Sequence record: MT887289.1
Direction: 5' to 3' (one strand)
Length of the DNA stretch: 64,000 bases
Source of the DNA: Escherichia phage SME50
Shown here: positions 1-64,000 of the stretch, one piece after another
Position numbering within the stretch: the first letter of the stretch is position 1
Layout of the letters: the number at the start of each line of letters is the position of its first letter
Translations under genes and position numbers: made by a program
The notes under the pieces: generated by a model
What the model was told of the DNA's origin: nothing
What the model saw: only the letters and a program-made list of their open reading frames with translations
Database searches by the model: none

Positions 1-2259
1 ATGACCTATCAAGACTTCTTAGCTTCTTTCAAACTAGAAAGGTTTGTTCAGATTGCTGGGAGCACTATGACGGGGGATTTAGGTATTGTCAAGTTACTTT
101 ACGGTGGTAAGGCTGTATTTGACCCAACAGATTCTTCTGAGATTACTATTGGGGATATTTTAAAGACTTTTAAAATTAACTCAAATGGTCTTAAACTCAC
201 TATTGCAGATGCTTCAAGGTCGGCAACTGTTTATCATACTTTGAATAAACCAAGCCCTAATGAACTTGGTATGAGAACTAATGAAGAGAATGATGCAAGA
301 TATGCAAGGCTTGCTGTCACAAATAACTTCAGCATTAGGCAAGCAATCGTAACTGATGGTGAGCAGTTAACTCTTAAGAAGGCAACCAATGCAGGTGCTT
401 CATATATTCAAGGTAGAGATGCTAATAATCAGCAAACTTGGTATGTTGGACAGGGAAATGCAAACAGTACTAATGTTTATTTGTACAATCATGCTACTGG
501 TGCAATGTTAACCCTTGATGCAACAGCAGCATTTAATAAGTCACTTAGAATCACTGGTCAAGTCCAACCTTCAGATTTCTCTAACTTAGATGCTAGATAC
601 TTTACTCAGACAGTCGCTAATCAGAGATTTGCACAGTTAGCTGGTAATAACACTTTTACAGGTGCTAATACATTTAGGACTATGAGTATTATCTCAAATG
701 CTGCTGCTATCACACTACAATGTGCATCAGCAAATGAATCTCTGTATCTACTTGCAAAAGATTATCAAGGTGGTAACTTATGGTATGTTGGTAAAGGTAG
801 CTCAGGTGATGGTGTCACTATCTACAACTATACCACTAACACCTCTTTGGTCTTAGATGCTGCTGGAGTATCAGCAAATAAAAATGTCAGAATCACTGGT
901 CAAGTTCAACCTTCAGATTGGACTAACATTGACTCTAGATATATTCCGGCAGCTACTTTAAGTACGATTGCAAGAACTAATGCACAAAATACTTTTAATG
1001 GTGTGCAGAAAGTTGTTACGGATAATGAAGCCCTAATTGTGAAAAACTCCACTCAGAACAGACCATTGTATATTCGTGGTGTGGATACTGCTAATGTTTC
1101 AAGGTGGTGGGTGGGTGTTGGTGGTGCAGACAGCAATGATGTGACACTGAATAATAGCTTCTCTGGCACTCAGTTAGTTTTAGGTAACTCTTCTGCTTAT
1201 ATCAATAAGACACTGTCTCTAGCTGGACAGATTCAACCTTCAGATTGGTCTAACTTAGATGCTAGATACTATACCCAATCTACCGCAAACTCTAGGTATA
1301 TGCTTGCTTACTCTTCTGGCAGTGGTACAGAGGTGGGTGAGAGTGATGGTATTGTTTGGAATGCTAAAACTGGTCTGTATAATGTGTATAATAAATCTGG
1401 TGGCTCAACACAGTTAGTCTACCATATGTATCAGGGTTCAAGTTCTACACCATCTGCACAGTTTAAGTTTATCTACAGGAATGGTGGTATTTTTTACAGG
1501 ACAGCACGAGATGGGTATGGTTTTGAGCAGGCATGGGCTAAAATCTATACAGACCAAGATAAACCAACCCCTTCAGAAATTGGTGCATACACTAAAGCTG
1601 AAACTGACCAGAAGATTGCAGAAGCAATTAGTGACTCTACAGACCTGAATAAAATCTATCCAGTAGGTATTGTAACGTGGTTTAACAGTAATGTTAACCC
1701 TAATACAGCACTTCCTGGTCTAACTTGGACGTACCTGAATAATGGTGTTGGTAGAACTATTAGAATTGCAGCAGCAAACGGTTCAGATGTTGCTACAACT
1801 GGTGGTTCAGATTCTGTAACACTATCTGTTGGTAACTTACCTTCACACACGCATAGTTTCTCTGCTACCACTTCATCATTTGATTATGGTACTAAGACGA
1901 CAAATACGACTGGCAACCATGCTCATGATAGAGGTAACATGGAAATTTCTGGTGTGTTTGGTTGGTTCAGAAGTGATAACGGTGCATTCTACACTGCTAG
2001 TGGTGCATTTGTGATGGGTGGTAGTCAGGCTTCGCATGGCTTCACAGGCTCTAACTTCACTTATGGTGCGCCTGTTGATTTCCACGCGTCAAGAACTTGG
2101 ACAGGTGTAACCAACACGACTGGTAACCACGCCCACAGTGTAGGTATTGGCGCTCACAGCCACACAGTTAGTGGTAACACAGGTGGTACTGGTTCTGGTT
2201 CAGCATTTAGTGTTACTAACCAGTTCTATAAGCTAATGGCTTGGGTAAGGACTGCTTAA
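1..2259 (+). CDS. tail fiber / receptor-binding fiber protein (may be 5'-truncated by window edge)
   Basis: 752 aa; three internal repeats of the ITGQVQPSD(F/W)xN(L/I)D(A/S)RY type; C-terminal HxH motifs (GNHAHDRG, GNHAHSVGIGAHSH) typical of phage fiber tips; Gly/Ser/Thr/Asn-rich. Confidence 0.6.
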   Translation: MTYQDFLASFKLERFVQIAGSTMTGDLGIVKLLYGGKAVFDPTDSSEITIGDILKTFKINSNGLKLTIADASRSATVYHTLNKPSPNELGMRTNEENDARYARLAVTNNFSIRQAIVTDGEQLTLKKATNAGASYIQGRDANNQQTWYVGQGNANSTNVYLYNHATGAMLTLDATAAFNKSLRITGQVQPSDFSNLDARYFTQTVANQRFAQLAGNNTFTGANTFRTMSIISNAAAITLQCASANESLYLLAKDYQGGNLWYVGKGSSGDGVTIYNYTTNTSLVLDAAGVSANKNVRITGQVQPSDWTNIDSRYIPAATLSTIARTNAQNTFNGVQKVVTDNEALIVKNSTQNRPLYIRGVDTANVSRWWVGVGGADSNDVTLNNSFSGTQLVLGNSSAYINKTLSLAGQIQPSDWSNLDARYYTQSTANSRYMLAYSSGSGTEVGESDGIVWNAKTGLYNVYNKSGGSTQLVYHMYQGSSSTPSAQFKFIYRNGGIFYRTARDGYGFEQAWAKIYTDQDKPTPSEIGAYTKAETDQKIAEAISDSTDLNKIYPVGIVTWFNSNVNPNTALPGLTWTYLNNGVGRTIRIAAANGSDVATTGGSDSVTLSVGNLPSHTHSFSATTSSFDYGTKTTNTTGNHAHDRGNMEISGVFGWFRSDNGAFYTASGAFVMGGSQASHGFTGSNFTYGAPVDFHASRTWTGVTNTTGNHAHSVGIGAHSHTVSGNTGGTGSGSAFSVTNQFYKLMAWVRTA

Positions 2260-2338
2260 TCCCTTGTTGACTGATTGTTAAGATGGTGTTAATATTCTTT
2301 ATGGGTATTCTCACCATCTTGGCTGATGAGGTGATTAA

Positions 2339-2536
2339 ATGCCTACAATCCTAGCAATTCTTCTAAAAAATCTAGGTAGCTTCTTCTGGAAACTCATTTT
2401 ATCCCTTCTAAGTGAATACATGATTGAGAAAGTGTTCTTTAGGCTTGCAAGATACCTTGCGAGTAAGACAGACACACCTATTGATGATGAGTTCGTAGAT
2501 AACTTAGAAAAAGCTTTTAAGGGGGAGAATAAATGA
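2339..2536 (+). CDS. small hydrophobic protein
   Basis: 65 aa ORF immediately downstream of fiber gene; N-terminal hydrophobic segment. Confidence 0.35.
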   Translation: MPTILAILLKNLGSFFWKLILSLLSEYMIEKVFFRLARYLASKTDTPIDDEFVDNLEKAFKGENK

Positions 2537-2904
2537 AGTGGCTAGAGGAAGCTTTTAAAAATAATATTGGTGCAATTGTAGTTGGTATTTTTAGTGTTAT
2601 TGGGATGTATACCACCATGCAAGTCTCGGAAGGTAAACAAGAAGTGTCTATCACAACAAAATTACAGCAGTTAGATAATTATTCCAAAAGTAATTATTCA
2701 GCTATTCGTGATTTACAGTCTGATATGAGGCTGCTTCAGCTAGGGATGGAGAACCAGAAAGTCCAGTTAGAGAATGTTAAGGGTGAGAACGCAAAACTTA
2801 CTAAGACTCTTGATAAATTCTCTGATAGTGTGAACAATCTGGCTCAATCAGTATCAGCCCTCCAAGCTATTACTGAAAAGAACACAAAGAATACTGAAAA
2901 GTAA
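2533..2904 (+). CDS. membrane-anchored coiled-coil protein
   Basis: 123 aa; 4-nt overlap with upstream ORF; one predicted TM (IGAIVVGIFSVIGMY) then heptad-like Q/L-rich region. Confidence 0.45.
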   Translation: MKWLEEAFKNNIGAIVVGIFSVIGMYTTMQVSEGKQEVSITTKLQQLDNYSKSNYSAIRDLQSDMRLLQLGMENQKVQLENVKGENAKLTKTLDKFSDSVNNLAQSVSALQAITEKNTKNTEK

Positions 2905-2908
2905 AGTT

Positions 2909-2941
2909 TAAGGCTCCCGTAAAAAGGAGCCTTTTTTGTTT
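2909..2941 (+). terminator. intrinsic terminator hairpin between convergent genes
   Basis: aaggctcccgtaaaaaggagcctt followed by ttttgtttt. Confidence 0.6.
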
Positions 2942-3840
2942 TATTTACCTACTGACAAAGGTGCTTCAATCTTTCCTGCATGTTGGTAGTTGTTAATACC
3001 ACCAATAAAGTCACTTGCAGTGAGATGTTTTAAGTCACTTAAAGTGTTAAGTGGGATACCAATTTCAAAAGTAGGTGCATGAAACTCTTCATTATTCATC
3101 AGTTCATAAACCTGCTTCATATGATTCTGATAAATCTGAGTATCTCCAAAGACACCTATCAAGTACCGTGGAGTGTATCCAGTCATCTTGCAAAGAACTT
3201 CCAGAATAAAACCATAAGACGCAATGTTAAAGGGAAGTCCTAAAAAGGTGTCTACAGAACGCTGATACCATTGTAAGTCAACTTCACCCTCGTTAGTGAT
3301 ATAAATCTGAAACAGAACATGACAAGGTGCTAAAGCCATTGAGTTTGCTGCAATATCTGCTGCATTCCAAGCATTAACAAGCATGTAACGGTCTGTGATA
3401 TCACCCTTCATCTTTGTTACTAAGGTCTCTAACTGGTCTACAACACAACCATTATGACCTTCAAAGTTTCTCCACTGAACCCCATAGATTCTTCCACCTG
3501 CATCTTCTAACCAATCTTGTTCAGAAGAATAATTAGAGCTTAACCAGCGTTTAAAATCATCTGACCAGATAGTCCAGCGTTCTCCGTCATTTTCACCCCA
3601 AGTGCGGTAACGGAGTTCACCAAGCTTATTCTCTCCATTCAGGAACCATAAAGCTTCCCCAATAACTTGCCGTGTAAACACCTGTTTAGATGTTAAGAGT
3701 GGGAAACCAGTTCGCATATCAAAACGAAACTGAGGTGGAGCAAATGCAGAGATAACATCTCCAGTTCGTGTAGTACGCAGTTCACCGACGGATAAAACAT
3801 GGTTCAGGATATTTTTGTAACTTGAATCTGCTTGTGACAT
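2941..3840 (-). CDS. thyA: thymidylate synthase
   Basis: 299 aa; active-site LAPCHVLFQ motif and overall ThyA-like sequence. Confidence 0.9.
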   Translation of the reverse strand: MSQADSSYKNILNHVLSVGELRTTRTGDVISAFAPPQFRFDMRTGFPLLTSKQVFTRQVIGEALWFLNGENKLGELRYRTWGENDGERWTIWSDDFKRWLSSNYSSEQDWLEDAGGRIYGVQWRNFEGHNGCVVDQLETLVTKMKGDITDRYMLVNAWNAADIAANSMALAPCHVLFQIYITNEGEVDLQWYQRSVDTFLGLPFNIASYGFILEVLCKMTGYTPRYLIGVFGDTQIYQNHMKQVYELMNNEEFHAPTFEIGIPLNTLSDLKHLTASDFIGGINNYQHAGKIEAPLSVGK

Positions 3841-3841
3841 A

Positions 3842-4387
3842 TCAAAAGTGTCCTTTTACTTGTGGAACATAAATTTCAAAAGTTGCTTTACCATCCTCTG
3901 ATGGTTTTGACTGTACCTTTGTAAATACACGACCATCATACAACTTCTCGAAGAAGTTTTCAAAAGGTAAATGCACAGTGACCTCTTCAGTAACTTTATG
4001 GAAAACTGTATGGAACACTACATCAGCATACGGTAAAGCATTGACAAGGACACCTGCACCACCAATTACAAAGACATCTTCATCAATAGAGCTATCAAGA
4101 TACTTCAAAAATGCTCCAAATGATTCTTTACTGGCTTTAGCATACATTACATCATCTTTTCCAAAGTCTATGCCTAAGTATGGTACAGAGTTTGTTAAGA
4201 TGAGGTTTGCACGTTCTGGTAAAGGTTTACTACCCAGAGTCTTAAAAGTCTCATTCCCCATTACTACTAAGTTGTTTTTAGTGAGTCTCTTAAACTCTTG
4301 CATGTCCTGTTTATGTCGAGGCCACGGCATACCAGTTGGAGTACCAAACTCACCATTTTCACCACTTGCAAAGATTAATTTAATCAT
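3842..4387 (-). CDS. folA: dihydrofolate reductase
   Basis: 181 aa; N-terminus MIKLIFA...GMPW and VMGNETF motif resemble DHFR; adjacent to thyA. Confidence 0.8.
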   Translation of the reverse strand: MIKLIFASGENGEFGTPTGMPWPRHKQDMQEFKRLTKNNLVVMGNETFKTLGSKPLPERANLILTNSVPYLGIDFGKDDVMYAKASKESFGAFLKYLDSSIDEDVFVIGGAGVLVNALPYADVVFHTVFHKVTEEVTVHLPFENFFEKLYDGRVFTKVQSKPSEDGKATFEIYVPQVKGHF

Positions 4388-4644
4388 TTTATAAATCCTT
4401 TCTTAATGAACCAGTTGATAACATTCTTCACAGCTTTATTGCTATGGTAGATTAAGTGTGGTGTAGGCTGGTATGAGCCATAGGCCCAGAATGATAGATG
4501 CTCACCACAACCAACACATGTAGTACTTTCTTCAGCTATATGACCATTAACAATCACATGAACTTCACCTTGCAAGTCTGTACACCCACAATGTGGACAA
4601 CGGATAGGTGTTCCATCAGACTCATAGCAGTGTTCAATTTTCAT
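4384..4644 (-). CDS. zinc-ribbon protein
   Basis: 86 aa; CPHCGC...CVGCGEH cysteine pairs. Confidence 0.4.
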   Translation of the reverse strand: MKIEHCYESDGTPIRCPHCGCTDLQGEVHVIVNGHIAEESTTCVGCGEHLSFWAYGSYQPTPHLIYHSNKAVKNVINWFIKKGFIK

Positions 4645-5160
4645 TTATTTAACCTCAAAAACTGGTTCAAGAACCAATATAAAGTCTACACAGTCATCTT
4701 CTTCATCCAGAATACCATCAAAGTTCTTAGGAACGAAGTCGAAGAGGCTCATAACAAAACAGTCAGAAGTAACCCTAATAGTGCCTCCCATATTCTCTAC
4801 AGTCAACACTGTACGACTTTCTTTTACCTCTCGCAGAAGATTGCTCACAAAGTCATCTAAGAAGTACTTCATCAGTGACTTAAAACCTTTAGGGTAATCT
4901 GTACCAGAGTATGTTTCAATCTGAGGTACAAGCTTAACATTTATGCTAGTCTTCGTTAAGAACGTGCTAGAAAACATACTATCAGGTAACTTACAAACAG
5001 TCTTTCCAGTACCCTCATGTTCAATCTCAACAAAACCAGCTTCATCACCACATGTAACTATTTTAAAAGATGCTTCATTCTCACACTGTGAAGCCATAAA
5101 CTTTTTAAGCATCACTTTAAGGAAATCTGCATGAGCATCTTGTAAGTAGATATCAATCAT
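4645..5160 (-). CDS. hypothetical protein
   Basis: 171 aa ORF in tightly packed minus-strand operon. Confidence 0.5.
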   Translation of the reverse strand: MIDIYLQDAHADFLKVMLKKFMASQCENEASFKIVTCGDEAGFVEIEHEGTGKTVCKLPDSMFSSTFLTKTSINVKLVPQIETYSGTDYPKGFKSLMKYFLDDFVSNLLREVKESRTVLTVENMGGTIRVTSDCFVMSLFDFVPKNFDGILDEEDDCVDFILVLEPVFEVK

Positions 5161-5173
5161 AGTTAATCACCTA

Positions 5174-5533
5174 TTATGGGAACAGACACTTGATGTCATC
5201 ATTTTTGAAAACGAAGCTTGTGTAGTTGTGACCGTCAACATCCAGCCAAACAGCCTGAACATCTACACCATCAAGATTGTGGTAAAGCTCTTTGATGAAG
5301 TGGTCTTTCACAATCTGACTGCTAGTTGTTTCCAGCTTAATGTTTGAGATTGCTGAACCTACAGCCATATAACCCATGACACGTTTCTTCTCAGTATGCT
5401 TAATCTTACCATCTTTGTAAGCCATAATGAGATTGGAAAGAATCTTTACACCATAATACTTTTCAAGGTGAGTCGGTACACCATAAAAACCTAATGCGAA
5501 GTTTTCAGAGTGGATAATGTTTTCACGTTTCAT
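5174..5533 (-). CDS. hypothetical protein
   Basis: 119 aa ORF. Confidence 0.45.
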   Translation of the reverse strand: MKRENIIHSENFALGFYGVPTHLEKYYGVKILSNLIMAYKDGKIKHTEKKRVMGYMAVGSAISNIKLETTSSQIVKDHFIKELYHNLDGVDVQAVWLDVDGHNYTSFVFKNDDIKCLFP

Positions 5534-5534
5534 A

Positions 5535-5864
5535 TTAATCTGCCAGCCTTAAATTAAAATTAACACCAAATTTTTCACATACTTCCAACATAAACTCAAG
5601 AGAGACATTACCAGTGAGATTAATTATGTTGGATACACGAGCCTGAGAGATACCACAAATTTTAGCAACTTGCTCTTGAGAAAGACCTCTAGATTTAATC
5701 TCTCTCTTAAAACGATGTGCAACGAAATCTCTCATTTCGTCTACATCCATTGGACAAATATAACTCTCCATTTCAGCCTCTCTGTCAGCCTCCCAATCAT
5801 CTTGTGGAGCATAAGGGTCAAAAACCTCATTCATCTTTCTTCTTCCGTTTACGTGAAGTGTCAA
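5535..5864 (-). CDS. helix-turn-helix DNA-binding protein (XRE-like)
   Basis: 109 aa; LSQEQVAKICGISQARVSNI resembles XRE-family HTH. Confidence 0.5.
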   Translation of the reverse strand: MTLHVNGRRKMNEVFDPYAPQDDWEADREAEMESYICPMDVDEMRDFVAHRFKREIKSRGLSQEQVAKICGISQARVSNIINLTGNVSLEFMLEVCEKFGVNFNLRLAD

Positions 5865-6040
5865 GCAATGAATCTATGTTTGTAGCCCTAACCTTTTCAC
5901 GTTCATCGTTAAGATAATCGTCAAGAGCCTTTTCAATCTGTGAATCATCTTGACAGATAACTGTAAAGACTGTAAAGCCATCTGTATCATCAATTATCTT
6001 ACCATAGCCGCTTCTGGGATGTAACTTTTTAAGAGCCATA

Positions 6041-6424
6041 TCAAATACCTGTGCAGCTTCTGTTTTCTAAGAAATACTCAACACCATACATAGCTTTTTG
6101 CATCAAATCTTCTTTAAACTGAATACGATGATTGAGCATAGCCTGTACATCAATATCATCATGGTGCTTCTCTTTAATATTTGCAGATTGCAGGAAATAC
6201 TCTGCAAGAACGCGATATTGATAGTCAGTTACCTTATCAGTCATCTCTGTTAAAGACTCTTCAGAGATTGGTTTAAGTAACTCACCATTAGCCAAAGCAA
6301 CACCTTTAACAATCTGACAAGTGTCTTCTGGAACACCTGATAAGTCCACATTTGGAAGTTCTGTTGCATTGACTGGTAAATTCATTGCCATAACCATTGA
6401 AGCGGCTAATAAAATCTTTTTCAT
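6041..6424 (-). CDS. secreted/periplasmic protein
   Basis: 127 aa; N-terminal signal peptide MKKILLAASMVMAMNLPVNA. Confidence 0.5.
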   Translation of the reverse strand: MKKILLAASMVMAMNLPVNATELPNVDLSGVPEDTCQIVKGVALANGELLKPISEESLTEMTDKVTDYQYRVLAEYFLQSANIKEKHHDDIDVQAMLNHRIQFKEDLMQKAMYGVEYFLENRSCTGI

Positions 6425-6510
6425 GATGACCTCAAAGTTATATTAAATTTTGTATTACGTTGAGTATAAAAATAAGCTATAACACCTGACTTGTCAACAG
6501 ATTTTATAGC

Positions 6511-6959
6511 TTATTTGGCAGATTTTTTATAAGGCTACTGCCATCCTTCCATACTTTACCGAACATCACCCTACTGAACCCGACCCTACCTCACCCGACC
6601 CAACCGAACCGTACCGAGCACAGCCTTATTAAAAGACCCTGTTTAAAGACCTTTTAAAAAGGTAAGTCTCATTTTAATGTAGCTGAGACTAACTACCCGC
6701 ACCGAACCTCACCTGACCTGACCGCACCCGACCTCACCGCGCCATGCCATACCATACCTCACTTAAAAACCCTTTTCAAAGACTCTTAAGTGATGTAATC
6801 GAATTTTAATGTAGCTCCGATTAACTACCCATACTTTACCTAACCCGACCGCACCTAACCCGACCTGACCCTACCAGACCCCACCTAGCTAAACCTTATT
6901 AAAAGACCCTGTTTAAAGACCTTTTAAAAAGGAGCCTCCGAAGAGGCTGCCTAGTCAAC
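6511..6959. repeat. repeat locus 1: conserved hairpins plus (NNACC)n pentanucleotide arrays
   Basis: three C/A-rich 5-bp periodic arrays (e.g. cgacc ctacc tcacc cgacc caacc gaacc gtacc); conserved blocks ccttattaaaagaccctgtttaaagaccttttaaaaagg; hairpins agtctca-ttttaatgtagc-tgagact and aatcg-ttttaatgtagc-cgatt (compensatory stem changes). Confidence 0.8.
6921..6951 (-). terminator. intrinsic terminator (minus strand) after gene 6960..7400
   Basis: ggagcctccgaagaggctgcc hairpin with T-run on minus strand. Confidence 0.5.
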
Positions 6960-7400
6960 TTAGAAAGGTTTTCTACGTTGCTTGTTAATATTAGCTTTCA
7001 TAGCAGCTAAGTGGTTTTGCTGTTCAATTAGTCGTGAACGTTCTTGGTGGCTAAGTGCCATAGTATTCACATTCTCAATCGCTTGAGTGGCTTGCTTTAA
7101 AGCACGACCAATCTTACCAGACATTTTACGTTTTGCAATAGTTGCTTGATGCTTAGGTTCAACCACACGATAACCAACACCCATTGAAGCAACCAGATAA
7201 ATCTTCTCTTCTTTAAGAAGCTTTTCAATAAACTTCTCAAGTCGGTTTAGACGTGTAAGTGCATAAGCCTTCATTTCATCTTCGTACTTAACAATGTCAC
7301 CTTGATAAGTTGGCTTCACAATACCTAAGAAGGTGTCCATCTCAGAATGTGATACAGTGTCACCGTAACTAAACTTTGCTGCTAATGCTTTTGTATTCAT
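6960..7400 (-). CDS. hypothetical protein
   Basis: 146 aa; flanked by the two homologous repeat loci. Confidence 0.5.
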   Translation of the reverse strand: MNTKALAAKFSYGDTVSHSEMDTFLGIVKPTYQGDIVKYEDEMKAYALTRLNRLEKFIEKLLKEEKIYLVASMGVGYRVVEPKHQATIAKRKMSGKIGRALKQATQAIENVNTMALSHQERSRLIEQQNHLAAMKANINKQRRKPF

Positions 7401-7402
7401 AA

Positions 7403-8008
<606 letters not shown>

Positions 8009-8057
8009 TTAGTTTATTGTTAAGTTGTTTGTAAAGAACCCTCAACAGAAGACTCTT

Positions 8058-8400
8058 TAGAAACTTGGTAGATTTTTAACGTGGCTACTACCATCCACCC
8101 ATACCTCACATCACCATACTATACCTGACCGGACCTAACCAAACTCCACAGCACCATACATCACATCACACAACCTTATTAAAAGACCCTCTTCAAAGAC
8201 CTTTTAAAAAGGTAAGTCTCATTTTAATGTAGCTGAGACTAACTACCCATACTGTACCGCACCTGACCCGACCTGACCAGACCTAACATTACCGTGCAAC
8301 ACCGTACCGAACAGAACATTGCCATACCTCGCATCACTTAAAAACCCTCTTAGAAGACTCTTAAGTGATGCTGGTGAGTACCCGTGGGTCTATGCTGCTC
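8058..8400. repeat. repeat locus 2 (homologous to locus 1)
   Basis: hairpin tggtag...ctacca (locus 1 has tggcag...ctgcca); (NNACC)n arrays; same conserved block caaccttattaaaagaccctcttcaaagaccttttaaaaaggtaagtctcattttaatgtagctgagactaactaccc. Confidence 0.8.
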
Positions 8401-8434
8401 AGTATACTCACCAAATTTTCTATGTCAACAACTT

Positions 8435-9574
8435 TTATTCATAATCTCGTATAACCAGCCCAACAGGGAACTGTAAAGACCCCTTACGAGTCATCTTCTG
8501 GAACTGAACAGTTAAAGGTTTCCCGATAAACTCTTCAGGATGTTCAGCAAGATACTGTTTCTTCTCGTGTGTAGTTTTCCATGAGACATCTACAAAGACG
8601 TTAGGAAGAGTCTCTACAACGAACTTGCCATGACCACGCTTATCAGTCTTTACACCAGTCACTTTAAACTCTTCAGTGTGCATCTTCTTGTGCTTAATCA
8701 AGAAGTATGAACGGTGACAACACTCATAGAAGGAGTCTTCAGAGATTGAACGGTACATTGCACCTTCAAACTTAGCTTCAACCCACTTATCATGAGCTTC
8801 ATCAAACTCTTCCCAAGAATTTACACGACGAGACTTAACAGGGATAACTTTACAGCCATCTCTAAAGTCATTCAATGGTGAAGTCTCAATAATATCTCTA
8901 CGCTCAGGCCACGTCTTAGTACTGTCACAGATATCGTACCAGTAAAATTTGAGCAAGTGTCTGTCAGGATTGTCTTCATTTTTAATCATGGAGACGATAT
9001 CTTCTAAGTCCCACCCATGAGCATAAATCTCTCCATCAAATTCATCAACATCTTTGTGGAGCCTTAACATTGCCATAATGTCAGGTATTAGCTCAGTAGG
9101 TATTTTATAAACAGTATTCTCACGAGAGTATGCTGTAAATACACTACCAATGCTTAAGTGCCTTGAAATCCTACAACGGACACCATCAAGTTTCGGTTGA
9201 GCATCAGCAGGGAACTTCAGATACTTTGCATGACTAACCTTTGCAGCATCATGAGCAAGCTGTACACCCACCTTCTCAGTATTCTGTGCAGACTCTTTTG
9301 TGTAAGCATAACCTTTGCGGTCAACCTGCTTTTTATACTTTGCAGCAACTTCAAAGAGAGCTTGCTGTTCAGCGTTACGCTCATTCTTTTTACCGATGTT
9401 TTTAGGTTCTGCTGTATACTCTTCAAACATCATCTTGCCATTTTCTTTACCGTAGGTTGTAATAACTTTGTCACCTACAGCTACACATGACCAGACGTTG
9501 AAAGAGCCGTCTTTATTTTGTTTGTACAGTATTGTCATTTTATTCCTCTGAGTGATACCAAGTATTGCAAGCAT
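8435..9574 (-). CDS. ATP-dependent DNA ligase
   Basis: 379 aa; motif I KxDGxR present as PKLDGVRC; size like T7-type ligases. Confidence 0.65.
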   Translation of the reverse strand: MLAILGITQRNKMTILYKQNKDGSFNVWSCVAVGDKVITTYGKENGKMMFEEYTAEPKNIGKKNERNAEQQALFEVAAKYKKQVDRKGYAYTKESAQNTEKVGVQLAHDAAKVSHAKYLKFPADAQPKLDGVRCRISRHLSIGSVFTAYSRENTVYKIPTELIPDIMAMLRLHKDVDEFDGEIYAHGWDLEDIVSMIKNEDNPDRHLLKFYWYDICDSTKTWPERRDIIETSPLNDFRDGCKVIPVKSRRVNSWEEFDEAHDKWVEAKFEGAMYRSISEDSFYECCHRSYFLIKHKKMHTEEFKVTGVKTDKRGHGKFVVETLPNVFVDVSWKTTHEKKQYLAEHPEEFIGKPLTVQFQKMTRKGSLQFPVGLVIRDYE

Positions 9575-9731
9575 TACATGCGTAAAGCTCTAAGTCATTT
9601 TTATCTGGTTTATGAAAACAGTTTGCTCCGCAGTGGCAACGAAACGGCTTTCCACCAACTGTCAGGATGAAAGATTGAACCTTTCCATCAGGAGTTCGTA
9701 CAGCATTTTTATGCTTATCTTCTTTGTTCAT
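9540..9731 (-). CDS. small zinc-finger protein
   Basis: 63 aa; CHCGANCFH...CNACNTWYH. Confidence 0.35.
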   Translation of the reverse strand: MNKEDKHKNAVRTPDGKVQSFILTVGGKPFRCHCGANCFHKPDKNDLELYACNACNTWYHSEE

Positions 9732-10033
9732 TTTCTCTTACCACCAATCTCTACGTCAATAACCTGAACATCACCAGCAACATCAAACTTGTGAATGATG
9801 CTTTCCACAGTGTAAGTCCAACCCTCGATGCGAACCAATTCACCTTCTCGTGGAACTATTGGGTTACGTTGAGCTACGGTTGTAGTGGAGTGAACAACAT
9901 CATAACAATAGATATAGTTTACTAGGACTTCCATCGTGAAAACCTCACTCAATAACCGTAGTGTGCGATTGACCATTTTTGCCATAGCTATAAGATGTTG
10001 TTGTTTGAGAATTTGGACATCTGACAACAACAA
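9728..10033 (-). CDS. hypothetical protein
   Basis: 101 aa; overlaps lipoprotein ORF in another frame. Confidence 0.3.
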   Translation of the reverse strand: MLLSDVQILKQQHLIAMAKMVNRTLRLLSEVFTMEVLVNYIYCYDVVHSTTTVAQRNPIVPREGELVRIEGWTYTVESIIHKFDVAGDVQVIDVEIGGKRK

Positions 10034-10205
10034 TATCTCTGCTTATGGCATCACCATGTAACTTATAGACTTTGCAATCTTGCATCTCTGGTGGGAGGCT
10101 ATAAGAAGCGTTTTTGTCCTCGTAAGAGGGATTGCAGCCAGATAGAAAGATAACACTAAGCACAATTACTGCTTTCCACATAATACTTCTCCCATTACTG
10201 TTCAC
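9945..10205 (-). CDS. small lipoprotein
   Basis: 86 aa; signal peptide with lipobox LSGC (MWKAVIVLSVIFLSGCN). Confidence 0.45.
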   Translation of the reverse strand: MNSNGRSIMWKAVIVLSVIFLSGCNPSYEDKNASYSLPPEMQDCKVYKLHGDAISRDIVVVRCPNSQTTTSYSYGKNGQSHTTVIE

Positions 10206-10367
10206 GATGTTCTACTTCTCTGTACGTTCGTCGATAGTTTATAATAAGCTGTGCTAACTCGTTGCTTTTAACATCTGAACGTAGAAGTTGCCAATCAAAA
10301 CCTTTGCCGACTCTTCCATATAAACTAAAGAATTTTACTTTGCGTTTCATTTTGGTATCTCCAGTAC

Positions 10368-10595
10368 TCAGATGTCAATGCTAATACGTTCACCTTTAAG
10401 GACTCCTGTACGGTCCCTTGCAATCTTACCGTCAACAATAAGGATATGCGCAGACCTTAAAGACTCACTATTAAAACCTTTTACGAACTTGCTGGGCATC
10501 ACCACAATAAGCATCTCTTGAATCAGCTCTGGAGTATAGCAATTGTCGTGAAGTTGCTGAATAACGTCTGAAAGTGTCATTTTTGATGTCTCCAA
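10368..10595 (-). CDS. small protein, paralog A
   Basis: 75 aa; shares LIV(D/A)GKIA(R/K)D(R/K)TG(V/Y)LKGER(I/V) C-terminal block with ORF 10783..11001. Confidence 0.45.
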   Translation of the reverse strand: METSKMTLSDVIQQLHDNCYTPELIQEMLIVVMPSKFVKGFNSESLRSAHILIVDGKIARDRTGVLKGERISIDI

Positions 10596-10786
10596 TACTC
10601 AATATCAATAAGTTCTTGTGCAATGCTTTTCAGATTACCTTTCAAGAAAACCTTCTCAGAACCTGAAAGAGATGAATTGTCAATTAGCCTGTTCATTCTC
10701 TCAAACAACTTCTGCTTACGGTTCTTTATGGTTTCCTTTGAAGCACCTTTCATCATCGCTGCATGGGTTCTTCCACGGTGGCTCAT
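10577..10786 (-). CDS. small basic protein
   Basis: 69 aa; lies between the two paralogs. Confidence 0.35.
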   Translation of the reverse strand: MSHRGRTHAAMMKGASKETIKNRKQKLFERMNRLIDNSSLSGSEKVFLKGNLKSIAQELIDIEYWRHQK

Positions 10787-11001
10787 AGTAAACTCTCAAT
10801 ATTTACACGCTCACCTTTTAAGTAGCCTGTCTTATCTTTTGCGATTTTACCTCCAGCAATAAAGATATCTACTCTACGTAGAACTTCAGGGTTTACCTTC
10901 AAATTCCTACAGCTACTGCAAAGAACAATAAACATCCCTTCAATCTCTTTTTGAGAATAACCTGCACATTGCAACTGAACTTCAATCTCTGAAAGTGTCA
11001 T
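10783..11001 (-). CDS. small protein, paralog B
   Basis: 72 aa; paralogous to 10368..10595. Confidence 0.45.
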   Translation of the reverse strand: MTLSEIEVQLQCAGYSQKEIEGMFIVLCSSCRNLKVNPEVLRRVDIFIAGGKIAKDKTGYLKGERVNIESLL

Positions 11002-11062
11002 GTGACCTCCTATACAAGATATAGTATAAGGTACTCTTCCATGAGCACCTTGTCAATACTAA

Positions 11063-13792
11063 TTAGTGTACTTCAAGCCAGCTTTTGCCAACCTTACCAG
11101 TGCCTGTAACAAGCGTTTCTTTCTTAAGACCTAAGTTTTTAGAAGCTTGTCCATAATACCAGTCAGTAACTGCTTTCACATCTGCCGTCATACTTTCTGG
11201 ACATTCCCAACTCGTCTCATCGTGATATGCGCAGAGCAAACGAGCACCAATAGCTGGTTGACGACCATTCAACTTCATCAAACCTTCATCAATCATACGA
11301 CGACAAGCAAGGTTGATTGCCTCATTTTGAATCTGAGCCTCTGAACCCATCAAAAGATAGTTCAACAGTTTGTGTGGAGATTTACACCACAACCAAGCTC
11401 CAGCAACCTTTACAAAACCCCCTTTAGAGATTGCAGCAGTTTTACCAAACACCTCTTCAAGTGCCTTTTTAGTTGCTTTGTAGTCAGCTTCCAAGTCATC
11501 TAGCAACTTCTTAATTTTAGGCAAACGAATAAAGTAAGTCTGTTTAGTCAGTGCACCTTCCTGAGTAGTTGCAGCTTTAATCGTCTTAGCAAACTTCTCA
11601 TCACCTGCACCGAACAGTAGTGCATAGATACCATTCTTAGCTTTCTTACGACCCTTGCTAATCTCATGGAGAAGGTTCTCATCCTGAGTAGCTCGACAAG
11701 TCAAGATATCCTGCTCATCATTCAAGCTAAAGTAAATACTGTTCAGTGTGTGTGCATCAGTCCCTGAATAGACAACGTAAAGGTCGTTCTCAGAGTCATA
11801 GCGAAGGTACTTATCAATCTCTGGGTTGAGGTACTCATCAAAGTGTTTGCAGTAATAGCGTCCATCTTCTTGACGAATAAACTCAATCTCTTCTTTACCT
11901 TGCGTTACCGCTTTGGTGAAGTCTTTGTCACCCATAAAGTTACAAAGAAGAACTAGCTGGGCTGAGTTCATGTCTACAGAGACAACGTTAGTACCTTCCT
12001 CACAAATCCATACTGCCCTCATTGGTTCCCCATAGACAGCAGCACCAGACGGTACGTTTACAATACCATACTGTGTCATACGTCCAGTTGAAGTACCAAA
12101 TACCATTGCACCAGCACTAAGGCGACCATCAGGACGAATCTGGTTCAACCAACCTTTTTCATCATCCTTTGAGTTCTCAATAGTTCTGCGTCGGTGCATC
12201 AAAGTATAGTATTTCGCAATCTTCTGTCCAAGCTCACCCTCAATCGTATCATAAGATGATTCAGTGAGTTTTGGTGAAGTACGGATTAAGCAAGGCTCAA
12301 GCAAATCTGTGTATTTCTTCACAGACCAGTTATGCTCGATGTACTGAACACCCTCGTGTTCAACATAACTCAAACCACACCGTTCCACCATCTCCTGCCA
12401 CTTAGGATGCTTTGTAATCATCTTTTTGTTATCTTTGAAACGACAAACTTTGACAGGACGACCGTCAGAGTCTTTCTTGTAGTTCCAGTCATCTGGAATC
12501 CAACCAACTGATTTCAAGTAGTCTTTAACAACTGCTACCTGAGTCATACGAGAAACTTCGAACTCAATTGGTGTATATGGTGCATCAATCAAACCTGTGT
12601 AGCGACTTGACTCAAGCTCAAAGTGGTTAACGACATGGCTGTTATAGTACTTCACAGTTTTAACTGTTTTTACTGGCTTCCAGTCTTTGCACTTCTTACC
12701 AATCTTTGCATTCAACTCATTGCAAATTGCACGAGCATCCTTCATTGCTACAAAACCCTCCTTGTACTCTTCACCAGTTACAGAGTTGGTTGGTGTATAG
12801 CAATTCCGCTTTTCAATGTTAAAAATCTTTGTAGTTGGCTTACCAAATGGCTTGATTTCGTATGTCTGCATCTCACCGTTACGTACCTGTTGACGATACT
12901 TTGTCTTAGGGTACTTGGTAATTCTCTTCAATCCATCTGCATGACCGAATGCTTCAACATACTCATTCCAAGCTTTTGCAAACTCTTCTCCAGTGACTTT
13001 ACCTTTGGTCTTAATAGTTGGAGGAAGATGTGGTTCAACCTCTGAAGCAAGCTCGTTAGTCAACTTGTCAAGTTCCTTTACATGAAACTCCATAAGCTCT
13101 TTATCAGCTTTCCAACCATTGATAGCCTGTTGACTCATCCAGAAAGATGTTTCTTTAGCTCGCATGTAGGTTTCATAAGTGTCTATGCCACACTTCTTCA
13201 GCTTGAGATATTCATTGTCCAGTGCACGTTTAGTTTTGGCGTTAATACGGATATCTTCCACAACACGAGTGAAGATTTCTGCATTCCACACACCCCAATG
13301 TTCAATCTCTGGTTTACGTACACCAACACGAGCACCCCATGCTGCCAAGCCATGAGCACCTTTATAACCTTTTGGAGTTGGTCTATCCATCCACTGAACA
13401 CGAGACTGGATAAGAGAATCCTGAAAGAAATTACTCCACGGCTTACACTTTGGATTATCAAAGTTCCACAAATCAGGTGCAATGTGATTGAAAACCCACC
13501 AGTCATACCCCAGACCATTATGGATGCAAAGTCGTTTTGCCTTTAACGCAAACTCAATACCTTCACGCAAACCACCCTTAATGTACTTGGTATACTTGTG
13601 ACCGAGGATAGGTTCATCTGTAAAGACCCATACAGGCGGCTCTTCATCGTCAGATTTATAGTCTGCGAAAGCCATTACGTGCACTTTAGTGAACTCAAGG
13701 AGTAAACCATCAGTTTCTGTATCACCAACTAAATGTAAGTTTTTAAAATCTACGTTTTCCATTTTTACTCCCTCTAAAATCATTAACCTCAT
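11063..13792 (-). CDS. DNA polymerase, family A, with N-terminal 3'-5' exonuclease
   Basis: 909 aa; Exo I motif DTETDGL at N-terminus; Pol A motifs: SVDMNSAQLVLL (A), KNGIYALLFGAG (B), YHDE (C). Confidence 0.9.
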   Translation of the reverse strand: MRLMILEGVKMENVDFKNLHLVGDTETDGLLLEFTKVHVMAFADYKSDDEEPPVWVFTDEPILGHKYTKYIKGGLREGIEFALKAKRLCIHNGLGYDWWVFNHIAPDLWNFDNPKCKPWSNFFQDSLIQSRVQWMDRPTPKGYKGAHGLAAWGARVGVRKPEIEHWGVWNAEIFTRVVEDIRINAKTKRALDNEYLKLKKCGIDTYETYMRAKETSFWMSQQAINGWKADKELMEFHVKELDKLTNELASEVEPHLPPTIKTKGKVTGEEFAKAWNEYVEAFGHADGLKRITKYPKTKYRQQVRNGEMQTYEIKPFGKPTTKIFNIEKRNCYTPTNSVTGEEYKEGFVAMKDARAICNELNAKIGKKCKDWKPVKTVKTVKYYNSHVVNHFELESSRYTGLIDAPYTPIEFEVSRMTQVAVVKDYLKSVGWIPDDWNYKKDSDGRPVKVCRFKDNKKMITKHPKWQEMVERCGLSYVEHEGVQYIEHNWSVKKYTDLLEPCLIRTSPKLTESSYDTIEGELGQKIAKYYTLMHRRRTIENSKDDEKGWLNQIRPDGRLSAGAMVFGTSTGRMTQYGIVNVPSGAAVYGEPMRAVWICEEGTNVVSVDMNSAQLVLLCNFMGDKDFTKAVTQGKEEIEFIRQEDGRYYCKHFDEYLNPEIDKYLRYDSENDLYVVYSGTDAHTLNSIYFSLNDEQDILTCRATQDENLLHEISKGRKKAKNGIYALLFGAGDEKFAKTIKAATTQEGALTKQTYFIRLPKIKKLLDDLEADYKATKKALEEVFGKTAAISKGGFVKVAGAWLWCKSPHKLLNYLLMGSEAQIQNEAINLACRRMIDEGLMKLNGRQPAIGARLLCAYHDETSWECPESMTADVKAVTDWYYGQASKNLGLKKETLVTGTGKVGKSWLEVH

Positions 13793-13821
13793 ACATTACT
13801 GCAAAAAATTATAAAAAGCAA

Positions 13822-13883
13822 GTTGACAATGTGCTTGACAAGGTGTTAATCTTTGCGAAGTGGGTTTTTACTTAAAAGGTTAC
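13822..13883 (+). promoter_or_regulatory. conserved early-promoter/regulatory motif
   Basis: gttgacaatgtgcttgacaaggtgt followed about 25 nt later by acttaaaaggtt; near-identical copy at 61222..61282; divergent intergenic region. Confidence 0.5.
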
Positions 13884-14019
13884 TTAACAGTTTAACTATA
13901 CAGATACTTTAAAACTCTTAAAAGATTATTTAATAGCTTTTAAAAAGCTTTAAAGTATAACGTATAGAATACGTTAAGATAAAAGATTAAAACTTAATAG
14001 TTACTTAAAAGAGGCTTAC

Positions 14020-14442
14020 ATGCAGAAAATGTTTGTTCACCCAGACATAGCTGACTTTGTTAGAGCTTTGCAGAAGTTGGAAGAACTTGACATTGCTGCT
14101 CAACGGGAATATGCTCACCATCACAGGAGAATGGTTGATATACAACATGAAATAGAGTTGTCTGAAAACTATGAAGATGACTTAAAATGCTCTGTGTTTG
14201 AGCACATGAAAGATGTTGCTACAGCGAGACGTAAAGCTAAAGACACAGTTGCTTTACTAGATTCTCTTAAAAAGAGGTTGCAAAGTGGTACAGACCTGTG
14301 TAATCTAGCGTCACTGATTAACGATGTTGAAACTTCTTGGGATAGACATTACTATCCACGTTCTGAAAAGACACTTGACTTTTCTTCATCAGAAAACTTA
14401 AAATGTTCTAGAAAGAAACTTAACCAACTGAGAGAGAAATAA
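14020..14442 (+). CDS. hypothetical protein
   Basis: 140 aa; first gene after promoter region. Confidence 0.5.
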   Translation: MQKMFVHPDIADFVRALQKLEELDIAAQREYAHHHRRMVDIQHEIELSENYEDDLKCSVFEHMKDVATARRKAKDTVALLDSLKKRLQSGTDLCNLASLINDVETSWDRHYYPRSEKTLDFSSSENLKCSRKKLNQLREK

Positions 14443-14443
14443 T

Positions 14444-15256
14444 ATGAATACTACTGTAGACCAGATGCTTGAAGAAAAAGGTATTGACGAAGCATTCTTA
14501 ATCAATGCCGTAGAAAGCATGGCTATGATTCTTCGTGGAAACAACTACACAGAACAGTTTATGCCTGCAAGCTATAACTTGCCTAAAGACAAGTCTGATA
14601 ACGGTGCTTTTGCAGAACAGGTTAATATGATGCTGTGTGATAAAACACTTGCTTTAGCATCTATCGTTGTAGGTGTTGATGCTCTTGCAGAGTTCATTTT
14701 CTATGAGATGCAGAAAAATGACTATATTGCCATGACCTCTGAAGAAAAAGACTCGCTACTGCTCTTAGGTTATGATGAGCTAGTTGACCTGTTAATTTCG
14801 TCAACAAGTGCTGTTATGGCTGCTCTTGAGAAGCGAATGGAAGAGAAGCTGTCACGATATGAAAAACTTGATTGGGGTGTAGAAGAGTTAAACCCACGAA
14901 TCAAAGAGATTATCCAGCAAACTAAAGACTCTTTAGCAGAAGCTGTGAAAGATGATTCTGTAGCTGATGTAGAACCACTACAGGTGAAGGTTGCTCTGAT
15001 GATTCCAGCTATCTCTACAATGATGAATATCGTTGCACTAATCCAACTTTCTCAGATGTTGGGTGTAACCATTGAGTTTGTTGAGGAGATGACTGGTGGT
15101 GTCAGTATGCAAGCAATCAATGATGTTTTGGTAAACATTGGCGCTTCAATCATTGAAGAGAAGCTTCGCATTAACTTTGGTGACGATTTTGTGAAGCAAG
15201 TCTCAGCTATGGCTGAAAAAGAGTATTCACAGATTACTAGTGACCAACTGCACTAA
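14444..15256 (+). CDS. hypothetical protein
   Basis: 270 aa; acidic. Confidence 0.5.
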   Translation: MNTTVDQMLEEKGIDEAFLINAVESMAMILRGNNYTEQFMPASYNLPKDKSDNGAFAEQVNMMLCDKTLALASIVVGVDALAEFIFYEMQKNDYIAMTSEEKDSLLLLGYDELVDLLISSTSAVMAALEKRMEEKLSRYEKLDWGVEELNPRIKEIIQQTKDSLAEAVKDDSVADVEPLQVKVALMIPAISTMMNIVALIQLSQMLGVTIEFVEEMTGGVSMQAINDVLVNIGASIIEEKLRINFGDDFVKQVSAMAEKEYSQITSDQLH

Positions 15257-15274
15257 GTCTTTATAAATCTTACA

Positions 15275-15299
15275 AGCCTCCTTAGTTGGGGGCTTTTTA
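15275..15299 (+). terminator. putative intrinsic terminator
   Basis: agcctccttagttgggggct plus ttttt. Confidence 0.45.
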
Positions 15300-15317
15300 G
15301 TAATTAAGGGAGACAAA

Positions 15318-16061
15318 ATGAGTAATATTATCGCATTTACTGGAAAGGCACGTTCTGGAAAAGATACCTCATGCTCTATTGTTAAGAATATCCTAGAAGA
15401 TGAGTATGGCTACAATGTTGCAGTGATGGCCTATGCAGACAATCTTAAACTTTCTGCATCAAAGATATTTGACTTGACATGGAATGACCTGTACGGCGAA
15501 ACTAAAGAGACTCCACAGGTTTTTGATTTATCATACTCTGAACTTATGTTCAAAGTTACGGAAGCTATGGAGTTCACCTTCAGAGATGAACGTTACCATA
15601 TGGACTTTAAGCTTATGTCAGAGTTAACCGGACGATTAATTATGGAACTTAAGAAGGTCGCTAAACCGACTCTATTGACACGTCTGGGATTTAGCAAAAA
15701 GTATAAATTCTCATCAAGACAAATTCAACAGATTTGGGGCACTGAAGTAATCCGTAAAGTTATGGGTGACAAGTTCTGGTCTAAAGACCTTGAAAAAAGA
15801 ATGGTAAACTTCTTTGACGTTTGCTCACTTAGGAATCAAGAAGGTGTTGTTTTAATCAGTGACTTAAGGTTTGACTCTGAAGCTGAGTGGCTGAGCAGAT
15901 TTGCACACCAAACTATTGAAGTAAAAAGAGACAATGTGGACAAGGTTTCATCACATGTTTCAGAAAATGGAATTTCTACCAAATATGCGCGTGACATTAT
16001 CCATAATAATGGTACTCTTGAAGACCTTGAAAGCAAGCTAAGAGCTATCCTGAAAATTTAA
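15318..16061 (+). CDS. deoxynucleoside monophosphate kinase
   Basis: 247 aa; N-terminal P-loop IIAFTGKARSGKDT resembling T4 gp1-type dNMP kinase. Confidence 0.6.
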   Translation: MSNIIAFTGKARSGKDTSCSIVKNILEDEYGYNVAVMAYADNLKLSASKIFDLTWNDLYGETKETPQVFDLSYSELMFKVTEAMEFTFRDERYHMDFKLMSELTGRLIMELKKVAKPTLLTRLGFSKKYKFSSRQIQQIWGTEVIRKVMGDKFWSKDLEKRMVNFFDVCSLRNQEGVVLISDLRFDSEAEWLSRFAHQTIEVKRDNVDKVSSHVSENGISTKYARDIIHNNGTLEDLESKLRAILKI

Positions 16062-16069
16062 AAGAGAGA

Positions 16070-16270
16070 ATGAAGATGAGAGTAAAAGATAATTTTAAAG
16101 TTATTGACCATCGTTTAGTGGAACTCTCATCTCTTTCCAATGAGGTAATGATTGAACGTCTTAAGAGAGTTGAATCACGAAGGAAAGAGATTGCAGACGA
16201 AATCCATGAACTGGACAAGATTGAAAATGGATTGAAGGCAGAACTACAACGAAGAGGTGCTAATGTCTAA
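16070..16270 (+). CDS. hypothetical coiled-coil protein
   Basis: 66 aa. Confidence 0.4.
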   Translation: MKMRVKDNFKVIDHRLVELSSLSNEVMIERLKRVESRRKEIADEIHELDKIENGLKAELQRRGANV

Positions 16271-18248
16271 AGGTCGTAAATTGAAAGAGGCTGGTCAGTT
16301 TATTGGTCATTGTGCATGTCCACGTTGTGGTTCATCAGATGCTGGTTCAATCTACCACCATGACGATGATTCTTATTCGATGACTTGCTTTAGCTGTAAC
16401 AAAGGTTTCCCAGAGTGGGATTTTGATAAAGGACAAATCGTGAGCACTTATTCTACTGGTTCAGATAATAAAAACCGTACTTTCCGTGGAATGGATTTAG
16501 ATGATGTAAAAGAAAACCTAGAAGCAATGGACTTGAAAGACAGGAAGATTCCTGCAAAAGTCCTTGAACGTTTAGGTATCAAGGTTGACATTGATAGTGA
16601 CGGTGAAATTGACGCACATTTCTATCCAACTTACAAACGTAATGAAGATGGTAAGCTAGAGCACGTCGGTTATCGTGTACGTCACCGTTACCCAGAAGAC
16701 CACCCAAAAGAACATCTACGCGGTAAGTTAAAAGACTTTTCAGGTGGTGTTGGGGACATTAAAGGTGAACTGGCAATGTTCGGTTCATGGATTGCTCCAG
16801 AAGGTGGTAACCGTCTATTCATTTGGGAAGGTGAGATGGAATGTGCCACAGCAATCTACATGACTTCTCTGGCGATTAAAGATAAGTCTCGTCGTAAGAA
16901 TTACTGTCACGTATCTGTTCCATCAGGTGCAAACATTAAGTCTATCAAAGACAACTATCAGTACATTACATCATTTGATGAGATTTACTTGTGTTTTGAT
17001 AACGATGAGGCAGGTGCTAAAGCTACCAAAGAGGCTGCTGGTATCCTACCTATTGAGAAGGTTCGTTTATTCCAGTATCCAGAAGGCGTAAAAGACCTTA
17101 ACGAATGGTGGACAAAGTTCTATAAAGAGAAAGACACAGTTCTGGAAGGATTTAAACAGCGTATCTACAATGCACCTCGTTACTGCCCTGCTGGTATTAA
17201 GAACTTTGCAGATGGTTTTGAGGCAATGAAGAATCGTGGTCAGATTCCATTGATTCCCTTCCCAGAATCTTTCGGAGATTTGAACAGGTTGACTTATGGT
17301 GGTTACGGTTTAGGTGAGATTACAACTCTGGCAGCACCATCTTCAGTAGGTAAATCAGCATATACCCGTGAAATGATTTACACTGCTTGGAAGGAAACCG
17401 ATTACAATATTGGTGTAATTCCAGTTGAAGATACCTATGAAGAGTTGATGGAGATGCTCTGTGCAATTCATCTAAGCAAGCAGATTTCTGAGATTCCTTA
17501 TGACGAACGTGATTGGGATGAATTGAAGGAAGCACACGCAGAACTATCTAAAGGCCGTCGTATCCATATCGTTGACCATCAAGGGGCAATTGACCAAGAT
17601 AACCTGCTGGAATTTGTTGACTATCTTGTTAACAGCTTAGATTGCAAGATTATCATTCTTGACCCTATCACGTTGGCTCTGTCACGTTCAGATACGGATG
17701 AAGAGGAAGTTTTGTCTGAGCTATTGCGTCGTTGCAAACGCTACCAGTATGCACAGGTAAACGTATGTCACGTTCGTAAGAGTGCAGGTGGTCAGAAAGC
17801 TAACTCTGAAGGTGGAGATATCTCTGAAGAGGATATTAAGGGTTCTGGTGCATACTTCCAGATTTCCATGAACAACATTCTGTTAATGCGTAACAAGGTT
17901 GACCCAGACCCTGTTAAGAAAAACTTGACAAAAATCAAGTTAACTAAGTGTCGTCGTCATGGTAAGTCAACAGGTATTGCTGGTCATACTTGGTACAATC
18001 CAGATACAGGACGTCTTATCAAAGCTTCTGGATGTGGTGTTGACATTGATGGTGCAGCAGAAAATATTCGTCAACAGTTTGGTATTGGTGAAGCTGAAGA
18101 CCATTACGATGACTCTTTACCTCATTATGAGGATGAAGTGTTTGACCGTGAGACTGGTGAAGTCTATACTGAAGAACAGCGTCAAAGTTCAACAATTCCA
18201 CCTGTATTAAGCGAGGATGCAGATGACTGCCCGTTCGAAACTGAGTGA
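16257..18248 (+). CDS. DNA primase-helicase (T7 gp4-like)
   Basis: 663 aa; N-terminal Cys4 zinc ribbon (CPRCGS...CFSCN), TOPRIM-like region (EGEMECA...DNDEAG), Walker A GLGEITTLAAPSSVGKS. Confidence 0.85.
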   Translation: MLMSKGRKLKEAGQFIGHCACPRCGSSDAGSIYHHDDDSYSMTCFSCNKGFPEWDFDKGQIVSTYSTGSDNKNRTFRGMDLDDVKENLEAMDLKDRKIPAKVLERLGIKVDIDSDGEIDAHFYPTYKRNEDGKLEHVGYRVRHRYPEDHPKEHLRGKLKDFSGGVGDIKGELAMFGSWIAPEGGNRLFIWEGEMECATAIYMTSLAIKDKSRRKNYCHVSVPSGANIKSIKDNYQYITSFDEIYLCFDNDEAGAKATKEAAGILPIEKVRLFQYPEGVKDLNEWWTKFYKEKDTVLEGFKQRIYNAPRYCPAGIKNFADGFEAMKNRGQIPLIPFPESFGDLNRLTYGGYGLGEITTLAAPSSVGKSAYTREMIYTAWKETDYNIGVIPVEDTYEELMEMLCAIHLSKQISEIPYDERDWDELKEAHAELSKGRRIHIVDHQGAIDQDNLLEFVDYLVNSLDCKIIILDPITLALSRSDTDEEEVLSELLRRCKRYQYAQVNVCHVRKSAGGQKANSEGGDISEEDIKGSGAYFQISMNNILLMRNKVDPDPVKKNLTKIKLTKCRRHGKSTGIAGHTWYNPDTGRLIKASGCGVDIDGAAENIRQQFGIGEAEDHYDDSLPHYEDEVFDRETGEVYTEEQRQSSTIPPVLSEDADDCPFETE

Positions 18249-18504
18249 TAGTTATAAAAGAGAGGGGTTTATACCCTTCTTTGAAGAAAAAAGTTTAAAT
18301 AAATTTCAGGAAGAGTGTTTGACAAAGATTGATAGGTTCTATAGAATGCTCCTCATGAAATGCGATGGGGAGGTTGCTATAAAAGAAGATTCCTACCAAA
18401 GCACGATTACAGTCATCATTACACTGCCTCAGCATAATATTAGTTGGCTGTTTATAATTAAAGAAAATGTGTTTGAATATCAAGTATATCGGAGAATATC
18501 ATGA
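18217..18504 (+). CDS. hypothetical protein
   Basis: 95 aa; overlaps end of primase-helicase. Confidence 0.3.
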   Translation: MQMTARSKLSDSYKREGFIPFFEEKSLNKFQEECLTKIDRFYRMLLMKCDGEVAIKEDSYQSTITVIITLPQHNISWLFIIKENVFEYQVYRRIS

Positions 18505-18650
18505 AGCACTCTAAAGCATTTGAAAAAGTTTTTGGGGATTCCTTAAAAGCCACTGCTGGCAAACCAGCAAAATACTATGAAGAGAAGCGTGTAAGAACTG
18601 GAAAAACTGCACGCAAAGCAGCTTCTAAAGATAAGCACAACTTCCAGTAA
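18501..18650 (+). CDS. small basic protein (below ORF-track cutoff)
   Basis: 49 aa ORF, ATG at 18501 preceded by ggaga; Lys-rich. Confidence 0.3.
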   Translation: MKHSKAFEKVFGDSLKATAGKPAKYYEEKRVRTGKTARKAASKDKHNFQ

Positions 18651-18722
18651 TTAATGTTTGACAATAGAGTATCAACAAATTAGAATTGGTACTCTTCATA
18701 AATTGAGATAGAGGTTTAAATA

Positions 18723-19580
18723 ATGTCTAAAGTTGTTAAAATGAAAGCTCCGGTAGAGAAGTACAATGGTACTGAACGTCAAACTCTGCGTTACCTGCTG
18801 AAAGATGTTTGGTTTTATTATCTGAACACTTCACCACGTCCGGGAAAAGGTAAATCCATTGATAAGAAATTCCCAGGAAAAGACTGCAACTATAGTGTTT
18901 CAATTCTGGCAGAAGATGGTAACAAGCTGTTTAAAGAGTTTACTAAGTCTAAGAAAAACCCAGAAGGTTGGGATAAAGTTACTACTGAAGCAGTTGATGC
19001 AGATGACTTCGAAGAGAAGTTTGGTTGCAAACCACCATTTGAAGCAGACACTTACTACATCTTGAAAGTAAGTCGTGCAGCAGCTTATAAAGATGGTGCT
19101 GTGTGGACAGCTAAACAATCATTCCCTGTAATGCTGATTGAAGAAGTAAATGGTAAGCGTGTAGCTGTTAAACAGCCGATGAAGAAAATCAAAGCTCAAG
19201 CATCTGATAAGCATGAAGATGACAAGAACTATGATGTAATTCATCCAGATATTGCAGTTGGTAACGGTTCTTTTGGTAGTGTGATTCTTTCTACTCACTT
19301 CTACACCTTTGAGAACAATGTTCTGACAAAACCTATTCAGGAACAGTTTATCATTGATACTCTTGTACCTTACACTGGTGGTAACGGTGCTAACGGCGAA
19401 CCTGAACTGGATGAAGATGAACTGGCTATGCTTGGTCTTGATGGTGTTGAAGATAACGGTGAAATCACTGAAGAAGATGCAACAGACCACAAACCTTCGA
19501 ATGCTTCTGATGATGGTGATGATGAAGACTTGCCAGACCCAGATGATGAAGAAGATGAAGACTTCGATACAGAAGACTAA
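18723..19580 (+). CDS. putative ssDNA-binding protein
   Basis: 285 aa; strongly acidic C-terminal tail (DDGDDEDLPDPDDEEDEDFDTED) as in phage SSBs; located in replication cluster. Confidence 0.35.
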   Translation: MSKVVKMKAPVEKYNGTERQTLRYLLKDVWFYYLNTSPRPGKGKSIDKKFPGKDCNYSVSILAEDGNKLFKEFTKSKKNPEGWDKVTTEAVDADDFEEKFGCKPPFEADTYYILKVSRAAAYKDGAVWTAKQSFPVMLIEEVNGKRVAVKQPMKKIKAQASDKHEDDKNYDVIHPDIAVGNGSFGSVILSTHFYTFENNVLTKPIQEQFIIDTLVPYTGGNGANGEPELDEDELAMLGLDGVEDNGEITEEDATDHKPSNASDDGDDEDLPDPDDEEDEDFDTED

Positions 19581-19598
19581 TCTCTAAAAGTTACTTTA

Positions 19599-19628
19599 AA
19601 GCCCTGTACTTAGTATGGGGCTTTTTCA
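19599..19628 (+). terminator. putative intrinsic terminator
   Basis: aagccctgtacttagtatggggctt plus ttttt. Confidence 0.5.
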
Positions 19629-19642
19629 TATGGAGAGTCACA

Positions 19643-20683
19643 ATGGAGAAGTATACACTAACAAAACTTCCCGATTCAGTTACACATGTCTTTATTGACT
19701 CTGATAGTATTGCCTATAAAGGTGCTTGTGTAGTTGAGAAAGCAAAATATAAATACGTCAATAAACTCACAGCAGAAGAATCTGAACCATTTGATAATGC
19801 AAAAGATGCTGCAAGATGGTTAGCAGACCAGAGAATCCTTGTAGAAGAGCTTGGCCTAACATTTGATGAAGATGAATGGGAAAGACAGACTTGGAAAGAA
19901 GCTAAGAGTGAAAAAGAAGCTATCATGGCTACTCAGCAGGTTCTTCAGGAATGGCTTAAGGTTGTTGGTAAAGAAAGAACTTGGGTAGGTTACTTAACAG
20001 AGAAAGGTGTACATAAACATAAAGACGTTAAAGGTCTTGAGCACCAATATCAAGGTAACCGTAAAGATGCTGTCACACCAACACACTTAGTCGCTTGTCG
20101 TGAATATCTTTTATCCAGACCAGAGTTCAAACTCTTAAAGGGTGGATTCGAAGCTGATTCAATCGTAATTGCTAAAGCTGAAAAGATGGGTAAGAAAGCT
20201 GCTCTTATGAGTATTGACAAAGACCTTCGACAAGCTGAAGGGACTTATTGTATTGATATGACTTATGAAAAGTCACCACTAATTTTTATTGCTGATAATA
20301 ATGTTGGTGATATCTGGGATTGTCCTATCAAATCAAAACCAAAAGCTGCAAAAACAGTTGGTGTAGGTTTTAAATTTTTGTGTTATCAGGCTGTTGCTGG
20401 AGATAATGCAGACAACTACTTTGGCCTTAAAGGTGCTGGAAAAGTAGCTGTGATGAATGCTTTAGATGGTAAAGAGACTTATAAAGAGTGTCTTGATGCT
20501 ATCTATGAACTCTATGCTAAAAAAGAGTCTTATACCTATGTATCGTGGGATGGACAGACTGTTACCAAAACACCATTAGAGTTAATGGAACAGCATTTCT
20601 GGATAGCATATCAAGAGAGAAATCCAAAAGATAATTTCTCTTTTAAGAAATATAATTGGGAGCCGTGTATGAATGAAGATTAA
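19643..20683 (+). CDS. putative 5'-3' exonuclease / flap endonuclease (RNase H-like)
   Basis: 346 aa; acidic clusters FIDSDS, GFEADS, SIDKD and H3TH-like GLKGAGKVAVMNAL. Confidence 0.45.
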   Translation: MEKYTLTKLPDSVTHVFIDSDSIAYKGACVVEKAKYKYVNKLTAEESEPFDNAKDAARWLADQRILVEELGLTFDEDEWERQTWKEAKSEKEAIMATQQVLQEWLKVVGKERTWVGYLTEKGVHKHKDVKGLEHQYQGNRKDAVTPTHLVACREYLLSRPEFKLLKGGFEADSIVIAKAEKMGKKAALMSIDKDLRQAEGTYCIDMTYEKSPLIFIADNNVGDIWDCPIKSKPKAAKTVGVGFKFLCYQAVAGDNADNYFGLKGAGKVAVMNALDGKETYKECLDAIYELYAKKESYTYVSWDGQTVTKTPLELMEQHFWIAYQERNPKDNFSFKKYNWEPCMNED

Positions 20684-21170
20684 AGGATTTGGCAATTGTC
20701 CTACCTATGGTCATTGGGTATCTTTATGTGGGGAAGTTGACCCCACTAAACATTTTGGCTTTGTCTATTTAGTATACTGTAAGAAAACCGGACAATATTA
20801 TATCGGAAAGAAACAGCTTAATAGCGTGACCAAAAGAAAAGTTGCTGGCAAGACTCGGAAGAAGGTAGTCACTAAGGAGAGTGATTGGATGACTTATGAG
20901 ACTTCTTCTGAGTATATTAAAAAAGATATTGAGAGCTTTGGAAAAGAATTTTTTGACTTTTACATTATCCAAACCTACTACACGAAAGGTGGTCTAGTTT
21001 ATGGTGAAGCAAACCTCCAACATAAATTCGATGTAATGACAAAAAGGATTGACTCTAAGCTCAGACTCTTCTACAATGCCAATATTGCAGCAATTAAGTT
21101 TATTACTAAAGAAACTTATGAAGATGCTGAAAAAAGAATCCATAAGGTAATGAAAGCGAATTGTGCTTAA
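20673..21170 (+). CDS. GIY-YIG domain nuclease
   Basis: 165 aa; FVYLVYCKKTGQYYIGKK resembles GIY-x10-YIG motif. Confidence 0.4.
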   Translation: MKIKGFGNCPTYGHWVSLCGEVDPTKHFGFVYLVYCKKTGQYYIGKKQLNSVTKRKVAGKTRKKVVTKESDWMTYETSSEYIKKDIESFGKEFFDFYIIQTYYTKGGLVYGEANLQHKFDVMTKRIDSKLRLFYNANIAAIKFITKETYEDAEKRIHKVMKANCA

Positions 21171-21176
21171 TAACTA

Positions 21177-21422
21177 TTGAGAGAGAATAAAATGTTTAAC
21201 AAAAGTAAAGCTGTGAGTCATGTAGCAAAGGTTGACAGCAAGATTGAAGAACTTGAGCGCATTCTTGCAAATGCCAGAGAGTCAATAATTAAAGAAGTTG
21301 AAGCTGTTGAATCTCAAATGCAGCACCTAATGCTTAAACGTCAAGAGTTACGTGAGCATCTGGAATATATTGAAACACGAGAGCTAAAAGTTAACAGATT
21401 TTTAAGGAGTCCGAATGTTTAA
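21177..21422 (+). CDS. hypothetical coiled-coil protein
   Basis: 81 aa. Confidence 0.4.
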   Translation: MRENKMFNKSKAVSHVAKVDSKIEELERILANARESIIKEVEAVESQMQHLMLKRQELREHLEYIETRELKVNRFLRSPNV

Positions 21423-22170
21423 CTCAAGAGAATCAGTAAAAAACTGGAATCTTCGTTGCGGAAACACCCAAAAGCAACCTTACAGTGATGAGTATTGGGA
21501 ATCTTTGAAATCCCAGTCTCTGTGTATGCTTGAAGAAGCAAAAGAGCTTGTAAAAGCAATTGAAGAGAAAGACCCCATTGAGACACTGGATGCTCAGGCA
21601 GATTTGCAATATGTTCTTGACGGTTTGATTTACCTGTCACAACATGACCATAACGGTGCTATGAAAGCTGTTTGCCATAATAATGACCTGAAGTATACAG
21701 ACGACTATGAAGAAGCTTTAAAACGTCTTGCAGATATTGAGAAGCGTACTGGTCAAGAGTGTATTATCAGAATGTCAGTAGTTGATGGTAAAGAGTGGTA
21801 TGCGATTGTCCGTGCAGCCGATGGGAAGATTATGAAGCAATCAAATCTCCCTAAAGTACAGCTTGGTGAATACATTGTAGAACTTGAAAGCCAAGAACTT
21901 TTTGTGGTAGTATCTGAGACATGCGTTATCTGCAAAGGTATTGTAGGTAGCTTAAAGGATTTGGGTGTAGATGGTTTTGTAGAAGTTAATCCAATTACCT
22001 CTAAAGCAGATAAAGATTTCTGTAAAGAGAATGGACTATGGATTGCAGATATTGTCTACTATGATGGTGAGCAGTTCCATGTAACCTCATACCCGAAACT
22101 GAATTATGATGCTAATAACCTGAAGTGCTGGTTAAAAGGGGTTGGTTATAATGGATTCACAGAACATTAA
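21415..22170 (+). CDS. hypothetical protein with possible MazG-like NTP pyrophosphohydrolase motif
   Basis: 251 aa; EEAKE...ETLD spacing resembles EExxE/ExxD metal-binding motif of all-alpha NTP-PPases. Confidence 0.3.
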   Translation: MFNSRESVKNWNLRCGNTQKQPYSDEYWESLKSQSLCMLEEAKELVKAIEEKDPIETLDAQADLQYVLDGLIYLSQHDHNGAMKAVCHNNDLKYTDDYEEALKRLADIEKRTGQECIIRMSVVDGKEWYAIVRAADGKIMKQSNLPKVQLGEYIVELESQELFVVVSETCVICKGIVGSLKDLGVDGFVEVNPITSKADKDFCKENGLWIADIVYYDGEQFHVTSYPKLNYDANNLKCWLKGVGYNGFTEH

Positions 22171-22474
22171 TAAAGAAGGTGTGGCTCAGAAGAGCCACTT
22201 CTCAAACTACAATATCTCTATGACGGTGTTTATGAATGACCCGTTACTTGAGAAGTATGGTGAGACTCCAGATACACTTCTGGATAATGAACAAGTTTTA
22301 AAAGCAGTCCTGTACAAATATGGGATTGATATTGAGAAAGAGTATTCCTTTGAAATCTGCCAACACAGAAATACTTTTGGTAAAGTTGTGATGGCTCCAC
22401 TCTTCATGGGTGTAGAAAGAACCGACTATGGTTGGTTATATCTAAAAAGAAACTTGGAGAAATACCGTGTCTAA
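22142..22474 (+). CDS. hypothetical protein
   Basis: 110 aa. Confidence 0.4.
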   Translation: MVIMDSQNINKEGVAQKSHFSNYNISMTVFMNDPLLEKYGETPDTLLDNEQVLKAVLYKYGIDIEKEYSFEICQHRNTFGKVVMAPLFMGVERTDYGWLYLKRNLEKYRV

Positions 22475-22808
22475 AGCAAAAAAGTTATCTTATGATGACA
22501 TTATCTCAGGTGCTAAGTTAGGTGTTGACAGTATCGGACAAGACGTTAAGCACGGAGACACAGTTATGTACTGTGATGACCGAAGAGGTAGAAGTGCAAT
22601 CTTGTTTGGAAGAATTGTTTGCAAGATGCGAGGTAATTACGTTGTTGCAGACATGGATGTGAACGTTACACAAAAACTTGAAACACTTATGGATGATAAT
22701 ACATCATCATCATGGTTCTTCCTGAATTGTATGCACACTTCTTCAGTCACAAAAGTAAGTGATAAGTTTTACGATATGTGGCAGAATGAGCAAATTTTCA
22801 AGATTTAA
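22467..22808 (+). CDS. hypothetical protein
   Basis: 113 aa. Confidence 0.4.
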   Translation: MSKAKKLSYDDIISGAKLGVDSIGQDVKHGDTVMYCDDRRGRSAILFGRIVCKMRGNYVVADMDVNVTQKLETLMDDNTSSSWFFLNCMHTSSVTKVSDKFYDMWQNEQIFKI

Positions 22809-22812
22809 ACTA

Positions 22813-22838
22813 GGGAGCCTCTTCGGAGGCTCTTTTCA
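22813..22838 (+). terminator. intrinsic terminator
   Basis: gggagcctcttcggaggctc plus ttttcat. Confidence 0.6.
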
Positions 22839-22854
22839 TCTGTAGGATTCAAAA

Positions 22855-25089
22855 ATGATTAAGACAATTAAAAAATCAAACGGTACAGTAGTAAGCTTTG
22901 ACCCAGAAAGACTGAATAAGTGGGCATCATGGGCAGATAAGCGTGGAATTATCTGGTCAGAAGTCACTATGGAAGCTATGAAACGTGTCTATGAGGGTTG
23001 CACTACAAAAGAGATGCACCAAGCCATGATTGATGTTTGTGTTGATAAGCAAACTCAAGAGTACTCAGATATGGCTGGACGGCTACTTCTGGGAATTATC
23101 TACAAAGAAGCCTTTGGAGGCTTTACTAAGGTTCCTACGCTGGTTACCTTCGTTAAAAATATGGAGAGAGCAGGACTTTGGGAGAAGATGGACTATTCTC
23201 AGGAAGAGCTTGAATACCTGCAAGGTTACATCGTGCACTCAAAAGATATCTCTTACGGTTATGCAGTCTTGAAACAGTTCAGAGACAAGTATGGTATCCG
23301 TGATATTAAAACTGGAAGATTGTTTGAGTCACCACAGTTTATGTTTATGGGTATGGCTATGAAAGCCTTTGAGAAGCAACCAAAGCACCGTAGGCTGCAA
23401 GATGTTATCAAGCTGTACACTTACCTATCTGACCTGAAGATTAACGCTCCTACGCCTTATCTGAATGGTTTAAGAGCTACTAAATCGGGTTATGCGTCAT
23501 GCTGTTTGATTAAGGCAAATGATACTGCTGAATCACTCGGTATTGCTGCAAAGGTTGCTTATGATATGACTACAAAGCAAGCTGGTATTGGTATGTTGAT
23601 GGAGACTCGCACTATTGGTGATGGTATTCGTCAAAATACTATTGAGCACATGGGTAAACTACCTTATTACAAGCTTGTACGTTCATCTGTAGAGGCAAAC
23701 AAACAGAAGAGTCGTGGTGGTTCAGCTAACAACTTCTACACTGCTCTAGACCCGCAGATTGAAGATTTACTACGTTTGAAGCACCCTACAACGGTTCCTT
23801 CAAAACGTATTAACGAGATGGACTACTCATTTGGTACAAATGATTATTTCTGGCAGTGTGTTCAATATGATACAGACTGGTTGCTATTCTCTTACAAGGA
23901 TGCACCAAAGCTCTATGACATGTTCTACACAGCATCTGCTGATGAGTTTGCTATGGCAGTTGGTCATGCAGTGCATTCAGGTGTTAAACACAGACGGGTG
24001 AAGGCTCGTGAAATTGCTAAACTGTTTATCCAACAGCGTTATGCAACAGGCCGTGTGTATCCATTCTTCACAAATAATGCAAACACACATACACCATTTA
24101 AAGAGCCTTTGAAGATGTCAAATCTTTGTATGGAAATTGTGTTGCCAGTGTACGGCTTTGAGAAAGAGACAGACCTTTACAGAGATGATGCTGTGAAAGA
24201 GGATGGTGAGGTAGCTCTTTGCTTCCTAGCTAGTTTGGTTGCAGGGAGAATTTCAGAAGATGAATACGCTGACGTTGCTTATTATGCTCTTGCAATGGTT
24301 GACTCCGTTATTGACCTTATGGACTATCCGTATCCGTCGATGCGCAACCATGTTCAGAAGCGTCGTTCTGTTGGTATTGGCCTTACAAATGTGGCTCATT
24401 ACCTTGCAAAAAATTACGTGAACTACTCTTCAAGAGCAGGTAAGACGAAGCTTCATGAGCTTGCTGAAATGCACTCTTACTACTTACACGAAGCTTCTTT
24501 AAGACTTGCTAAAGAACGTGGTGTACCTGAGTATATGCAGTTCACTAAGTATCCTGAAGGTTGGGTTCCTCCAAAGACAGCTAACAGGAAGATTGATGAG
24601 AAGCATGATGCAAAACTAAGATATGATTGGGATGACTTAGCACAACGTATTAAAGAAAATGGTGGAATCCGTAACTCTGTATTAGAAGCTTACATGCCTA
24701 ATGAGAGTTCTTCACTGGCAACTAATACGACAAACGGCTTGTATCCAATTCGTGACTTTATTTTAACTAAAAAGTCTGCAACTGGTAACGTACTGTTTAT
24801 TGTTCCAGATTACGAAGAGTTGAAGTATGTCTATGAAATTGCTTGGGATATTGACACCTTTGACCTGATTGATTGCTATGCAATTGTTCAAAAGTTCACT
24901 GGTCAAGCTATCTCTTCAGATTTCTATGTTGACTACGCAAAAGCTAAGAAGGTATCATTGGCTCAAGCTTTGAAGTACATGATTTATGCCAACTCAGTAG
25001 GTATGAAAACCATGTACTACCTTAACAGTCGCATCGGTGTAGGTAAATCTGCACTGCAAGACGCTTATTGCGAGGGTTGTGGTGTTTAG
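22855..25089 (+). CDS. nrdA: ribonucleotide reductase class I alpha subunit
   Basis: 744 aa; N-terminal ATP-cone (VKKSNGTVVSFDPERL); followed by nrdB and glutaredoxin. Confidence 0.9.
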   Translation: MIKTIKKSNGTVVSFDPERLNKWASWADKRGIIWSEVTMEAMKRVYEGCTTKEMHQAMIDVCVDKQTQEYSDMAGRLLLGIIYKEAFGGFTKVPTLVTFVKNMERAGLWEKMDYSQEELEYLQGYIVHSKDISYGYAVLKQFRDKYGIRDIKTGRLFESPQFMFMGMAMKAFEKQPKHRRLQDVIKLYTYLSDLKINAPTPYLNGLRATKSGYASCCLIKANDTAESLGIAAKVAYDMTTKQAGIGMLMETRTIGDGIRQNTIEHMGKLPYYKLVRSSVEANKQKSRGGSANNFYTALDPQIEDLLRLKHPTTVPSKRINEMDYSFGTNDYFWQCVQYDTDWLLFSYKDAPKLYDMFYTASADEFAMAVGHAVHSGVKHRRVKAREIAKLFIQQRYATGRVYPFFTNNANTHTPFKEPLKMSNLCMEIVLPVYGFEKETDLYRDDAVKEDGEVALCFLASLVAGRISEDEYADVAYYALAMVDSVIDLMDYPYPSMRNHVQKRRSVGIGLTNVAHYLAKNYVNYSSRAGKTKLHELAEMHSYYLHEASLRLAKERGVPEYMQFTKYPEGWVPPKTANRKIDEKHDAKLRYDWDDLAQRIKENGGIRNSVLEAYMPNESSSLATNTTNGLYPIRDFILTKKSATGNVLFIVPDYEELKYVYEIAWDIDTFDLIDCYAIVQKFTGQAISSDFYVDYAKAKKVSLAQALKYMIYANSVGMKTMYYLNSRIGVGKSALQDAYCEGCGV

Positions 25090-25402
25090 TTTTAATAACT
25101 ATGAGGGTCGTAAAAGACCCTCTAAAATTAACTTTGGAGAAACTATGAAAGACCTAATAGAAAAACATGAGAAACCAATATACTTGTTCTACAAACCCCG
25201 CAAAACATTATACTACGTGAGCAGCACAGGCATCATGATAAAGCAGAATGATGACTTATGGGTAACTGGAGCCTCTTACATCTCTACAGCAGATGGTAAA
25301 ATCTACGCAAGACCTTACGAGATGTTCAATGAAGAAAATTGGGAAGTTTTAGACAGAAAACAAGCCTTAGAGATGATAAAGAAAGGAGAAATCACACTAT
25401 GA
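25079..25402 (+). CDS. hypothetical protein
   Basis: 107 aa between nrdA and nrdB. Confidence 0.4.
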   Translation: MVFSFNNYEGRKRPSKINFGETMKDLIEKHEKPIYLFYKPRKTLYYVSSTGIMIKQNDDLWVTGASYISTADGKIYARPYEMFNEENWEVLDRKQALEMIKKGEITL

Positions 25403-26472
25403 TTAACCAACACCCAATCTTTTTAGGTGGTGAAAGAAAAACATTTGACTCCCTTAATAAACACTACCCAAAAATCTTTGAGCTATACAAACAACAAAAA
25501 GCGCAAGACTGGTCAGAAGATGAGTTCCCTTTTGAACAATCACGTCTTGATTTTGAGAGTGTGCCAGCATCAATGTCAGGTGTAATGCTTGAGATTCTTA
25601 AGTGGCAGTGGGAAGCAGATACCCAAGTTGCTAAGAGCTTAGCGTTTGCCTTTGCACCATTCATCTCTGATGACATTTATGCAACTGCAATTATGAAGCA
25701 GTCTGAGATTGAAAACCTACATGCTCTTACTTACTCGGAGATTGTAAGACAATGTATTAAAAATCCTGAAACAATCTTAGATGAGATTAACCAGAACATT
25801 GCTGTACAAGACCGATTAAAAACTGTGAATCGTGTTCTTGAAGAATTACTAGATGAAGGCATAAACTATCGACTAAGCTATGTCCGTGACTCACTTCTGG
25901 ACAAAGACCCTTTACACTTCCATAAAGTGATTCTAAAAGGTCTATTTGCAGTGACTGCACTTGAAGGTATTTCTTTTATGGCATCCTTTGCATGTACTTT
26001 TGCACTTGATGCTCAAGATAAATTTCAAGGTATTGCTCAAGCTGTCCAGAAAATTATGCTTGACGAAATCCTTCACACTAAAATTGATATTGAAGTTTTA
26101 AAAGAAACTTTAAGAGATGATGAGTGGCAAAAAGCTTTCCAACAAATTCTTCCAGAGATTAAAGTAATCTTAGATGAAGTAGTTGAAAGTGAAGAGAAAT
26201 GGTCGTATTATATCTTCTCCGAAGGACGTGCTGTAGTTGGGTTAAATACAAAACTTCTTCATGAGTGGGTTTACTATAATGCTGCCCCACTGTATGATAT
26301 GTTTGGCATTCCCAGAGATTTTGTAGCTCCTAAAGAACCACCTTTGAAGTATATGATTAAGAAGATGGAAATTGATAAAGAGCAGAATGCTAATCAGGAG
26401 CAACAGAACGGTGCGTATTTATTGAATACTGTTGTAGATGATTTGAATAGTGGATTTTTAGAGGTTCCTTAA
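25399..26472 (+). CDS. nrdB: ribonucleotide reductase class I beta subunit
   Basis: about 357 aa from ATG 25399 (RBS aaaggag upstream); tracked ORF 25339.. is probably an N-terminal over-extension. Confidence 0.8.
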   Translation: MINQHPIFLGGERKTFDSLNKHYPKIFELYKQQKAQDWSEDEFPFEQSRLDFESVPASMSGVMLEILKWQWEADTQVAKSLAFAFAPFISDDIYATAIMKQSEIENLHALTYSEIVRQCIKNPETILDEINQNIAVQDRLKTVNRVLEELLDEGINYRLSYVRDSLLDKDPLHFHKVILKGLFAVTALEGISFMASFACTFALDAQDKFQGIAQAVQKIMLDEILHTKIDIEVLKETLRDDEWQKAFQQILPEIKVILDEVVESEEKWSYYIFSEGRAVVGLNTKLLHEWVYYNAAPLYDMFGIPRDFVAPKEPPLKYMIKKMEIDKEQNANQEQQNGAYLLNTVVDDLNSGFLEVP

Positions 26473-26714
26473 TGACTTATGTAATTTACTCCAAAACTGG
26501 ATGCCCTCAGTGTGAGACTGCAAAGAATTTTGCAAAAGCTCGTGGTATTGACCATGTTGTGAGAATGTTGGGGCAGGATTATGAACTGTCAGACCTGATT
26601 GATATTGCACAGATGCCAGTTCGTCAGATGCCATTCATCATGAAAACTGACGGTCAAAACCTAAAACCTGTTGGAACGCTACAGAATTTTATGGCAGAGG
26701 TGAATAATGCTTAA
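26472..26714 (+). CDS. glutaredoxin-like redoxin
   Basis: 80 aa; CPQC active site at N-terminus; adjacent to nrdAB. Confidence 0.6.
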   Translation: MTYVIYSKTGCPQCETAKNFAKARGIDHVVRMLGQDYELSDLIDIAQMPVRQMPFIMKTDGQNLKPVGTLQNFMAEVNNA

Positions 26715-26913
26715 ACGCCTTTGGGAAGGTTTGGTTGTTGATGCACCAGCTATTGTGATTGGTATGCTTGTTGTTAACCTATTTACTGATTTTGAACAAG
26801 GTTCGTTGTTCGGAGCCATGTTACTATGGGTTATCTTTGAAATATTAGAAATACAGTTAGGCATCACTGAAAAACTAAGAGAACTTGTTTCGAAGTTTTC
26901 TAAAAAGATTTAA
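26707..26913 (+). CDS. small membrane protein
   Basis: 68 aa; two hydrophobic segments. Confidence 0.35.
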   Translation: MLKRLWEGLVVDAPAIVIGMLVVNLFTDFEQGSLFGAMLLWVIFEILEIQLGITEKLRELVSKFSKKI

Positions 26914-26917
26914 AATG

Positions 26918-26943
26918 AAAGGGTCTCTTCGGAGACCTTTTTA
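26918..26943 (+). terminator. intrinsic terminator
   Basis: aaagggtctcttcggagaccttt plus tt. Confidence 0.6.
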
Positions 26944-26961
26944 GCATGTAAAGGGGCAATA

Positions 26962-28158
26962 ATGAACAAAGTACAGATTATTAAAAAGAACGGCTCACTT
27001 GAAGAACCTGATATCAAAAAAGTTTTAGCAGCAGTAACTAAGTCAGCTAACAGAGTTGGGTATAAAGAACTCCCACCAGATGTTACCCAAGCTCTTGAGT
27101 CAGCATTTATGAGGATTCTGGTAAAGTCCACTAAGCAGAATAATTTGCTCATCTCGGTAAACGATATTCACAGTATTGTTGAAGGTGCTTTGGCAGAAGT
27201 CAATCACGAGATTTATGAGTCTTACTCAACATACAGAAATTACCGTAAAGAGGTTGCTCAAAATTGGGATGAGCTTTACCAAAAGACTAAAGACACACTC
27301 TTCTTAGGTGACCGTGAAAACGCTAACTTTGACAGTAGTTTAATTTCTACAAAAGGCTCAATTATTCGTGGTTACCTGACTAAAGAAATCTTTAAACAGT
27401 ACCATTTAACACCAGAGGAACTTGAAGCCATTGAAAAAGGGTTTATCTACATCCATGACTTAAGAGACCTAATTTTTGGTGGGATTAACTGTTGCCTGTT
27501 CGACATTGGTAAAGTACTGAAAGGTGGCTTTGAAATGTCTGGCATCGAATACTGTGAACCAAAGTCTGTACTGTCAGCCTTACAAGTTATCGGTGATGTA
27601 GTTCTTTCAGCAACTGCACAGCAATTTGGTGGATTTACTTTAGCAGAGATTGATAAGGTGCTTGTACCGTATGCTAAGAAGTCTCTACGCTATCATGCTG
27701 AGAAAGCAGCATCTTACGGTATTCCTAAAGAACATTACCATAATTATGTCATGGAGCAGCTACAGATTGAATTAACTCAAGGTTTCCAGTCACTAGAGAT
27801 GAAGCTAAATACTGTACCTTGCAGCCGTGGTGATTTCGCATTCACAACTTTAACATTTGGTTTACTTGACTCAGACATGTCTAATGAAGACAACCGACTA
27901 CAATACATGATTGCAAACACCATTCTTGATGTTCGCATGAATGGACAAGGTAAGAGCAAGAAGCCTGTTGTATTCCCTAAACTGGTTTATATTCATGACC
28001 AGAAGAGACACGATGAGAATATCTGTCAAGGTCAACTGTACAGTAAAGCTATTGAGTGTTGCTCTAAAGCAATGTATCCAGATTTCTTAAGCGTATCTGG
28101 TCATGGTGCTGTAGCAGAGGCTTTTGAGCGTTCTGGCAAGGTCATTTCACCGATGGGT
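26962..28158 (+). CDS. nrdD: anaerobic ribonucleotide reductase, exon 1
   Basis: N-terminal ATP-cone; reading frame ends ...KVISPMG then stop; last exon nt is T. Confidence 0.8.
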
Positions 28159-28900
28159 TAACAAGCTCTATAGCTCATCTAAAACGTGCCTAAACAGGGA
28201 AACTCTACAGGTGTAGACAATCCTGTGCTAAATGATGTACGATGTAAGAAACTATATAAAATAGGAGTATTACATGCCAAATTATCATGTTACTGAGGAC
28301 GGAAGAGTCTTTAGGAAAAATGGTGTAGAACTTACGCAGTGGAAATCCAACACTGGTTATATGAAAGTAAGGTTTTATGGAAGGAAGAATCGTGACATGT
28401 ATGTCCATAGGTTAGTTGCTGAAAAGTATGTACCTAACCCTAACAATCTTCCAATTGTAAAACACAAAGATGATAACAAACTGAACAACCATGCTTCTAA
28501 CTTAGAATGGGGAACTCATTCTGAGAATGTTAAAGAAGGCTATGAGAATGGTTGCTACAAGTTTTGTAAGCGTTCATATGCTGTGAAGGCTACACATAAA
28601 GTGACAAAAGAAGTTATTGTTGCTAAGTCAATACGAGAGTTATCTAATGTACTTGGGTATAATCGCAAGACTATCTCTTCAATATTGAAGGGTGTAAAAG
28701 AGTATAATAACTTTGAACATGATTTTGAGTACATTTAAATGCCGAACGACTAACCGTGATGAATGTAGCGGTGTAGGGTCAAGCGACTCGAAATGGTACG
28801 CTACTTAGAAATAAGTAGAAGATATAGTCTGGACTTACTGGTGACAGTAAGCAGCTTGAATAAAGCGGGGTAAGCGTAGCGAACTTACCTGAACAACAAG
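28159..28900 (+). mobile_element. group I intron in nrdD carrying an HNH homing endonuclease
   Basis: exon 1 ends in U, intron ends in G; joining 28158 to 28901 restores in-frame ...SPMG-CRAFLSPYLNEDGEEFYVGR...; in-frame stop at 28877 upstream of exon 2. Confidence 0.75.
28274..28738 (+). CDS. HNH homing endonuclease (intron-encoded)
   Basis: 154 aa; HRLVAEKYVPNPNNLPIVKHKDDNKLNNHASNLEWGTHSEN resembles HNH motif. Confidence 0.7.
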   Translation: MPNYHVTEDGRVFRKNGVELTQWKSNTGYMKVRFYGRKNRDMYVHRLVAEKYVPNPNNLPIVKHKDDNKLNNHASNLEWGTHSENVKEGYENGCYKFCKRSYAVKATHKVTKEVIVAKSIRELSNVLGYNRKTISSILKGVKEYNNFEHDFEYI

Positions 28901-29848
28901 TGTAGAGCGTTTTTATCACCATATCTTAATGAGGATGGGGAAGAGTTCTATGTTGGTCGTGCTAACATTGGTGCTGTATCTTTGAACTTGCCTATGATTT
29001 ACCAGTATTCTAAAGAGAATGGTTTAGATTTCTGGAAAGAGCTTGATAAGTACCTAGAGATGATTCGCAGCTTCCACAAGAAACGCTACGAAATGATTGC
29101 TAATATGCCAGCAAGTTCTAACCCTCTTGCATTCACACAAGGTGGTCTGTACAAAGGGACTAAGAAACCTACTGATAAGGTTGGTTGGGATATTGTGAAG
29201 TCTTTCACAGCTTCTTTTGGGGTTACTGCTCTTGATGAGTTGTCGGTTCTTGCTGAGGGTAAACGACTCCATGAAGTTGGAAGCTATAGTTTTGCATACG
29301 ATGTTCTGGCATACATTAACATGAAAACTGAGGAGTTTAAAAATGAAGATGGCTTCTTATATGCCGTCTATGGTACTCCAGCAGAATCACTTTGCGGGAC
29401 TCAGCTAAAACAGTTCAGAGATATGTTTGGCGTTATCAAAGGTGTTTCTGATAAGGAATACTTTACAAACAGTTTCCATATGAATGTTGCAGCGGATATC
29501 TCACCATTTGAGAAGCAGGACTTAGAAGAACCATTCTTCCATATCTGTAGAGGCGGCAGAATCCAGTATGTGAGGGTAGCTAACCCAGAAAACTTACCAG
29601 CACTTAAAAGTTGTATTACAAGAGGCATGTTGAAGGGTTTTTATCAGGGACTTAACTTTGACTTAGCAATCTGTGAACATTGTGGTAACAGACCAAAGGC
29701 TGATGTTGAAGAATGTGAGGTTTGCCATTCACATGACATCTCTGTGATTAACAGGGTGTGTGGTTATCTTGGATGGACTAAGATTAAAGGTGAATCACGA
29801 ATGAACGATGCAAAAATTGCTGAGATTCGTGACAGGGTTTCTATGTAA
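28901..29848 (+). CDS. nrdD: anaerobic ribonucleotide reductase, exon 2
   Basis: C-terminal glycyl-radical motif RVCGYLG and CxxC zinc site (CEHCGN...CEVCHSH). Confidence 0.8.
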   Translation, partial: CRAFLSPYLNEDGEEFYVGRANIGAVSLNLPMIYQYSKENGLDFWKELDKYLEMIRSFHKKRYEMIANMPASSNPLAFTQGGLYKGTKKPTDKVGWDIVKSFTASFGVTALDELSVLAEGKRLHEVGSYSFAYDVLAYINMKTEEFKNEDGFLYAVYGTPAESLCGTQLKQFRDMFGVIKGVSDKEYFTNSFHMNVAADISPFEKQDLEEPFFHICRGGRIQYVRVANPENLPALKSCITRGMLKGFYQGLNFDLAICEHCGNRPKADVEECEVCHSHDISVINRVCGYLGWTKIKGESRMNDAKIAEIRDRVSM

Positions 29849-30002
29849 AACTTGACAAGGTGGTGTGAGTCTTGATAGGCTTACATCACCTTTTTTATTG
29901 GATGTTAGATATGGCAGAGAGCATCATGGGCCTGTTCATAGGTTCTGTCTTACTGGGGTTCTTTTTAGGACTCTCTTATTGTGAGTTGAGAGATAAGTTA
30001 AA

Positions 30003-30203
30003 ATGTTTAAAATATCAAAAACGTTGATATACATACTTCACATTCTAATCTTCTTTTTTGGAGTTAGTGTTATGGTATGGGGTTTTTCAGACCCACAATG
30101 GAGTTTCGCATATCATGGTCAGATGGATTTATGGTCATGCTTCAAACCATTTTTAGGGTTAGCTATAGCATTCAGTGCATTACCAACTAGGGTGAAATTA
30201 TGA
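30003..30203 (+). CDS. small membrane protein
   Basis: 66 aa; two hydrophobic helices. Confidence 0.4.
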   Translation: MFKISKTLIYILHILIFFFGVSVMVWGFSDPQWSFAYHGQMDLWSCFKPFLGLAIAFSALPTRVKL

Positions 30204-30595
30204 TTAAGTTGAACCAAAAACAGTTAGAGTGGGTTAAAGACTACGCCTCAGAGTGTGGCTCTTGCGAAAAGAATCACGTAAGATACTCAACATTCCATAC
30301 AGTCTTCACATTGTACATCAGCGACAATGTTCTAAGTGATTCCGTGGAAGACGGTGTAGCGTTACCTAATGAGTTACTTGATAAACTAGCTGTAGTCACT
30401 GGAACTTGGTCTGAAGAAGACGGTCATGAATTATCTGATGATATTGTCTTCTACACTCTTGAAAACATCATGAATCCAGAGTACATTATGCTAATGACTT
30501 GTGCACAAGACTGTGTGCCATTACAAAACTTCATTAAAGAACACTGTGAAGAATTTATTACTAAACAGGTTCCTTGTCAGGTTGTGTTTGAATAA
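30200..30595 (+). CDS. hypothetical protein
   Basis: 131 aa. Confidence 0.45.
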   Translation: MIKLNQKQLEWVKDYASECGSCEKNHVRYSTFHTVFTLYISDNVLSDSVEDGVALPNELLDKLAVVTGTWSEEDGHELSDDIVFYTLENIMNPEYIMLMTCAQDCVPLQNFIKEHCEEFITKQVPCQVVFE

Positions 30596-30630
30596 GTAAA
30601 ACAATTAAATAATATTGGTGAGGTAACTAG

Positions 30631-31116
30631 ATGAATTACATGGAGATTCGACCATTCGACACAGCTAATGGTGAAGGGGTTCGTGTAAGCCTCTTCGTAG
30701 CTGGCTGCAAACATCACTGTGAAGGCTGCTTTAACAGGGAGTCTTGGAAGTTTAATGCTGGTAAAGAGTTTACTTATGCAAACCTCTACGGCATCATTAA
30801 ATTAATGGATGATGAGGCCATCAGTGGGTTGTCAATACTTGGTGGAGAACCTCTTGATGACAGAAACATTCAAGAAGTCACCAACATATGTAAACGTATT
30901 AAAACTGTTTACCCAGAAAAGTCTATCTGGCTCTGGACAGGTTTTCAGTTACACGAAAAAATTCATCTAGATGTGATGAAATATGTTGACGTGGTGATTG
31001 ATGGTAAGTATGATTCTTCTAAACCAACAGTTAAACCATATCGTGGTTCTGATAACCAAAACCTCTGGAGAAAAGAGTATGGATGGCAAGGCGATTGTCA
31101 ATGGCGAGCAGAGTAA
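30631..31116 (+). CDS. nrdG: anaerobic ribonucleotide reductase activating protein (radical SAM)
   Basis: 161 aa; CxxxCxxC as AGCKHHCEGCFN; downstream of nrdD. Confidence 0.8.
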   Translation: MNYMEIRPFDTANGEGVRVSLFVAGCKHHCEGCFNRESWKFNAGKEFTYANLYGIIKLMDDEAISGLSILGGEPLDDRNIQEVTNICKRIKTVYPEKSIWLWTGFQLHEKIHLDVMKYVDVVIDGKYDSSKPTVKPYRGSDNQNLWRKEYGWQGDCQWRAE

Positions 31117-31153
31117 ATCTCGTCGTAAAATTGGCTACGGAAAAGGTGAGATA

Positions 31154-31456
31154 ATGATTATCTCTTTTAATAGTGCTTTATTAGGCACTTATAAGGTTAA
31201 GACTGAACTCCTTGATGAGTGGAAAAAGTATACAAACTCACTTTTTGGTAATGTTGGAATGGAAGCCTTAGCAGAGATTGAGAAGGCTGGAACATTCGAA
31301 GTTGTTGGTAAAGGCCACTTTACAATGTTCTACAAAACAAATTTAAACGTTGGTGACAGTGTTGTTGGTGTCACTGAAGAAGAACTTAAAACATTTTGTG
31401 AAAAGATTGAGAGAGATATCAAATGGGAATCTGGAACAGTTTTAAATCAAAAGTAA
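31154..31456 (+). CDS. hypothetical protein
   Basis: about 100 aa from ATG 31154 with RBS aaaaggtgag; tracked ORF 30998.. overlaps nrdG. Confidence 0.4.
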   Translation: MIISFNSALLGTYKVKTELLDEWKKYTNSLFGNVGMEALAEIEKAGTFEVVGKGHFTMFYKTNLNVGDSVVGVTEEELKTFCEKIERDIKWESGTVLNQK

Positions 31457-31680
31457 AAGCAGCATTGGCATCACTAGGTATGCTCACTGGTGTTGACGTT
31501 ACTCATCTCATGCAGAATTTCAAGATGGATGAGAGGCTGGCTAATGAGATTATGAAAAGCATCTATGTAGGTCGTGGAAAAGGTGGTAAAAAACAAGCAC
31601 ATCGACCAACTGGTGCAGCAGCAATTAAACGTGCAGCTAAAAAAGCTCGTAACCGTAAACGTAACAAGAAGGCTAAATAA
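31423..31680 (+). CDS. small protein with basic C-terminus
   Basis: 85 aa; C-terminal KRAAKKARNRKRNKKAK. Confidence 0.4.
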   Translation: MGIWNSFKSKVKAALASLGMLTGVDVTHLMQNFKMDERLANEIMKSIYVGRGKGGKKQAHRPTGAAAIKRAAKKARNRKRNKKAK

Positions 31681-31682
31681 TC

Positions 31683-32003
31683 ATGAGCAAAGTTTATAAC
31701 ACTCGTAAATTACAGATTTTCGTACTGTGCCAGTTTATGGCTAAAGAGTATAACTGCTACTATTGTGGTACAGGGTTCATCAGTGACAATGACGGTTCAT
31801 ATCTACCATTCAAAGAGGCTGTAAAACTCTTCAATGAAGAGAAAAGCTCTAAGAAAGATATTGAAAAGGTTAAGCTAACCTACAGCAAGAAAGATAAGAA
31901 GATTATCTGCCTAGATAACTTTGTGAAAGTTACTGGAGAAGCAAAAGAGTTTATGGATGAGAGTGAAATCTCATTCACAAGCATCTTGAAAGTAGCTCAG
32001 TAA
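31683..32003 (+). CDS. hypothetical protein
   Basis: 106 aa. Confidence 0.4.
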   Translation: MSKVYNTRKLQIFVLCQFMAKEYNCYYCGTGFISDNDGSYLPFKEAVKLFNEEKSSKKDIEKVKLTYSKKDKKIICLDNFVKVTGEAKEFMDESEISFTSILKVAQ

Positions 32004-32015
32004 ACAGATACTATA

Positions 32016-32045
32016 AGGGGACTGTAAAGGTTCCCTTTTTTATTT
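32016..32045 (+). terminator. intrinsic terminator
   Basis: ggggactgtaaaggttccc plus ttttttatttt. Confidence 0.55.
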
Positions 32046-32055
32046 TGGAGATAAT

Positions 32056-32571
32056 ATGTATCTGTCAAATCTGAAACGTTCTGCTGCAATGTCAGTTCTA
32101 AGACTCAGCTTCGAGGAACGTCAAGAGTTCATTGACTCCCACCAATACGACCCTTCTAACTCAAATCACATGATTCTCTGGAATCGTGATAGTACCCGTG
32201 AAAGAGCACTATTCCGATATTACCCACACTACACTGTAGATAACTTGTATGAATGTTTTGTTGTGAAGAACACCATTGCAGTTCTCAATAAACTTTGCAG
32301 ATACACAGGTAGTCAATCCTTCACATTAGGTCACCACAAGCCTGTTACAAAAGGTGGTGAACATCACTGCGCAAACTGGTTTATCCAAACTAAAGCTGAT
32401 AACCAGAAGCAAGGAGATAGCCTTCTAAGCACTCCTAAGATGACCTATGAAGAGCAAGAGAAATATATCAAAAATAATATGCCAGATGTGCTTGACAACA
32501 ACTATACAGATTTGGCAATATCTCTCCTGTTGAAGTTCGAGACAGTTTATAGGGCAACTTACAATGGCTAA
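32056..32571 (+). CDS. hypothetical protein, possible HNH-like nuclease motif
   Basis: 171 aa; GHHKPVTKGGEHHCANW...NQKQG loosely resembles His-Me finger. Confidence 0.3.
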   Translation: MYLSNLKRSAAMSVLRLSFEERQEFIDSHQYDPSNSNHMILWNRDSTRERALFRYYPHYTVDNLYECFVVKNTIAVLNKLCRYTGSQSFTLGHHKPVTKGGEHHCANWFIQTKADNQKQGDSLLSTPKMTYEEQEKYIKNNMPDVLDNNYTDLAISLLLKFETVYRATYNG

Positions 32572-32842
32572 AGAGAAGTGGGAGATTTTACCACTAGTCA
32601 GTGAGGGTGGTAATGGTTGTGAAATGTATATGATACGAGGTCATGTTCCAGAACCAATTGCACTTGAGATGGTAAACAATTTTACAGATGGCTCTTACAA
32701 AGATTTAGGAGAACCAACTGTCAAGCAACAATGGGTTAAACCTGTACCAGACAGCACAGGTAACTGTAGTGTACTTTATCACGTTGTAGACCCTGCAAAA
32801 TGCAAATCTGCAATGGCAGTAACAAACGTAACTTTTAATTGA
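32564..32842 (+). CDS. hypothetical protein
   Basis: 92 aa. Confidence 0.4.
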   Translation: MAKEKWEILPLVSEGGNGCEMYMIRGHVPEPIALEMVNNFTDGSYKDLGEPTVKQQWVKPVPDSTGNCSVLYHVVDPAKCKSAMAVTNVTFN

Positions 32843-33735
32843 GAGAGAAAACTATGAAAACATCTATCCGTGTTACAGTTCATTCACCAACTAAAGGGAC
32901 TCATGAAGAAGAGTTTAACATCATCCAATTCCCTTCTGGTGAGATTGGTGGACACTTTTCACCAGAGTTTGTTGACTTCACTGCTTATGCAGCATCATCT
33001 ATCAACAATGTGATTATGATTGTAAAAGGTTATGATAAAGATACATTGTTTGCTGTGGCACTTGCTAAAGAGGCGGTGGACAACTTAGTACCTCATAAGT
33101 TTGCTATGAAGACTGTCATCTTTTACTATTTGCCAAATGCACGTTACGACCGTCACATGTTTAAAGGTGATGCAGCAGCTTTGAAAGTGTTTGCACAACA
33201 GGTTAATGCAATGGGTTTCGATGCAGTCTGTGCAGTTGACTCTCACAGTTATGTACCAGATAACCTGTTTAACTGCTTCCAGAGTATCCCCCAAAAGGAG
33301 ATTGCAGTCCACTATGCGAATGACCCACTGGTTGATTACTTAGTAGCCCCAGATGCAGGTGCTGCTAAGAAGATTGCAGAGACCGCTAAAGAGGTGGATA
33401 AACCATACATCACAATGTCTAAAGTGCGTAACCTTAAGACTGGTGAGATTACCGGTATGCGAATCCTCGATGATGTTGATTTGACAGATAAAACTGTCAT
33501 GATTCTGGACGACATCTGTGATGGAGGTCGTACCTTCATAGAGGCAGCTAAACATCTCCGTGAAGCAGGTGCAAAACGTGTGGAACTCTATGTAACACAT
33601 GGTATCTTCTCTAAAGATGTTGAAAACCTTCTTGACAACGGTATTGACCACATCTACACTACAAACTCTTTAGGGGAAGCTAAAGACCGTGGATTAACAC
33701 ATTATAGTCAAGTTACTGTAGCAAATTTGGATTAG
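32839..33735 (+). CDS. ribose-phosphate pyrophosphokinase (Prs)-fold enzyme; candidate ADP-ribose pyrophosphate synthetase
   Basis: 298 aa; PRPP-binding-type motif VMILDDICDGGRT; N-terminal half diverged from housekeeping Prs; adjacent to Nampt-like gene. Confidence 0.65.
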   Translation: MREKTMKTSIRVTVHSPTKGTHEEEFNIIQFPSGEIGGHFSPEFVDFTAYAASSINNVIMIVKGYDKDTLFAVALAKEAVDNLVPHKFAMKTVIFYYLPNARYDRHMFKGDAAALKVFAQQVNAMGFDAVCAVDSHSYVPDNLFNCFQSIPQKEIAVHYANDPLVDYLVAPDAGAAKKIAETAKEVDKPYITMSKVRNLKTGEITGMRILDDVDLTDKTVMILDDICDGGRTFIEAAKHLREAGAKRVELYVTHGIFSKDVENLLDNGIDHIYTTNSLGEAKDRGLTHYSQVTVANLD

Positions 33736-33743
33736 GTATTAAA

Positions 33744-34235
33744 ATGGATAAGGGTTACTTCGAAAAATACCTAAGATACGAACCAGAGACAGGTTTACTA
33801 ATTTGGAAAGTAACCCTTTGCAATACCGCTATTGCTGGCAATGTTGCTGGCACAAGGTCTAAGAAGGGTTATATCCAAGTTCAGATAAATAAGAAGAGGT
33901 ACTATGCACATAATATTGCATGGATTATGTCTGGAGGTGAGATACCAAGTGGATATGAGATAGACCACATAGACCTTGATAAAACTAATAATAAGTTGGA
34001 GAACTTAAGACTTAGCACAAAGTCACAAAATCAGAGGAATAGAGGCATACACAAGAATAATAAAACTGGTGTGAAGGGTGTAAGTTTTTGTAAACAAACA
34101 GGTCTTTACAAAGCAAGAGTCATGCTTTACCATAAAGAATACTTTTGTGGAAGATTTAAAACGGTAGAAGAAGCAAAAGAAGCTGTAATTAAAAAGCGAA
34201 TAGAACTTCATGGTGAGTTTGCAAGACATAACTAA
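33744..34235 (+). CDS. HNH homing endonuclease with AP2-like DNA-binding domain
   Basis: 163 aa; EIDHIDLDKTNNKLENLRLSTKSQN (HNH) plus GVKGVSF...YKARV... (AP2-like); free-standing between Prs-like and Nampt-like genes. Confidence 0.7.
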   Translation: MDKGYFEKYLRYEPETGLLIWKVTLCNTAIAGNVAGTRSKKGYIQVQINKKRYYAHNIAWIMSGGEIPSGYEIDHIDLDKTNNKLENLRLSTKSQNQRNRGIHKNNKTGVKGVSFCKQTGLYKARVMLYHKEYFCGRFKTVEEAKEAVIKKRIELHGEFARHN

Positions 34236-34249
34236 GAGAGAGATAAAAT

Positions 34250-36031
34250 ATGAGTAATTCACTTTACGCAGTACCAGCAGGTCTTAATGCAGATGCTTAC
34301 AAGGCATCACATATATATCAGTATCCAGATGCTACACAGTATCTTATGTTGAACCTGACACCACGTAGTGACAAATGGTTTAACAGCCCCTTAGCAATTG
34401 ACGGTGTAGTGGCTTTTGGTATTCAACGTTTTGTTAAAGATTACCTGATAGACCACTGGAACGCCACCTTCTTCGAACGTGACAAAAAAGAAGCAATTGA
34501 TGAAATCTTAGAAGTCATGAACGGCGTTCTGGGTAAAGATGCTATTGGTCGAGAACATTGGGAAGCACTCCACGACTTAGGTTATCTACCAGTTGAAGTC
34601 TACGCTGTAGAAGAAGGTACAGTTGTCCCTATGCGTGTGCCAATGATTGTCTTCCAGAACACTGTTTCAGGTTTCCATTGGGTAGCGGGGTATCTGGAAG
34701 ATGCTTTCTCTGCTGAGATTTGGAAGGCTTGTACCATTGCAACTATTGCATTGCACTACAAACGTATCTGTAAGAAGTGGTCTGACCTTACTTGTGACAA
34801 CGACTTGCATTTGCCTTATCAGTGCCATGATTTTGCTATGCGTGGTATGTCCGGCTTTACTGATGACGCATTTAACGCTGTAGGCCACTTAACCAGCTTT
34901 AAAGGGACTGATAGCTTCCCTGCTGTATATACAGCTAAACGCATCTACGGTCAGTCCTACCCAATCTCTGATATTGGTAGCTCTGTACCAGCCACTGAAC
35001 ACTCTGTAATGTGTGCAAACATTGCTTGGGAAGGTGGTAATGAGTTGATTGAAGAAGAAAGACGCTTTAAAGGTGAGTTACAAACCTTCCGTCGATTCTT
35101 AACAGAGACTTACCCAACTGGTATTGCAAGTGTTGTTTCAGATACTTATAATTTCTGGAGAACTGTATCAGTCATATTGCCAGAACTCCGTAAAGAGATT
35201 ATGGAACGTGATGGAAAACTGGTAATTCGTCCTGACTCTGGAGACCCTGTACATATTGTCACAGGCTATAAAGCAATCCACTTAGAGTGTGCTAAAAAGG
35301 CTTATTACGAACACCTAAGCAAGCTGGAAGCCAGCGACACAATGTTGAATGCTGTTCTGAACATGAAGCTTGAAAACATCAACTATGGTATTGCTGGGTG
35401 GCTACTGTCAGAAGGCTACGAAATGGTTGTTGACAGAGAAGACTTTGAAGTTGCTGATACAGTGCTGTTGAAAAATGCTTACATGGTTGGTTCTGCAAAC
35501 GTTGTAACACGTCCTGTAGCAGAGATTGATGGTGCTATTAAGACCCTGTATAACATCTTTGGAGGGACTATCAACTCTAAAGGTTTTAAGGTACTGGATG
35601 AGCACATTGGCCTTATTTATGGTGACTCTATCACGTTGGAACGTGCAAACGAAATCCTGAAACGTTTGTATGAAATGGGTTTTGCAAGCTCTAACGTAGT
35701 GTTTGGTGTAGGTTCTTATACTTACCAGTACATGACTCGTGACACCTTTGCATTTGCTGTCAAAGCAACTCTTGCAAGTATTGGTGGTAAAGAGATTATG
35801 CTTGCAAAAGACCCTAAAACAGATAGCGGTGTTAAGAAGTCTGCTTTTGGTGGTGTAGCACCCATGTGGGATGGTGATAAGCTGAAAGCTGTAGATGGCT
35901 ATGGATTCCAGAGCTTTGCAGATGTGCTTGAACATCCAGCTTGTGCTTTACGTTTAGTCTTTAGTGACTCTGAGCAGTTCGGTTACACAACTCTTGGTGA
36001 TATTCGAAATAATATTGACAAGCAACTTTAA
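34250..36031 (+). CDS. nicotinamide phosphoribosyltransferase (Nampt)-family enzyme; candidate nicotinamide ADPR transferase
   Basis: 593 aa; Nampt-like core including SVVSDTYNFW and GDSIT motifs. Confidence 0.7.
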   Translation: MSNSLYAVPAGLNADAYKASHIYQYPDATQYLMLNLTPRSDKWFNSPLAIDGVVAFGIQRFVKDYLIDHWNATFFERDKKEAIDEILEVMNGVLGKDAIGREHWEALHDLGYLPVEVYAVEEGTVVPMRVPMIVFQNTVSGFHWVAGYLEDAFSAEIWKACTIATIALHYKRICKKWSDLTCDNDLHLPYQCHDFAMRGMSGFTDDAFNAVGHLTSFKGTDSFPAVYTAKRIYGQSYPISDIGSSVPATEHSVMCANIAWEGGNELIEEERRFKGELQTFRRFLTETYPTGIASVVSDTYNFWRTVSVILPELRKEIMERDGKLVIRPDSGDPVHIVTGYKAIHLECAKKAYYEHLSKLEASDTMLNAVLNMKLENINYGIAGWLLSEGYEMVVDREDFEVADTVLLKNAYMVGSANVVTRPVAEIDGAIKTLYNIFGGTINSKGFKVLDEHIGLIYGDSITLERANEILKRLYEMGFASSNVVFGVGSYTYQYMTRDTFAFAVKATLASIGGKEIMLAKDPKTDSGVKKSAFGGVAPMWDGDKLKAVDGYGFQSFADVLEHPACALRLVFSDSEQFGYTTLGDIRNNIDKQL

Positions 36032-36044
36032 AAGTATATGATAA

Positions 36045-36070
36045 GAGGCTCCTACGGGAGCCTTTTTAAT
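36045..36070 (+). terminator. intrinsic terminator
   Basis: aggctcctacgggagcct plus ttttaattt. Confidence 0.6.
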
Positions 36071-36084
36071 TTCTGGAGAAGATT

Positions 36085-36420
36085 ATGAAAATCAAAGAAA
36101 TGAATATCAACATTGTCTTAGAAGAACGTTGGGAGAACATCAAGAAGCCTGAAAATGGTCATAAGTTCCTCAACAAAATCTTAGTGGCAGCTAAAGAAGA
36201 ACTGACTGGCAAGGTTGCAGCAGCAATCACAATAAAGGTGTGTGTAAAAGGTCTTCCAGACAATCACCAATTTGCACTTGACGAGTTTAAAGAAAGCTTC
36301 TACAATCCAAACAAACAGATGCTTGAAAGTAACTTTGCAGTATCTACAAGTATCGTTCATGACAGAAGCTTTATCCTTTACAAGAATATGAGAGGTGAGT
36401 CATGCAAGCATATTGGATAG
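36085..36420 (+). CDS. hypothetical protein
   Basis: 111 aa. Confidence 0.45.
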   Translation: MKIKEMNINIVLEERWENIKKPENGHKFLNKILVAAKEELTGKVAAAITIKVCVKGLPDNHQFALDEFKESFYNPNKQMLESNFAVSTSIVHDRSFILYKNMRGESCKHIG

Positions 36421-36578
36421 AAATTTTACTGTCACTTGGTAGTGTAGCAGTGTTCGTTTACCTTCTTTGCAAGTACTATGCAGAGCACAAAAAATGTGAC
36501 TTCTGTGACGGAGAAGGTTATACAAGAGCAGGTTGCTGCCCTATGTGTGGCGGTTCTGGTAAAATGTTTAATAAGTAA
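36402..36578 (+). CDS. small membrane protein with C-terminal zinc ribbon (below ORF-track cutoff)
   Basis: 58 aa; MQAYWIEILLSLGSVAVFVYLLC TM then CDFCDGEG...CPMCGGSG. Confidence 0.3.
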   Translation: MQAYWIEILLSLGSVAVFVYLLCKYYAEHKKCDFCDGEGYTRAGCCPMCGGSGKMFNK

Positions 36579-36606
36579 TTTAACAGTAAACTAAGAGGAA
36601 AGTATT

Positions 36607-38973
36607 ATGCGCATGGTAAATGACCACGCAGAAGTGATTAAGAGTTCAACTTCTTTAGAGACGTCTCAAGCACAGATTACAATGACACCTGAAATGTTCA
36701 GCCTTTTGAGTTCTGGTGTATATACCTTTAAAGAAAGGGCAGTTATTCGTGAACTGTCATGTAACGCAGTAGATGCTCAGAAAGAAGCTGGAAAAGAGAA
36801 CATCCCGTTCCATGTGCATTTACCTACTCGTTTTGAGCCTTACTTTGAAGTTCGTGATTTTGGAACTGGATTGACTCATGATAAAGTTATGAGTTTGTAT
36901 CTAAATTACGGGGCTTCTACGAAGAATGACTCTAATGACTACATTGGTGCAATGGGTATCGGCTCAAAATCCCCATTTGCAATTGCTCAGTCATTCACAG
37001 TATCTAGCTATGTTGATGGTGTTGTCAATAAGTACTCTGTTTACCTTGAGAATGGTATCCCTCAAGTAACTAAGCTGACCACTAACCCAACAAAAGAACC
37101 TAATGGTTTAGCTGTACGTGTAGCAGTTGCTGACCACCGTATTTCAAAGTTCTTTGAAGAAGCTGGTCATGTGTACTCATACTTTGCTGTAAAACCAGAA
37201 AGTAATATCGAGTATGATGATGTATTAGCAGATATGAATGTCATTGCCCGTGAAGAAGGTGTTTATGATGCCATGATTCACAAACAAAGCTGGCGTTCTA
37301 GTGGTAACAGGACAGAGTTTAATGTGGTGATGGGTAATATCGCCTATCCAGTGAACATGGAAGCACTACTTGGTGATGATTTCTTCAAAGTCTTGCCAGA
37401 GTTTTTCCGTAGAAGCGTAGACCTTGTAAACATCTACATGCCTATTGGTTCAGTTGCTATTGCAGCTTCTCGTGAAGCATTGCAGATGAACGACACGACA
37501 AAAAATGTTATCATCGAGGCTACTAAAAAGATAACTGAAGCAATTACAAAGGATGTTATCAAGAAAGTTAATAGTCAACCTACACTCATGGATGCTGCAC
37601 AGGCTTATGCTGAGTTACGCTTGAACTCACGAGAGATGTTTAATGCTGTGTGTCCAAAGCTAGAGTGGGGAGGCGTTAAGCTTGATTCTCTGGAAGAAGA
37701 ATTACTAAACATTCGTCGTGGAATTATCTACGCAGAAGACGGCTCAGTTATCTATGAACGTGATGGTAAAGGTAATATTAAGGTTGATAGGAACGGAAAC
37801 AATATCCCTAAAGTAGATTATCTTTATAATCCAGTTGCTTATGTTAAGTTCAACTCTTTAGAAAGTAAGATTCGTGCAACAGCACTTTCCTACACTCAAG
37901 AGGCAAGTATGTTCAATATCTTTGGTGCAATGCGCAAAAGCCAAATTGAACAGTTTTTGTTTGTTATCAATGACCGTCGCAATAAAAACGGTACTGAGAA
38001 AACTGTAGGACGCAACCAGATTCTGCGTGGTGCATGTCGAGACTATGCCAGTGAGTCAAGTCTGTTTCACAGATACAATGGCATTGTCTTTGTATTCTCT
38101 ACTGAGAAAGAGCTAGACGACTTAATCAATCTGCACAAACTTGATAAAAGCTTGTTAAAGATTGTGAAGATGTCTGACAAGGAACATCATTATCAGCGTA
38201 AAGAAGCTGTAAGAGGTGTTGTAAAACTCTGGAAAGCTGTTCCAGCAGAAGGTGTAGCTTCATACAAAGAGGTGTCAGAAGACTTAGATACGATTGAAGA
38301 ACCTCAGCTTTACATTAAGGCAGTCGGTGACACAGTTGATGGTGAATGTTTTTGCTCATCTCCAGAAGATGTAGCTAAGTCAGTTGCCAATGTCATTGAA
38401 AAGACAGTCTATGTTTTCCGAAAAGCAAATTGGAAAAAGATACCAGAAGACTGGATTGAAGTAGATGAGAAGCTCTTGAACGACAGCTTAACTGATATTC
38501 ACTGGATTAATCATAACAGGTATATGACACGTATCTATATGAATGGTGTCCTAGACCTTACAAGCAGTTGGATTATTGCCAGAAACTTTACGTTCAATAA
38601 CAGGAAGATTTCTCGCGGCTATTGCTATTCACGAGACACAAACAAAACTATCTTCTTAGAAGGTAATGAAGATGCTGTTGAGGCAATGTTCGGTAAAATC
38701 CAATACGTTGCTGCACCATTTGCATACACTTACACTATTAGTGTGTTGCAAGATTTGAAAAGGTGTCTTGATAATGATACAAAGCTTTACAAGAAAATTA
38801 AGAAAGCTGGTGACCGTATGGTCATTAAGGTGACAAACTATCTTTTAAAAAGAAAACAAGAAAACTTCTTGCTTTCTCATTTAGATTGGAATAAAGTGTC
38901 ACCCATCGAAGTGAGTAAGTTCTTAGGCTTTGATGTGAAGTGTGTTCCAGAAGGGACTACAATTTACGATTAA
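36607..38973 (+). CDS. rIIA: rIIA-like protein with N-terminal GHKL ATPase fold
   Basis: 788 aa; GHKL N-box ELSCNAVDA, G1 VRDFGTGL, G2 IGAMGIGSKS; followed by rIIB-like gene. Confidence 0.55.
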   Translation: MRMVNDHAEVIKSSTSLETSQAQITMTPEMFSLLSSGVYTFKERAVIRELSCNAVDAQKEAGKENIPFHVHLPTRFEPYFEVRDFGTGLTHDKVMSLYLNYGASTKNDSNDYIGAMGIGSKSPFAIAQSFTVSSYVDGVVNKYSVYLENGIPQVTKLTTNPTKEPNGLAVRVAVADHRISKFFEEAGHVYSYFAVKPESNIEYDDVLADMNVIAREEGVYDAMIHKQSWRSSGNRTEFNVVMGNIAYPVNMEALLGDDFFKVLPEFFRRSVDLVNIYMPIGSVAIAASREALQMNDTTKNVIIEATKKITEAITKDVIKKVNSQPTLMDAAQAYAELRLNSREMFNAVCPKLEWGGVKLDSLEEELLNIRRGIIYAEDGSVIYERDGKGNIKVDRNGNNIPKVDYLYNPVAYVKFNSLESKIRATALSYTQEASMFNIFGAMRKSQIEQFLFVINDRRNKNGTEKTVGRNQILRGACRDYASESSLFHRYNGIVFVFSTEKELDDLINLHKLDKSLLKIVKMSDKEHHYQRKEAVRGVVKLWKAVPAEGVASYKEVSEDLDTIEEPQLYIKAVGDTVDGECFCSSPEDVAKSVANVIEKTVYVFRKANWKKIPEDWIEVDEKLLNDSLTDIHWINHNRYMTRIYMNGVLDLTSSWIIARNFTFNNRKISRGYCYSRDTNKTIFLEGNEDAVEAMFGKIQYVAAPFAYTYTISVLQDLKRCLDNDTKLYKKIKKAGDRMVIKVTNYLLKRKQENFLLSHLDWNKVSPIEVSKFLGFDVKCVPEGTTIYD

Positions 38974-39052
38974 AGTGTTTGACAAGGGGCTTTGAAGCCC
39001 CTTAGAATATCCTTACAAAATGATTTATTAACTGACAAGAGAGAGTAATAAG

Positions 39053-40162
39053 ATGACTACTAAAACTAAAGCACAGATTGACGCAGAAATTTACAAACTG
39101 GTTAAAGAAGGTAAGCTGACTAAAACAGCTATTGCACAGAAGTTCAATACTTCAACCCGTTCAGTTGGTCGTGCTGTAGAGCGTCATGAAGCAACCTTAA
39201 AAGGTAAGAAAAAGGTAGCTTCGACACCAGCTAAGAAGACTTTGAAGCAAGTTGCTAAGACCTTTAAAAAGAAAGCTGACAAACCAGTTGAAAAGGTTGT
39301 TAAAGAGTCTGTACAGAAAGCTCCAGTAAATAAACTGCATGAAGCTATGCAGAAAGATGACAAGATTGAGTACATGATTACTGGTGACTCTGTAATTATG
39401 ACTTACGGTTCAGAATCTGAAATTGTTGAGTCTACTCATCCGAACTATCAAGAGATTGTAGTCCATGTTGTGAAAGGTGAGTTCAAGAAAGCCTTTGAAC
39501 TGATGAATATTCGTAAGTCTATCGAAAACTTCACTCAGGGTGCTATCACAATCAAAGGTGACAAGTTATTCTACGGTGCTGTTGAGATGCGTTCTACTCT
39601 GGTTGACCGTATCCTTCACATGATGAAGACTGGTGATAAAGGTTTTGAACGCCTTGTAATGTTCTTCGAAAAACTGATGGAAAACCCATCTAAAGATTCT
39701 GTAGAACAACTTTGGGGATTCGTATCTCACCTTGATGTTGAAATTGATGAAGAAGGCTACATCATTGGTTGGAAGAAAGTCTCTACTCGTGAAGGCAAGC
39801 TGGTTGACTCTCACACCTACAAAGTACCTAATGATTTGGGTAACATTGTAGAAATGCCACGTTGGATGGTTGATAACAACCGTAACGTAACTTGCTCTCA
39901 GGGTCTTCATGTTGGTGCTTGGGATTATGTTCGTTGCTTCTCAGGCGATACAATCCTGAAGGTTCGTGTCCATCCACGAGATGTTGTATCTGTTCCGACT
40001 GATTACAACGATATGAAGATGCGTTCATCCCGTTATGAAGTTGCAGCAATCGTTGATAATCAACGTAAAGTGCTGAAAGCATGGGATGGTAAGACTGAAG
40101 CTTTGCATGTCATCGTTGGCACTGCTGGTGAACTCATCTCTCAACGTAAACGTGAAATCTAA
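39053..40162 (+). CDS. rIIB: rIIB-like protein
   Basis: 369 aa; N-terminal HTH-like region; conserved blocks LVDRIL...LMENPS and CSQGLHVG...VHPRDVVSVPTDYNDMKMR recalled from T4 rIIB. Confidence 0.55.
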   Translation: MTTKTKAQIDAEIYKLVKEGKLTKTAIAQKFNTSTRSVGRAVERHEATLKGKKKVASTPAKKTLKQVAKTFKKKADKPVEKVVKESVQKAPVNKLHEAMQKDDKIEYMITGDSVIMTYGSESEIVESTHPNYQEIVVHVVKGEFKKAFELMNIRKSIENFTQGAITIKGDKLFYGAVEMRSTLVDRILHMMKTGDKGFERLVMFFEKLMENPSKDSVEQLWGFVSHLDVEIDEEGYIIGWKKVSTREGKLVDSHTYKVPNDLGNIVEMPRWMVDNNRNVTCSQGLHVGAWDYVRCFSGDTILKVRVHPRDVVSVPTDYNDMKMRSSRYEVAAIVDNQRKVLKAWDGKTEALHVIVGTAGELISQRKREI

Positions 40163-40177
40163 TAAGTAATTTCTTAA

Positions 40178-40206
40178 AAGGCTGCTTCGGCGGCCTTTTT
40201 TATTTG
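40178..40206 (+). terminator. intrinsic terminator
   Basis: aaggctgcttcggcggcctt plus ttttatttg. Confidence 0.55.
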
Positions 40207-40262
40207 TATTTTGTGCAGAGTGCTGTATAATTGTTGTCACGATAAACTAAACAGGAGAACCA

Positions 40263-40811
40263 ATGAAGAAGTTGATTCTAGGTTTGTGCTTAATGTTTAC
40301 AGCACACTTATCTTATGCAGTTGACTGCCCAGAGCTATCAATTAGCCAAAAAGTAAACATGTTAAAAGCTTACCAGTATGGTGAGAATAATATGGGTAAA
40401 GGTTGGGGTATCACTCTAGCTGCTATAGCCTTACAAGAGTCAGAGTTAGGTCTGAAGGTAGAGAATAAAAAGACCCATGACTATGGTATCTTCCAGAATC
40501 ACTTGAAGACTGTTGTAAAGCGTAACAAAATCAGTCCTAATGTGGCTAAAAAGAAACTCTTAAAAGACTTTGACTATGCTGCAAAGGAAACACACAAAGA
40601 GCTTGAGTTTTGGACTAAGGTACATGGTCAACCAAAGTCAAAGAAGACTTTACAAAAAGTTTTAGCGTCATATAATGCTGGGTATTCGTACAAAATCCCT
40701 AAAGCTAAGAAATACTCTCAAGATGTTTACAACAATATGAAAGTCATCGCTCAATGTGAATTTGCAACAAACATTTCTAAGGTAAACCATGAAAAAATTA
40801 AGAAAGTCTGA
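40263..40811 (+). CDS. lytic transglycosylase (SLT domain) with signal peptide
   Basis: 182 aa; signal peptide MKKLILGLCLMFTAHLSYA; SLT-like motifs ALQESELG, YGIFQN, ASYNAGYS. Confidence 0.55.
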   Translation: MKKLILGLCLMFTAHLSYAVDCPELSISQKVNMLKAYQYGENNMGKGWGITLAAIALQESELGLKVENKKTHDYGIFQNHLKTVVKRNKISPNVAKKKLLKDFDYAAKETHKELEFWTKVHGQPKSKKTLQKVLASYNAGYSYKIPKAKKYSQDVYNNMKVIAQCEFATNISKVNHEKIKKV

Positions 40812-41484
40812 TGAAGTCCTGTGCCATGCTTACGACTTGCACCCTCATGAGTTAGGTCTTGATTCCTGTGTATGGACTCCAGAACAGTGCAGAGATTTTG
40901 AAGATACTGCAAGAGAAGTTGTATGTTCACTTGAAGAGTTCCACACATCAGAACCAATTGTGAGCGTTGTGGACAAAGAGACTGGACAATCTATAGGTGT
41001 AAGACGTGACAGTTTAGTCATAGTCAATAAAGACCTTGTAGAAAAAGGTAACCTAATCTTAGCAGATATTGATGGTGTTCTTACAAATTTTAATCACGAA
41101 GATTGCTCAACGGAATTGACTGATGGGTCATTCTCACAGTACACTAATCTTCTTGACTCTGTAAGAGCAAAACCAACGTATGTTTTCAGTATCATTGATG
41201 CAATTGCTAATCATGCTGCCATTGGACTCTTGACAGCAAGAGGTGAATCTCAGAGAATACCTACTGAGATGTTTTTAAGGCATAACATAGAGCATGATTA
41301 CATGCTTTTTATGCGTGGTTTTGGAACTAACTCTATAAGTGCAGAAAGTTTAAAAGTTAGGATGATTCAGTCTTGCATTCTTCCTTACTTTAATATAGTA
41401 TGCTTTATAGAAGATACAGAGAAGAATGTTCAGAAGGTAAACAGAATCCTTCCACACATTAAAACCATGTTAGTAAAACATTGA
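40789..41484 (+). CDS. HAD-superfamily phosphatase (possible deoxyribonucleotidase)
   Basis: 231 aa; HAD motif I LADIDGVLT and motif II-like GLLTARG. Confidence 0.45.
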   Translation: MKKLRKSDEVLCHAYDLHPHELGLDSCVWTPEQCRDFEDTAREVVCSLEEFHTSEPIVSVVDKETGQSIGVRRDSLVIVNKDLVEKGNLILADIDGVLTNFNHEDCSTELTDGSFSQYTNLLDSVRAKPTYVFSIIDAIANHAAIGLLTARGESQRIPTEMFLRHNIEHDYMLFMRGFGTNSISAESLKVRMIQSCILPYFNIVCFIEDTEKNVQKVNRILPHIKTMLVKH

Positions 41485-41494
41485 GAGAAAACTT

Positions 41495-41959
41495 ATGAAC
41501 AATATCATTACGGTAGCACTGGACGTTACGGCAAACAAATCTGAAGTGGTTCGTAACATTATCAAAAGCAACTTTGAGGGTAAAATCTTTCGTGCTGTCA
41601 ATGTAAAAGCAGACGGTAACATCCGAGAGTATCGTGCTCTTCTAAATGTTAAGAAACACGTCAAAGGTGCTGGTTCAACGACTGCACACAAAGAAAACCT
41701 GATGACTATCTATGATATGGGTATGGCTTCAGAGTTAGGTGCTGAAGGTATCGTTAAAGAAGGTGCTCCGTATCGCTCTTTCAATCTGGAAACTGCTCTT
41801 ATGCTTTCCTTTACAAGTGGTTCTAAAACAACTACTTATCTCTTTACTGATGCTGCAACGGTATCTGCTATCAAGGATAGCACCGTCAAAGCTGGGGTAG
41901 CTGCTGCTGCAAAAGCTTCTTCGATGGCTGCAAATGTCCTTGCTAAAGTCCTCGGTTAA
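41495..41959 (+). CDS. hypothetical protein
   Basis: 154 aa; Ala-rich C-terminus. Confidence 0.45.
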   Translation: MNNIITVALDVTANKSEVVRNIIKSNFEGKIFRAVNVKADGNIREYRALLNVKKHVKGAGSTTAHKENLMTIYDMGMASELGAEGIVKEGAPYRSFNLETALMLSFTSGSKTTTYLFTDAATVSAIKDSTVKAGVAAAAKASSMAANVLAKVLG

Positions 41960-41970
41960 GGTTAAGATAC

Positions 41971-41997
41971 AGGCTCCTTCGGGAGCCTTTTTCATTT
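41971..41997 (+). terminator. intrinsic terminator
   Basis: aggctccttcgggagcct plus ttttcattt. Confidence 0.6.
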
Positions 41998-42011
41998 CAG
42001 GAGATTGTTAA

Positions 42012-42359
42012 ATGACATTTAAAGAGTTCTGTCAAGCTACTTTCATAATTGTTTTCTTAGTTGGAGCAGGTGTCTGGGGAGGATACTCTTACAGAGACTA
42101 CCAAGTTGCTGAGACTGAGCTAAATAATGAGAAACTAATAAGTGTTGCTAAAGATGCTTATCAGGAAGGTTTAGCCACACTCAGCACCAATTACAAAAAT
42201 GATTTGAAAGATGTGCTTGCTAAGAATAAGCATACAAAAGAGGTACTAACATATGAAAAAACTAAGCCAGAGTTTTATAATGTTTGTGTTACTGATAATT
42301 ATGTCAGGGTGTTCAACGAACAAAGTGAACAGTACATTCAAAAACTCCCAAGTAAGTGA
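42012..42359 (+). CDS. putative inner-membrane spanin (i-spanin)
   Basis: 115 aa; N-terminal TM (FIIVFLVGAGVWGGY) then charged, helical periplasmic region. Confidence 0.4.
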   Translation: MTFKEFCQATFIIVFLVGAGVWGGYSYRDYQVAETELNNEKLISVAKDAYQEGLATLSTNYKNDLKDVLAKNKHTKEVLTYEKTKPEFYNVCVTDNYVRVFNEQSEQYIQKLPSK

Positions 42360-42522
42360 GAGTGACAAGTACACTCAAGAAGAGTCAAGATTCACTGTCA
42401 AAGGTAATACTGGTAGTGATGTGGCAGCAGCCCTTGAGTTTTATCGTGACGGTTTTTACCAGTGCACAATCAAAGCTAATAACCTTATTGATATGATTTT
42501 ATTAGGAAACAAACAGCAATGA
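42253..42522 (+). CDS. putative outer-membrane lipoprotein spanin (o-spanin), overlapped
   Basis: 89 aa; starts inside i-spanin ORF in another frame; lipobox MSGC. Confidence 0.4.
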   Translation: MKKLSQSFIMFVLLIIMSGCSTNKVNSTFKNSQVSESDKYTQEESRFTVKGNTGSDVAAALEFYRDGFYQCTIKANNLIDMILLGNKQQ

Positions 42523-42788
42523 CAGAGAATGAAGACACTTTCTATGTAGAAGGGTACTTACTGCTACCACGACCAAAAGAAACTTATATGCGGGTTGATT
42601 TCTCACCAACCATTATGGATAACGTGATGTGCCATATCTTTATGCAAGGTGTCACAGCACAGCTTAAGCATGTTGGTAAAGAGTGCAAAATAAAGGTTGA
42701 CACTCATCCAGAAATCAAAGAGAATCACTACACATGGTTCTTACCAGACTCTAAAGAAATCTTAGCAGTTCTTAAAACGAGGAAATGA
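42519..42788 (+). CDS. hypothetical protein
   Basis: 89 aa. Confidence 0.4.
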   Translation: MTENEDTFYVEGYLLLPRPKETYMRVDFSPTIMDNVMCHIFMQGVTAQLKHVGKECKIKVDTHPEIKENHYTWFLPDSKEILAVLKTRK

Positions 42789-43099
42789 TTATGCAATTCC
42801 AGCCAACAAATCGTGGATTTTCTTATGCAGAATTTAAAGATGCTAAAGGAGAGATTTGTACTTTACAAGAAAGTTCATCATATGAACCATGTATCTGGTT
42901 AGGTGCTAAAGAGGTCTCTGTTCAGTACCTAGATGGTGGCTGGAAAACACTTGATATCCCAGCATTAGTAGGCAAAGATTTTGTAGGTAACCAAAGAATG
43001 AAACTCAACCAAGAACAGGTGAAAGAGTTATTGCCATACCTTCAGTACTTTGCTGAAAATGGTGAATTACCAACAGAGGAACTTACAAATGCAGATTAA
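42785..43099 (+). CDS. hypothetical protein
   Basis: 104 aa. Confidence 0.4.
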   Translation: MIMQFQPTNRGFSYAEFKDAKGEICTLQESSSYEPCIWLGAKEVSVQYLDGGWKTLDIPALVGKDFVGNQRMKLNQEQVKELLPYLQYFAENGELPTEELTNAD

Positions 43100-43415
43100 T
43101 GGAAGAGACTTTGTAGCTGTTTACTATGAGAAAGATAAAGAAGTTGGCGTAGCACAAGTATCTTATGGTAATGGTAAGTGGTTGTATGGAACAATCGCAG
43201 TAGTCGGAACAAGGAGTGATACAAAAACTTTTAAAGATTGTGTTGACCTTCTTGAAGAATCCATCCACAATCATTGGTGTCTGATATGGATGACTGACAA
43301 CGAAGTGATAGAACGCTTCAAAAAGATTGGTATCAACATTGATAGCATTGAGCATGTTGATTTGTATGAGCTAACTGAGAAGGTAAACTATGAAAGTAAT
43401 ACTAGCCAGAGATAA
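43089..43415 (+). CDS. hypothetical protein
   Basis: likely start ATG 43089 (RBS gagga); tracked ORF begins 43050. Confidence 0.4.
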   Translation: MQINGRDFVAVYYEKDKEVGVAQVSYGNGKWLYGTIAVVGTRSDTKTFKDCVDLLEESIHNHWCLIWMTDNEVIERFKKIGINIDSIEHVDLYELTEKVNYESNTSQR

Positions 43416-43623
43416 AAAGACACGTAAGATTGTAAGTTCAGCAGTATTCAAAGGGAGACATGAAGTCGTCCCGTTTGCAGGAGAAGATGTGTTAACTTAC
43501 AAGAAGGTGATGAAACGTGAGTTCAGTAACCATTTCCGTGACTTCTTCTCTGAACCATTAGAAGATTTTAAAAGTCGTTGTGGTAAAGGTATCATCACTC
43601 AAGAGGTAATTATTCATGGCTGA
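43390..43623 (+). CDS. hypothetical protein
   Basis: 77 aa. Confidence 0.35.
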   Translation: MKVILARDKKTRKIVSSAVFKGRHEVVPFAGEDVLTYKKVMKREFSNHFRDFFSEPLEDFKSRCGKGIITQEVIIHG

Positions 43624-43816
43624 CTTCTGCAAAGACTGCTCTATCGAAATGTTCGGACGTGATACAGGTGACTTAAAAGGTCTTATCACTGAAGACGACT
43701 TTAAAGCTGGCTATGCAATGCCAGTAATCTGTGAAGGTTGTGGATGTATCTGGGTAGACCATGAAGGGCAACGTGTAAAACCTTCAGAAGATAAAGAATC
43801 TTGGGAGAGATGCTAA
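43616..43816 (+). CDS. small Cys-rich protein
   Basis: 66 aa; CKDCS...CEGCGC. Confidence 0.35.
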   Translation: MADFCKDCSIEMFGRDTGDLKGLITEDDFKAGYAMPVICEGCGCIWVDHEGQRVKPSEDKESWERC

Positions 43817-44602
43817 ATGGGTATTGTAAAAATTATCAATGGGGATATCTTCTCAGCATTTGATAAAGGTAAGTTTGATATCATTGGTCACGGTTGCAAC
43901 TGTATGAACTTAATGGGTGCAGGTATCGCTGACAAGATTTCTAAACTTTACCCAAAAGCATATGAGACTGATACAGAAGTTTATCTGTATGCAGGAGGTA
44001 TAGGTCACAAACCCTGTGAAAATTTACTAGGCAACTTCTCTGTAGCACGTTTAAAACAAGGACGTATAGCTAACCTTTACACTCAGCTTAAGACTGGTAA
44101 AGATGCCCGATACAGTGCTTTAGAGTCATCTTTGAAACAGCTTAACAGATACTGTGAAGTCAATCAGTTGAAGAAAGTTGGGTTACCTATGATTGGTGCA
44201 GGTATCGGTGGACTAGACCCTCAAGCCGTCACAGTTATCATTAATCAGGTGATGAAGAGTGTAGATGTGTATCTGTATGTCTACGAAGGAGAGATGTACC
44301 ACAAGTTACGCTCAGGTTGGAAGAACTACTGTGAACCAGAATACTTTGCAGGTGTAGTAGTGTTCACTGATGATGCAGTTACCCTCTTCAGACGAAGAAA
44401 AGGTAAGATACATCAAAGTAACCCTCCGGTTGAAAAGATGTCTCTAAGTAACGCTCTAGTTACCCACCTGTCGAAGAGCAATCACAGAATTGCAGTAACA
44501 TTTGGCAGTGATGCAGATACATATATCTATGCAAGAACTGATGAGGATGTTGAGGAAATTTTCTCTTCACCGGAAGTAACCTTCTTAGACGCAAAGAACT
44601 AA
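43817..44602 (+). CDS. macro domain protein (ADP-ribose binding/hydrolase fold)
   Basis: 261 aa; INGDIF...DIIGHGCNCMNLMGAGIADKI and second Gly-rich loop LPMIGAGIGGLDP match macro-domain signature. Confidence 0.6.
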   Translation: MGIVKIINGDIFSAFDKGKFDIIGHGCNCMNLMGAGIADKISKLYPKAYETDTEVYLYAGGIGHKPCENLLGNFSVARLKQGRIANLYTQLKTGKDARYSALESSLKQLNRYCEVNQLKKVGLPMIGAGIGGLDPQAVTVIINQVMKSVDVYLYVYEGEMYHKLRSGWKNYCEPEYFAGVVVFTDDAVTLFRRRKGKIHQSNPPVEKMSLSNALVTHLSKSNHRIAVTFGSDADTYIYARTDEDVEEIFSSPEVTFLDAKN

Positions 44603-44675
44603 GAAACTCTGTAGAATATTCACAATAGGTTAAGCCTTTCTTATCTGGTAAATTTTTCAGGTAAGGAGGGCTTTT

Positions 44676-44860
44676 TCATTTCAGGATTGTGCAGGTAGAG
44701 TTCTGGACAGAAATCTGTAGAGAAAATTTTGAACTCCAAAGAGAAAATTCATTTTCAAACTGTGCAGGTAATCTCCAAAGAGCTTTTTCATTTTCAAAAC
44801 GTGCAGACCCCGCTCAGGTCGGGCAAGAAAAATCATTTTAGAATTGTGCAGGTAGGTGGG
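44676..44860. repeat. four direct repeats of a roughly 20-nt motif ending in ttgtgcagg
   Basis: ttttcatttcaggattgtgcaggta / cattttcaaactgtgcaggta / cattttcaaaacgtgcaga / cattttagaattgtgcaggta(ggtgggtgcaggtgg). Confidence 0.6.
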
Positions 44861-45030
44861 TGCAGGTGGGGATGTCGCCATTTCTCACAAGGCTACCACA
44901 TCTGAAAAGAAAAGTCAACAGAAAAATTTGTAGCGGATTGAAAAATAATTCTTGATTGTAGTTCTGTTTTGTGGTAGTCGCGTGCGCCCGTTTCATTACA
45001 GTTTTTGCAAAAATATTTTTAAAATTCCTA

Positions 45031-45059
45031 TTGACTCTTTGAATATGGTTATCTAATAT
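45031..45059 (+). promoter_or_regulatory. sigma70-like promoter heading the small-gene array
   Basis: -35 ttgact, 17-nt spacer, -10 taatat. Confidence 0.55.
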
Positions 45060-45109
45060 TTGCATCAGACGGGCAATCAAGCCCACTTCCTAAACTGGAG
45101 AATCAAAAA

Positions 45110-45316
45110 ATGCTTTACAGTCGTGAATTGATGGTTACAACTAACGTTAACACAAAGGTAAAACGTTTTTATATGCAAGTGTGCGGCGCATGGCGTAGAA
45201 TATCAGAAGCTGATTATTGCAACTATGTAGAAACGGCAATCAATTCTAATTGCTACCTTACGAAGAATACAAAGCGACATATAAAACAGACAGCGGTTTA
45301 CTATTACGATATATAA
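45110..45316 (+). CDS. array ORF A, hypothetical
   Basis: 68 aa; RBS ctggag. Confidence 0.45.
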   Translation: MLYSRELMVTTNVNTKVKRFYMQVCGAWRRISEADYCNYVETAINSNCYLTKNTKRHIKQTAVYYYDI

Positions 45317-45406
45317 AAAGTACTTTACAGGGGGCTTAAAAGCTGATATCTTAAGCCCCAGATAAAGAGCTTTACTTAATTAACCCTTAAACTAGGAGAT
45401 TCAAAA
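45317..45406 (+). promoter_or_regulatory. type-1 leader cassette (GC hairpin plus conserved RBS leader)
   Basis: agtactttacagggggcttaaaagctgatatcttaagccccagataaagagctttacttaattaacccttaaactaggagattcaaaa-ATG. Confidence 0.7.
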
Positions 45407-45787
45407 ATGGCTTATCGTGCACCTAAATTCATCAACAAAGACAACTTTCGCAACGCACTGGAGAAGTCACTTGATGAAAATTTTAAAGGTAACATTATCG
45501 TTGTTCACGCATTCAATTTTAAGTATGATGTAAACGGGAATAGAATCAACCATTACACAGCAACCATGTTAGATGGTACGCTATCAAGTGAAAAAGCTGT
45601 ACTGAATGCACTTGCAGGACGTGGTAAAAACCTGATAAGATGCGATAAGAGACGTTATCAGGGTGGCGCATATGGTTATGATGATGCTGTTTATCATCTT
45701 GAAAATATGGGCTATTCAGTGGAAAAAGCTGGAGTGTCTCAAATAATCGGCAGTGACGGCTATGTGACAATTTTCAAAATTAACTAA
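45407..45787 (+). CDS. array ORF B, hypothetical
   Basis: 126 aa. Confidence 0.5.
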   Translation: MAYRAPKFINKDNFRNALEKSLDENFKGNIIVVHAFNFKYDVNGNRINHYTATMLDGTLSSEKAVLNALAGRGKNLIRCDKRRYQGGAYGYDDAVYHLENMGYSVEKAGVSQIIGSDGYVTIFKIN

Positions 45788-45878
45788 TAAAGTACTTTAC
45801 AGGGGGCTTATAGTTCGATAAAGTAAGCCCCAGATAAAGAGCTTTACTTAATTAACCCTTAAACTAGGAGATTCAAAA
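45788..45878 (+). promoter_or_regulatory. type-1 leader cassette
   Basis: same unit; hairpin variant ggggcttatagttcgataaagtaagcccc. Confidence 0.7.
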
Positions 45879-46169
45879 ATGGCTATTATTAAAAACGTTG
45901 TAATTCCTGCAAAAACTCGTGATGACGCTCGCATCATGGCGAAAAAGTTAGGCGGGAAAGTGGTTGACAACGGAAAACAAACTGCTGTAAGGTGGAACGT
46001 GAAGGCGGATAAACAAATGAATTTAAAAAATTCACCAATAAACCTTTTTACATGTGTAAACACTATCGGGAAAACGAATGTATACACTAAAAAGGCATAT
46101 ATCAGACGCATCGCCATGACGTCACCTATTCGCACAATGAGAAGTCATGCAAAGCTGAAAATTAAGTAA
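45879..46169 (+). CDS. array ORF C, hypothetical basic protein
   Basis: 96 aa. Confidence 0.5.
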   Translation: MAIIKNVVIPAKTRDDARIMAKKLGGKVVDNGKQTAVRWNVKADKQMNLKNSPINLFTCVNTIGKTNVYTKKAYIRRIAMTSPIRTMRSHAKLKIK

Positions 46170-46259
46170 TAGAGTACTTTACAGGGGGCTTAAAAGCTGA
46201 TATCTTAAGCCCCAGATAAAGAGCTTTACCACTCAATCCTTAAACTAGGAGATTCAAAA
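46170..46259 (+). promoter_or_regulatory. type-1 leader cassette
   Basis: same unit. Confidence 0.7.
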
Positions 46260-46772
46260 ATGAAAACTGTAGACGCTACCTTTGAAGTTGTAAAAGAAAA
46301 ATTTTCCATCATTTACGAAGCTGTCAATTGCTACGAAGCAAGCCATAATCTTGATAATTGGAAGTTTACAGATGACCATCAAGGCGGTGTGACTATTAAA
46401 AACCCCAACTGTCAGCGTAATGGATTTAAATATGCAATTCCTTTACATTACAGCCTTAAACAGCTTTCAATTGACTATGCAAAACAAGGCCGGGAAAATC
46501 CATCGAAAGAGGCTTACATCAGCTTACAGAAAGAACTAGAAAGAGATTTAGAGGCTTCAGAATATAACATCGCCGCGAAAGTTGTAGATGCAAACGGTAG
46601 CACGGTTTTAGAGAGTTTTTATATTGGTTATGCTTTCGATTGGTGCTACAGTGACGGCGATGATTTAGATGACAGACTAAAAGAGGAAGTGAACAACGCA
46701 GACGCAGAATCTGAAGTATTAGAACGCTTGGAAGCATTAAAAGATTCAGTGATGAATATCTTTAAGAACTAA
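46260..46772 (+). CDS. array ORF D, hypothetical acidic protein
   Basis: 170 aa. Confidence 0.5.
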   Translation: MKTVDATFEVVKEKFSIIYEAVNCYEASHNLDNWKFTDDHQGGVTIKNPNCQRNGFKYAIPLHYSLKQLSIDYAKQGRENPSKEAYISLQKELERDLEASEYNIAAKVVDANGSTVLESFYIGYAFDWCYSDGDDLDDRLKEEVNNADAESEVLERLEALKDSVMNIFKN

Positions 46773-46863
46773 ATAGACCTCTTTACACGGGGCTAACAAG
46801 CGGATATGATAGCCCCAGATAAAGAGATTTATCAAATTAACCCTTAAACTAGGAGATTCAAAA
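46773..46863 (+). promoter_or_regulatory. type-1 leader cassette (diverged hairpin)
   Basis: hairpin ggggctaacaagcggatatgatagcccc with compensatory stem changes. Confidence 0.65.
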
Positions 46864-47160
46864 ATGAAACTATCAAATAAAGTCCGTGAAAATCTAAGCA
46901 AGTTGCTTAATAAAATTGATTTCATTGAAACATCAAGGAATAGCCATGATGTTATGGAATGGTTACACGGAAAAATCAAAGGCCGTCGTGTAGTGATTTG
47001 CTTATGGAATAGTTGCAGGGAATATAAAAAACCTGTATTACAAGTCAATATCTATGATGATACTTTTAAAAGCCCTGTAAAGTCTAAAAGCGATTTATTA
47101 GAATCTTATGAGATAACTGTAAATGGCAAGGTATCACGTAAAGAGGAAGCACCATGTTAA
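46864..47160 (+). CDS. array ORF E, hypothetical
   Basis: 98 aa. Confidence 0.5.
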   Translation: MKLSNKVRENLSKLLNKIDFIETSRNSHDVMEWLHGKIKGRRVVICLWNSCREYKKPVLQVNIYDDTFKSPVKSKSDLLESYEITVNGKVSRKEEAPC

Positions 47161-47486
47161 TGATGGGTATCACTGCAATCATTGCCATTATAGCACTTTA
47201 CAAGGCTTATAGCGCATATAATTTGGCAAGTAAGGCAATCACGCAGCAGGTCAATAATAACCTTGTAATGAGCTTTCTGGAGCGTTTAAGCGATGAACAA
47301 ATAAAACGGTTAGAAATGAGCTTCAGATTTCAATCAAAAACTTATCAAATCAGCGACATTTTCAAAGATGATTTTCAGCTCGTCGATGATTATAACTCTC
47401 TGATAAATGCTTTAAATATCAGTGATTTAAAAGATTATCATGCTGTAATAGTTCAAGAATTGAGCAAACGAAAACAAAATTCTTGA
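47154..47486 (+). CDS. array ORF F, membrane protein
   Basis: 110 aa; N-terminal TM MLMMGITAIIAIIALY. Confidence 0.45.
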   Translation: MLMMGITAIIAIIALYKAYSAYNLASKAITQQVNNNLVMSFLERLSDEQIKRLEMSFRFQSKTYQISDIFKDDFQLVDDYNSLINALNISDLKDYHAVIVQELSKRKQNS

Positions 47487-47575
47487 CACTGATTTTTAGA
47501 TAGATTAAATTACTCATCAACGGGGAGGGATTAACCTTCCCACTAAGTAAAGTCCTTAAACTAGGAGATTCGAAA
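47483..47575 (+). promoter_or_regulatory. type-2 leader cassette (promoter plus 5' hairpin plus RBS)
   Basis: -35 ttgaca, 17 nt, -10 taaatt; then hairpin ggggagggattaaccttccc; then actaagtaaagtccttaaactaggagattcgaaa-ATG. Confidence 0.7.
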
Positions 47576-47734
47576 ATGATTCAAATAGGTGATAAAGTTG
47601 TCTGGAACGATATAGACAATGATTTATGCACAAAAATTGTAATTGTCTTAGAGCTTGATTATATAATTGGTGTTGCAACTGTTGCAGATAATGATATAAT
47701 CTTTGATGTTTTAATCAGTGAGCTATCGAAATAA
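47576..47734 (+). CDS. array ORF G, small protein (below ORF-track cutoff)
   Basis: 52 aa; preceded by type-2 cassette. Confidence 0.4.
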   Translation: MIQIGDKVVWNDIDNDLCTKIVIVLELDYIIGVATVADNDIIFDVLISELSK

Positions 47735-47757
47735 GCCTTAAACTAGGAGATTCGAAA

Positions 47758-48030
47758 ATGTATACTACTAACAACGGTCGCACTTTGAACGTAACCCTGC
47801 GCCACTATGTGAACGGTGTAATGCACTTCGAGGATTTACAAGCCGAACAACATATCTTGGATTGGCAAGTAGCAGGACTCCAAAAAACTGCTACAGGATA
47901 CGGGAAAAAGATTCCAACTAGTTGGAAAGTATACTACGAAGGGCGTTTGCGCAGAATTTATCAAGATGTATACAGTAATAGCGCATCAAGTTACATCATA
48001 GTAAAAGGTAAAAAGCTGCATTTAGTATAA
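47758..48030 (+). CDS. array ORF H, hypothetical
   Basis: 90 aa; conserved RBS leader ccttaaactaggagattcgaaa. Confidence 0.5.
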   Translation: MYTTNNGRTLNVTLRHYVNGVMHFEDLQAEQHILDWQVAGLQKTATGYGKKIPTSWKVYYEGRLRRIYQDVYSNSASSYIIVKGKKLHLV

Positions 48031-48115
48031 AGTACTTTACAAGGGGCTTATAGTTCGATAAAGTAAGCCCCAGATAAAGAGCTTTAACACTCAATCCTAA
48101 ATTGGAGATTCTAAA
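48031..48115 (+). promoter_or_regulatory. type-1 leader cassette
   Basis: same unit. Confidence 0.7.
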
Positions 48116-48520
48116 ATGGCTATTAATAATCGTGAGTTATCAATCTTAAAAGCACGTTTGACCGTTAATCGGATTAATGTTATTACATCATCAGCACCGG
48201 ATGAGACATTGCACAACATTATCGGGAAGATTCAAAGTGTTATCTTAGACGTTGAAAACGTAAAAAACTCACTGGCTGACGTTGCAGCAGGTATCACGCT
48301 AGACGGTGCGCAATATGAAATGGCTGACATGTTAGGCAAATCTAAGGTAATGAATAAAGAGTTAGACTTGAAAATGTTTAGATTTGCTGTTAAAGTGTGG
48401 CTATCTGTCGAGTATGACGCAAATTTTGCAATCGCTGACTTTTTCGCAACATGGTTGCAACGTAATTTAACAAATCATGATTTCCGTGATGTCTGTGATG
48501 CAATTTATGCGGAACTCTAA
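48116..48520 (+). CDS. array ORF I, hypothetical
   Basis: 134 aa. Confidence 0.5.
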   Translation: MAINNRELSILKARLTVNRINVITSSAPDETLHNIIGKIQSVILDVENVKNSLADVAAGITLDGAQYEMADMLGKSKVMNKELDLKMFRFAVKVWLSVEYDANFAIADFFATWLQRNLTNHDFRDVCDAIYAEL

Positions 48521-48533
48521 AAAAAAAAAACTG

Positions 48534-48627
48534 TTGACACTGATTTTTAGATATATTAAATTACGCATTAACGGGGAGGGAATGAACTTCCCCACTAAGT
48601 AAAGTCCTTAAACTAGGAGATTCTAAA
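48534..48627 (+). promoter_or_regulatory. type-2 leader cassette
   Basis: ttgaca-17-taaatt promoter then hairpin ggggagggaatgaacttcccc and conserved RBS leader. Confidence 0.7.
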
Positions 48628-48831
48628 ATGGCTATTATTAACGGCTTAACCATTGAAACAACACACATCAAAGACATTAAAGTTGGTGATGTAGTCCTTT
48701 CCCACGGCGTAGAGAAAACTGTTACTGCAAAGGATATTAAAGAGGATTCTTTCATGGGTAGGACTCTCTTCGGTGATTCTTATTGCTTGGGTTATCTTGC
48801 AGTTTTAAAAGTTGTCAAAAATAACCGTTAA
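48628..48831 (+). CDS. array ORF J, hypothetical
   Basis: 67 aa. Confidence 0.45.
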   Translation: MAIINGLTIETTHIKDIKVGDVVLSHGVEKTVTAKDIKEDSFMGRTLFGDSYCLGYLAVLKVVKNNR

Positions 48832-48923
48832 AGTACTTTACAAGGGGCTTATAGTTCGATAAAGTAAGCCCCAGATAAAGAGCTTTACCACTCAATCAAG
48901 TCCTTAAACTAGGAGATTCAAAA
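48832..48923 (+). promoter_or_regulatory. type-1 leader cassette
   Basis: same unit. Confidence 0.7.
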
Positions 48924-49487
48924 ATGAAATGCTATCACGGCACTACTCTGAAAAACTTTGTAAACCTGCTGAATGGTGGCGACAAGCCTGAAGGAATCTG
49001 GAACTGCTCCTACATGGATGATTGTTTCTACGTTTACCCAATGAACAAGGTTATCAAAACGGAATGTCTGGAAGATGAGGAAGATTCTTATATCCGTGAA
49101 CGCTGCATTCAAAGCGCCTTAGAGTCTGGACTTATTACGGCAGCTTTCCAAATGGAAACGCAGGAAGTGATTGTTATCGAAATGGATATCCCAGAGGAAG
49201 AACTTGAGGACGATTATTCTTGTGACAACATGAGCGAAATTGCCAGCTTTACCGGATACTTTGATAAGAATTGGATTATCGGTATACACTCGACGAAATT
49301 TAGTGCGATGTATGCGCCTTTCTTTGTACCGGATACAACTAACCGTAATTTAGGATATATTGACGATGATTTGTTAAGTATGGCGAAAATTGTACAGAAT
49401 AGCGGTGATAGTTCCGTGTTTTGTGACCTACTTGATAAAATCACGGCAAACATCACAGAACGCAATTTAAAAGACTTTTTAGGTTAA
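48924..49487 (+). CDS. array ORF K, hypothetical acidic protein
   Basis: 187 aa. Confidence 0.5.
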   Translation: MKCYHGTTLKNFVNLLNGGDKPEGIWNCSYMDDCFYVYPMNKVIKTECLEDEEDSYIRERCIQSALESGLITAAFQMETQEVIVIEMDIPEEELEDDYSCDNMSEIASFTGYFDKNWIIGIHSTKFSAMYAPFFVPDTTNRNLGYIDDDLLSMAKIVQNSGDSSVFCDLLDKITANITERNLKDFLG

Positions 49488-49550
49488 TCAGTACAAAGAC
49501 ACCAACTTCCAACTTAAGGCCCGTACAGGGCCATTTAGAGGGCTTCAATC

Positions 49551-49784
49551 ATGCTTACAACCATTTACCTCATCCTTTCCATTTGTAATGGTCATTCATG
49601 CGATTTTAAAGGGCTTGAGGAGTTTACAGGGAGTAAAGAAAATGTTATTCATACCTGTCAGATAGCAAGGCAAGACTATCCCGCCAGTGATGATATACAA
49701 TGTTACTTTAAGACAGAAGATAATGACGGCGTTTATTTTGATAGCGTAGACGGTCAATATGAAATTATCATTGAAAAAGACTAG
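49551..49784 (+). CDS. array ORF L, small protein with N-terminal hydrophobic segment
   Basis: 77 aa; atypical leader, no cassette. Confidence 0.4.
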   Translation: MLTTIYLILSICNGHSCDFKGLEEFTGSKENVIHTCQIARQDYPASDDIQCYFKTEDNDGVYFDSVDGQYEIIIEKD

Positions 49785-49874
49785 ACAAGCCTGATAAAAG
49801 TCTGTAAATTGTCAATCAACGGGGAGGTAATAACCTCCCTACTAAACAAAATCCTTAAACTAGGAGATTCGAAA
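49785..49874 (+). promoter_or_regulatory. type-2 leader cassette (partial promoter)
   Basis: taaatt ... ggggaggtaataacctccct hairpin plus conserved RBS leader. Confidence 0.6.
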
Positions 49875-50216
49875 ATGGCTTATGTAACCGTAATTACCAA
49901 TAAAGAAGATTCATCTTGGTCAACTCAAGTAAGTGACAAGATGTCACCTATGCAGTGCCTAAAATACTTTGAGCAATGGAACAAAGGTGAGGAAACAAGC
50001 CCCTTTCAAGTAATGCAGATTATCCATACAGACAACGAAGGGAATAAAACTGTTTTGAATAGTGAGTACTATGCAACCAGATTCGAAACGAGAAGTAAAG
50101 CAATGAAACTCTTACGTGAATCCGGTTATTCTCATATTGCCGCGCTAATCTGGGATGACCTCCTAAAAAGTCAGCGTATCAGTTATGTAAAACCTGAAAA
50201 AATATTCATCAGTTAA
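49875..50216 (+). CDS. array ORF M, hypothetical
   Basis: 114 aa from ATG 49875; tracked ORF begins 49809. Confidence 0.5.
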   Translation: MAYVTVITNKEDSSWSTQVSDKMSPMQCLKYFEQWNKGEETSPFQVMQIIHTDNEGNKTVLNSEYYATRFETRSKAMKLLRESGYSHIAALIWDDLLKSQRISYVKPEKIFIS

Positions 50217-50436
50217 TCAACAACTTACAAAAAACTTTTAAAAAAGTGTTGACAATGCCCCTTGACATTGGTAACTTTGTTCGAGGGGGTTTATCTAAAA
50301 GGGATTAACTTAAAAGATTCTTTATAGATAAACTTAAAAAATTGCTTGCAATCAGATATCAAAACAAGTAAATTACTAATCAACGGGAGGGATAACCTCC
50401 CCACTAAGTAAAGTCCTTAAACTAGGAGATTCAAAA
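50217..50436 (+). promoter_or_regulatory. promoter region plus type-2 leader cassette
   Basis: gttgacaatgccccttgacattgg, acttaaaag motifs, then cgggagggataacctcccc hairpin and RBS leader. Confidence 0.6.
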
Positions 50437-50967
50437 ATGAACAAATTTCAAGCTATCAATTACATCCGCTCAAATAGTGTTATGTCAAAGCCTGTTAAAG
50501 ACACCTATGAATTTCGTTGCAATGGTGTACACTTTGCAACCATCACCAAATCAGAAAACGGGGCTTATTACGTTCATCGCCGTAATGTTGCAACCGTTGT
50601 AGTCTCTCACTTTATGCAAGCTGTCGCGGAACTTCTCCCGATGTTTTTAGGGCTTTACTTAGATGAGTGTAAGCACATTCATAACCATGTTAAAAGCCTT
50701 TTAAACGGTTATAAAATGGCTTATGAGCGTTCTATCAAGTCCTTAAACAAGTTTTACAACGCACCTGAAAACACCGTATCAATGGCATACGCTGTAAAGG
50801 GTGAGGCGGTGAGTCTCTTCGAAGTGGAAGAAATCGAGCTTTATGACCATCGCCCCAATGGTTACGCTAAAACTCTCGGTGAAGGTTTAACGTTCAATAT
50901 CAAGAACTTAGAAAAAACTTTAAAAGATATTGAAAAAGATATTGACGAGACAATCAAAAGTCTGTAA
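50437..50967 (+). CDS. array ORF N, hypothetical
   Basis: 176 aa. Confidence 0.5.
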   Translation: MNKFQAINYIRSNSVMSKPVKDTYEFRCNGVHFATITKSENGAYYVHRRNVATVVVSHFMQAVAELLPMFLGLYLDECKHIHNHVKSLLNGYKMAYERSIKSLNKFYNAPENTVSMAYAVKGEAVSLFEVEEIELYDHRPNGYAKTLGEGLTFNIKNLEKTLKDIEKDIDETIKSL

Positions 50968-51033
50968 ATTGTCAATCAACGGGGAGGGAATGACCTTCCC
51001 CACTAAGTAAAGTCCTAAACTGGAGTTATCAAG
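50968..51033 (+). promoter_or_regulatory. type-2 leader cassette
   Basis: taaattgtcaatcaacggggagggaatgaccttcccc... Confidence 0.6.
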
Positions 51034-51297
51034 ATGGAAAACGTCGAACTGACCACACTTTTACAAATTGCAACCGACAAAGAGGATGTAGCATTATTCC
51101 ACCGTATCGAAAGTGATTTGTTCAATGGTGAAATCATTAAAGAATCTTACGAAGTGGTCGGATTCAAAGATGGTAAATCATTTGGATTCTTTGACCTCGA
51201 CAAAGGCAACGCTATTACAGAGTATGATGTTTTATCTTGTGAGATTCTGACAAAATACAACGAAAAAAGACTTGCAACATACGCCAACATGCAGTAA
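51034..51297 (+). CDS. array ORF O, hypothetical acidic protein
   Basis: 87 aa. Confidence 0.5.
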   Translation: MENVELTTLLQIATDKEDVALFHRIESDLFNGEIIKESYEVVGFKDGKSFGFFDLDKGNAITEYDVLSCEILTKYNEKRLATYANMQ

Positions 51298-51365
51298 ATT
51301 ACTAATCAACGGGGAGGGAATGACCTTCCCCACTAAGTAAAGTCCTTAAACTAGGAGATTCTAAA
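51298..51365 (+). promoter_or_regulatory. type-2 leader cassette
   Basis: taaattactaatcaacggggagggaatgaccttcccc... Confidence 0.6.
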
Positions 51366-51614
51366 ATGGCAACTATCCGCGCAATTGTAAATTCTTATGG
51401 CTGCTACACTCTGGACGTTAAATTTGATATAGGTGGGACCGATGAGTGTTTCGAACTGGTGAAAACAGTCATTAAACAAGTTATCCCAGACTATAACCCT
51501 ACTGATGACTTCTGGAAAGATGCAGTAAAAGAGGCATTGAACGATGAATATCATTACCATTATTGGGGTGATTTGATTGTCTCCCTGTACTACAATAAAC
51601 AAGGTTGCAACTAA
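51366..51614 (+). CDS. array ORF P, hypothetical
   Basis: 82 aa. Confidence 0.5.
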   Translation: MATIRAIVNSYGCYTLDVKFDIGGTDECFELVKTVIKQVIPDYNPTDDFWKDAVKEALNDEYHYHYWGDLIVSLYYNKQGCN

Positions 51615-51651
51615 TCGGCGCAACGGGGCAAATAGCCCCAGATACCTTTAT

Positions 51652-51676
51652 AGCCCCTTAAATGGGGCTTTTTTAC
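51652..51676 (+). terminator. intrinsic terminator ending the plus-strand array
   Basis: agccccttaaatggggct plus tttttac; preceded by second hairpin ggggcaaatagcccc. Confidence 0.6.
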
Positions 51677-53240
51677 GTCTTATCAAATCCTATACAATCC
51701 TTTTCCTTTCCTTTCCAGAGTCTTACTAGACCTTAAAAGCAATAACTCTATAGCTTACTCTATAACCTTTTATCAAATCAACTTAAATATAAGCCCATAA
51801 CCCGAAAGGGAAGGGCAACCGTTTAAACGCTCTATAAAGCTCTATAACAGCCTTATCAACCTAACTTAAGGGATTGCATTAACTCACCCTAAAAAGCCCT
51901 TTATAAAGCTTCCTAGAGGCTTAAAAGAATCTTATAAGGGTGTAAGCTTTATCATCTCGTTAGTTCCTTGTGAATATCTAGAAAGGGCTTGTTAGTGTCT
52001 TAAAAGTATGTTATAGGGGCTATAAAGTAGATTAAAAGTTACTTCAAAGTTACGTAAATGCTAGCCCCCTTAACATTTTCTTAACAATTTCTTAACAAAT
52101 CCTACATAGTTATGCTTTTAAGGTACTTGTTAGCAACTTGTTAGCCCCTTGTTAAATCTCTGTTAATACCTCGTAAAAGCCTTGTAAGAGTCTTTGGCAT
52201 AGCCTTTAAAGCCTCTGTAAAGCCCTATAAAGAGCTTTCTACATAGTTGGGGTGTAATTACTAGGAAGAGACTAAAAAGAGCTTATAAGGAGCTATAAAG
52301 GGCTTTTAAGAGGGCTATTTAAAGAATCACTAAGAGAGAAAGGGAATGATAAGAAAAGAGATAGTGACCATGTTAACAGCTTGTTAAAAAGGTTAAACAC
52401 TTGTTAGGAACTTGTTAATTATCTTAACAAAATAACTCTTTAAAATTAACTTGTTAGCTCTTGTTAGTCATCTGTTAAGCCTCTGTAAAGACTATGTATC
52501 AACTGTTAAGAAACTGTTAAGCTCTTGTTAGTTCTGTTAAGAATCTGTTAAGACCTCTGAAGAGATGTTAAGAGGATGTAAGAACTGTTAAGAGATTGTT
52601 AATGATATTTTAAAATTCTGCAAAGGGGATGTTACAGGGATGTTAAGGGCTACCAAGCAGATATACATCCTAGACAGATATTTTTCAGTTCCTTCAAAGA
52701 CCCTAAAAAATGACTTGATAGTCCTATTTTATAAAAATTTTAAAATTCTGAATAATTACCTAGACAGTCTTCTAAAAATACAGGCATAAACAGGTTTATA
52801 AGATACCTTGTTAGTACCGTGTTAGACCTTGTGAGATAAGGTCTGTAAAGATATTCCTGTTAAGTTTGTTAAAACAGTCTATATAGAGGCTTAGTAATAC
52901 CTAGTGAACACCTATAGAGGGTAACATAGCTGACATAGAGATTAAGAGGTGTATAGGGGCTTCTAAGAGGGTGTAGAGAGATGGTTAAGGTGATTGTATA
53001 GGTTGTTAAGAAGGATTGTTAGAGGGCTATTTAGAAGGGCTATACAGAGGGGCTATTAAGACCACTAGATAGATACTAAGATACTATATAGTACTATATA
53101 ACTATATATATAGAGAGTAAGCTTAAGAAGGTTGTTAAGAAGGTTAGATATTTTATTCACATATGATGGTGACCCAGAGGTTGGGACAACCGATAAAATT
53201 TTATAAAAATTAAAAAGCCCCCAATTAAGGAGGCTCTTAA
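51676..53240. repeat. ORF-free iteron-rich region (candidate origin, packaging or protein-binding array)
   Basis: dozens of short motifs in both orientations: (c/t)tgttaag, ttgttag, ctataaag, cttataagg, ctgtaaag, cttaaaag; AT-rich tract ctatatagtactatataactatatatatagag. Confidence 0.75.
53205..53240 (-). terminator. putative terminator for minus-strand block
   Basis: minus-strand reading gagcctccttaattgggggct plus tttttaattttt. Confidence 0.4.
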
Positions 53241-53246
53241 GATATT

Positions 53247-53840
53247 TTAAACCAGTGTTTCCAGAACTGTCTTCAGTGATGACTTGGTTGTCTGATAAAA
53301 ATGAGTAAATCCATTGTTGTTATCGAATACCTGCATCATGATATCATCTCCCTTGATTGGGTACACTCGGATATCATAGTGGAACCCGTTAAAGACAGCA
53401 GAACCATTACAGAATGAACTAAAGTCATCCACTGAGATGTACTCTTCGTGACCTGTGATTTTTATACAGACACCTTTGCTCGGTCTCTTAGGGTTAATAT
53501 CTTCCATCACAGACATATTCTGTCCACCAAGAGATACCATAGTGACCACTTTACGGTTCTTCTGTTTAAAGTACATCTTAACTTTCTGTAAAGTATCTTC
53601 ATAGAACGGATAAGACTTCTCTACAAAGATTCCTTCAAGTGGCTCTTTACCATTTCTAACTTCTCTGATATGACGTACTGAGAAGATAAGTTGCTCTAGT
53701 ATGTCAAGGCTTTCTTTGGAGAGTGCTTCCCGAACATCAGCCCAGTCAAGGACTAGGTAGTTGCCTTCAACTTCTTTCAAGTTATCTTTTTCCATAGCTA
53801 TCACACCATTATTGTAAAACTTGGTAATCCGGTACTGCAA
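53247..53840 (-). CDS. hypothetical protein
   Basis: 197 aa. Confidence 0.5.
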   Translation of the reverse strand: MQYRITKFYNNGVIAMEKDNLKEVEGNYLVLDWADVREALSKESLDILEQLIFSVRHIREVRNGKEPLEGIFVEKSYPFYEDTLQKVKMYFKQKNRKVVTMVSLGGQNMSVMEDINPKRPSKGVCIKITGHEEYISVDDFSSFCNGSAVFNGFHYDIRVYPIKGDDIMMQVFDNNNGFTHFYQTTKSSLKTVLETLV

Positions 53841-54273
53841 ACTTGTTGTTGTTGTTCTTAATGAGGTCTTCTTCTGTTACTAAGAATGTAAGACCACACA
53901 AGTGTGTATATCTGCTATCATACTCAAATATTTTAAGTAAGTATTTACCATCATGGTAAACAAATTCTACTACACCTTTTGCAACAATCTTTCCAGTCTT
54001 GAAATCTTTAAGAGGGTATACATTACCAACTTTAGGAACTGTTTTCATCTCAGGTTCTTTTAGCTTCTCACCAACTTCTACATCACCTAACAAGTGAGAA
54101 CTCTCAAACGCTACATATTGCATATAAGCTTCTGAGCATTCCCAAATAAAACAATGTACAAGAACCTTAGCAGCATGTCTTGAACAGTTCAACTCATCAC
54201 AGATTTCTTTGTACATTTCATCTTTAGTTGAATTGGTAAGCATTGCTTTTCGAACTGTTTCTTTAATTTTCAT
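53809..54273 (-). CDS. hypothetical protein
   Basis: 154 aa. Confidence 0.45.
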   Translation of the reverse strand: MKIKETVRKAMLTNSTKDEMYKEICDELNCSRHAAKVLVHCFIWECSEAYMQYVAFESSHLLGDVEVGEKLKEPEMKTVPKVGNVYPLKDFKTGKIVAKGVVEFVYHDGKYLLKIFEYDSRYTHLCGLTFLVTEEDLIKNNNNKFAVPDYQVLQ

Positions 54274-54691
54274 AAGCTCTCCGAATAACCCTATTAAGCA
54301 TCTCTAAAGTCAGCTTTCCAGACTCTAAATGTGGCATAACAAGCTTTAAAGCTTTTTCAACATCATGCACAACATCTATTATACCTTCTTCATAGGCTTC
54401 TACAAGGATATCTTTTACATTTTGTGATTTACCTTTTTGTGGTATCACTAGACGCATATCAAACTCATTTGCTTGAGGATGGTTCTTACCTTGCCAATAA
54501 CCATCTTTGTTAAAGCTGATGTAGTCACCGTGGTAAAAGTGTACACCATTAGCTTTAAACTTCTCCAGCACAAGGCATTGAATTGGGTATTCAGTATTCC
54601 ACTCCCTGACTCCTATAACCTTCACTGTTGCGATGTACTCCTGTGTTTTTGCATCTATGATGTCAAGTTCTTGACCAGCTATGATTTGCAT
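54263..54691 (-). CDS. hypothetical protein
   Basis: 142 aa. Confidence 0.5.
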   Translation of the reverse strand: MQIIAGQELDIIDAKTQEYIATVKVIGVREWNTEYPIQCLVLEKFKANGVHFYHGDYISFNKDGYWQGKNHPQANEFDMRLVIPQKGKSQNVKDILVEAYEEGIIDVVHDVEKALKLVMPHLESGKLTLEMLNRVIRRAYEN

Positions 54692-54745
54692 ATTCGCTAC
54701 CTTCTAAGTTCCTACAAAGGGGCTACCAAGTAACCCCTCAAGTTA

Positions 54746-54970
54746 TTACTCAGACTTCTCAGTCTTCTTATCAGATTTCTTACTAGTCTTCTTCTCAGCT
54801 TTCTGTTCAGGTTCCTTCTCAGAAGTTACCTTGATAACCATGTCAAGAAGCTCTGATAGGTCACTCTTCAGCAAAGTAACAGGCTGCTCATTGTAGAAGT
54901 TTTTGTCAAGATAATCTTTGAACTCTTCAATAGAAGGAAATCCAAAAATTGGTACAGGTGTCTTAATCAT
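54746..54970 (-). CDS. small protein with Lys/Glu-rich C-terminus
   Basis: 74 aa. Confidence 0.4.
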   Translation of the reverse strand: MIKTPVPIFGFPSIEEFKDYLDKNFYNEQPVTLLKSDLSELLDMVIKVTSEKEPEQKAEKKTSKKSDKKTEKSE

Positions 54971-55046
54971 TACTTAGTTTCTCCATAGGCATCTTTTAAG
55001 ATTGCCTTGTTAATCATTTCAGCGATTGCAAAACGAACACATACGG

Positions 55047-55580
55047 CTATAATTGTAGGTTGCATTCTTTACTTACCTCTTCAAGTTTAACCTCAGAGTC
55101 CTTGAGTCGTTTCTTATGAACTCTGAATCTCATTAGTGCGATGATGATACCAACTAAAGGGACAGCATACAAGTACCAAACATCATATACCTTTGCAGTA
55201 ATCTGTGTAATGGTTAAGTCTTGAGCTATGGAACTGATTGCTGATACTGCCAGTAATGTTGCTAGGAAAAATGCCAGTACCATTACCGTACTTAAACAAC
55301 CTCTGGCATGGTGTTCATGCTTAATACACTTATTCTTTTCGTCAACGACCCTGTTGTAGTCATTTGTAAAGTCTCTGTAGAAAGCTTTCAAGTATTCTTT
55401 ATTGTAGCCTTCAAAGCAACCTGTACCGTACCAATAATCACCACCAAAATGTGCTATGATACCAGTTTCTCCGTTTGGTTTAGTTACTCTCAAAGATGTG
55501 TGATGACGAGTATCTTGATAGTCTATTTTGTATCTTTCTTCGTAAATCATTTTCCAACCCCTCTCAATCGTTTGTTCCAC
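55047..55580 (-). CDS. membrane protein
   Basis: 177 aa; two C-terminal TM helices. Confidence 0.5.
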   Translation of the reverse strand: MEQTIERGWKMIYEERYKIDYQDTRHHTSLRVTKPNGETGIIAHFGGDYWYGTGCFEGYNKEYLKAFYRDFTNDYNRVVDEKNKCIKHEHHARGCLSTVMVLAFFLATLLAVSAISSIAQDLTITQITAKVYDVWYLYAVPLVGIIIALMRFRVHKKRLKDSEVKLEEVSKECNLQL

Positions 55581-55765
55581 TCAAGGTCAACAAGTCTTTG
55601 TAGGACTTTACCTCTAGGTGTTACACCTTTTAAATCTGCATCGTAGCAATGGTAAAAGTCACCTTCAGCGTGTTTACCATAGCATTTCCTGATATTCTGA
55701 CTTCTACGATACTGCTCTAGTAGGGATAGTCTGTAGTAATCTTCAACTGTAGTTAGTTTTTTCAT
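55547..55765 (-). CDS. hypothetical protein
   Basis: 72 aa. Confidence 0.4.
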   Translation of the reverse strand: MKKLTTVEDYYRLSLLEQYRRSQNIRKCYGKHAEGDFYHCYDADLKGVTPRGKVLQRLVDLEWNKRLRGVGK

Positions 55766-55848
55766 TCTTTCACCACGAATCCTTTTAAGAAACTAAAAAG
55801 GGAACTACCTCTCGATAGCTCCCATCATAGTTAACATTGTATACTCGG

Positions 55849-56430
55849 TCAAGAGTATTTTTTAGGCAGTAATGCACTACGCTTGTTACTCTCTTCACTC
55901 AATAGTGCGATAAATTCATCGCCTTTCCCTTTCCACGGACTGAATGTAGGGATGTGCTCTCTGATAGCCTCAATCACTGTTTTCAGGGCATTGTTCTTTA
56001 ACCACCAATCAGACACTGCCGAAGCTACAATGTAGTAAGCACCATCATCTGTGAAAATTGGCTCAGAGATACATGGTGAAATCATAGTGGTAATGATAGA
56101 GCCATTATTCATGTAGTATGTTCTTTTTTCAACCTTGTCAAGAAGTTTATGAAGGTCTGCAAAGAGACTTACCACCTCTTTATGGTCAATATCTTTTTCA
56201 AGATTTGCTCTATATTTTAATAGTGCAGCATCAACCTCTTTATCATTGAATTTGAAGTATTGGACTTCTTCATTCACACATACACTGATATTATTTGTGT
56301 TTATCGTCAATTTGCACAGTTTGACTGGAGAGTTGATGTTGGTCTGGAAAAGTGCTACACAGCCTTCTACATTCCCGAAATGTTTGACTAGTGTAACTTC
56401 TGGTTGAATGTGCTCATGTTCTTCGGACAT
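55849..56430 (-). CDS. hypothetical protein
   Basis: 193 aa. Confidence 0.5.
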   Translation of the reverse strand: MSEEHEHIQPEVTLVKHFGNVEGCVALFQTNINSPVKLCKLTINTNNISVCVNEEVQYFKFNDKEVDAALLKYRANLEKDIDHKEVVSLFADLHKLLDKVEKRTYYMNNGSIITTMISPCISEPIFTDDGAYYIVASAVSDWWLKNNALKTVIEAIREHIPTFSPWKGKGDEFIALLSEESNKRSALLPKKYS

Positions 56431-56774
56431 TACAGTTTCCTCATTAAATACTTTTTAAGTTGTGTATTAGGTTTCTCAAAAACTTCTATAGAAGATATCT
56501 TGACAGACTCACCACGCATACCAGTGTGTTTGAAAATATAGTATTCTAACATACCTATGTATTTTGCTGGTAAGTCATACTTGACGTACACTGTTACAGA
56601 ATCTTCAAATTCAACAACCTTTGTACCATCTTTGTAGTTAAACTCTTTAGGATGGTTGTAATTGTCGATGTCGTACATTAAAAAGAGTCTTTTACGCTGC
56701 ATATCTAGCTTATTTGTCAAAGACTCTTTGATATCTGAAAAGTTTTTATAGACTGTGACATGGAGCTTACTCAT
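56430..56774 (-). CDS. hypothetical protein
   Basis: 114 aa. Confidence 0.5.
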   Translation of the reverse strand: MSKLHVTVYKNFSDIKESLTNKLDMQRKRLFLMYDIDNYNHPKEFNYKDGTKVVEFEDSVTVYVKYDLPAKYIGMLEYYIFKHTGMRGESVKISSIEVFEKPNTQLKKYLMRKL

Positions 56775-57060
56775 CGTTAAACTCTCTGACGAAGAAATAG
56801 TTGACTTTGTTATTACCTACCATAAGGTCAAAGCAGGTGTTCTCAAAAGGTTTGTTGTAGGCATCATATGAAGTGTACGTATCAGCTACTTGTTTAGTGT
56901 TGAGCTTTTTACTTGATGGATTTAAGAGGCCACCATACAGTTTCTTGATAGCCTCTTCTACAACAGACCAGATGATTTCGTCAGTAATTTCTTCGTACAG
57001 GTCAAGTTCACGCTCTAGTGAGAAGTCACAAATAGGGAAAATAACCTGCACTTTACTCAT
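56767..57060 (-). CDS. hypothetical protein
   Basis: 97 aa. Confidence 0.45.
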   Translation of the reverse strand: MSKVQVIFPICDFSLERELDLYEEITDEIIWSVVEEAIKKLYGGLLNPSSKKLNTKQVADTYTSYDAYNKPFENTCFDLMVGNNKVNYFFVREFNDE

Positions 57061-57455
57061 TAACGGATAACCTGTGTGACTTGAATTGCTTCAGTTACGG
57101 ACAATTCACCTACTTTCTCTTCTTTGATAAAAGTGAAGGTGAGTTCAACAGGTTCTTCCTCTTCTTGCTCAACTGGAACACCATTAAGCTCATCAAAGAT
57201 TGATTGGGTTGTCCAGTCTTCACCACCATCTGGGTAGTGGACTGCGTAAAGAGGAAACTCTAAATTATACCAAGCAAAAACAGGGCAACCATCTGCATCA
57301 TCTCGGCATCTGTGGAGATATGTGTTTGTACCTTCAAAATGCAAATGGAGATTACCATTCTTCTCAAAGAGAAGAGCATCTCGCAGGTCTAGTTCCTCAT
57401 TTTCGCTGTAACGGCTGACATCAACTTTAACGTGGATATGACTGTTATTATTCAT
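57060..57455 (-). CDS. hypothetical protein
   Basis: 131 aa. Confidence 0.5.
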   Translation of the reverse strand: MNNNSHIHVKVDVSRYSENEELDLRDALLFEKNGNLHLHFEGTNTYLHRCRDDADGCPVFAWYNLEFPLYAVHYPDGGEDWTTQSIFDELNGVPVEQEEEEPVELTFTFIKEEKVGELSVTEAIQVTQVIR

Positions 57456-57846
57456 AAAAACCTCTCTCTGCTTGTTCGATTTTTTCTCTTAAAATTTCGC
57501 AATGTTGTAAATGGTAGTTAGCTTCTTGTTCATGTGTTGCTAACTGCCTTTCCAGAACAGTTTTATAGTAACCTGCAAGTTGCTCTTTTGTCAATGGGTG
57601 CTCTGAAATAATATCAAGCCCACTTTCACCAAGAGGGTTGAATTGTCCATGCTCATTGACATTGTAAGTCTCAAACTTGAACAGGCCATTGTTCACAGAT
57701 TCAATAGGTGACAATTCAACAAGCTCTACAGTAAATCGTGTATACACCTTGTCGCCTCTTGAAACCACATTGTTTCCGACAATGCGTACAAGCGAACCAT
57801 TACGTGTGTACTTAAAAGTTCCAAAGTCACTAGCCCAAAGCTTCAT
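57448..57846 (-). CDS. hypothetical protein
   Basis: 132 aa. Confidence 0.5.
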   Translation of the reverse strand: MKLWASDFGTFKYTRNGSLVRIVGNNVVSRGDKVYTRFTVELVELSPIESVNNGLFKFETYNVNEHGQFNPLGESGLDIISEHPLTKEQLAGYYKTVLERQLATHEQEANYHLQHCEILREKIEQAERGFYE

Positions 57847-57857
57847 AGTTTTCTCCT

Positions 57858-57888
57858 TAGAAAATAAAAAAGGCTCCCGAAGGAGCCT
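57858..57888 (-). terminator. intrinsic terminator (minus strand) after lysozyme gene
   Basis: aggctcccgaaggagcct with minus-strand T-run. Confidence 0.55.
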
Positions 57889-57897
57889 ATGAAGATA

Positions 57898-58362
57898 TTA
57901 CTTTGGGTATACACTGTCAAGATAAATGTCAGCTTCCATTCTACGTCTGTTTTTCAGACCATTTGAAGTGACCTTCTTACCTTTGACTGTAACCTTGTTC
58001 CACCACTGCATAGCTTCTGCACAACCTACCTTGTTACCAGCATTGTGGCGCTTGATAAATGTAGACTCCTGCATAGCTGTGATACCGATGTTGTATGTTT
58101 CACTTACAAGTGCATCGAACTCATTCTGAGAAGTTGGAGCCTTGATAGCTTTATTCACTGCTGCAACAAACTTCTCAACATCTGCGAGAAGATACTGTTC
58201 AGCTTGTTCAGCCGTGATTTTCATACCCATCTTAACAGGTTTTCCGTCAATACGGATTGTACCATACCCGATTGTTGGGATTCCGGCAGAGTCTTCGTAA
58301 GCCTCTAACTTCAGACCTTCAAAGAACTTAATAGCTTCTAAACCTTTTCTTGAGAGTTGCAT
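57898..58362 (-). CDS. T4-type lysozyme (GH24 endolysin)
   Basis: 154 aa; FEGLKLEAYEDSAGIPTIGYGT matches T4 lysozyme catalytic region (Glu/Asp/Thr). Confidence 0.85.
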   Translation of the reverse strand: MQLSRKGLEAIKFFEGLKLEAYEDSAGIPTIGYGTIRIDGKPVKMGMKITAEQAEQYLLADVEKFVAAVNKAIKAPTSQNEFDALVSETYNIGITAMQESTFIKRHNAGNKVGCAEAMQWWNKVTVKGKKVTSNGLKNRRRMEADIYLDSVYPK

Positions 58363-59747
58363 TATGCCTCCCCTGCTGGGTTAACTGTAACTGTTGCCGC
58401 ATTAGATGTTACAGAGCCACCTGCACCAGTCACTACACAAGTGTAGCTTCCTGCATCAGCAGCAGTTGCACCTTCTTTGGTGTAAGTTGCAGTCGTTGCG
58501 TCTGGGATGACTTCCTCACCTTTCTTCCACTGGTAACCTGTTGCACCAGTTGCCACAACATTCAGCGTTAAGGTCTCACCTTCAGTGATTTCTTGATTGG
58601 CTGGTTGTTGAGTGATGACTGGAAGAGCATTAACGGTAACAGTTGCAGCATTAGATGTTACTGTTGTACCACCTGCACCAGTAACTACACAGGTATATGA
58701 ACCAGCATCGGCAGGGTCTGCTTTAGCTTTCGTGTAAGTTGCACCAGTTGCACTAGGGATGTTCACATTATCTTTCTTCCATTGATAACCTGTTGCACCT
58801 GTGGCCTCAATACTCAGCGTCAAACTGCCACCTTCATTGACTACTTGGTTAGTTGGCTGCTTGGTAATAACTGGCAAAGCATTTACCGTGACAGTTGCAG
58901 GGTTAGAAGTAACAGAACCTCCAGCACCAGTTACAACGCAAGTGTAAGAACCTGCATCTGCTGGAAGCGCACCAGATTTGCTATAGTTAGCATTTGTAGC
59001 TGATGGGATGTCAGAGCCATCTTTCTTCCATTGGTAGCCTGTTGCACCTGTTGCAGTAACTGATAAGTCAATGTTTCCACCCTCATTAATGGTCTGGCTA
59101 GAAGGTTGCTGTGTAATCACAGGCAGTGCGTTCACAGTAACTGTTGCTGCATCTGAGGTGACACTTGTTCCACCATCTCCAGATACAGCACAAGTGTATG
59201 AACCAGCGTCAGAAGGTGCTACAGATTGTTTTGTATAGGTTGCAGATGTGGCACTGGAGATATTCTCACCATCCTTCTTCCATTGATACCCAGTGGCATT
59301 AGTTGCGAGAACACTTAGGGTAAGTGCTCCACCTTCATTGACTGTTTGGTTTGTCGGTTGCTGAGTAATTACTGGTGGCTTAATGGCATCCTTCAACTTA
59401 GCATTCAACATTGAGAACGGTTTAACTCTTGCCAACCATTCACAATACACTGTGTCAACGTCTTTACCATTGATAATTGCATATTGTAAATCCATGAAGA
59501 AGTCAGAAGTTCTCATTTGAGCACCGACGCTGTAAAGCAAATCATCACTAAAAGGAACTTTGTAGTCTGGTTTGTAGTCAAACTTCTTAACCTCTGCGAT
59601 ATCAGCTTCAGGCCAATATGAGCTATAGGTGAGTGGTAAAATAGCTTCTTGATATGTTCTAAAATCATATCTCTTACCAGCCTTTACATTTGCGATGAAG
59701 CCCTTCACAAATTCTTTGAAGTCTGGGTAAGTCTTTGCTTTAATCAT
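58362..59747 (-). CDS. Ig-like repeat protein (Hoc-like decoration/adhesin candidate)
   Basis: 461 aa; N-terminal domain paralogous to ORF 59744..60115; four tandem roughly 90-aa Ig-like repeats each with YQWKKDG...DAGSYTC...VTVNALPVITQQP. Confidence 0.65.
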   Translation of the reverse strand: MIKAKTYPDFKEFVKGFIANVKAGKRYDFRTYQEAILPLTYSSYWPEADIAEVKKFDYKPDYKVPFSDDLLYSVGAQMRTSDFFMDLQYAIINGKDVDTVYCEWLARVKPFSMLNAKLKDAIKPPVITQQPTNQTVNEGGALTLSVLATNATGYQWKKDGENISSATSATYTKQSVAPSDAGSYTCAVSGDGGTSVTSDAATVTVNALPVITQQPSSQTINEGGNIDLSVTATGATGYQWKKDGSDIPSATNANYSKSGALPADAGSYTCVVTGAGGSVTSNPATVTVNALPVITKQPTNQVVNEGGSLTLSIEATGATGYQWKKDNVNIPSATGATYTKAKADPADAGSYTCVVTGAGGTTVTSNAATVTVNALPVITQQPANQEITEGETLTLNVVATGATGYQWKKGEEVIPDATTATYTKEGATAADAGSYTCVVTGAGGSVTSNAATVTVNPAGEA

Positions 59748-60115
59748 TTCTTTTTAGCCTCTAAACGTGCGTTTAATCTAAAATAGCCTTTATGTTGTGG
59801 AGACACATCACCAACAACGATACCTTCAACTTTATAACCTTTACCGATTACATACTGGATATCCATAAGAAATGTACCAAGTCCTACAATGTGGAACATT
59901 GGATATAATAACTTATCTGAATCTGGGAGATTAATATCTGGGTTGTAGGTAGGTTGTTTACTAGTAGGTGTAATATCTTCTTCAGGCCATTTACTTAGTC
60001 TCCATGTCAAAGGTGTTGGGATAACATCATTAAGATTGTACCTCCCACCATTCTCCACGGAATGGATATAGGATTGTAGGAAGCAATAAAAGTCTTTTGC
60101 ACTCTTAGCTTTCAT
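59744..60115 (-). CDS. paralog of N-terminal domain of the Ig-like protein
   Basis: 123 aa; shared blocks KAK..DF, WPE.DI, SD.LLY, MD(I/L)QY.I..G. Confidence 0.55.
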   Translation of the reverse strand: MKAKSAKDFYCFLQSYIHSVENGGRYNLNDVIPTPLTWRLSKWPEEDITPTSKQPTYNPDINLPDSDKLLYPMFHIVGLGTFLMDIQYVIGKGYKVEGIVVGDVSPQHKGYFRLNARLEAKKK

Positions 60116-60162
60116 TAAATATCCTTATAAATAGATAAAGGGGCATTAGCCCCTGTTTATAC

Positions 60163-60753
60163 TTAAGCTTTGGTCTTAAGTAGGTTCTTAAGTTTTTTGA
60201 GATTCATGCTCTCGTCAAACTTAAAACCAAATCCATTGACATAATCAATGAACTCGGATTTCTTACTAAGTGATAGCGCGTAACTCATATCAAAGTTATT
60301 ACTTGTTTCTGCGTCTGGACTAGAGTTCACATCAAATGAAATTTCTGTAGGCTCTTGCTTGCTACTTCTCATATTATCAATTAATAGGCATGTATAGTTC
60401 GCTGGATAGAAGTTTGCACTGCCATCAACATACCCATACTTATTGTTGTGAATAAGGTTTGAAAATACCTTAAGAAATGTTTCTGAGTCGTGGCATACAA
60501 GTTTGAATTGGCTGCATTCTCCAAGAGCCACTAAAGAATAAGGGCTTTCACTATCAATGTCGTAGTTTGGATTTGATGTTGTAACCGTCACACGCATCAA
60601 GTTATTAGCAATAGTCTTCTGCTTGAAAGAATTTGGGACATAGTGAAGACCTCTATCACACTGATTAACTAACTCTTTAAGTAGGTCGTTTGCATATGGT
60701 GAATTAATTGATACAGAGCCATCACTATTATAGTTAAAACTTACTGTTAACAT
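60163..60753 (-). CDS. hypothetical protein
   Basis: 196 aa. Confidence 0.5.
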   Translation of the reverse strand: MLTVSFNYNSDGSVSINSPYANDLLKELVNQCDRGLHYVPNSFKQKTIANNLMRVTVTTSNPNYDIDSESPYSLVALGECSQFKLVCHDSETFLKVFSNLIHNNKYGYVDGSANFYPANYTCLLIDNMRSSKQEPTEISFDVNSSPDAETSNNFDMSYALSLSKKSEFIDYVNGFGFKFDESMNLKKLKNLLKTKA

Positions 60754-60980
60754 TTTTCAGTTCTCCTGCGATTTATGATTTTGCTGCAATAGAGAAACGA
60801 AGTAAACTCACTGGAAGAAACCATTAAGTGTTGTTCACTAGATTGAGCCATTGCCCTGAAATACATTCCAGTCAAAGCATCGTAGTGACTATTCTTTCCA
60901 ATTGAGGTTATATAGCTATGACTCTTTGCAGTTTTATATAAATCTATAATATCTGCGATTTCTAATTGGGAACTACACAT
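60747..60980 (-). CDS. hypothetical protein
   Basis: 77 aa. Confidence 0.35.
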   Translation of the reverse strand: MCSSQLEIADIIDLYKTAKSHSYITSIGKNSHYDALTGMYFRAMAQSSEQHLMVSSSEFTSFLYCSKIINRRRTEKC

Positions 60981-61221
60981 AGATAATCCTCTTGTCTTCT
61001 GTAATTTTGAAAGAACAGGTACAGACCAATTTCAGAGGATGAATAGTAGAGTAACTCTACCCTTTTTGATTCCTTACAGTGATTGGTATTTTTACCTTTC
61101 TTCGGGTTGTTTGATTTTCTCATTAAGTCTCCTTTGTAGAACAAGGCAGACCTACAGCTTTAAGTAAGATGGTACAGTAATCCATACAACAAGTCAAGAA
61201 CTATTGCAAGTTAAAAAAGTT

Positions 61222-61282
61222 GTTGACAAAGTACTTGACAAGGTGTAGGCTTATAAATACTTAGAAGATAACTTAAAAGGTT
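61222..61282 (+). promoter_or_regulatory. conserved early-promoter/regulatory motif (second copy)
   Basis: gttgacaaagtacttgacaaggtgt ... acttaaaaggtt; divergent intergenic region with probable minus-strand promoter ttgact-17-taccat about 61170..61200. Confidence 0.5.
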
Positions 61283-61372
61283 CCTCTAAAAAGGCTATTT
61301 AAACAGATATCTTTCTGGATATCTATCTTTTATCTTAAAAGCCTTTTAAGAGGTCTTATAAGAGGCATACCA

Positions 61373-61744
61373 ATGAAAAACAGAACAAACAAAGGCCAGT
61401 TTAAAAAAGGCCAGTCTGGTAACCCATCTGGAAGACCGAAAGGTTCTCGTAACAAAAGCTCACTTGTAAAAGCTCAACTGACCATTGATAATTCTGCTGA
61501 GTTTGCTGCAAAGTTGTTTGAAGCGATTGTTACAAGGGACGCTGCTAAGCTTGCAGAGTTCGGGTTAAACACAGATGACGTAACCATCAAGAGCATGATT
61601 GAGGTCGGTAAAACTATCTTTACTCACTCAGCAGGTGAGATGAAAGCACTTGCAGCAGACACTAAGAAGACTTCTGATAATGGTGGTCAGTCACAGACAG
61701 ATAACAAACCAACGTTCTCTGCTGTAGCGACTCTCAAAAAATAA
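61373..61744 (+). CDS. hypothetical protein with GNPSGRPKG motif
   Basis: 123 aa; basic N-terminus. Confidence 0.5.
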   Translation: MKNRTNKGQFKKGQSGNPSGRPKGSRNKSSLVKAQLTIDNSAEFAAKLFEAIVTRDAAKLAEFGLNTDDVTIKSMIEVGKTIFTHSAGEMKALAADTKKTSDNGGQSQTDNKPTFSAVATLKK

Positions 61745-61824
61745 TTTTAAAAGGTGTTGACAGACTCTACAAAGTTGCTCTAAAGTCTGTCACATCAACC
61801 AACAATGAGAGAAGAGAGTAAAAT

Positions 61825-63240
61825 ATGAGCGAATTATTTAAACATGCGCACCTTCATGCAGGTCGAACTGAAAATGGTGCTGTAAACCATACTTCATCAA
61901 TGTCTGCTCTGGTAGACTTCTACAAAGCCGCTGGCTCAAGCCGTAGCAATGTAGAAATCTTACCAGACCTGTTCTACAAAGCTTTGCGTGAGGATGTTGA
62001 TGTTGCAGTTCGTATTTTACTGCATATGCGAGATGTACGAGAAGGTATGGGTGAGCGTAAAGCTTTCCGAACTGTTTTACTTCAAGCGATTGAAGATAAG
62101 GTTTTAGAACCTACACAGGTTCTTCGCATTATGGATAAGATTGCAGAACTTGGTCGTTTTGATGACTTCAAAATCTTTGTAGGTACTCGTTTTGAGACAG
62201 ATGCCTTCAAACATTTAGAAGCAGCATTACTAGACCCTGCAACAGCAGGTTTAGCGGCTAAGTGGTTACCACGAGTAAAACCACGCCACAAACAGTTTGT
62301 AAAACGTTTCTGTAAGTTTGCAAACTTAAGTGAGAAGGAGTATCGCACACTGTTATCTGCACTGTCCGATACGGTTGAGCAAAAAATCTCTGCTAATGAG
62401 TTTGGTAAGATTGACTACAGCAAGATTCCTTCACTCGCTGCTGCACGTTACCAAAAGCTCTTTAACCGTAAAGATGGTGAACGTTACAAAGCTTATATCG
62501 AGTCACTCTCAAAGGGTGAGGCTAAGATTAACGCTGGTGCCGTTTACCCATACGATGTGATTAAATCTATCAAGTATGGTAATGCAGGTGTTGCTAATGA
62601 GCAGTGGAAAGCACTACCAAACTGGATGGCAGAGGGTGAAAACATCTTGTGTATGACTGATGTTTCAAGCTCAATGTCTTGGGTGAATCTTGGTTCAATC
62701 ACTGCCCTTGATATTGGCGTATCACTTGCCTTGTATGTAGCAGAACGCAATACAGGTTGCTTTAAGAATGAGTTAATGGTTTATTCAACAAACCCTCACT
62801 TCATCGAACTGAGTGGTGATTTGAGAAACCGTCACCGTCAGGTAATGCGTCATGTTGAATATGGTTCAACTAACTTACAAGCAGCTTTTGACCGCATTCT
62901 TGAAATAGGTAAGAGAAACAACTTGACTCAGAAAGATATGCCAAGTAAGCTTATTATCTTCTCTGATATGGAGTTTAATCAGGTTGATGGTGCAAATGGT
63001 CGTACAAACTTTGAAGCAATTCAGAGTAAGTACAAAAAAGCTGGATACGAAATGCCACAACTAGTATTCTGGTACTTAGCAAACCGTAATGGTACTTGCG
63101 AAGTATCTGTTAAAGATAATGGTGTAGCAATGGTATCAGGGTTCTCTCCAGCCACTTTAAAAGCTCTGCTTGGTGGTGAGAAGTTTGACCCAATCAGCGT
63201 AATGCTCAAAGCAGTAATGATTGACCGTTACATCTGGTAA
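61825..63240 (+). CDS. vWA-like domain protein (MIDAS motif)
   Basis: 471 aa; MIDAS-like DVSSSMS; conserved N-terminal TENGAV...LHMRDVREGMGERKAFR block. Confidence 0.5.
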   Translation: MSELFKHAHLHAGRTENGAVNHTSSMSALVDFYKAAGSSRSNVEILPDLFYKALREDVDVAVRILLHMRDVREGMGERKAFRTVLLQAIEDKVLEPTQVLRIMDKIAELGRFDDFKIFVGTRFETDAFKHLEAALLDPATAGLAAKWLPRVKPRHKQFVKRFCKFANLSEKEYRTLLSALSDTVEQKISANEFGKIDYSKIPSLAAARYQKLFNRKDGERYKAYIESLSKGEAKINAGAVYPYDVIKSIKYGNAGVANEQWKALPNWMAEGENILCMTDVSSSMSWVNLGSITALDIGVSLALYVAERNTGCFKNELMVYSTNPHFIELSGDLRNRHRQVMRHVEYGSTNLQAAFDRILEIGKRNNLTQKDMPSKLIIFSDMEFNQVDGANGRTNFEAIQSKYKKAGYEMPQLVFWYLANRNGTCEVSVKDNGVAMVSGFSPATLKALLGGEKFDPISVMLKAVMIDRYIW

Positions 63241-63258
63241 AAAGTTTCAAAAAGGGTA

Positions 63259-63287
63259 TTGACAATGTGTTTGATACCCTTTAATAT
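63259..63287 (+). promoter_or_regulatory. sigma70-like promoter upstream of tRNA cluster
   Basis: -35 ttgaca, 17-nt spacer, -10 taatat; embedded in inverted repeat gggtat...ataccc. Confidence 0.55.
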
Positions 63288-63349
63288 GTTCTACATAGAA
63301 ACGAAATGAGAGCTTTTCTAAGATACTGAAAAATATTTTAAAAAAGTTC

Positions 63350-63378
63350 TTGACAATCACTAAAAAATAATGTTAAAG
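63350..63378 (+). promoter_or_regulatory. second putative promoter upstream of tRNA cluster
   Basis: -35 ttgaca, 17 nt, -10 ttaaag. Confidence 0.4.
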
Positions 63379-63405
63379 TGGTTACATAGAGTTTGAAAAG
63401 TTTAT

Positions 63406-63482
63406 CTCTGTTTAGCTCAGCTTGGTAGAGCGTTCCGTTTGGGGCGGTAAGGCCGGAGGTTCAAGTCCTCCAACAGAGACCA
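63406..63482 (+). tRNA. tRNA-Pro (anticodon UGG), CCA encoded
   Basis: hand-folded cloverleaf: acceptor ctctgtt/aacagag, D-arm gctc...gagc, anticodon loop tttgggg, T-arm ggagg-ttcaagt-cctcc; one U-U mismatch in anticodon stem. Confidence 0.6.
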
Positions 63483-63489
63483 AATTAAT

Positions 63490-63567
63490 GTTCCAGTAGA
63501 CAAAACGGTAAAGTCACCACTCTTTCAAAGTGGATATTTGAGGGTTCAAATCCCTTCTGGAACGCCA
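63490..63567 (+). tRNA. tRNA-Glu (anticodon UUC), CCA encoded
   Basis: acceptor gttccag/ctggaac, anticodon stem ccact/agtgg with loop ctttcaa, T-loop ttcaaat. Confidence 0.65.
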
Positions 63568-63658
63568 GTTTTGACAGAAGACCAATTGCAGCAAACTTAA
63601 TCTTATTCATCTGACACGAAATCGGACAAAGAAGATATTTGGTCTGGTCATTAAGAAT

Positions 63659-63735
63659 TGCGGGTATAGAGAAAGGGCGTCTCACATGTCTCATTAGCAT
63701 GGTATCGGCAGGTTCGACTCCTGCACCCGCCTCCA
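63659..63735 (+). tRNA. tRNA-Met family (anticodon CAU), CCA encoded
   Basis: T-arm gcagg-ttcgact-cctgc, anticodon stem catgt/gcatg with loop ctcatta; position 1-72 appears mismatched, so could be initiator-like or Ile2-like. Confidence 0.55.
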
Positions 63736-63812
63736 ATTTTGCAGAAGACCGTATTCAGCAACAAAATACTTTTTGCGGATAAAAGAAAAAACACGGTCTG
63801 GCAATGTATTAA

Positions 63813-63886
63813 GGTTAGGAAGCACATAAGGTATGTGCGGTCGCCTGTTAAGCGAATGGCACAGGGTTCGAATCCCTGACTAACCG
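63813..63886 (+). tRNA. tRNA-Asn (anticodon GUU)
   Basis: acceptor ggttagg/actaacc, D-stem gcac/gtgc, anticodon loop ctgttaa, T-arm caggg-ttcgaat-ccctg; CCA not encoded. Confidence 0.6.
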
Positions 63887-63898
63887 CAAAATTTAAAT

Positions 63899-63986
63899 GT
63901 GTCGTTATCCCGTAGATGGTAGCGGTGGGGACTGTAAATCCCTTGTCATTGAGACTCGGTAGGTTCGACTCCTACACGGCACACCA
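63899..63986 (+). tRNA. tRNA-Tyr (anticodon GUA), long variable arm, CCA encoded
   Basis: acceptor gtgtcgt/acggcac, anticodon loop ctgtaaa, long variable arm ttgtcattgagactcgg, T-arm gtagg-ttcgact-cctac; resembles bacterial tRNA-Tyr. Confidence 0.7.
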
Positions 63987-64000
63987 ACACTTAGCGAGAT

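What the first reader, a model, noticed from the sequence alone, without database searches (positions are those of the whole stretch)
43817..44602. Phage-encoded macro domain protein at the junction of the core operon and the small-gene array
The N-terminal roughly 170 aa carry macro-domain hallmarks (GDIF...DIIGHGCNCMNLMGAGIADKI; second Gly-rich loop IGAGIGG). Macro domains bind or hydrolyse ADP-ribose conjugates. In a phage this suggests reversal of host ADP-ribosylation (for example DarT-type DNA ADP-ribosylation) or processing of ADPR-derived immune signals. It may cooperate with the NAD+ module 8 kb upstream, since both deal with NAD+/ADPR chemistry. The C-terminal roughly 90 aa is an uncharacterised extension.
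Basis: partly seen in the sequence, partly recalled or inferred. Interest (0 to 1): 0.6.

Follow-up and report, generated by a model that had tools for sequence, protein, structure and literature searches.

The report
Phage macrodomain enzyme with orphan tail domain
This Felix O1-type phage gene really does encode an ADP-ribose-processing macrodomain enzyme, from a phage family recently shown to disarm two bacterial NAD+-based defences, fused to a fast-evolving extra domain of unknown fold.

Summary
ORF 43817-44602 (+) encodes 261 aa. Residues 1-157 are a confident macrodomain (Pfam 32.3 bits against a cut-off of 22; AF2 pLDDT 86; best folds TARG1, DarG, Poa1p).

The window is a Felixounavirus. 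The gene is the 98%-identical ortholog of Bas63 gene 95 ('putative phosphatase').

It belongs to one phage family (PHROG 335) with two characterised members:
- T4 Tk.4 ('AdfM'), needed against DarTG2 (35% identity).
- Vibrio phage Gary Adpp, an ADPR-1''-phosphate phosphatase that feeds NARP1 against aRES (27% identity).

The whole family, including this protein, has Gln (Q90, motif NLYTQ) where DarG, TARG1 and PhiKZ AdfM have their catalytic Lys. It is therefore not DarG-like in mechanism.

The NAD+ module upstream is NARP1: Adps 32839-33735 and Namat 34250-36031, split by an HNH gene.

Residues 158-261 form a beta-rich domain with no Pfam, PDB or viral fold match. It is confined to Ounavirinae-like phages and evolves about twice as fast as the macrodomain.

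Best reading: a dispensable anti-defence hydrolase that frees ADP-ribose from 1''-conjugates. DarT2-modified DNA is my leading candidate substrate and ADPR-1''-P a close second. Function is inferred from homologs, not shown.

Verdict: a new variant of a known kind, of moderate interest.

The parts
43817..44602 (+). CDS of the 261-aa two-domain macrodomain protein (ortholog of Bas63 gene 95, 'putative phosphatase')
   Evidence: ORF list and sequence. 98% identity to bas63_0095. 99.6% identity to Shy_0012. PHROG 335 E=2.7e-113.
43817..44287 (+). Macrodomain, residues 1-157. Family-invariant residues include H25, N28, C29, G34-A35-G36, N86-L87-Y88-T89-Q90, P124, G127-A128-G129, G132-L133-D134
   Evidence: Pfam PF01661, 32.3 bits. 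AF2 plus Foldseek to TARG1, DarG and Poa1p. Invariant columns in 19 homologs. Curated alignment with DarG, TARG1, Poa1p, Adpp and Tk.4.
44288..44599 (+). C-terminal domain, residues 158-261: 6-7 beta-strands plus a C-terminal helix, an orphan fold
44632..44673 (+). Terminator-like hairpin plus T-run that closes the long co-directional operon directly after the gene
   Evidence: Pattern scan. This is a consensus match only.
32839..33735 (+). Adps (ADP-ribose pyrophosphokinase, PRPP-synthetase-like), first enzyme of NARP1. A putative downstream consumer of the ADPR released by the macrodomain
   Evidence: Pfam Pribosyltran and Pribosyl_synth. 97.7% identity to the pEP20 ortholog. Bas63 gene 79 was defined as Adps (with gene map).
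34250..36031 (+). Namat (nicotinamide ADP-ribose transferase, Nampt-like), second enzyme of NARP1
   Evidence: Pfam NAPRTase and NAMPT_N. 97% identity to the pEP20 ortholog. Bas63 gene 80 was defined as Namat.

Best explanation
The gene encodes an accessory anti-defence enzyme of the phage Tk.4/Adpp macrodomain family (PHROG 335; Poa1p-like, without the catalytic lysine). It is expressed as the last gene of the long operon that also carries nucleotide metabolism, NARP1 and rIIA/rIIB.

Proposed mechanism:
1. The macrodomain binds the ADP-ribose moiety through its two glycine-rich loops.
2. It hydrolyses whatever is attached to the 1'' carbon of the distal ribose and releases free ADP-ribose.

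My leading call for the physiological substrate is phage DNA ADP-ribosylated on thymidine by DarT2-type toxins. That is the role assigned genetically to the closest characterised homolog, T4 Tk.4 ('AdfM').

The released ADP-ribose is the substrate of the phage's own NARP1 (Adps and Namat), so the two modules would form a salvage chain.

I infer that the fast-evolving C-terminal domain is a targeting or partner-binding module, for DNA, the replisome or a host toxin. I do not think it is catalytic.

What is shown: the fold, family membership, the active-site residue pattern, the synteny, and dispensability of the 98%-identical Bas63 ortholog.

What is inferred: catalysis, the substrate, the link to NARP1 and the role of the C-terminal domain.

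Probabilities: about 0.85 that it is an active ADP-ribose-1'' hydrolase used in anti-defence. About 0.75 that at least one of the two documented substrates (DarT2-modified DNA, ADPR-1''-P) is physiological. About 0.4 that DNA de-ADP-ribosylation is the main role.
For: - Macro fold and family.
- T4 Tk.4 is the closest characterised homolog: 35% identity, 80.9 bits, over the entire 155-aa protein. The motifs HGCNC..MGxGxA, NLYTQ and IGAGIG are shared.
- A tk.4 knockout sensitises T4 to DarTG2 in E. coli. T4 lacking adfA and adfN stays DarTG2-resistant, which had predicted a further factor.
- The PADLOC DarG model hits the macro part (47.6 bits, E=3.7e-13) more strongly than it hits Tk.4 itself (36 bits).
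- N28 aligns with DarG N22 and PhiKZ AdfM N23. Mutating a conserved active-site Asn lowers PhiKZ AdfM activity (alignment).
- Bas63 gene 95 scores +0.6 to +1.1 in PhageMaP, against -1 to -4 for terminase and portal. It is therefore dispensable on laboratory hosts, as expected for an anti-defence gene.
- None of the single-domain NARP1-associated phosphatases (146-170 aa) carries an extension. The appended, rapidly diverging domain therefore argues for a macromolecular partner.
- NARP1 sits in the same operon, and its substrate is free ADPR.
Against: - The catalytic Lys required by every biochemically proven thymidine-ADPr hydrolase (DarG K80, TARG1 K84, PhiKZ AdfM K78) is replaced by an invariant Gln90. 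TARG1 D125 aligns with Gly.
- The evidence for T4 Tk.4 is genetic only and comes from a preprint. No DNA de-ADP-ribosylation has been shown for any lysine-less member.
- Identity to Tk.4 is only 35%.
- In my NJ tree the Ounavirinae clade is sister to all single-domain phage macros rather than nested with Tk.4.
- Tk.4 is as close to the proven phosphatase Gary Adpp (35%, 77 bits) as it is to this protein. Similarity therefore cannot separate the two roles.
- DarTG was not in the PhageMaP defence panel.
- No paper links Felixounavirus and DarTG2.
Confidence: 0.4

Rival explanations
1. Adpp acting in trans. The macrodomain is an ADP-ribose-1''-phosphate phosphatase. RES-domain defence proteins (aRES) phosphorolyse NAD+ to nicotinamide plus ADPR-1''-P, which NARP1 cannot use. 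This enzyme would convert ADPR-1''-P to ADPR, so that Adps and Namat, made from the same transcript 8 kb upstream, can rebuild NAD+. That would be a dispersed version of the 'NARP1-AP' pathway. This is not mutually exclusive with the best explanation.
For: - It is in the same family as the biochemically proven Vibrio phage Gary Adpp (27% identity, 52.8 bits) and as other NARP1-neighbouring macros (PaoP5 type 73 bits, phiAbaA1 type 67 bits; sequences from Table S1).
- The active-site pattern matches the phosphatases: His-x-x-Asn-Cys, Gln (S in Poa1p) in the DarG-Lys column, and IG(A/C)G..GG. This is the pattern of Adpp and of yeast Poa1p, not of DarG.
- NARP1 is present in the same operon.
- The NARP1-rII-macro block is conserved in Kolesnikvirus. 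In a lineage whose macro is only 42% identical, a Namat-sized NAPRTase ORF lies upstream of rIIA.
- aRES occurs in E. coli, Klebsiella and Enterobacter.
- NARP1 alone fails against aRES, so an Adpp activity would be selected for.
Against: - The gene is 14 genes and about 8 kb from NARP1. It fails the published criterion of within two genes, and no Escherichia, Salmonella, Erwinia or Citrobacter phage is listed in Table S1.
- Most family members sit in phages or loci without NARP1. Only 5 of about 58 diverse loci had NARP1 genes within 8 kb, and T4 has none next to tk.4.
- Macrodomains occur in about 40% of myoviruses anyway, so co-occurrence is not enrichment.
- A metabolite phosphatase needs no extra 104-aa domain, and none of the listed Adpp proteins has one.
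- Identity to Gary Adpp is lower than identity to Tk.4.
Confidence: 0.33
2. An eraser for another ADP-ribose conjugate. Candidates are ADP-ribosylated RNA or protein made by a different host defence, ADP-ribosylation written by a phage-encoded transferase (self-regulation, as might apply to Alt/ModA/ModB in T4), or a 1''-linked signal such as His-ADPR of type II Thoeris.
For: - Macrodomains as a class hydrolyse many 1''- or 2''-linked conjugates.
- The C-terminal domain suggests a macromolecular partner.
- A 187-aa ORF 4.3 kb downstream (48924-49487) is the ortholog of Bas63 g107. The PhageMaP authors describe g107 as slightly resembling the NAD-binding domain of RNA 2'-phosphotransferase.
- His-ADPR is read by a macrodomain in ThsA.
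Against: - No homolog of this family has been shown to do any of this.
- The g107 ortholog has no Pfam or PDB sequence match. It shares only a YHGT motif with E. coli KptA, whose sequence I recalled from memory.
- No recognisable ADP-ribosyltransferase was found next to the gene.
Confidence: 0.13
3. RNA-repair housekeeping, as in yeast. The enzyme would clear ADPR-1''-P generated by a Tpt1/KptA-type 2'-phosphotransferase step during tRNA repair. It would work with the HAD-type polynucleotide kinase/phosphatase-like gene (40789-41484) conserved in the same block.
For: - Homology to Poa1p in the N-terminal motif and in fold.
- A PNK-like HAD gene is conserved a few genes upstream in all relatives examined.
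- Ounavirinae carry tRNA genes (tRNA entries in the PhageMaP table).
Against: - No RNA ligase, 2H phosphoesterase or bona fide Tpt1 was seen in the annotated Felixounavirus genomes examined.
- The PNK-like match is only 'weak' or 'faint', and Pfam found nothing for the window's copy.
- The gene is dispensable.
Confidence: 0.05
4. A non-catalytic ADP-ribose binder or decoy. Having lost the catalytic lysine, the protein would merely bind ADPR, ADP-ribosylated targets or a host enzyme through the C-terminal domain, acting as a sponge or inhibitor.
For: - Lys is replaced by Gln at the catalytic position of the ALC1-like class.
- The C-terminal domain evolves fast, as expected for a protein-protein interface in an arms race.
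Against: - Gary Adpp has the same Gln and is catalytically active.
- H25, N28, Q90 and D134 are invariant across 19 homologs down to 32% identity. That is more than binding alone would usually require.
Confidence: 0.05

Closest known systems
T4 Tk.4 ('AdfM' in the HIDEN-SEQ preprint, bioRxiv 10.1101/2025.11.20.689424)
   Same: Same family: 35% identity and 80.9 bits over the whole 155 aa. Same motifs (HGCNC..MGxGxA, NLYTQ, PxIGAGIG). Same Gln in place of the DarG Lys. An E. coli myovirus gene that is non-essential.
   Different: Tk.4 is a single domain, whereas this protein has an extra 104-aa C-terminal domain. The genomic context differs: tk-vs region in T4, end of the NARP1-rII operon here. 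No NARP1 genes lie in the 8-kb tk-vs region of T4 examined. The Tk.4 phenotype (DarTG2) has not been tested for this protein.
Adpp of Vibrio phage Gary and other NARP1-AP macrodomains (bioRxiv 10.64898/2026.01.28.702374)
   Same: Same family and the same active-site pattern, including Gln. A proven ADPR-1''-P to ADPR activity. Both phages carry NARP1.
   Different: Identity is only 27% (29% to the PaoP5 and phiAbaA1 types). Adpp genes lie between or within two genes of Adps and Namat, whereas this one is about 8 kb and 14 genes away. Adpp proteins are single-domain.
DarG antitoxin macrodomain and PhiKZ-type AdfM (Cell Rep 2026, PMC13309987)
   Same: Macro fold of the ALC1-like/TARG1 class (Foldseek E about 1e-8). 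Conserved Asn (N28 = N22/N23). The second loop ends in GGLD, as in DarG and PhiKZ AdfM.
   Different: A separate subfamily: 24-26% identity and 25-42 bits, against 82-177 bits among DarG and PhiKZ AdfM. The catalytic Lys is Gln here. There is no DarT-binding C-terminal domain. The NCBIfam DarG score is 47.7 against a cut-off of 250.
Yeast Poa1p (ADP-ribose-1''-phosphate phosphatase, PDB 6LFQ)
   Same: Shared N-terminal motif H-x-C-N-C....G-x-G-I-A....Y-P-K-A. Fold TM 0.74 on the target. No Lys at the catalytic column.
   Different: Sequence similarity is confined to the first 60 residues or so. Poa1p has Ser, not Gln, and a different second loop (INSGIFG). It acts in eukaryotic tRNA splicing.
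Human TARG1/OARD1
   Same: The best structural and profile match (profile E=3.8e-11; Foldseek E=5.6e-9).
   Different: The TARG1 catalytic pair K84/D125 aligns with Q90/G131 here.

Membership tests
Macro domain superfamily (Pfam PF01661) | Profile score above the curated gathering cut-off | tested here: met
   32.3 bits against 22, E=1e-7, covering 2-117 of 118 profile positions.
Macro domain superfamily (Pfam PF01661) | Three-layer alpha/beta/alpha macro fold | tested here: met
   AF2 pLDDT 85.9. Foldseek probability 1.00 and TM 0.7-0.83 on the target to TARG1, DarG, Poa1p, nsP3 and nsp3 macrodomains.
Macro domain superfamily (Pfam PF01661) | Two glycine-rich loops that hold the ADP-ribose diphosphate and distal ribose | tested here: met
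   M33-G-A-G-I-A38 and I126-G-A-G-I-G-G132 align with the corresponding loops of DarG, TARG1 and Poa1p and are invariant in homologs. Ligand binding itself was not tested.
Phage Tk.4/Adpp macrodomain family (PHROG 335) | Family profile match over the full length | tested here: met
   PHROG 335 E=2.7e-113, residues 1-260. BLASTP to T4 Tk.4 gives 81 bits. The PaoP5, phiAbaA1 and Gary NARP1 macros give 73, 67 and 53 bits.
Phage Tk.4/Adpp macrodomain family (PHROG 335) | Signature residues H-x-(C/A)-N-C, N-x-(Y/H)-x-Q (Gln in the DarG-Lys column) and (I/M)G(A/C)(G/D) | tested here: met
   H25, N28, C29, N86-LYT-Q90 and I126-GAG are present here and in Tk.4, Gary Adpp, RYC, PaoP5 and phiAbaA1.
AdfM function (anti-DarTG2) | Removes DarT2-made ADP-ribose from thymidine in ssDNA, or rescues a phage on a DarTG2 host | not testable with these tools
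   Only the T4 homolog has genetic data. DarTG is absent from the Bas63 PhageMaP panel.
Adpp / NARP1-AP | ADPR-1''-phosphate phosphatase activity | not testable with these tools
   Shown for Gary Adpp only.
Adpp / NARP1-AP | Gene lies within the NARP1 operon (published criterion: within two genes of Adps or Namat) | tested here: not met
   Namat ends at 36031 and the macro gene starts at 43817, with 14 annotated genes between them in Bas63 (genes 81-94). Both are on the same strand in one co-directional gene block.
Adpp / NARP1-AP | Phage encodes Adps and Namat | tested here: met
   ORFs 32839-33735 and 34250-36031, 97-98% identical to the Felixounavirus pEP20 proteins. Bas63's equivalent genes 79-80 were shown to be NARP1.
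DarG antitoxin (NCBIfam NF048014, PADLOC DarG) | Equivalog profile score above cut-off | tested here: not met
   47.7 bits against a cut-off of 250, and only profile positions 4-153 of 338 are matched. PADLOC gives 47.6 bits, against 132.9 for PhiKZ AdfM.
DarG antitoxin (NCBIfam NF048014, PADLOC DarG) | Catalytic lysine (K80 in T. aquaticus and M. tuberculosis DarG; K84 in TARG1; K78 in PhiKZ AdfM) | tested here: not met
   The column holds an invariant Gln90.
DarG antitoxin (NCBIfam NF048014, PADLOC DarG) | C-terminal DarT-binding domain and an adjacent darT gene | tested here: not met
TARG1/OARD1 | Catalytic dyad K84/D125 | tested here: not met
   The dyad aligns with Q90 and G131.
Poa1p | Full-length sequence homology and a tRNA-splicing context | tested here: inconclusive
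   The sequence match covers residues 8-56 only (E=0.003-0.02), although the fold matches (TM 0.74). No Tpt1 or 2H partner was identified.

The most novel reading that the evidence does not exclude
The Ounavirinae protein is a two-pronged counter-defence hub modelled on, but not descended from, DarG. The fast-evolving orphan C-terminal domain would bind and block a host NAD+-consuming effector (DarT2 or an aRES-type RES protein). The lysine-less macrodomain would use a Gln-based mechanism to clear that effector's product (ADPr-thymidine or ADPR-1''-P). The freed ADP-ribose would be handed to NARP1. One operon would then both neutralise NAD+-based immunity and recycle its debris. A corollary is that the T4 'AdfM' and the NARP1 'Adpp' are the same enzyme family with dual substrate range.
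Probability: 0.12. Interest if true: 0.7.

Novelty: new variant of a known kind. Interest (0 to 1): 0.42.

Why it matters
Macrodomains are among the commonest accessory genes of large phages. Their jobs only began to be assigned in 2025-2026.

This locus sits where two of those stories meet. Its closest characterised relative counters DarTG2. A slightly more distant relative is the phosphatase that lets NARP1 beat RES-type NAD+ phosphorylases. This phage carries NARP1 itself.

My comparison shows that T4 Tk.4, the NARP1-associated Adpp proteins and this protein are one lysine-less family, distinct from DarG and PhiKZ AdfM. That raises a concrete and testable question: does one enzyme family serve both defences, and how does it hydrolyse a thymidine-ADPr bond without the lysine that every proven enzyme uses?

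Bas63 carries a 98%-identical ortholog and knockout tools for Bas63 exist (Cas13a deletion; PhageMaP libraries), so the tests are immediately feasible.

The orphan, rapidly diverging C-terminal domain is a candidate new partner-binding module.

Tried and rejected
1. **C-terminal domain identity.**
   - Pfam on 15 members: nothing below E=0.02.
   - BFVD Foldseek: only the ortholog of phage SUSP2.
   - The AFDB50 library was not available.
   - HMM search of 1.84 billion representative proteins: only the same two-domain family and a truncated copy. Hits to large repeat proteins such as a PQQ-type beta-propeller are spurious.
   - Conclusion: an orphan domain.
2. **Phylogeny to choose between a Tk.4-like and an Adpp-like role.** The NJ tree of 66 macrodomains is star-like. 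The Ounavirinae clade is sister to all single-domain members and NARP1-adjacent members are scattered. It does not discriminate.
3. **Net charge or pI as a hint for DNA binding.** No pattern for the macro or the C-terminal domain across the groups. Rejected.
4. **A conserved upstream partner.** The abutting 66-aa CxxC...CxxC ORF is conserved only in Felixounavirus and Mooglevirus-like loci. More distant relatives have unrelated genes there. Rejected as an obligate partner.
5. **A phage-encoded Tpt1/KptA-like transferase (Bas63 g107 ortholog, 48924-49487).** No Pfam or PDB sequence match. It shares only a YHGT motif with E. coli KptA, whose sequence I recalled from memory. Left open.
6. **Rfam on the 500-nt gap downstream.** Nothing found.
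7. **Literature search for DarTG2 with Felixounavirus.** No paper. PhageMaP did not include DarTG or aRES.
8. **Kolesnikvirus C-terminal extension.** It has no detectable similarity to the Felixounavirus one, even with all HMMER filters off. It is either replaced or diverged beyond recognition.
Full report
**What is there.** The window is a Felixounavirus (subfamily Ounavirinae). The 2.5 kb around the finding is 93-97% identical to many E. coli and Salmonella Felix O1-like phages. ORF 43817-44602 (+) encodes 261 aa, has a good ribosome-binding site, and starts directly after the stop codon of a 66-aa ORF. It is 99.6% identical to Shy_0012 'putative phosphatase'. It is 98% identical to bas63_0095 of the BASEL phage Bas63/JohannRWettstein. 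Depositors call it 'phosphatase', 'macro domain-containing protein' or 'hypothetical protein'.

**The macrodomain is real.**
- Pfam Macro scores 32.3 bits against a cut-off of 22.
- PHROG 335 matches over the full length at E=2.7e-113.
- A 19-sequence alignment gave an AlphaFold2 model with pLDDT 85.9 and pTM 0.86.
- The best PDB neighbours of that model are TARG1, the DarG macrodomains of T. aquaticus and M. tuberculosis, alphavirus and coronavirus macrodomains, and yeast Poa1p, all at probability 1.00.
- The macrodomain spans residues 1-157.

**Which macrodomain family.** Searching the phage collection with the protein finds about 2,800 records. Full-length matches are confined to Ounavirinae. 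Everything else matches only residues 1-160 at 28-43% identity, including the tk.4 genes of T4-like phages. T4 Tk.4 is 35% identical over its whole length.

Two recent studies give functions to members of this family:
- A transposon screen found tk.4 to be the single T4 gene needed on DarTG2-expressing E. coli, and a clean knockout confirmed it. The authors named it AdfM.
- Osterman et al. showed that macrodomain genes embedded in NARP1 operons encode ADPR-1''-phosphate phosphatases (Adpp). These let NARP1 rebuild NAD+ after RES-domain (aRES) proteins have phosphorolysed it. Purified Adpp of Vibrio phage Gary converts ADPR-1''-P to ADPR.

I took the Gary, RYC, PaoP5 and phiAbaA1 sequences from their Table S1. 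I recovered the true Poa1p and DarG sequences from PDB alignments. I then built a curated alignment and a bit-score matrix.

| Pair | Bits |
|---|---|
| This protein vs T4 Tk.4 | 81 |
| This protein vs PaoP5 NARP1 macro | 73 |
| This protein vs phiAbaA1 NARP1 macro | 67 |
| This protein vs Gary Adpp | 52 |
| T4 Tk.4 vs phiAbaA1 / Gary / PaoP5 | 83 / 77 / 75 |
| DarG and PhiKZ AdfM among themselves | 82-177 |
| DarG / PhiKZ AdfM vs the phage family above | 17-45 |

This protein, T4 Tk.4 and the NARP1-associated macros therefore form one family. DarG and the PhiKZ-type AdfM (Cell Rep 2026) form another. The name 'AdfM' is currently applied to two non-orthologous macrodomain groups.

**Active site.** The Asn that matters in DarG (N22) and PhiKZ AdfM (N23) is conserved as N28. 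The catalytic Lys is not. It is K80 in DarG, K84 in TARG1 and K78 in PhiKZ AdfM. That column is an invariant Gln in this protein (Q90, motif NLYTQ), in T4 Tk.4 and in all NARP1-associated macros. It is Ser in Poa1p. TARG1 D125 aligns with Gly. The N-terminal motif HxCNC...GxGIA...YPKA is shared with Poa1p.

The protein fails the NCBIfam DarG equivalog (47.7 bits against 250). It hits the PADLOC DarG model only through the macro part. By residues it looks like the phosphatases. By overall similarity its nearest characterised relative is the anti-DarTG2 factor.

**The C-terminal domain.**
- Residues 158-261 fold, at pLDDT 80, into 6-7 strands followed by a helix.
- A profile search of 1.84 billion proteins finds the domain only in this two-domain family.
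- It diverges about twice as fast as the macrodomain: 81% against 55%, 53% against 20%, and 42% against 14-20%.
- In Erwinia Kolesnikvirus the equivalent 100 residues show no detectable similarity.
- Only three positions are (nearly) invariant, so it is unlikely to be catalytic.
- None of the single-domain family members, whether Tk.4 or Adpp, has it.
- I read it as a targeting or partner-binding module. This is inference only.

**Context.** The gene is the last of a long co-directional block:
- primase/helicase and ribonucleotide reductases;
- Adps (32839-33735), an inserted HNH endonuclease (33744-34235), and Namat (34250-36031);
- rIIA and rIIB;
- an SLT-like gene, a PNK-like HAD gene and the spanins;
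- several small ORFs and then the macro gene.

A terminator-like hairpin follows the gene. Next comes a 500-nt gap, and then small genes behind repeated promoter/hairpin/RBS cassettes.

The Adps and Namat pair is NARP1. Their Bas63 orthologs, genes 79-80, were the founding example. The NARP1-rII-macro block is conserved in Kolesnikvirus. In an unclassified lineage whose macro is only 42% identical, a Namat-sized NAPRTase ORF lies just upstream of rIIA.

Among about 58 diverse single-domain relatives from IMG/VR, only five have NARP1 genes within 8 kb. These are scattered over a star-like tree in which the Ounavirinae clade is sister to all the others. Phylogeny and adjacency therefore do not decide the role.

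**Is the gene needed?** In the PhageMaP data for Bas63, gene 95 scores +0.6 to +1.1 on laboratory E. coli and on the defence-system strains shown. Terminase and portal score -1 to -4. The gene is therefore dispensable, as expected for a conditional anti-defence gene. DarTG and aRES were not in that panel.

**Mechanism and likelihoods.**
- An active ADP-ribose-1'' hydrolase used against host defence: about 0.85. This rests on the invariant active-site residues, an active homolog with the same Gln, and dispensability.
- My leading call for the main substrate is DNA ADP-ribosylated by DarT2-type toxins: about 0.4. The reasons are the closest characterised homolog, the same host, and the extra domain that suggests a macromolecular target.
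- ADPR-1''-P dephosphorylation feeding NARP1 in trans is nearly as likely: about 0.33. It is biochemically the safer inference, because both proven lysine-less enzymes are phosphatases and NARP1 is co-transcribed.
- The two are not exclusive. At least one of them is physiological: about 0.75.
- In either case the product is free ADP-ribose, the substrate of Adps.
- Minor rivals are other ADP-ribose conjugates, RNA-repair housekeeping and a non-catalytic binder.

**Novelty.** The gene is annotated in hundreds of genomes, and the family now has two published functions, so the macrodomain itself is not new. Three things are not in the papers I read: the two-domain architecture with an orphan, fast-evolving C-terminal domain; the dispersed NARP1-plus-macro arrangement conserved across Ounavirinae; and the recognition that T4 'AdfM' and 'Adpp' are one lysine-less family separate from DarG and PhiKZ AdfM. 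I rate it a new variant of a known kind, of moderate interest.

Noticed in passing
window 33744-34235 (+): A 163-aa HNH_3/AP2 homing-endonuclease gene sits between the two NARP1 genes, Adps and Namat. Bas63 and pEP20 have the two genes adjacent with no insert. A distant relative has an HNH gene just after Namat instead (L095:884-1369).
   Followed up: partly
window 45299-51376 (+): Each small gene downstream is preceded by a conserved cassette. It consists of a TTTACA promoter-like box, a GC hairpin (GGGGGCTTA...TAAGCCCC or GGGGAGGG...CCTTCCCC), and then the nearly invariant leader CCTTAAACTAGGAGATTC(A/G/T)AAAATG. There are 11 copies of the leader.
   Followed up: partly
window 44603-45109: A roughly 500-nt gap without a convincing ORF holds 4-5 spaced copies of (C/A)TTTTTCATTT(T)CA-N5-6-TGTGCAGGT at about 40-45 nt intervals (44667-44870). 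There is no Rfam match. Bas63 annotates two tiny minus-strand ORFs here.
   Followed up: partly
window 43616-43816 (+): A 66-aa ORF with CxxC...CxxC (zinc-ribbon-like) abuts the macro start codon (TAA-ATG). It is conserved only in Felixounavirus and Mooglevirus-like loci. A distant relative (L005) has an unrelated 63-aa CxxC...CxxC ORF in the same position.
   Followed up: partly
window 48924-49487 (+): A 187-aa ORF beginning MKCYHGT is the ortholog of Bas63 g107. It is only 55% identical in a genome that is otherwise about 95% identical, so it is diversifying. The PhageMaP authors report slight structural resemblance of g107 to the NAD-binding domain of RNA 2'-phosphotransferase. I found no Pfam or PDB sequence match. 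It is a possible phage ADP-ribosyltransferase-like gene near the macrodomain.
   Followed up: partly
literature; L002:4923-5390 (T4 tk.4) and L003:12518-13006 (PhiKZ gp104): Two 2025-2026 studies independently named different proteins 'AdfM'. T4 Tk.4 is lysine-less and Poa1p/Adpp-like. PhiKZ gp104 is DarG-like with K78. They share only 21 bits in BLASTP, so they are not orthologs.
   Followed up: yes
L092:16868-19083 (Bas62, Justusliebigvirus MZ501084): In this unrelated E. coli phage a 244-aa 'putative macrodomain protein' lies directly next to a 'putative phosphoribosyltransferase' and a 'HAD-like superfamily protein'. This is another macro plus NAD-type gene cluster. I fetched it by accident.
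   Followed up: no
window 40263-41484 (+): An SLT-like 182-aa ORF and an overlapping 231-aa ORF are conserved between rIIB and the macro gene in all Ounavirinae-like loci examined. Depositors annotate the 231-aa ORF as polynucleotide kinase. Its relatives carry a weak HAD_PNKP hit.
   Followed up: no

What the first reader, a model, noticed from the sequence alone, without database searches (positions are those of the whole stretch)
45031..51676. Array of 16 small plus-strand genes with modular conserved leader cassettes (candidate host-takeover/anti-defence island)
From 45110 to 51614 there are 16 small ORFs (52-187 aa, none with recognisable domains by eye). Almost every one is preceded by one of two conserved non-coding cassettes ending in the same leader ccttaaactaggagattcaaaa-ATG. 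Type 1 (six copies) is a GC hairpin ggggctta...taagcccc with variable loop and compensatory stem changes, not followed by a U-tract. Type 2 (six copies, some partial) is a ttgaca-17-taaatt promoter followed by a 5' hairpin gggaggg...ccttccc, again with covariation. The repeated 60-90 bp units would let individual genes be swapped by homologous recombination. The architecture resembles host-takeover or moron islands of other virulent phages, which often hold anti-defence genes.
Basis: seen in the sequence. Interest (0 to 1): 0.75.

Follow-up and report, generated by a model that had tools for sequence, protein, structure and literature searches.

The report
Promoter-hairpin gene cassettes in Felix O1-like phage
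This is the early accessory-gene array of a Felix O1-like phage, in which nearly every small gene is preceded by a repeated host-type promoter, hairpin and ribosome-site cassette, and gene gain and loss between relatives occurs at these cassettes, much like the PeSL cassettes of T4-like phages.

Summary
The window is a Felixounavirus; its best match is phage Shy, at 96% identity. Positions 45110-51614 hold 16 plus-strand ORFs. None has a Pfam match, and 15 of 16 fall in PHROGs of unknown function.

There are six type-1 and six type-2 cassettes, plus a shared leader in 11 near-exact copies, all confined to this array.

All six type-2 copies are complete promoters. Four of them draw part of the promoter from the upstream gene's 3' end.

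The array therefore carries 13 promoters between two terminators.

- **Type 1:** folds as a three-tier hairpin conserved across four Ounavirinae genera. It shows compensatory changes, and 73 G·U departures against 4 A·C, which points to plus-strand RNA.
- **Type 2:** places a hairpin about 3 nt from the predicted 5' end. Covariation support for it is weak.

Relatives differ by whole gene units. Homology breaks fall in cassettes (27 of 40 against 24% expected), and type-1 copies evolve in concert.

The closest known system is the PeSL of T4-like phages, but the geometry differs. The repeats had been noted in 2010 and 2015 without interpretation.

The anti-defence role is untested. Most Bas63 homologues are dispensable on laboratory hosts.

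The parts
44632..44680 (+). Intrinsic terminator that closes the upstream unit (left border of the array)
   Evidence: Terminator scan. Same sequence as Felix O1 terminator t13 (PMC3185647).
45031..45109 (+). First array cassette: promoter TTGACT-17-TAATAT (45031-45059), hairpin GGGC-AATCAA-GCCC (45071-45084), leader CCTAAACTGGAGAATCAAAAA
   Evidence: (-7.6 kcal/mol, z -2.4). The same hairpin type is used in SUSP2 cassettes.
45110..45316 (+). w1, 68 aa, unknown function (phrog_5293)
45317..45406 (+). Type-1 cassette 1: -35 TTTACA 45324-45329, -10 TATCTT 45347-45352 (TGn), three-tier hairpin 45317-45373, leader
   Evidence: (-20.7 kcal/mol, z -3.25).
45407..45787 (+). w2, 126 aa, unknown (phrog_4495); absent from Felix O1
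45788..45878 (+). Type-1 cassette 2: -35 45796-45801, -10 TAAAGT 45819-45824, hairpin 45789-45845
   Evidence: (-21.2 kcal/mol, z -4.1).
45879..46169 (+). w3, 96 aa, unknown (phrog_5089); its 3' end differs among relatives; tandemly duplicated in Michonne
46170..46259 (+). Type-1 cassette 3: -35 46178-46183, -10 TATCTT 46201-46206
46260..46772 (+). w4, 170 aa, unknown (phrog_4190)
46773..46863 (+). Type-1 cassette 4 (variant allele): -35 46782-46787, -10 TATGAT 46805-46810, hairpin 46774-46831 with a 7-bp upper stem
   Evidence: (-21.5 kcal/mol, z -5.5).
46864..47160 (+). w5, 98 aa, unknown (phrog_4401)
47154..47486 (+). w6, 110 aa, hydrophobic N terminus, overlaps w5 (ATGTTAA); the Bas63 homologue g103 is costly to lose
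47483..47575 (+). Type-2 cassette 1: -35 TTGACA 47483-47488 (contains the w6 stop TGA), -10 TAAATT 47506-47511, hairpin 47522-47541, leader
   Evidence: (-13.4 kcal/mol, z -3.3; minus strand -7.9, z -0.65).
47576..47734 (+). w7, 52 aa, no PHROG; absent from Bas63, AYO145A, Barry, Felix O1, Mordin, Michonne and SUSP2
47735..47757 (+). Leader-only unit before w8. It is identical, including the rare G, to the leader before w7, so two identical leaders flank the w7 indel.
   Evidence: the Bas63 alignments overlap by 27 nt.
47758..48030 (+). w8, 90 aa, unknown (phrog_3436); paralog of w10
48031..48115 (+). Type-1 cassette 5: -35 48036-48041, -10 TAAAGT 48059-48064; leader variant CCTAAATTGGAG
48116..48520 (+). 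w9, 134 aa, unknown (phrog_4327); Bas63 homologue g105 mildly costly to lose in MG1655
48534..48627 (+). Type-2 cassette 2: -35 TTGACA 48534-48539, -10 48557-48562, hairpin 48573-48593
48628..48831 (+). w10, 67 aa (phrog_3623); in Mordin, Michonne and SUSP2 this slot holds the unrelated gene x20
48832..48923 (+). Type-1 cassette 6, chimeric: type-1 promoter and hairpin (-35 48837-48842, -10 48860-48865) joined to the type-2 style leader AAGTCCTTAAAC
48924..49487 (+). w11, 187 aa, found only in Ounavirinae-sized contigs; function unknown
49488..49550 (+). Non-standard intergenic region: hairpin GGCCC-GTACA-GGGCC (49518-49532), own RBS
   Evidence: Annotated as 'potential terminator' in Barry.
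49551..49784 (+). w12, 77 aa (phrog_4640)
49782..49874 (+). Type-2 cassette 3: -35 TAGACA 49782-49787 (its TAG is the w12 stop), -10 49805-49810, hairpin 49821-49840
   Evidence: (-13.9 kcal/mol, z -5.6).
49875..50216 (+). w13, 113 aa (phrog_4318)
50217..50345 (+). Extra spacer with two TTGACA hexamers (50249, 50262) and a CCCC...GGGG inverted repeat; role unknown
   Evidence: A promoter is annotated here in AYO145A.
50346..50436 (+). Type-2 cassette 4: -35 TTGCAA 50346-50351, -10 50369-50374, hairpin about 50384-50400
50437..50967 (+). w14, 176 aa (phrog_4725)
50942..51033 (+). Type-2 cassette 5: -35 TTGACG 50942-50947 inside w14; -10 TAAATT 50965-50970, whose TAA is the w14 stop; hairpin 50981-51001
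51034..51297 (+). w15, 87 aa (phrog_7022); absent from Bas63, PK6, NBEco004, Felix O1 and SUSP2
   Evidence: flanking alignments overlap by 64 nt of cassette.
51272..51365 (+). Type-2 cassette 6: -35 TTGCAA 51272-51277 inside w15; the TAA of the -10 (51295-51300) is the w15 stop; hairpin 51311-51331
51366..51614 (+). w16, 82 aa (phrog_4559)
51652..51676 (+). Intrinsic terminator (right border of the array), preceded by a degenerate type-1-like hairpin at 51627-51641
   Evidence: Equals Felix O1 t23.

Best explanation
**What it is.** This is the hyperplastic early-gene array of a Felix O1-like myovirus (subfamily Ounavirinae). It is one plus-strand unit bounded by two intrinsic terminators. Most genes in it are autonomous expression modules. 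The DNA from each stop codon to the next ATG is a standard cassette with three parts:
1. A host sigma-70 promoter.
2. A G+C-rich hairpin that acts in the plus-sense RNA.
3. A fixed ribosome-binding leader.

**Type 2.** The promoter is (TTGACA-like)-17-TAAATT. Transcription is predicted to start about 3 nt before the hairpin. The mRNA therefore carries a 5'-terminal stem-loop of the kind known to protect E. coli mRNAs from 5'-end-dependent decay.

**Type 1.** The promoter is TTTACA-17-TAnnnT, often with an extended -10 (TGn). It is interwoven with a three-tier hairpin: the 5' arm lies in the spacer and the -10 lies in the loop. That hairpin can only form in transcripts reading through from upstream. 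There it sits just after the preceding stop codon. It most likely serves as an intercistronic 3' stabiliser, attenuator or processing site.

**Second role.** The cassettes are 60-100 bp direct repeats. They also serve as homology patches for recombination, so single genes are gained, lost, duplicated or replaced without disturbing their neighbours. This is the logic described for PeSL cassettes of T4-like phages.

**The genes.** The 16 products are accessory proteins of unknown function.

**Shown versus inferred.**
- Shown: the sequence anatomy, conservation of structure, plus-strand bias of wobble pairs, unit-wise gene variation, homology breaks in cassettes, and concerted evolution.
- Inferred: promoter activity, start sites, what the hairpins do to RNA, and the recombination mechanism.
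For: **Identity and synteny**
- Searches identify the phage and show the same layout in four genera: macro-domain gene, gap, array, terminator, then a long non-coding stretch.

**Promoters**
- All six type-1 and four of six type-2 sites pass the sigma-70 scan. The region has 42 sites against 26.7±4.4 in shuffles.
- Across four genera the -35 TTTACA is near-invariant. The 'loop' positions T-A...T are the only invariant loop bases.
- Of 31 distinct type-1 alleles, 28 keep TAnnnT at a 16-18 bp spacer, 25 of them at exactly 17. Sixteen have TGn.
- In type 2 the shared repeat starts at the -10. Three unrelated gene 3' ends each supply a -35-like hexamer exactly 17 bp away.
- The T4/PST PeSL promoter consensus is TTTACW-N17-TAYWAT (PMC4122927).

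**Type-1 hairpin**
- Folding energy is -20.7 to -21.5 kcal/mol, z -3.3 to -5.5.
- The same three-tier fold is the dominant prediction among the 51 distinct copies, and is seen in all four genera.
- 96.2% of cells are paired, against at most 59% when partners are slid. The covariation score is 0.121 against 0.067, with 0 of 500 shuffles reaching it.
- Compensatory changes occur at G-C to U-A (Erwinia phage), C-G / U·G / U-A, and G-C to U-A in the outer stem.
- Departures from Watson-Crick pairing are 73 G·U against 4 A·C.
- The plus strand folds better in 38 of 51 copies, by about 3-10 kcal/mol in most copies from the non-Felixounavirus genera.

**Type-2 hairpin**
- All 49 variants fold, starting 3-5 nt into the modelled transcript (most at 4), at -7.6 to -16.6 kcal/mol.
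- Different stems occupy the same place in SUSP2, in the window's first cassette and in phiEa21-4.

**Exchange at cassettes**
- The gene map shows unit-wise presence and absence, slot replacement (w10 versus x20) and reordering in phiEa21-4.
- Mordin and Michonne are 99.1-100% identical across the array. Their only structural differences are a 60-nt type-1 core and a 430-bp [cassette+w3] duplication.
- The w7 and w15 indels are flanked by overlapping cassette homology of 27 and 64 nt.
- 27 of 40 distinct homology-block ends fall in the stop-to-ATG segments, which make up 24% of the array (p about 5e-9).
- Between genera, type-1 copies at the same slot are no more alike (0.81) than copies at different slots (0.81). 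Both are less alike than copies within one genome (0.85-0.88).

**Expression and dispensability**
- Felix O1 RT-PCR detected array transcripts, several peaking at 5 min.
- In Bas63, most array genes score as dispensable.
Against: - No transcript 5' or 3' ends have been mapped for any Ounavirinae phage. Literature searches found none.
- Type-1 -10 hexamers are weak, matching 3-5 of 6 positions.
- The TTTACA could in principle be conserved as the 5' half of the lower stem rather than as a -35.
- Type-2 covariation is weak. G-runs against C-runs still pair 83% when slid by one, and only 5 cells change on both sides.
- Many covarying cells come from a few changes shared by homogenised copies, so independent events are few.
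- The Michonne and Barry duplications have junctions at microhomology, not at a clean cassette-cassette crossover.
- Homology-block ends must fall in conserved intergenic DNA whenever a neighbouring gene is unrelated, so that enrichment test is not independent of the claim.
- The leader gives no extra predicted accessibility of the ribosome site: 0.51 against 0.52 for other genes in the window.
Confidence: 0.7

Rival explanations
1. The type-1 inverted repeat is a DNA operator. A dimeric phage or host repressor would bind GGGGCTTA...TAAGCCCC across the spacer and -10, shutting off the early promoters together. On this reading no RNA hairpin matters.
For: The palindrome overlaps the promoter core in every copy. 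Symmetric half-site changes would also look 'compensatory'. Coordinated shut-off of early genes is common in virulent phages (general knowledge).
Against: - Arm length and arm spacing are not fixed: stems run 7-12 bp and loops 4-14 nt, while the promoter spacing stays at 17.
- Departures from symmetry are 73 G·T against 4 A·C. An operator gives no reason for that bias, whereas plus-strand RNA does.
- Pairing extends into two further helices outside the promoter, including a G-C to U-A switch in the outer stem.
Confidence: 0.1
2. Type 1 is only an intercistronic RNA element: a terminator/attenuator, an RNase III- or RNase E-type processing site, or a 3' stabiliser, like the sites between T7 early genes. 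Its resemblance to a promoter is a by-product of the stem sequence. Transcription of type-1 genes would then come from upstream promoters only.
For: - The hairpin is long (about 19 bp in three tiers with a 3x3 internal loop) and conserved in four genera.
- CTTTA of the '-35' pairs with the invariant TAAAG.
- The -10 hexamers are weak.
Against: - Three independent promoter features coincide: a 5-of-6 match at -35, a 17-bp spacer in 25 of 31 alleles, and T-A...T as the only invariant loop bases, with TGn in 16 alleles.
- phiEa21-4 variants keep TTGCAA or TTTACA at 17 bp from GATTAT with a quite different stem and no TAAAG partner.
- There is no U-tract, so it is not a canonical terminator.
Confidence: 0.12
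3. The cassettes are alike only because selection keeps good expression signals. Gene gain and loss would then occur by ordinary illegitimate recombination that happens to be tolerated only between genes. The repeats would have no recombination role.
For: The two youngest rearrangements (Michonne, Barry) have microhomology junctions rather than clean cassette crossovers. Whole-gene indels are the only ones likely to survive selection.
Against: - Genome-specific variants are shared by all type-1 copies of a genome: C-G in Felixounavirus, U·G in Mooglevirus and Suspvirus, U-A at another pair in phiEa21-4. Slot-specific signal is lost between genera.
- Indels leave exactly one intact cassette, with 27-64 nt of overlapping homology.
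- Identical rare leader variants flank w7.
- There is a chimeric type-1/type-2 cassette.
Confidence: 0.12
4. One reading: the array is specifically an anti-defence or host-takeover island.
For: - The genes are early-expressed, small, variable and mostly dispensable.
- A macro-domain gene lies next door.
- Bas63 g107, the homologue of w11, is conditionally important in strain S17-1.
Against: - No protein has any recognisable domain, fold or solved relative.
- A text search of the PhageMaP preprint for the array gene names found only g107, and not as a counter or trigger of any tested defence system. The preprint's defence data table itself was not read.
Confidence: 0.3

Closest known systems
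PeSL (promoter-early stem-loop) cassettes of T4-like phages (Arbiol et al. 2010, PMC2839356; Comeau et al. 2014, PMC4122927)
   Same: [quoted passage not shown]
- They contain a sigma-70-type early promoter (PST/T4 consensus TTTACW-N17-TAYWAT), a GGGG...CCCC stem-loop and the Shine-Dalgarno sequence.
- They are clustered in a hyperplastic region of small non-essential ORFans.
- Indels, replacements and duplications between close relatives lie at the cassettes.
   Different: - The phage lineage is unrelated (Ounavirinae, not T4-like), and I noticed no sequence resemblance beyond the generic promoter hexamers and G/C-run stems. No direct sequence comparison was run.
- In PeSLs the stem-loop lies upstream of the promoter and was shown to terminate transcription. 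Here it lies inside the promoter (type 1) or downstream at the 5' end of the transcript (type 2), and has no U-tract.
- Here a fixed 22-25 nt leader is also part of the repeat.
- Promoter and terminator activity and mini-circles were shown for PeSLs. Nothing has been tested here.
Start-associated sequences (SAS/ESAS) of cluster K mycobacteriophages
   Same: Both are a conserved short sequence just upstream of the start codon of a subset of genes of unknown function. The authors of the Mordin genome made this comparison for the 26-bp leader CCAACAATCCTAAACTGGAGAATCTA (PMC4611695). From my own recollection, the extended form (ESAS) adds an inverted repeat upstream.
   Different: The host, phage group and sequence all differ. 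The SAS role is unknown. No promoter is part of the SAS definition as far as I recall.
RNase III processing hairpins between the early genes of phage T7, and 5'-terminal stabilising stem-loops such as the ompA leader (established knowledge, recalled)
   Same: The T7 sites are intercistronic hairpins with an internal loop in a sigma-70-transcribed early operon. They leave a protective 3' hairpin on the upstream message. A stem-loop within a few nt of the 5' end prolongs mRNA life in E. coli. This matches the predicted position of the type-2 hairpin.
   Different: No cleavage or half-life data exist here. The T7 sites do not contain promoters and are not repeated as recombination linkers.
Direct repeats listed in the Felix O1 genome paper (Whichard et al. 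2010, PMC3185647)
   Same: These are literally the same elements. The 57-bp repeat CTTTACATGGGGCTTAAAAGTCTGTAAAGTAAGCCCCAGATAAAGAGCTTTACCACT is type 1. The 39-bp repeat TTGACACTGGTTTTTAGATAGATTAAATTACACATCAAC is the type-2 promoter.
   Different: The paper reports them only as direct repeats. They are not among the promoters it lists, no hairpin or leader is noted, and no link to gene content variation is made.

Membership tests
PeSL cassettes (T4-like phages) | Sigma-70-like early promoter (-35, about 17 bp, -10) with an A/T-rich segment upstream | tested here: met
   Thirteen promoter-like sites with a 17-bp spacer. The -35 and T-A...T are conserved across four genera. An A-tract lies 5' of every type-2 -35. 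Activity has not been measured.
PeSL cassettes (T4-like phages) | Stem-loop located just upstream of the cassette's own promoter, acting as terminator/attenuator | tested here: not met
   In type 1 the hairpin overlaps the spacer and -10. In type 2 it follows the promoter. No U-tract is present. Termination cannot be tested with these tools.
PeSL cassettes (T4-like phages) | [quoted passage not shown] | tested here: met
   Type 1 starts 0-1 nt after the stop. In four of the six type-2 copies the stop codon lies inside the -35 or the -10. All cassettes end in GGAG-N8-ATG.
PeSL cassettes (T4-like phages) | Clustered in a hyperplastic region of small non-essential ORFs; indels and replacements between close relatives lie at the cassettes | tested here: met
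.
PeSL cassettes (T4-like phages) | Recombination between neighbouring cassettes yields excised mini-circles | not testable with these tools
   Needs inverse PCR or long-read data from infected cells.
PeSL cassettes (T4-like phages) | Occurs in T4-like myoviruses (common descent of the elements) | tested here: not met
   The host genome is a Felixounavirus. The cassette sequences occur only in Ounavirinae records.
Intrinsic (Rho-independent) terminators | G+C-rich hairpin followed directly by a U-tract | tested here: not met
   Only 44632 and 51652 (plus a weak site at 49303) qualify. No type-1 or type-2 hairpin does.
Known RNA families (Rfam 15) | Match to a curated covariance model | tested here: not met
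   No match with E up to 1 in 44000-53500 on either strand.
SAS of cluster K mycobacteriophages | Short conserved sequence immediately 5' of the start codon of a subset of genes | tested here: inconclusive
   The leader fits the description and was likened to SAS by Guan et al.. The SAS consensus and host differ, and the SAS literature was not examined here.

The most novel reading that the evidence does not exclude
The type-1 unit would be a truly bifunctional 60-nt element: the same bases are a host promoter in DNA and a three-tier processing/stabilising hairpin in read-through RNA. Each plug-in gene would then yield a discrete message whatever its neighbours. Together with the type-2 unit and the common leader, it would form a recombinase-free gene-cassette exchange system. 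That system would be shared by all Ounavirinae and would have arisen independently of the T4-like PeSLs.
Probability: 0.25. Interest if true: 0.6.

Novelty: new variant of a known kind. Interest (0 to 1): 0.45.

Why it matters
- **Second lineage.** A second, unrelated phage lineage appears to have a PeSL-like solution: standard promoter-hairpin-leader linkers that make small accessory genes both self-expressing and easy to swap. This would make that logic look like a general route to phage genome plasticity rather than a T4 peculiarity.
- **Unexplained repeats.** It gives a reading for repeats that have sat uninterpreted in Felix O1-type genomes since 2010.
- **Missing promoters.** It supplies 13 candidate early promoters for a phage whose authors could list only five candidate host-type promoters.
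- **Engineering sites.** It marks natural, insulated insertion sites for engineering these widely used therapeutic and biocontrol phages.
- **Genes to screen.** It delimits a set of fast-turnover early genes worth screening for host-directed functions.

Tried and rejected
1. **Protein domains.** Pfam found no match for any of the 16 proteins. PHROGs gave only unknown-function families.
2. **w11 in depth.** Homologues occur only in Ounavirinae-sized contigs. The AlphaFold2 model from 15 sequences was poor (pLDDT 58, pTM 0.61). Foldseek against the PDB gave a best E of 1.4. A profile search against PDB sequences gave a best E of 0.38. The hinted NAD-binding or ADP-ribosyltransferase-like fold (PhageMaP on Bas63 gp107) could be neither confirmed nor excluded.
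3. **Flanking genes.** Pfam on nine genes further up- and downstream of the array returned nothing at E ≤ 0.001. The adjacent upstream gene matched Macro in a separate search. Context therefore rests on synteny with annotated relatives.
4. **IMG/VR scan.** I anchored the scan on the type-1 flanks (CTTTACA-N26-34-GATAAAGAG). It returned mostly single chance hits plus copies of isolate genomes, so it added no diversity.
5. **Unusually open leader.** I tested whether the leader makes the ribosome site unusually accessible. Predicted unpaired probability was 0.51 against 0.52 for 47 other genes in the window (p = 0.48), so I rejected this.
6. **Type-2 covariation.** It is only marginal because the stem is a G-run against a C-run.
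7. **Rfam.** No match.
8. **Literature.** No paper links PeSLs to Felix-type phages, and there is no RNA-seq or TSS map for Felixounavirus. A retron Eco2 paper mentioning the genus was irrelevant.
9. **Mobile elements.** I considered MITE- or REP-like selfish repeats and rejected them. Every copy has one orientation and sits exactly between a stop codon and an ATG.
10. **RegB-type shut-off at GGAG.** I considered this but did not pursue it. The Erwinia phage leaders use AGGA, not GGAG.

Full report
**What the window is.** The 6.6-kb query matches 253 phage records, nearly all named Escherichia, Salmonella, Shigella or Citrobacter phages or Felixounavirus. The best match is vB_EcoM_Shy, at 96.1% identity over 100% of the query. 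The window is therefore part of a Felix O1-like myovirus genome. Only 3 of the 253 records cover at least 80% of the query in one piece. Many of the best-matching records cover only 55-75% of it, in up to ten pieces, so the locus is mosaic at population scale.

**Synteny.** Annotated relatives from all four Ounavirinae genera were examined: Felixounavirus, Mooglevirus, Suspvirus and Kolesnikvirus. All show the same layout: rIIA/rIIB, polynucleotide kinase, spanins, a macro-domain gene, a gap of about 400 nt, an array of 9-19 small plus-strand genes, a terminator, and then 1.2-1.7 kb with almost no annotated gene before minus-strand genes. In the window the macro-domain gene is 43817-44602 (PF01661, E 1e-7). 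The array is bounded by terminator-like sites at 44632 and 51652. These are the Felix O1 terminators t13 and t23 (PMC3185647).

**Check of the observation.**
- Sixteen plus-strand ORFs of 52-187 aa lie at 45110-51614.
- The leader CCTTAAACTAGGAGATTCnAAAATG occurs 11 times with at most 1 mismatch, only inside the array. None is expected by chance.
- There are six type-1 and six type-2 units at the stated places.
- The cassettes are found nowhere else in the 64-kb window.
- Similarity searches with either cassette type match only Ounavirinae-type records, with 1-10 places per record.

**Type 1 is also a promoter.** The consensus scan lists all six type-1 units as TTTACA-17-TATCTT, TAAAGT or TATGAT, matching 9-10 of 12 positions.
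- I aligned 34 distinct copies from four genera. The -35 is nearly invariant. Within the otherwise variable 'loop', the only invariant or near-invariant bases are T and A at the first two -10 positions, plus the T at the sixth.
- Of 31 distinct alleles of the 30 nt after the -35, 28 keep TAnnnT at a spacer of 16-18 bp, and 25 of these are at exactly 17. Sixteen have the TGn extended -10.
- phiEa21-4 has a second family with a quite different stem (GGGGTTAT/ATAACCCC). It is still placed as TTGCAA or TTTACA, 17 bp, GATTAT.
- The T4/PST PeSL promoter consensus is TTTACW-N17-TAYWAT (PMC4122927).

**Type 2 promoters are all complete.** Each has a -35 (TTGACA twice, TAGACA, TTGCAA twice, TTGACG) exactly 17 bp from TAAATT. 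The part shared between copies begins at the -10. The -35 and spacer are specific to each slot. In three cases they are the 3' end of the upstream gene:
- The w6 stop TGA lies inside TTGACA.
- The w12 stop TAG opens TAGACA.
- The w14 and w15 stops are the TAA of TAAATT.

Three unrelated coding ends each provide a -35-like hexamer at the right distance. That argues for selection on promoter function. With the first cassette (45031-45109), the array has 13 promoter-like sites for 16 genes and no canonical internal terminator. The scan lists one further weak terminator-like site, inside w11 at 49303, which I regard as chance.

**The type-1 hairpin.** Type 1 folds into a three-tier hairpin of 5+5+9 bp with a 3x3 internal loop. 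Its energy is -20.7 to -21.5 kcal/mol, z -3.3 to -5.5. The stop codon of the upstream gene abuts or enters the outer helix.
- The same fold is the dominant prediction among the 51 distinct copies and is seen in all four genera. A few copies show only part of it.
- I built a covariance model and aligned 79 plus-strand copies (49 distinct). In that alignment 96.2% of cells pair, against at most 59% with slid partners. The covariation score is 0.121 against 0.067 in shuffles, with 0 of 500 reaching it.
- The informative pairs are G-C to U-A in the Erwinia phage, C-G / U·G / U-A at another upper-stem pair, and G-C to U-A in eight copies of the outer helix.
- These changes are shared by all copies of a genome, so independent events are few.
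- Departures from Watson-Crick pairing are 73 G·U against 4 A·C.
- Outside Felixounavirus, the plus strand folds about 3-10 kcal/mol better than the minus strand in most copies.
- Stem length (7-12 bp) and loop length (4-14 nt) vary while the promoter spacing does not.
- Together these points favour a plus-strand RNA structure over a fixed-geometry protein operator.
- The predicted start of a type-1 transcript lies after the 3' arm. The hairpin can therefore form only in read-through RNA, where it follows the preceding gene.

**The type-2 hairpin.** It begins 3-5 nt (mostly 4) into the modelled transcript, which corresponds to about 3 nt from a start placed 7-8 nt after the -10.
- All 49 distinct variants fold, at -7.6 to -16.6 kcal/mol.
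- In the window copy at 47518-47553 the plus strand gives -13.4 (z -3.3) and the minus strand -7.9 (z -0.65).
- Formal covariation is weak because the stem is a G-run against a C-run: 92.9% paired against 83% when slid, and five double-change cells.
- The better argument is that different stems sit at the same position: GGGC/GCCC, GGGGAAG/CTTCCCC and GTGAGG/CCTCAC, and in phiEa21-4 GAGGGG/CCCCTC.
- A stem-loop within a few nt of the 5' end is an established mRNA stabiliser in E. coli (recalled knowledge). That role here is inferred.

**Exchange at cassettes.**
- A gene map of 13 genomes shows presence or absence of single units. Felix O1 lacks w2, w3, w7, w10, w11, w12 and w15. Bas63 lacks w7 and w15. 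PK6 and NBEco004 lack w15.
- The map also shows slot replacement (w10 against the unrelated x20), extra genes in Mooglevirus and Suspvirus, and a changed order in phiEa21-4.
- Against Bas63, the w7 and w15 indels begin and end at the ATG or stop codon. The flanking alignments overlap by 27 and 64 nt of repeated cassette.
- The two leaders flanking w7 share a rare G variant.
- Over nine comparisons, 27 of 40 distinct homology-block ends fall in the stop-to-ATG segments, against 24% expected (binomial p about 5e-9). This test is partly circular, because alignments must end in conserved DNA.
- Mordin and Michonne are 99.1-100% identical across the array. Their only structural differences are a 60-nt extra type-1 core and a 430-bp tandem duplication of cassette plus w3. 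The junctions there, and in the Barry repeat, are at microhomology rather than a clean crossover.
- Between genera, type-1 copies at the same slot are no more alike (0.81) than copies at different slots (0.81). Both are less alike than copies within one genome (0.85-0.88). This is concerted evolution.
- One window cassette (48832-48923) is a type-1/type-2 chimera.

**The proteins.**
- No Pfam match was found, and 15 of 16 fall in PHROGs of unknown function.
- w8 and w10 are paralogs.
- For w11, homologues occur only in Ounavirinae-sized contigs, the structure model is poor, and there is no fold or PDB match.
- I mapped the Felix O1 paper's gene numbers onto the array from the positions of its direct repeats. 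By that mapping, RT-PCR shows genes 16, 20, 21 and 22 (w4, w9, w13, w14) peaking at 5 min, and genes 17, 19 and 23 (w5, w8, w16) peaking at 25 min.
- In the PhageMaP data for Bas63, genes 98-111 are the array. Most score above zero, meaning dispensable, in MG1655 and S17-1.
- g103 (w6 homologue) scores -0.8 to -1.9. g105 (w9 homologue) scores about -0.7 to -0.95 in MG1655.
- g107 (w11 homologue) is reported as more needed in S17-1.
- A text search of the preprint for the array gene names found only g107, and not as a defence counter or trigger.

**Comparison with what is known.** The closest system is the PeSL of T4-like phages.
- Features met: promoter, stop-to-ATG span with the Shine-Dalgarno sequence, hyperplastic location, and indels at cassettes.
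- Features not met: stem-loop position, terminator form and lineage.
- Not testable here: mini-circles.
- It therefore works like a PeSL system but is not a member by descent or by geometry.
- The raw repeats were already printed in the Felix O1 paper as 'direct repeats'. The leader was noted in the Mordin announcement as 'reminiscent of SAS'. Neither paper recognised the promoter, the hairpin or the link to gene turnover.
- No paper in the searchable library connects PeSLs with Felix-type phages.

**Verdict.** The finding is real and well delimited. It is an early accessory-gene array built from promoter-hairpin-leader cassettes that also act as recombination linkers. That makes it a new variant of a known kind. 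The anti-defence label is a reasonable guess, but it has no support so far.

Noticed in passing
window 51677-53246: This 1.57-kb gene-free stretch lies right after the array terminator. It holds about 21 plus-strand and 5 minus-strand copies of TGTTA[AG]N (CTTGTTAG, CTGTTAAG), often 10-11 or 20-21 bp apart. All 8 window copies of CTTGTTAG and 7 of 9 copies of CTGTTAAG lie here. phiEa21-4 has a comparable repeat field at the same place (L004 13758-14948). Mordin, SUSP2 and Bas63 have a gene-free gap there. It could be a replication origin, packaging region or protein-binding field.
   Followed up: partly
window 44676-44851: Four copies of TCATTTYNRRANYKTGCAG (at 44676, 44749, 44788, 44833) lie between the upstream terminator and the first array promoter. 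A similar quartet, TCATTTTCAATTTGTGCATAG, occurs at the same place in the Erwinia phage (L004 about 6600-6760). Function unknown.
   Followed up: partly
window 43817-44602: The gene just upstream of the array encodes a 261-aa protein with a Macro (ADP-ribose binding/hydrolase) domain (PF01661, E 1e-7). It is conserved at this position in all four genera and scores as dispensable in Bas63 (g95).
   Followed up: no
window 47758-48030 and 48628-48831: w8 and w10 are paralogs within the array. They are the only pair of array genes that cluster together.
   Followed up: no
window 47154-47160: w5 and w6 overlap in ATGTTAA, which suggests translational coupling. This is the only gene junction in the array without any intergenic DNA. 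The Bas63 homologue of w6 (g103) is the array gene most costly to lose.
   Followed up: no
window 51627-51646: A degenerate type-1-like hairpin, GGGGCAAATAGCCCCAGATA, without a -35 or -10, lies just before the true terminator at 51652-51676. It may be a decayed cassette.
   Followed up: no
window 50217-50345: This 129-nt extra spacer between w13 and its type-2 cassette holds two TTGACA hexamers 13 bp apart and a CCCC...GGGG inverted repeat. In Mordin and Michonne a 46-aa ORF (x23) is annotated between w13 and w14.
   Followed up: no
L005 (Michonne) 7003-7867 against L003 (Mordin) 8127-9089: These two phages of the same species differ in the array only by a tandem duplication of cassette plus w3 (Michonne) and an extra 60-nt type-1 core flanked by CTTTACCAA (Mordin). 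The Michonne record is exactly 90,000 bp long, so an assembly artefact cannot be ruled out.
   Followed up: partly
public annotation of Bas63 genes 102, 103 and 106 in the PhageMaP tables: Small array genes carry BLAST-derived names such as 'tail sheath monomer', 'tail tube protein' and 'prohead assembly scaffold protein'. The same names appear on array genes in some GenBank records. These look like propagated misannotations of 65-110 aa early proteins.
   Followed up: no

What the first reader, a model, noticed from the sequence alone, without database searches (positions are those of the whole stretch)
51676..53240. 1.6 kb ORF-free region densely packed with short iterons between convergent transcription units
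The region has no ORF of 60 aa or more on either strand and consists largely of short motifs in both orientations, such as gcaacttgttagccccttgttaaatctctgttaatacc and aactgttaagaaactgttaagctcttgttagttctgttaagaatctgttaagacc. Recurrent words are tgttaag, ttgttag, ctataaag, cttataagg and ctgtaaag, plus an AT-rich tract ctatatagtactatataactatatatatagag. It is bounded by terminators on both sides. Iteron arrays like this are typical of replication origins, partition/centromere sites, packaging signals or genome-end boundaries; none of these can be distinguished from sequence alone.
Basis: seen in the sequence. Interest (0 to 1): 0.65.

Follow-up and report, generated by a model that had tools for sequence, protein, structure and literature searches.

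The report
Phage genome ends: repeat-packed terminal region
The 1.6 kb gene-free stretch is where the linear chromosome of a Felix O1-like phage begins and ends: a 591-bp terminal repeat full of 11-bp-spaced TGTTAAG motifs. The terminal repeat was already known for this phage group, but the motif layout inside and around it has apparently not been described.

Summary
Window 51615-53246 has no ORF of 60 aa or more. It lies between convergent genes, each ending in a terminator. Its repeat content is far above shuffled controls (7-mer pair z = 20; TGTTAAG 15 copies against 0.6 expected).

The window is a Felixounavirus. Three independent GenBank relatives carry exact 581-591-bp duplications at both record ends, and these map to window 52064-52654. 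A Mooglevirus repeat annotation (570 bp) maps to the same two positions. The "DTR" feature of Salmonella phage UAB_69 maps to 52062-52656. That record comes from the lab that mapped the UAB_Phi87 ends experimentally. So the region is the collapsed direct terminal repeat (DTR) plus about 390 and 590 nt of subterminal non-coding DNA.

The DTR holds 27 of the 37 TGTTA cores, mostly spaced 11 bp apart. An inverted repeat (TAGCCCCCTTAACAT / ATGTTAAGGGCTA) brackets it. Iteron cores are far better conserved than spacers, and the region is at least as conserved as the flanking genes across genera. An Erwinia relative that barely aligns has the same layout.

The most likely role is recognition and cutting of replicated DNA for packaging. 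Which protein binds is unknown. The element is already known as a DTR; only its internal anatomy appears undescribed. Interest is modest.

The parts
51652..51676 (+). Intrinsic terminator closing the rightward (+) gene block. This is the last transcription signal before the right genome end.
   Evidence: Hairpin AGCCCCTTAAATGGGGCT followed by a T run. The last + strand ORF ends at 51614.
51677..52063 (.). Left non-coding flank, the subterminal DNA just inside the right-end copy of the DTR. It is C/T-rich on the + strand and carries CTCTATA(G/A) four times (51746, 51758, 51830, 51840) plus CTTAAAAG / CTTATAAGG words.
   Evidence: GC skew -0.3 to -0.7. Repeat content z = 4.5 against shuffles. 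Blocks 51750-51850 and 51900-51950 are 91-94% conserved across 13 phages of three genera.
52061..52075 (.). Left boundary arm of the inverted repeat, TAGCCCCCTTAACAT. The DTR starts at 52064 (between TA and GCCCCC).
   Evidence: Record starts and terminal duplications of D4, ZX4221 and HP1 map to 52064, GE_vB_7A to 52070 and the UAB_69 annotation to 52062. The sequence is near-invariant in all 13 aligned phages.
52064..52654 (.). Direct terminal repeat (DTR), 591 bp. The window holds a single collapsed copy, in concatemer-junction form.
   Evidence: Exact terminal duplications of 581 bp (D4), 591 bp (ZX4221) and 581-583 bp (GE_vB_7A) map here. The Mooglevirus HP1 annotated 570-bp repeat maps to the same two boundaries. 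The UAB_69 'DTR' feature maps to 52062-52656. UAB_Phi87 has an experimentally determined 608-bp DTR (PMC4837284).
52069..52098 (-). Three iterons in inverted orientation (CTTAACA at 11-bp spacing) at the left edge of the DTR.
   Evidence: TRF period 11, 2.7 copies. Cores at 52071, 52082 and 52093 on the - strand. Cores invariant across three genera.
52125..52167 (+). Four direct iterons, (C)TTGTTAG/A, at exact 11-bp spacing.
   Evidence: Cores at 52128, 52139, 52150 and 52161. An 11-bp unit just upstream (from 52115) is deleted in D4, HP1, SUSP1, Sf17, KMM4 and M719.
52411..52437 (.). Longest fully invariant block of the region, CTTGTTAATTATCTTAACAAAATAACT. It contains the perfect palindrome TTGTTAA-N5-TTAACAA (two iterons head to head).
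   Evidence: A 27-nt run identical in all 13 phages.
52452..52603 (+). Main array of direct iterons: 11 TGTTA cores, spaced 9-11 bp or multiples of that. Consensus (a/g)a-a-c-t-TGTTAAGa.
   Evidence: Cores are conserved and spacers variable.
52640..52652 (.). Right boundary arm of the inverted repeat, ATGTTAAGGGCTA. The DTR ends at 52654, and the conserved AAGCAGATATACA follows.
   Evidence: Record ends and duplications map to 52654 (D4, ZX4221, HP1, pEP20), 52652 (GE_vB_7A) and 52656 (UAB_69). AAGCAGATATACA is invariant in 13 phages and recognisable in Erwinia phage M7.
52655..53204 (.). Right non-coding flank, the subterminal DNA just inside the left-end copy of the DTR. It is G/A-rich on the + strand. 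It carries TATAGAG three times (the inverse of the left-flank word), further TGTTA cores, and inverted partners of left-flank blocks.
   Evidence: CTCTATA x4 against TATAGAG x3; AGCTTACTCTATA at 51752 against TATAGAGAGTAAGCT at 53109; CCTATACAATC at 51689 against GATTGTATAGG at 52992. GC skew +0.3 to +0.8. 87-92% conserved over 52650-52999. Repeat z = 9.
53019..53061 (+). Tandem 13-bp units TTAGAAGGGCTAT (3.4 copies). They reuse the GGGCTA word of the DTR boundary.
   Evidence: TRF; family D13.
53084..53115 (.). AT-rich TATATAG tract, partly conserved. If the region also holds an origin, this is the only candidate unwinding element.
   Evidence: GC 0.25. No significant hairpin.
53213..53238 (-). 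Intrinsic terminator closing the leftward (-) gene block.
   Evidence: The first - strand ORF ends at 53247.

Best explanation
The window comes from a Felixounavirus (a Felix O1-like myophage). The gene-free region is the place where unit genomes are joined in replicating concatemers and cut apart for packaging.

Shown: bases 52064-52654 are the 591-bp direct terminal repeat, present at both ends of the virion DNA and collapsed to one copy in this sequence. 51677-52063 is the DNA just inside the right end. 52655-53204 is the DNA just inside the left end. Both neighbouring gene blocks are transcribed toward the ends and stop at terminators.

Inferred: the 11-bp-phased TGTTAAG units are binding sites for a phage DNA-recognition protein. 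The likely candidate is the still unidentified small-terminase-like partner of TerL, or TerL itself. About one site per helical turn would let an oligomer line up along, or wrap, roughly 100-150 bp. The outermost iteron at each DTR edge faces outward and is extended to TGTTAAGGG(GG)CTA. The two edges therefore form an inverted repeat that presents the same geometry on opposite strands. This is what is needed for two staggered nicks, on the top strand at the left edge and on the bottom strand at the right edge. Strand-displacement synthesis across the 591 bp would then give each daughter genome a full copy of the repeat, as in the classical T7-type model.

The mirror-image word content and GC skew of the two flanks suggest that the recognition complex is assembled symmetrically around the repeat.
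For: Identity of the region:
- Megablast finds 256 phage records, nearly all Felixounavirus or other Ounavirinae, and 206 of them cover the region at about 85-94% identity.
- Exact terminal duplications in D4 (581 bp), ZX4221 (591 bp) and GE_vB_7A (581-583 bp) map to 52064/52070 and 52654/52652.
- NBEco005, H12, E9, I14.1, ECP2307 and SeKF_63 also open at 52064. pEP20 and EcSzw_1 open at 52653/4.
- The annotated 570-bp repeats of Mooglevirus HP1 map to the same two positions at 78% identity.
- The UAB_69 'DTR' annotation maps to 52062-52656.
- Literature: a 608-bp DTR was found in UAB_Phi87 by Bal31 digestion plus run-off sequencing (PMC4837284). PhageTerm gave 581 bp in Pr103Blw (PMC8303462). 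PhageTerm also reported DTRs for the D4/E9/H12/I14.1 set (PMC11737134).

Evidence that the repeats are functional:
- 11-bp phasing: 12 of 28 successive spacings are exactly 11 bp.
- There are 14 phased pairs in the region, against 0.48 expected for the whole window.
- Within the DTR, TGTTA cores are 83% invariant while other positions are 49% invariant, across 13 phages of three genera.
- Length differences between DTRs are whole 10-11-bp units.
- Across genera the DTR is 73-77% identical, against 56-66% for the flanking genes.
- Erwinia phage M7 (Kolesnikvirus) aligns over only about 120 nt. It nevertheless has a 444-bp DTR inside a 1.44-kb gene-free gap with 24 TGTTAA words. These are inverted in the left part and direct in the right part of its DTR, and its ends are TTAGCCAC... 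/ ...GGCCACTAA.
- The boundary inverted repeat is conserved in all 13 aligned phages.
- The flanks are mirror-symmetric in words and in GC skew.

General principle: in T7, insertions at positions 142 and 162, at the inner edge of the 160-bp terminal repeat, are among the few deleterious intergenic hits. No TerS has been identified in Felix O1 (PMC3185647).
Against: No reads from packaged DNA of this particular phage are available, so its own termini are inferred by homology (about 93% identity).

The exact cut positions differ by 2-6 nt between records and methods. Measured from the inverted repeat, the two consensus boundaries are offset by about 2-4 nt rather than being perfectly symmetric. 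The two-symmetric-nicks picture is therefore only approximate.

No protein that binds TGTTAAG is known, and none of the ten neighbouring proteins has a recognisable DNA-binding family.

There are no significant hairpins at the boundaries, unlike the hairpin invoked for T7.

Conservation shows constraint, not which process imposes it. Replication, end protection or DNA ejection could equally select for the iterons.
Confidence: 0.7

Rival explanations
1. Replication origin. The iterons bind an initiator, and the AT-rich tracts (52690-52780, GC 0.20-0.23; 53084-53115) serve as unwinding elements. This could coexist with the terminal repeat.
For: Phased iterons plus nearby AT-rich DNA are the classical origin signature. 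The flanks are conserved well beyond the DTR boundaries. No origin has been mapped in this phage group in the papers read.
Against: No Rep/initiator, helicase-loader or similar family among the ten flanking proteins. Only one DnaA-box match in the region, and no enrichment in the window (7 found against 11.5 expected). The densest iterons lie exactly between the two mapped genome ends, and their orientation flips at the DTR edge. The end function explains this; an origin does not.
Confidence: 0.15
2. An array for a non-packaging DNA-binding protein. Examples are a protein that protects or tethers the ends after ejection, controls DNA entry (like the repeat-rich injection-stop region beside the T5 terminal repeat), or recruits host nucleoid proteins.
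For: The arrays sit at the first and last DNA to enter the cell. There is strong purifying selection on cores. 11-bp phasing suits any cooperative binder. An unrelated 169-kb viral contig has a similar TTAACA x5 / TGTTAAG x5 cluster upstream of a gene, so the motif type is not restricted to genome ends.
Against: No two-step DNA transfer is known for Felix O1-like phages (own knowledge). The inverted repeat coincides with the cut sites within a few nucleotides, which points to the cutting machinery.
Confidence: 0.12
3. Partition or centromere-like site for a plasmid-like stage.
For: Only the presence of phased repeats in both orientations.
Against: Virulent myophage family with no ParA/ParB-type neighbours. 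The repeats coincide with the virion DNA ends.
Confidence: 0.01
4. Missed coding sequence or a structured non-coding RNA.
For: Some GenBank records annotate tiny ORFs here (UAB_69 gp027/gp028, pEC-M719-6WT.1).
Against: No ORF of 60 aa or more. The 49-aa ORF loses its start codon in most relatives. No Rfam match better than E = 0.39. Promoter-like sites are no more frequent than in shuffles (9 against 9.1). The conservation pattern is periodic (core versus spacer), not codon-like.
Confidence: 0.02

Closest known systems
Direct terminal repeats of Felixounavirus and other Ounavirinae (UAB_Phi87 608 bp, UAB_69, Pr103Blw 581 bp, vB_CbrM_HP1 570 bp, Erwinia phage M7 444 bp)
   Same: This is the homologous element. 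It has the same position between the same convergent genes, the same boundaries (52064/52654 in window coordinates) and 74-97% sequence identity.
   Different: Nothing essential. The papers read report only the existence and length of the repeat. The iteron phasing, the boundary inverted repeat and the mirror-image flanks described here are not mentioned in them.
T7 / T3 concatemer junction (160-230-bp terminal repeat with flanking arrays of short repeats; terminase gp18/gp19)
   Same: A short exact terminal repeat. Short repeated words are packed in and beside it. The boundary region is functionally critical (T7 positions 142/162). The repeat must be duplicated during maturation. The T7 flanking heptamer arrays and the nick-plus-displacement model are from my own knowledge of Dunn & Studier 1983 and later T7/T3 packaging work, not checked here.
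   Different: The motif differs (TGTTAAG rather than the T7 CCTAAAG-type words). Most iterons lie inside the repeat rather than only outside it. There are no promoters near the ends. No boundary hairpin is predicted. It is a myophage with a different terminase lineage and no identified small subunit.
Terminase recognition sites built from repeated boxes (lambda cosB R-sites, SPP1 pacL/pacR)
   Same: Multiple phased copies of a short word flank the cleavage site. They suit an oligomeric DNA-binding subunit that positions the nuclease (own knowledge).
   Different: Those systems give cohesive ends or headful packaging, not exact terminal repeats. Their binding protein (gpNu1, G1P) is known, whereas here it is not.
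Inverted repeats bracketing the long terminal repeats of Twort-like / phage K-like staphylococcal myophages
   Same: A short inverted repeat marks both edges of the terminal repeat (own knowledge, Lobocka et al. 2012; not checked here).
   Different: Those repeats are several kb long and contain genes. The sequences are unrelated.
Plasmid or phage replication-origin iterons
   Same: Phased direct repeats of a short word, with AT-rich DNA nearby.
   Different: No initiator gene alongside and no DnaA-box cluster. The arrays coincide with the mapped genome ends.

Membership tests
Short exact direct terminal repeat (T7-type genome ends) of Ounavirinae | The same sequence is present at both ends of the linear virion DNA | tested here: met
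   Met in close relatives. There are 100% identical duplications of 581, 591 and 570 bp at both record ends in D4, ZX4221 and HP1, 99.5% in GE_vB_7A and 444 bp in M7. For the window's own phage this rests on homology, because no virion reads are available.
Short exact direct terminal repeat (T7-type genome ends) of Ounavirinae | Ends are fixed (not permuted) and lie at homologous positions in relatives | tested here: met
   Boundaries from at least six independent labs fall at 52062-52070 and 52652-52656. Bal31 sensitivity of two defined fragments in UAB_Phi87 (PMC4837284).
Short exact direct terminal repeat (T7-type genome ends) of Ounavirinae | Two-fold read coverage and sharp read starts at the boundaries in this phage's own sequencing data | not testable with these tools
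   No reads are available for the window.
Short exact direct terminal repeat (T7-type genome ends) of Ounavirinae | Large terminase groups with DTR-type terminases | not tested
   TerL does not appear to lie in the window. This is judged from the Bas63 gene map and from ORF sizes only; no ORF was searched against a family library. Bardina et al. report that the terminase phylogeny agrees with the packaging type (PMC4837284).
Terminase recognition (pac/cos-type) site | Repeated binding boxes next to the cleavage positions | tested here: met
   Iterons abut both boundaries. The outermost one on each side forms the boundary inverted repeat.
Terminase recognition (pac/cos-type) site | Demonstrated binding by a terminase subunit, and the site sufficient for cutting or packaging | not testable with these tools
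   Needs EMSA or footprinting and a plasmid-packaging assay. No TerS has been identified in Felix O1 (PMC3185647).
Iteron-type replication origin | Phased iterons next to an AT-rich unwinding element | tested here: inconclusive
   Iterons are present. AT-rich stretches exist at 52690-52780 and 53084-53115, but they are separated from the main arrays and their function is unknown.
Iteron-type replication origin | Adjacent initiator (Rep) gene and/or a DnaA-box cluster | tested here: not met
   Ten flanking proteins have no Pfam family above threshold and match only 'unknown function' PHROGs. One DnaA box in the region and no enrichment.
Partition centromere (parS/parC) | Adjacent ParA/ParB-type genes | tested here: not met
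Known structured RNA family | Rfam covariance-model match | tested here: not met
   Best hit has E = 0.39 and overlaps the terminator.

The most novel reading that the evidence does not exclude
The TGTTAAG iteron field, its outward-facing boundary copies and the mirror-image flanks together form the complete recognition and processing site of a terminase system that lacks a conventional small subunit. An as yet unknown Ounavirinae protein would coat the whole 591-bp repeat and direct two symmetric nicks. Alternatively, the same field might double as the phage replication origin or as a telomere-like end-protection site. Either would be a new way of marking exact terminal repeats in myophages.
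Probability: 0.2. Interest if true: 0.55.

Novelty: already known. Interest (0 to 1): 0.3.

Why it matters
Practical value: the result gives the correct start and end (52064 and 52654 in window coordinates) for this genome and for the roughly 200 Felixounavirus records that are opened arbitrarily. It also flags small ORFs annotated inside the repeat as probably spurious.

Biological value: how Felix O1-like phages recognise their DNA and duplicate the repeat is unknown, and they have no identified small terminase. These phages are widely used for Salmonella and E. coli typing, biocontrol and therapy. The conserved 11-bp iterons, the boundary inverted repeat and the symmetric flanks give concrete targets for mutagenesis, for example with the existing Bas63 genome-editing platform, and for protein pull-downs.

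It is not a new kind of element.

Tried and rejected
1. T5-like injection-stop region. This was my first guess from the GC content and the repeat-rich gene-free DNA. I dropped it once BLAST showed a Felixounavirus.
2. Record UAB_Phi87 (JN225449) as a direct reference for the ends. The record is 87,603 bp, is opened near the tRNA cluster and is not opened at the physical ends, so it was not usable.
3. The record end of NJ12 at window 52663. It turned out to be a 127-bp assembly overlap, not a terminus, and was discarded.
4. BPS15Q2 and pEP20. They are opened at the boundaries but carry only one repeat copy, so they are supportive but not decisive.
5. Promoters, Rfam families, DnaA boxes and DNA hairpins at the boundaries. 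Nothing rose above chance.
6. Function of the ten neighbouring proteins. All are of unknown function.
7. PhageMaP data for Bas63. It has gene scores only and no intergenic insertions for Bas63. The flanking genes 111 and 112 score near neutral.
8. Scan of IMG/VR for TGTTAAG-N4-TGTTAAG. The nine densest iteron loci are Ounavirinae relatives of the window. The next one, in a 169-kb contig, is unrelated to the window.
Full report
1. OBSERVATION

The stretch 51615-53246 has no ORF of 60 aa or more on either strand; the largest are 50, 49, 35 and 31 aa. It lies between + strand genes ending at 51614 and - strand genes whose last ORF is 53840..53247. Terminator-like hairpins sit at 51652-51669 (+) and 53238-53213 (-).

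The repeat density is not a composition effect. The region has 1045 matching 7-mer pairs, against 416 +/- 31 in 1000 dinucleotide-preserving shuffles (z = 20.5). The DTR part alone gives z = 23.5, the left flank 4.5 and the right flank 9.0. TGTTAAG/CTTAACA occurs 15 times, against 0.6 expected from the rest of the window. The phased pair TGTTA-N6-TGTTA occurs 15 times in 64 kb, 14 of them here, against 0.48 expected.

2. WHAT THE SEQUENCE IS

Megablast of the region finds 256 phage records, essentially all Felixounavirus and other Ounavirinae. Of these, 206 cover at least 80% of the region at roughly 85-94% identity. The region is unannotated in them or carries only automatic 'repeat_region' marks.

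The Felix O1 genome paper inferred 'short terminal repeats' and noted large intergenic regions and the absence of a small terminase (PMC3185647). Bardina et al. determined a 608-bp direct terminal repeat in UAB_Phi87 by Bal31 digestion and run-off sequencing (PMC4837284). PhageTerm gave 581 bp in Pr103Blw (PMC8303462).

3. LOCATING THE TERMINAL REPEAT IN THE WINDOW

A wider BLAST showed that many records begin or end inside the region, in two clusters about 590 bp apart. Both ends of several records were fetched and compared.
- vB_EcoM_D4 carries an exact 581-bp duplication at its two ends.
- ZX4221 carries an exact 591-bp one.
- GE_vB_7A carries a 581-583-bp one at 99.5% identity.

On the window these map to 52064 (GE_vB_7A: 52070) and 52654 (52652).

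NBEco005, H12, E9, I14.1, ECP2307 and SeKF_63 also open at 52064. pEP20 and EcSzw_1 open at 52653/4.

Citrobacter phage HP1 (Mooglevirus, 78% identical) has annotated 570-bp repeats at both ends that map to the same two positions. The 'DTR' feature in Salmonella phage UAB_69 maps to 52062-52656.

Erwinia phage M7 (Kolesnikvirus) has an exact 444-bp terminal duplication. Its last roughly 110 nt align to window 52541-52654.

The record end of NJ12 at 52663 is a 127-bp assembler overlap and was ignored.

Conclusion: window 52064-52654 is the direct terminal repeat in collapsed (concatemer-junction) form. 51677-52063 is the subterminal DNA of the right genome end, and 52655-53204 is that of the left end.

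4. ANATOMY

TGTTA cores number 37 in the region, and 27 of them lie in the DTR. The unit is about 11 bp, with consensus (a/g)a-a-c-t-TGTTAAGa. Twelve of 28 successive spacings are exactly 11 bp, and most others are 9-10 bp or near multiples (20, 31, 33).

The three copies at the left edge (52071, 52082, 52093) are inverted, and nearly all the rest are direct. As a result the outermost iteron at each edge faces outward, extended to TGTTAAGGG(GG)CTA. The DTR is therefore bracketed by the inverted repeat TAGCCCCCTTAACAT (52061-52075) / ATGTTAAGGGCTA (52640-52652).

Just outside lie the conserved GTTACGTAAA (left) and AAGCAGATATACA (right).

The longest invariant block (52411-52437) is a head-to-head iteron pair, TTGTTAA-N5-TTAACAA.

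The flanks are mirror images in content.
- CTCTATA occurs four times on the left and TATAGAG three times on the right.
- AGCTTACTCTATA (51752) pairs with TATAGAGAGTAAGCT (53109).
- CCTATACAATC (51689) pairs with GATTGTATAGG (52992).
- GC skew is strongly negative on the left and positive on the right.

The right flank also has 13-bp GGGCTAT units (53019-53061) and the AT-rich TATATAG tract (53084-53115).

5. EVIDENCE OF FUNCTION

A 13-phage alignment was built from eight Felixounavirus genomes including the window, three Mooglevirus, one Suspvirus and one unclassified relative. In it the non-coding region is 76-94% conserved per 50-nt bin, and 84-94% in most bins. The flanking genes score 63-85%.

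Against the cross-genus sequences alone, the DTR is 73-77% identical, the flanks 62-76% and the two adjacent genes 56-66%.

Within the DTR, iteron-core positions are 83% invariant and all other positions 49%. The printed conservation map shows conserved cores alternating with variable spacers.

Length differences between DTRs are whole units of 10-11 bp, and the number of cores stays at 21-26.

Erwinia phage M7 is alignable over only about 120 nt but has the same design. It has a 1.44-kb gene-free gap and 24 TGTTAA words, inverted in the left part and direct in the right part of its DTR. It has a second word (TTCTAAG) in the C/T-rich left flank and phased GTTAAGA copies before the right-hand terminator. 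Its terminal sequences TTAGCCAC... / ...GGCCACTAA are themselves inverted.

This points to a conserved sequence-specific binder and a conserved geometry.

6. MECHANISM (INFERRED)

Exact terminal repeats require the junction copy to be duplicated. The classical scheme (own knowledge, from T7/T3 work) has three steps: a nick at one edge on one strand, a nick at the other edge on the other strand, and strand-displacement synthesis across the repeat.

The inverted repeat at the two edges offers the same protein-DNA geometry for both nicks. The 11-bp phased iterons would load or organise an oligomeric recognition protein over the repeat. The mirror-image flanks would extend this symmetry.

In T7, insertions at the inner edge of the repeat are among the few harmful intergenic ones.

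Weak points:
- The reported boundaries scatter by 2-6 nt and are offset by about 2-4 nt from perfect symmetry.
- No boundary hairpins are predicted.
- No binding protein is known.
- The ten neighbouring proteins have no informative family.

I put about 0.95 on 'this is the DTR / genome-end region' and about 0.5 on 'the iterons serve terminase recognition and end formation'. The combined confidence is 0.7.

7. RIVALS

A replication origin is not excluded and could coexist. However, there is no initiator gene, DnaA boxes are not enriched, and an origin does not explain why the orientation flips at the mapped ends.

An end-protection, ejection-control or nucleoid-protein array is possible. An unrelated 169-kb viral contig has a similar inverted/direct TGTTAAG cluster upstream of a sigma-factor-like gene, so such motifs are not unique to genome ends.

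A partition site has no supporting genes. Coding sequence or structured RNA is contradicted.

8. COMPARISON AND NOVELTY

The element is homologous to DTRs already determined or annotated in the genus (UAB_Phi87, UAB_69, HP1, Pr103Blw and the PhageTerm-opened records), so its identity is already known.

It works like the T7/T3 concatemer junction and, in its repeated boxes, like cosB/pac sites. It is not a member of those families, because the motif, terminase lineage and layout all differ.

The iteron phasing, core-versus-spacer conservation, boundary inverted repeat and symmetric flanks are not mentioned in the papers I could read. This is a useful but incremental description.

Interest is 0.3. 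The main value is correct genome-end annotation and a concrete, testable model for packaging in a therapeutically used phage group that lacks an identified small terminase.

Noticed in passing
Relatives, at window-equivalent positions 52334 (Andreotti, L003) and 52451 (UAB_69, L017): The same roughly 20-nt palindromic element (GATTGGTAACAATACCAATT, stem TTGGTA/TACCAA) is inserted inside the DTR. It sits at different positions and in opposite orientations in two phages and is absent from the window. It could be a tiny mobile or recombination-derived insert.
   Followed up: no
L103:7390-7540 (IMGVR_UViG_3300021399_000003, 169-kb contig): A viral contig with no DNA match to the window has TTAACA x5 followed by TGTTAAG x5, ending in TGTTAAGGGCTGCCC (compare the DTR edge TGTTAAGGGCTACC). 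The cluster lies just upstream of a promoter-like site and a 437-aa gene matching a phage sigma-factor PHROG (phrog_5767). It may be the operator of a related DNA-binding protein, or coincidence.
   Followed up: partly
window 47506-47578, 48557-48632, 49804-49879, 50367-50439, 50964-51025, 51290-51375: A roughly 75-nt intergenic cassette (hairpin cggggaggg...ccttcccc plus a Shine-Dalgarno sequence and ATG) is repeated at 85-95% identity between at least six consecutive small genes upstream of the region. Shorter copies of its 3' part occur at 45385-47760.
   Followed up: partly
window 52640-52789 (+): This 49-aa ORF is annotated as a CDS in UAB_69 (gp028). It starts at the ATG of the boundary iteron, and the ATG is CTG in most relatives, so the annotation is probably spurious. 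pEC-M719-6WT.1 annotates six tiny CDS across the homologous region.
   Followed up: partly
GenBank OQ845959 (NJ12; L007/L008) and JN225449 (UAB_Phi87; L004): NJ12 has an identical 127 bp at both record ends, which is an assembler k-mer overlap and not a DTR. The UAB_Phi87 record is 87,603 bp and is opened near the tRNA cluster, although the paper reports 87,669 bp with a 608-bp DTR.
   Followed up: partly
window 63406-63986: A cluster of five tRNA genes (Pro, Glu, Met, Asn, Tyr) begins here on the + strand. This is typical of Felixounavirus.
   Followed up: no
search results: One matching record is named as a Staphylococcus phage among otherwise enterobacterial Ounavirinae. It is probably mislabelled or a contaminant.
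   Followed up: no
window 52007-52022: TATGTTATAGGGGCTA is a near-copy of the right-boundary word ATGTTAAGGGCTA in direct orientation. It lies about 42 nt outside the left boundary and pairs with the left boundary arm (inverted repeat I14). It falls in the least conserved part of the left flank.
   Followed up: partly
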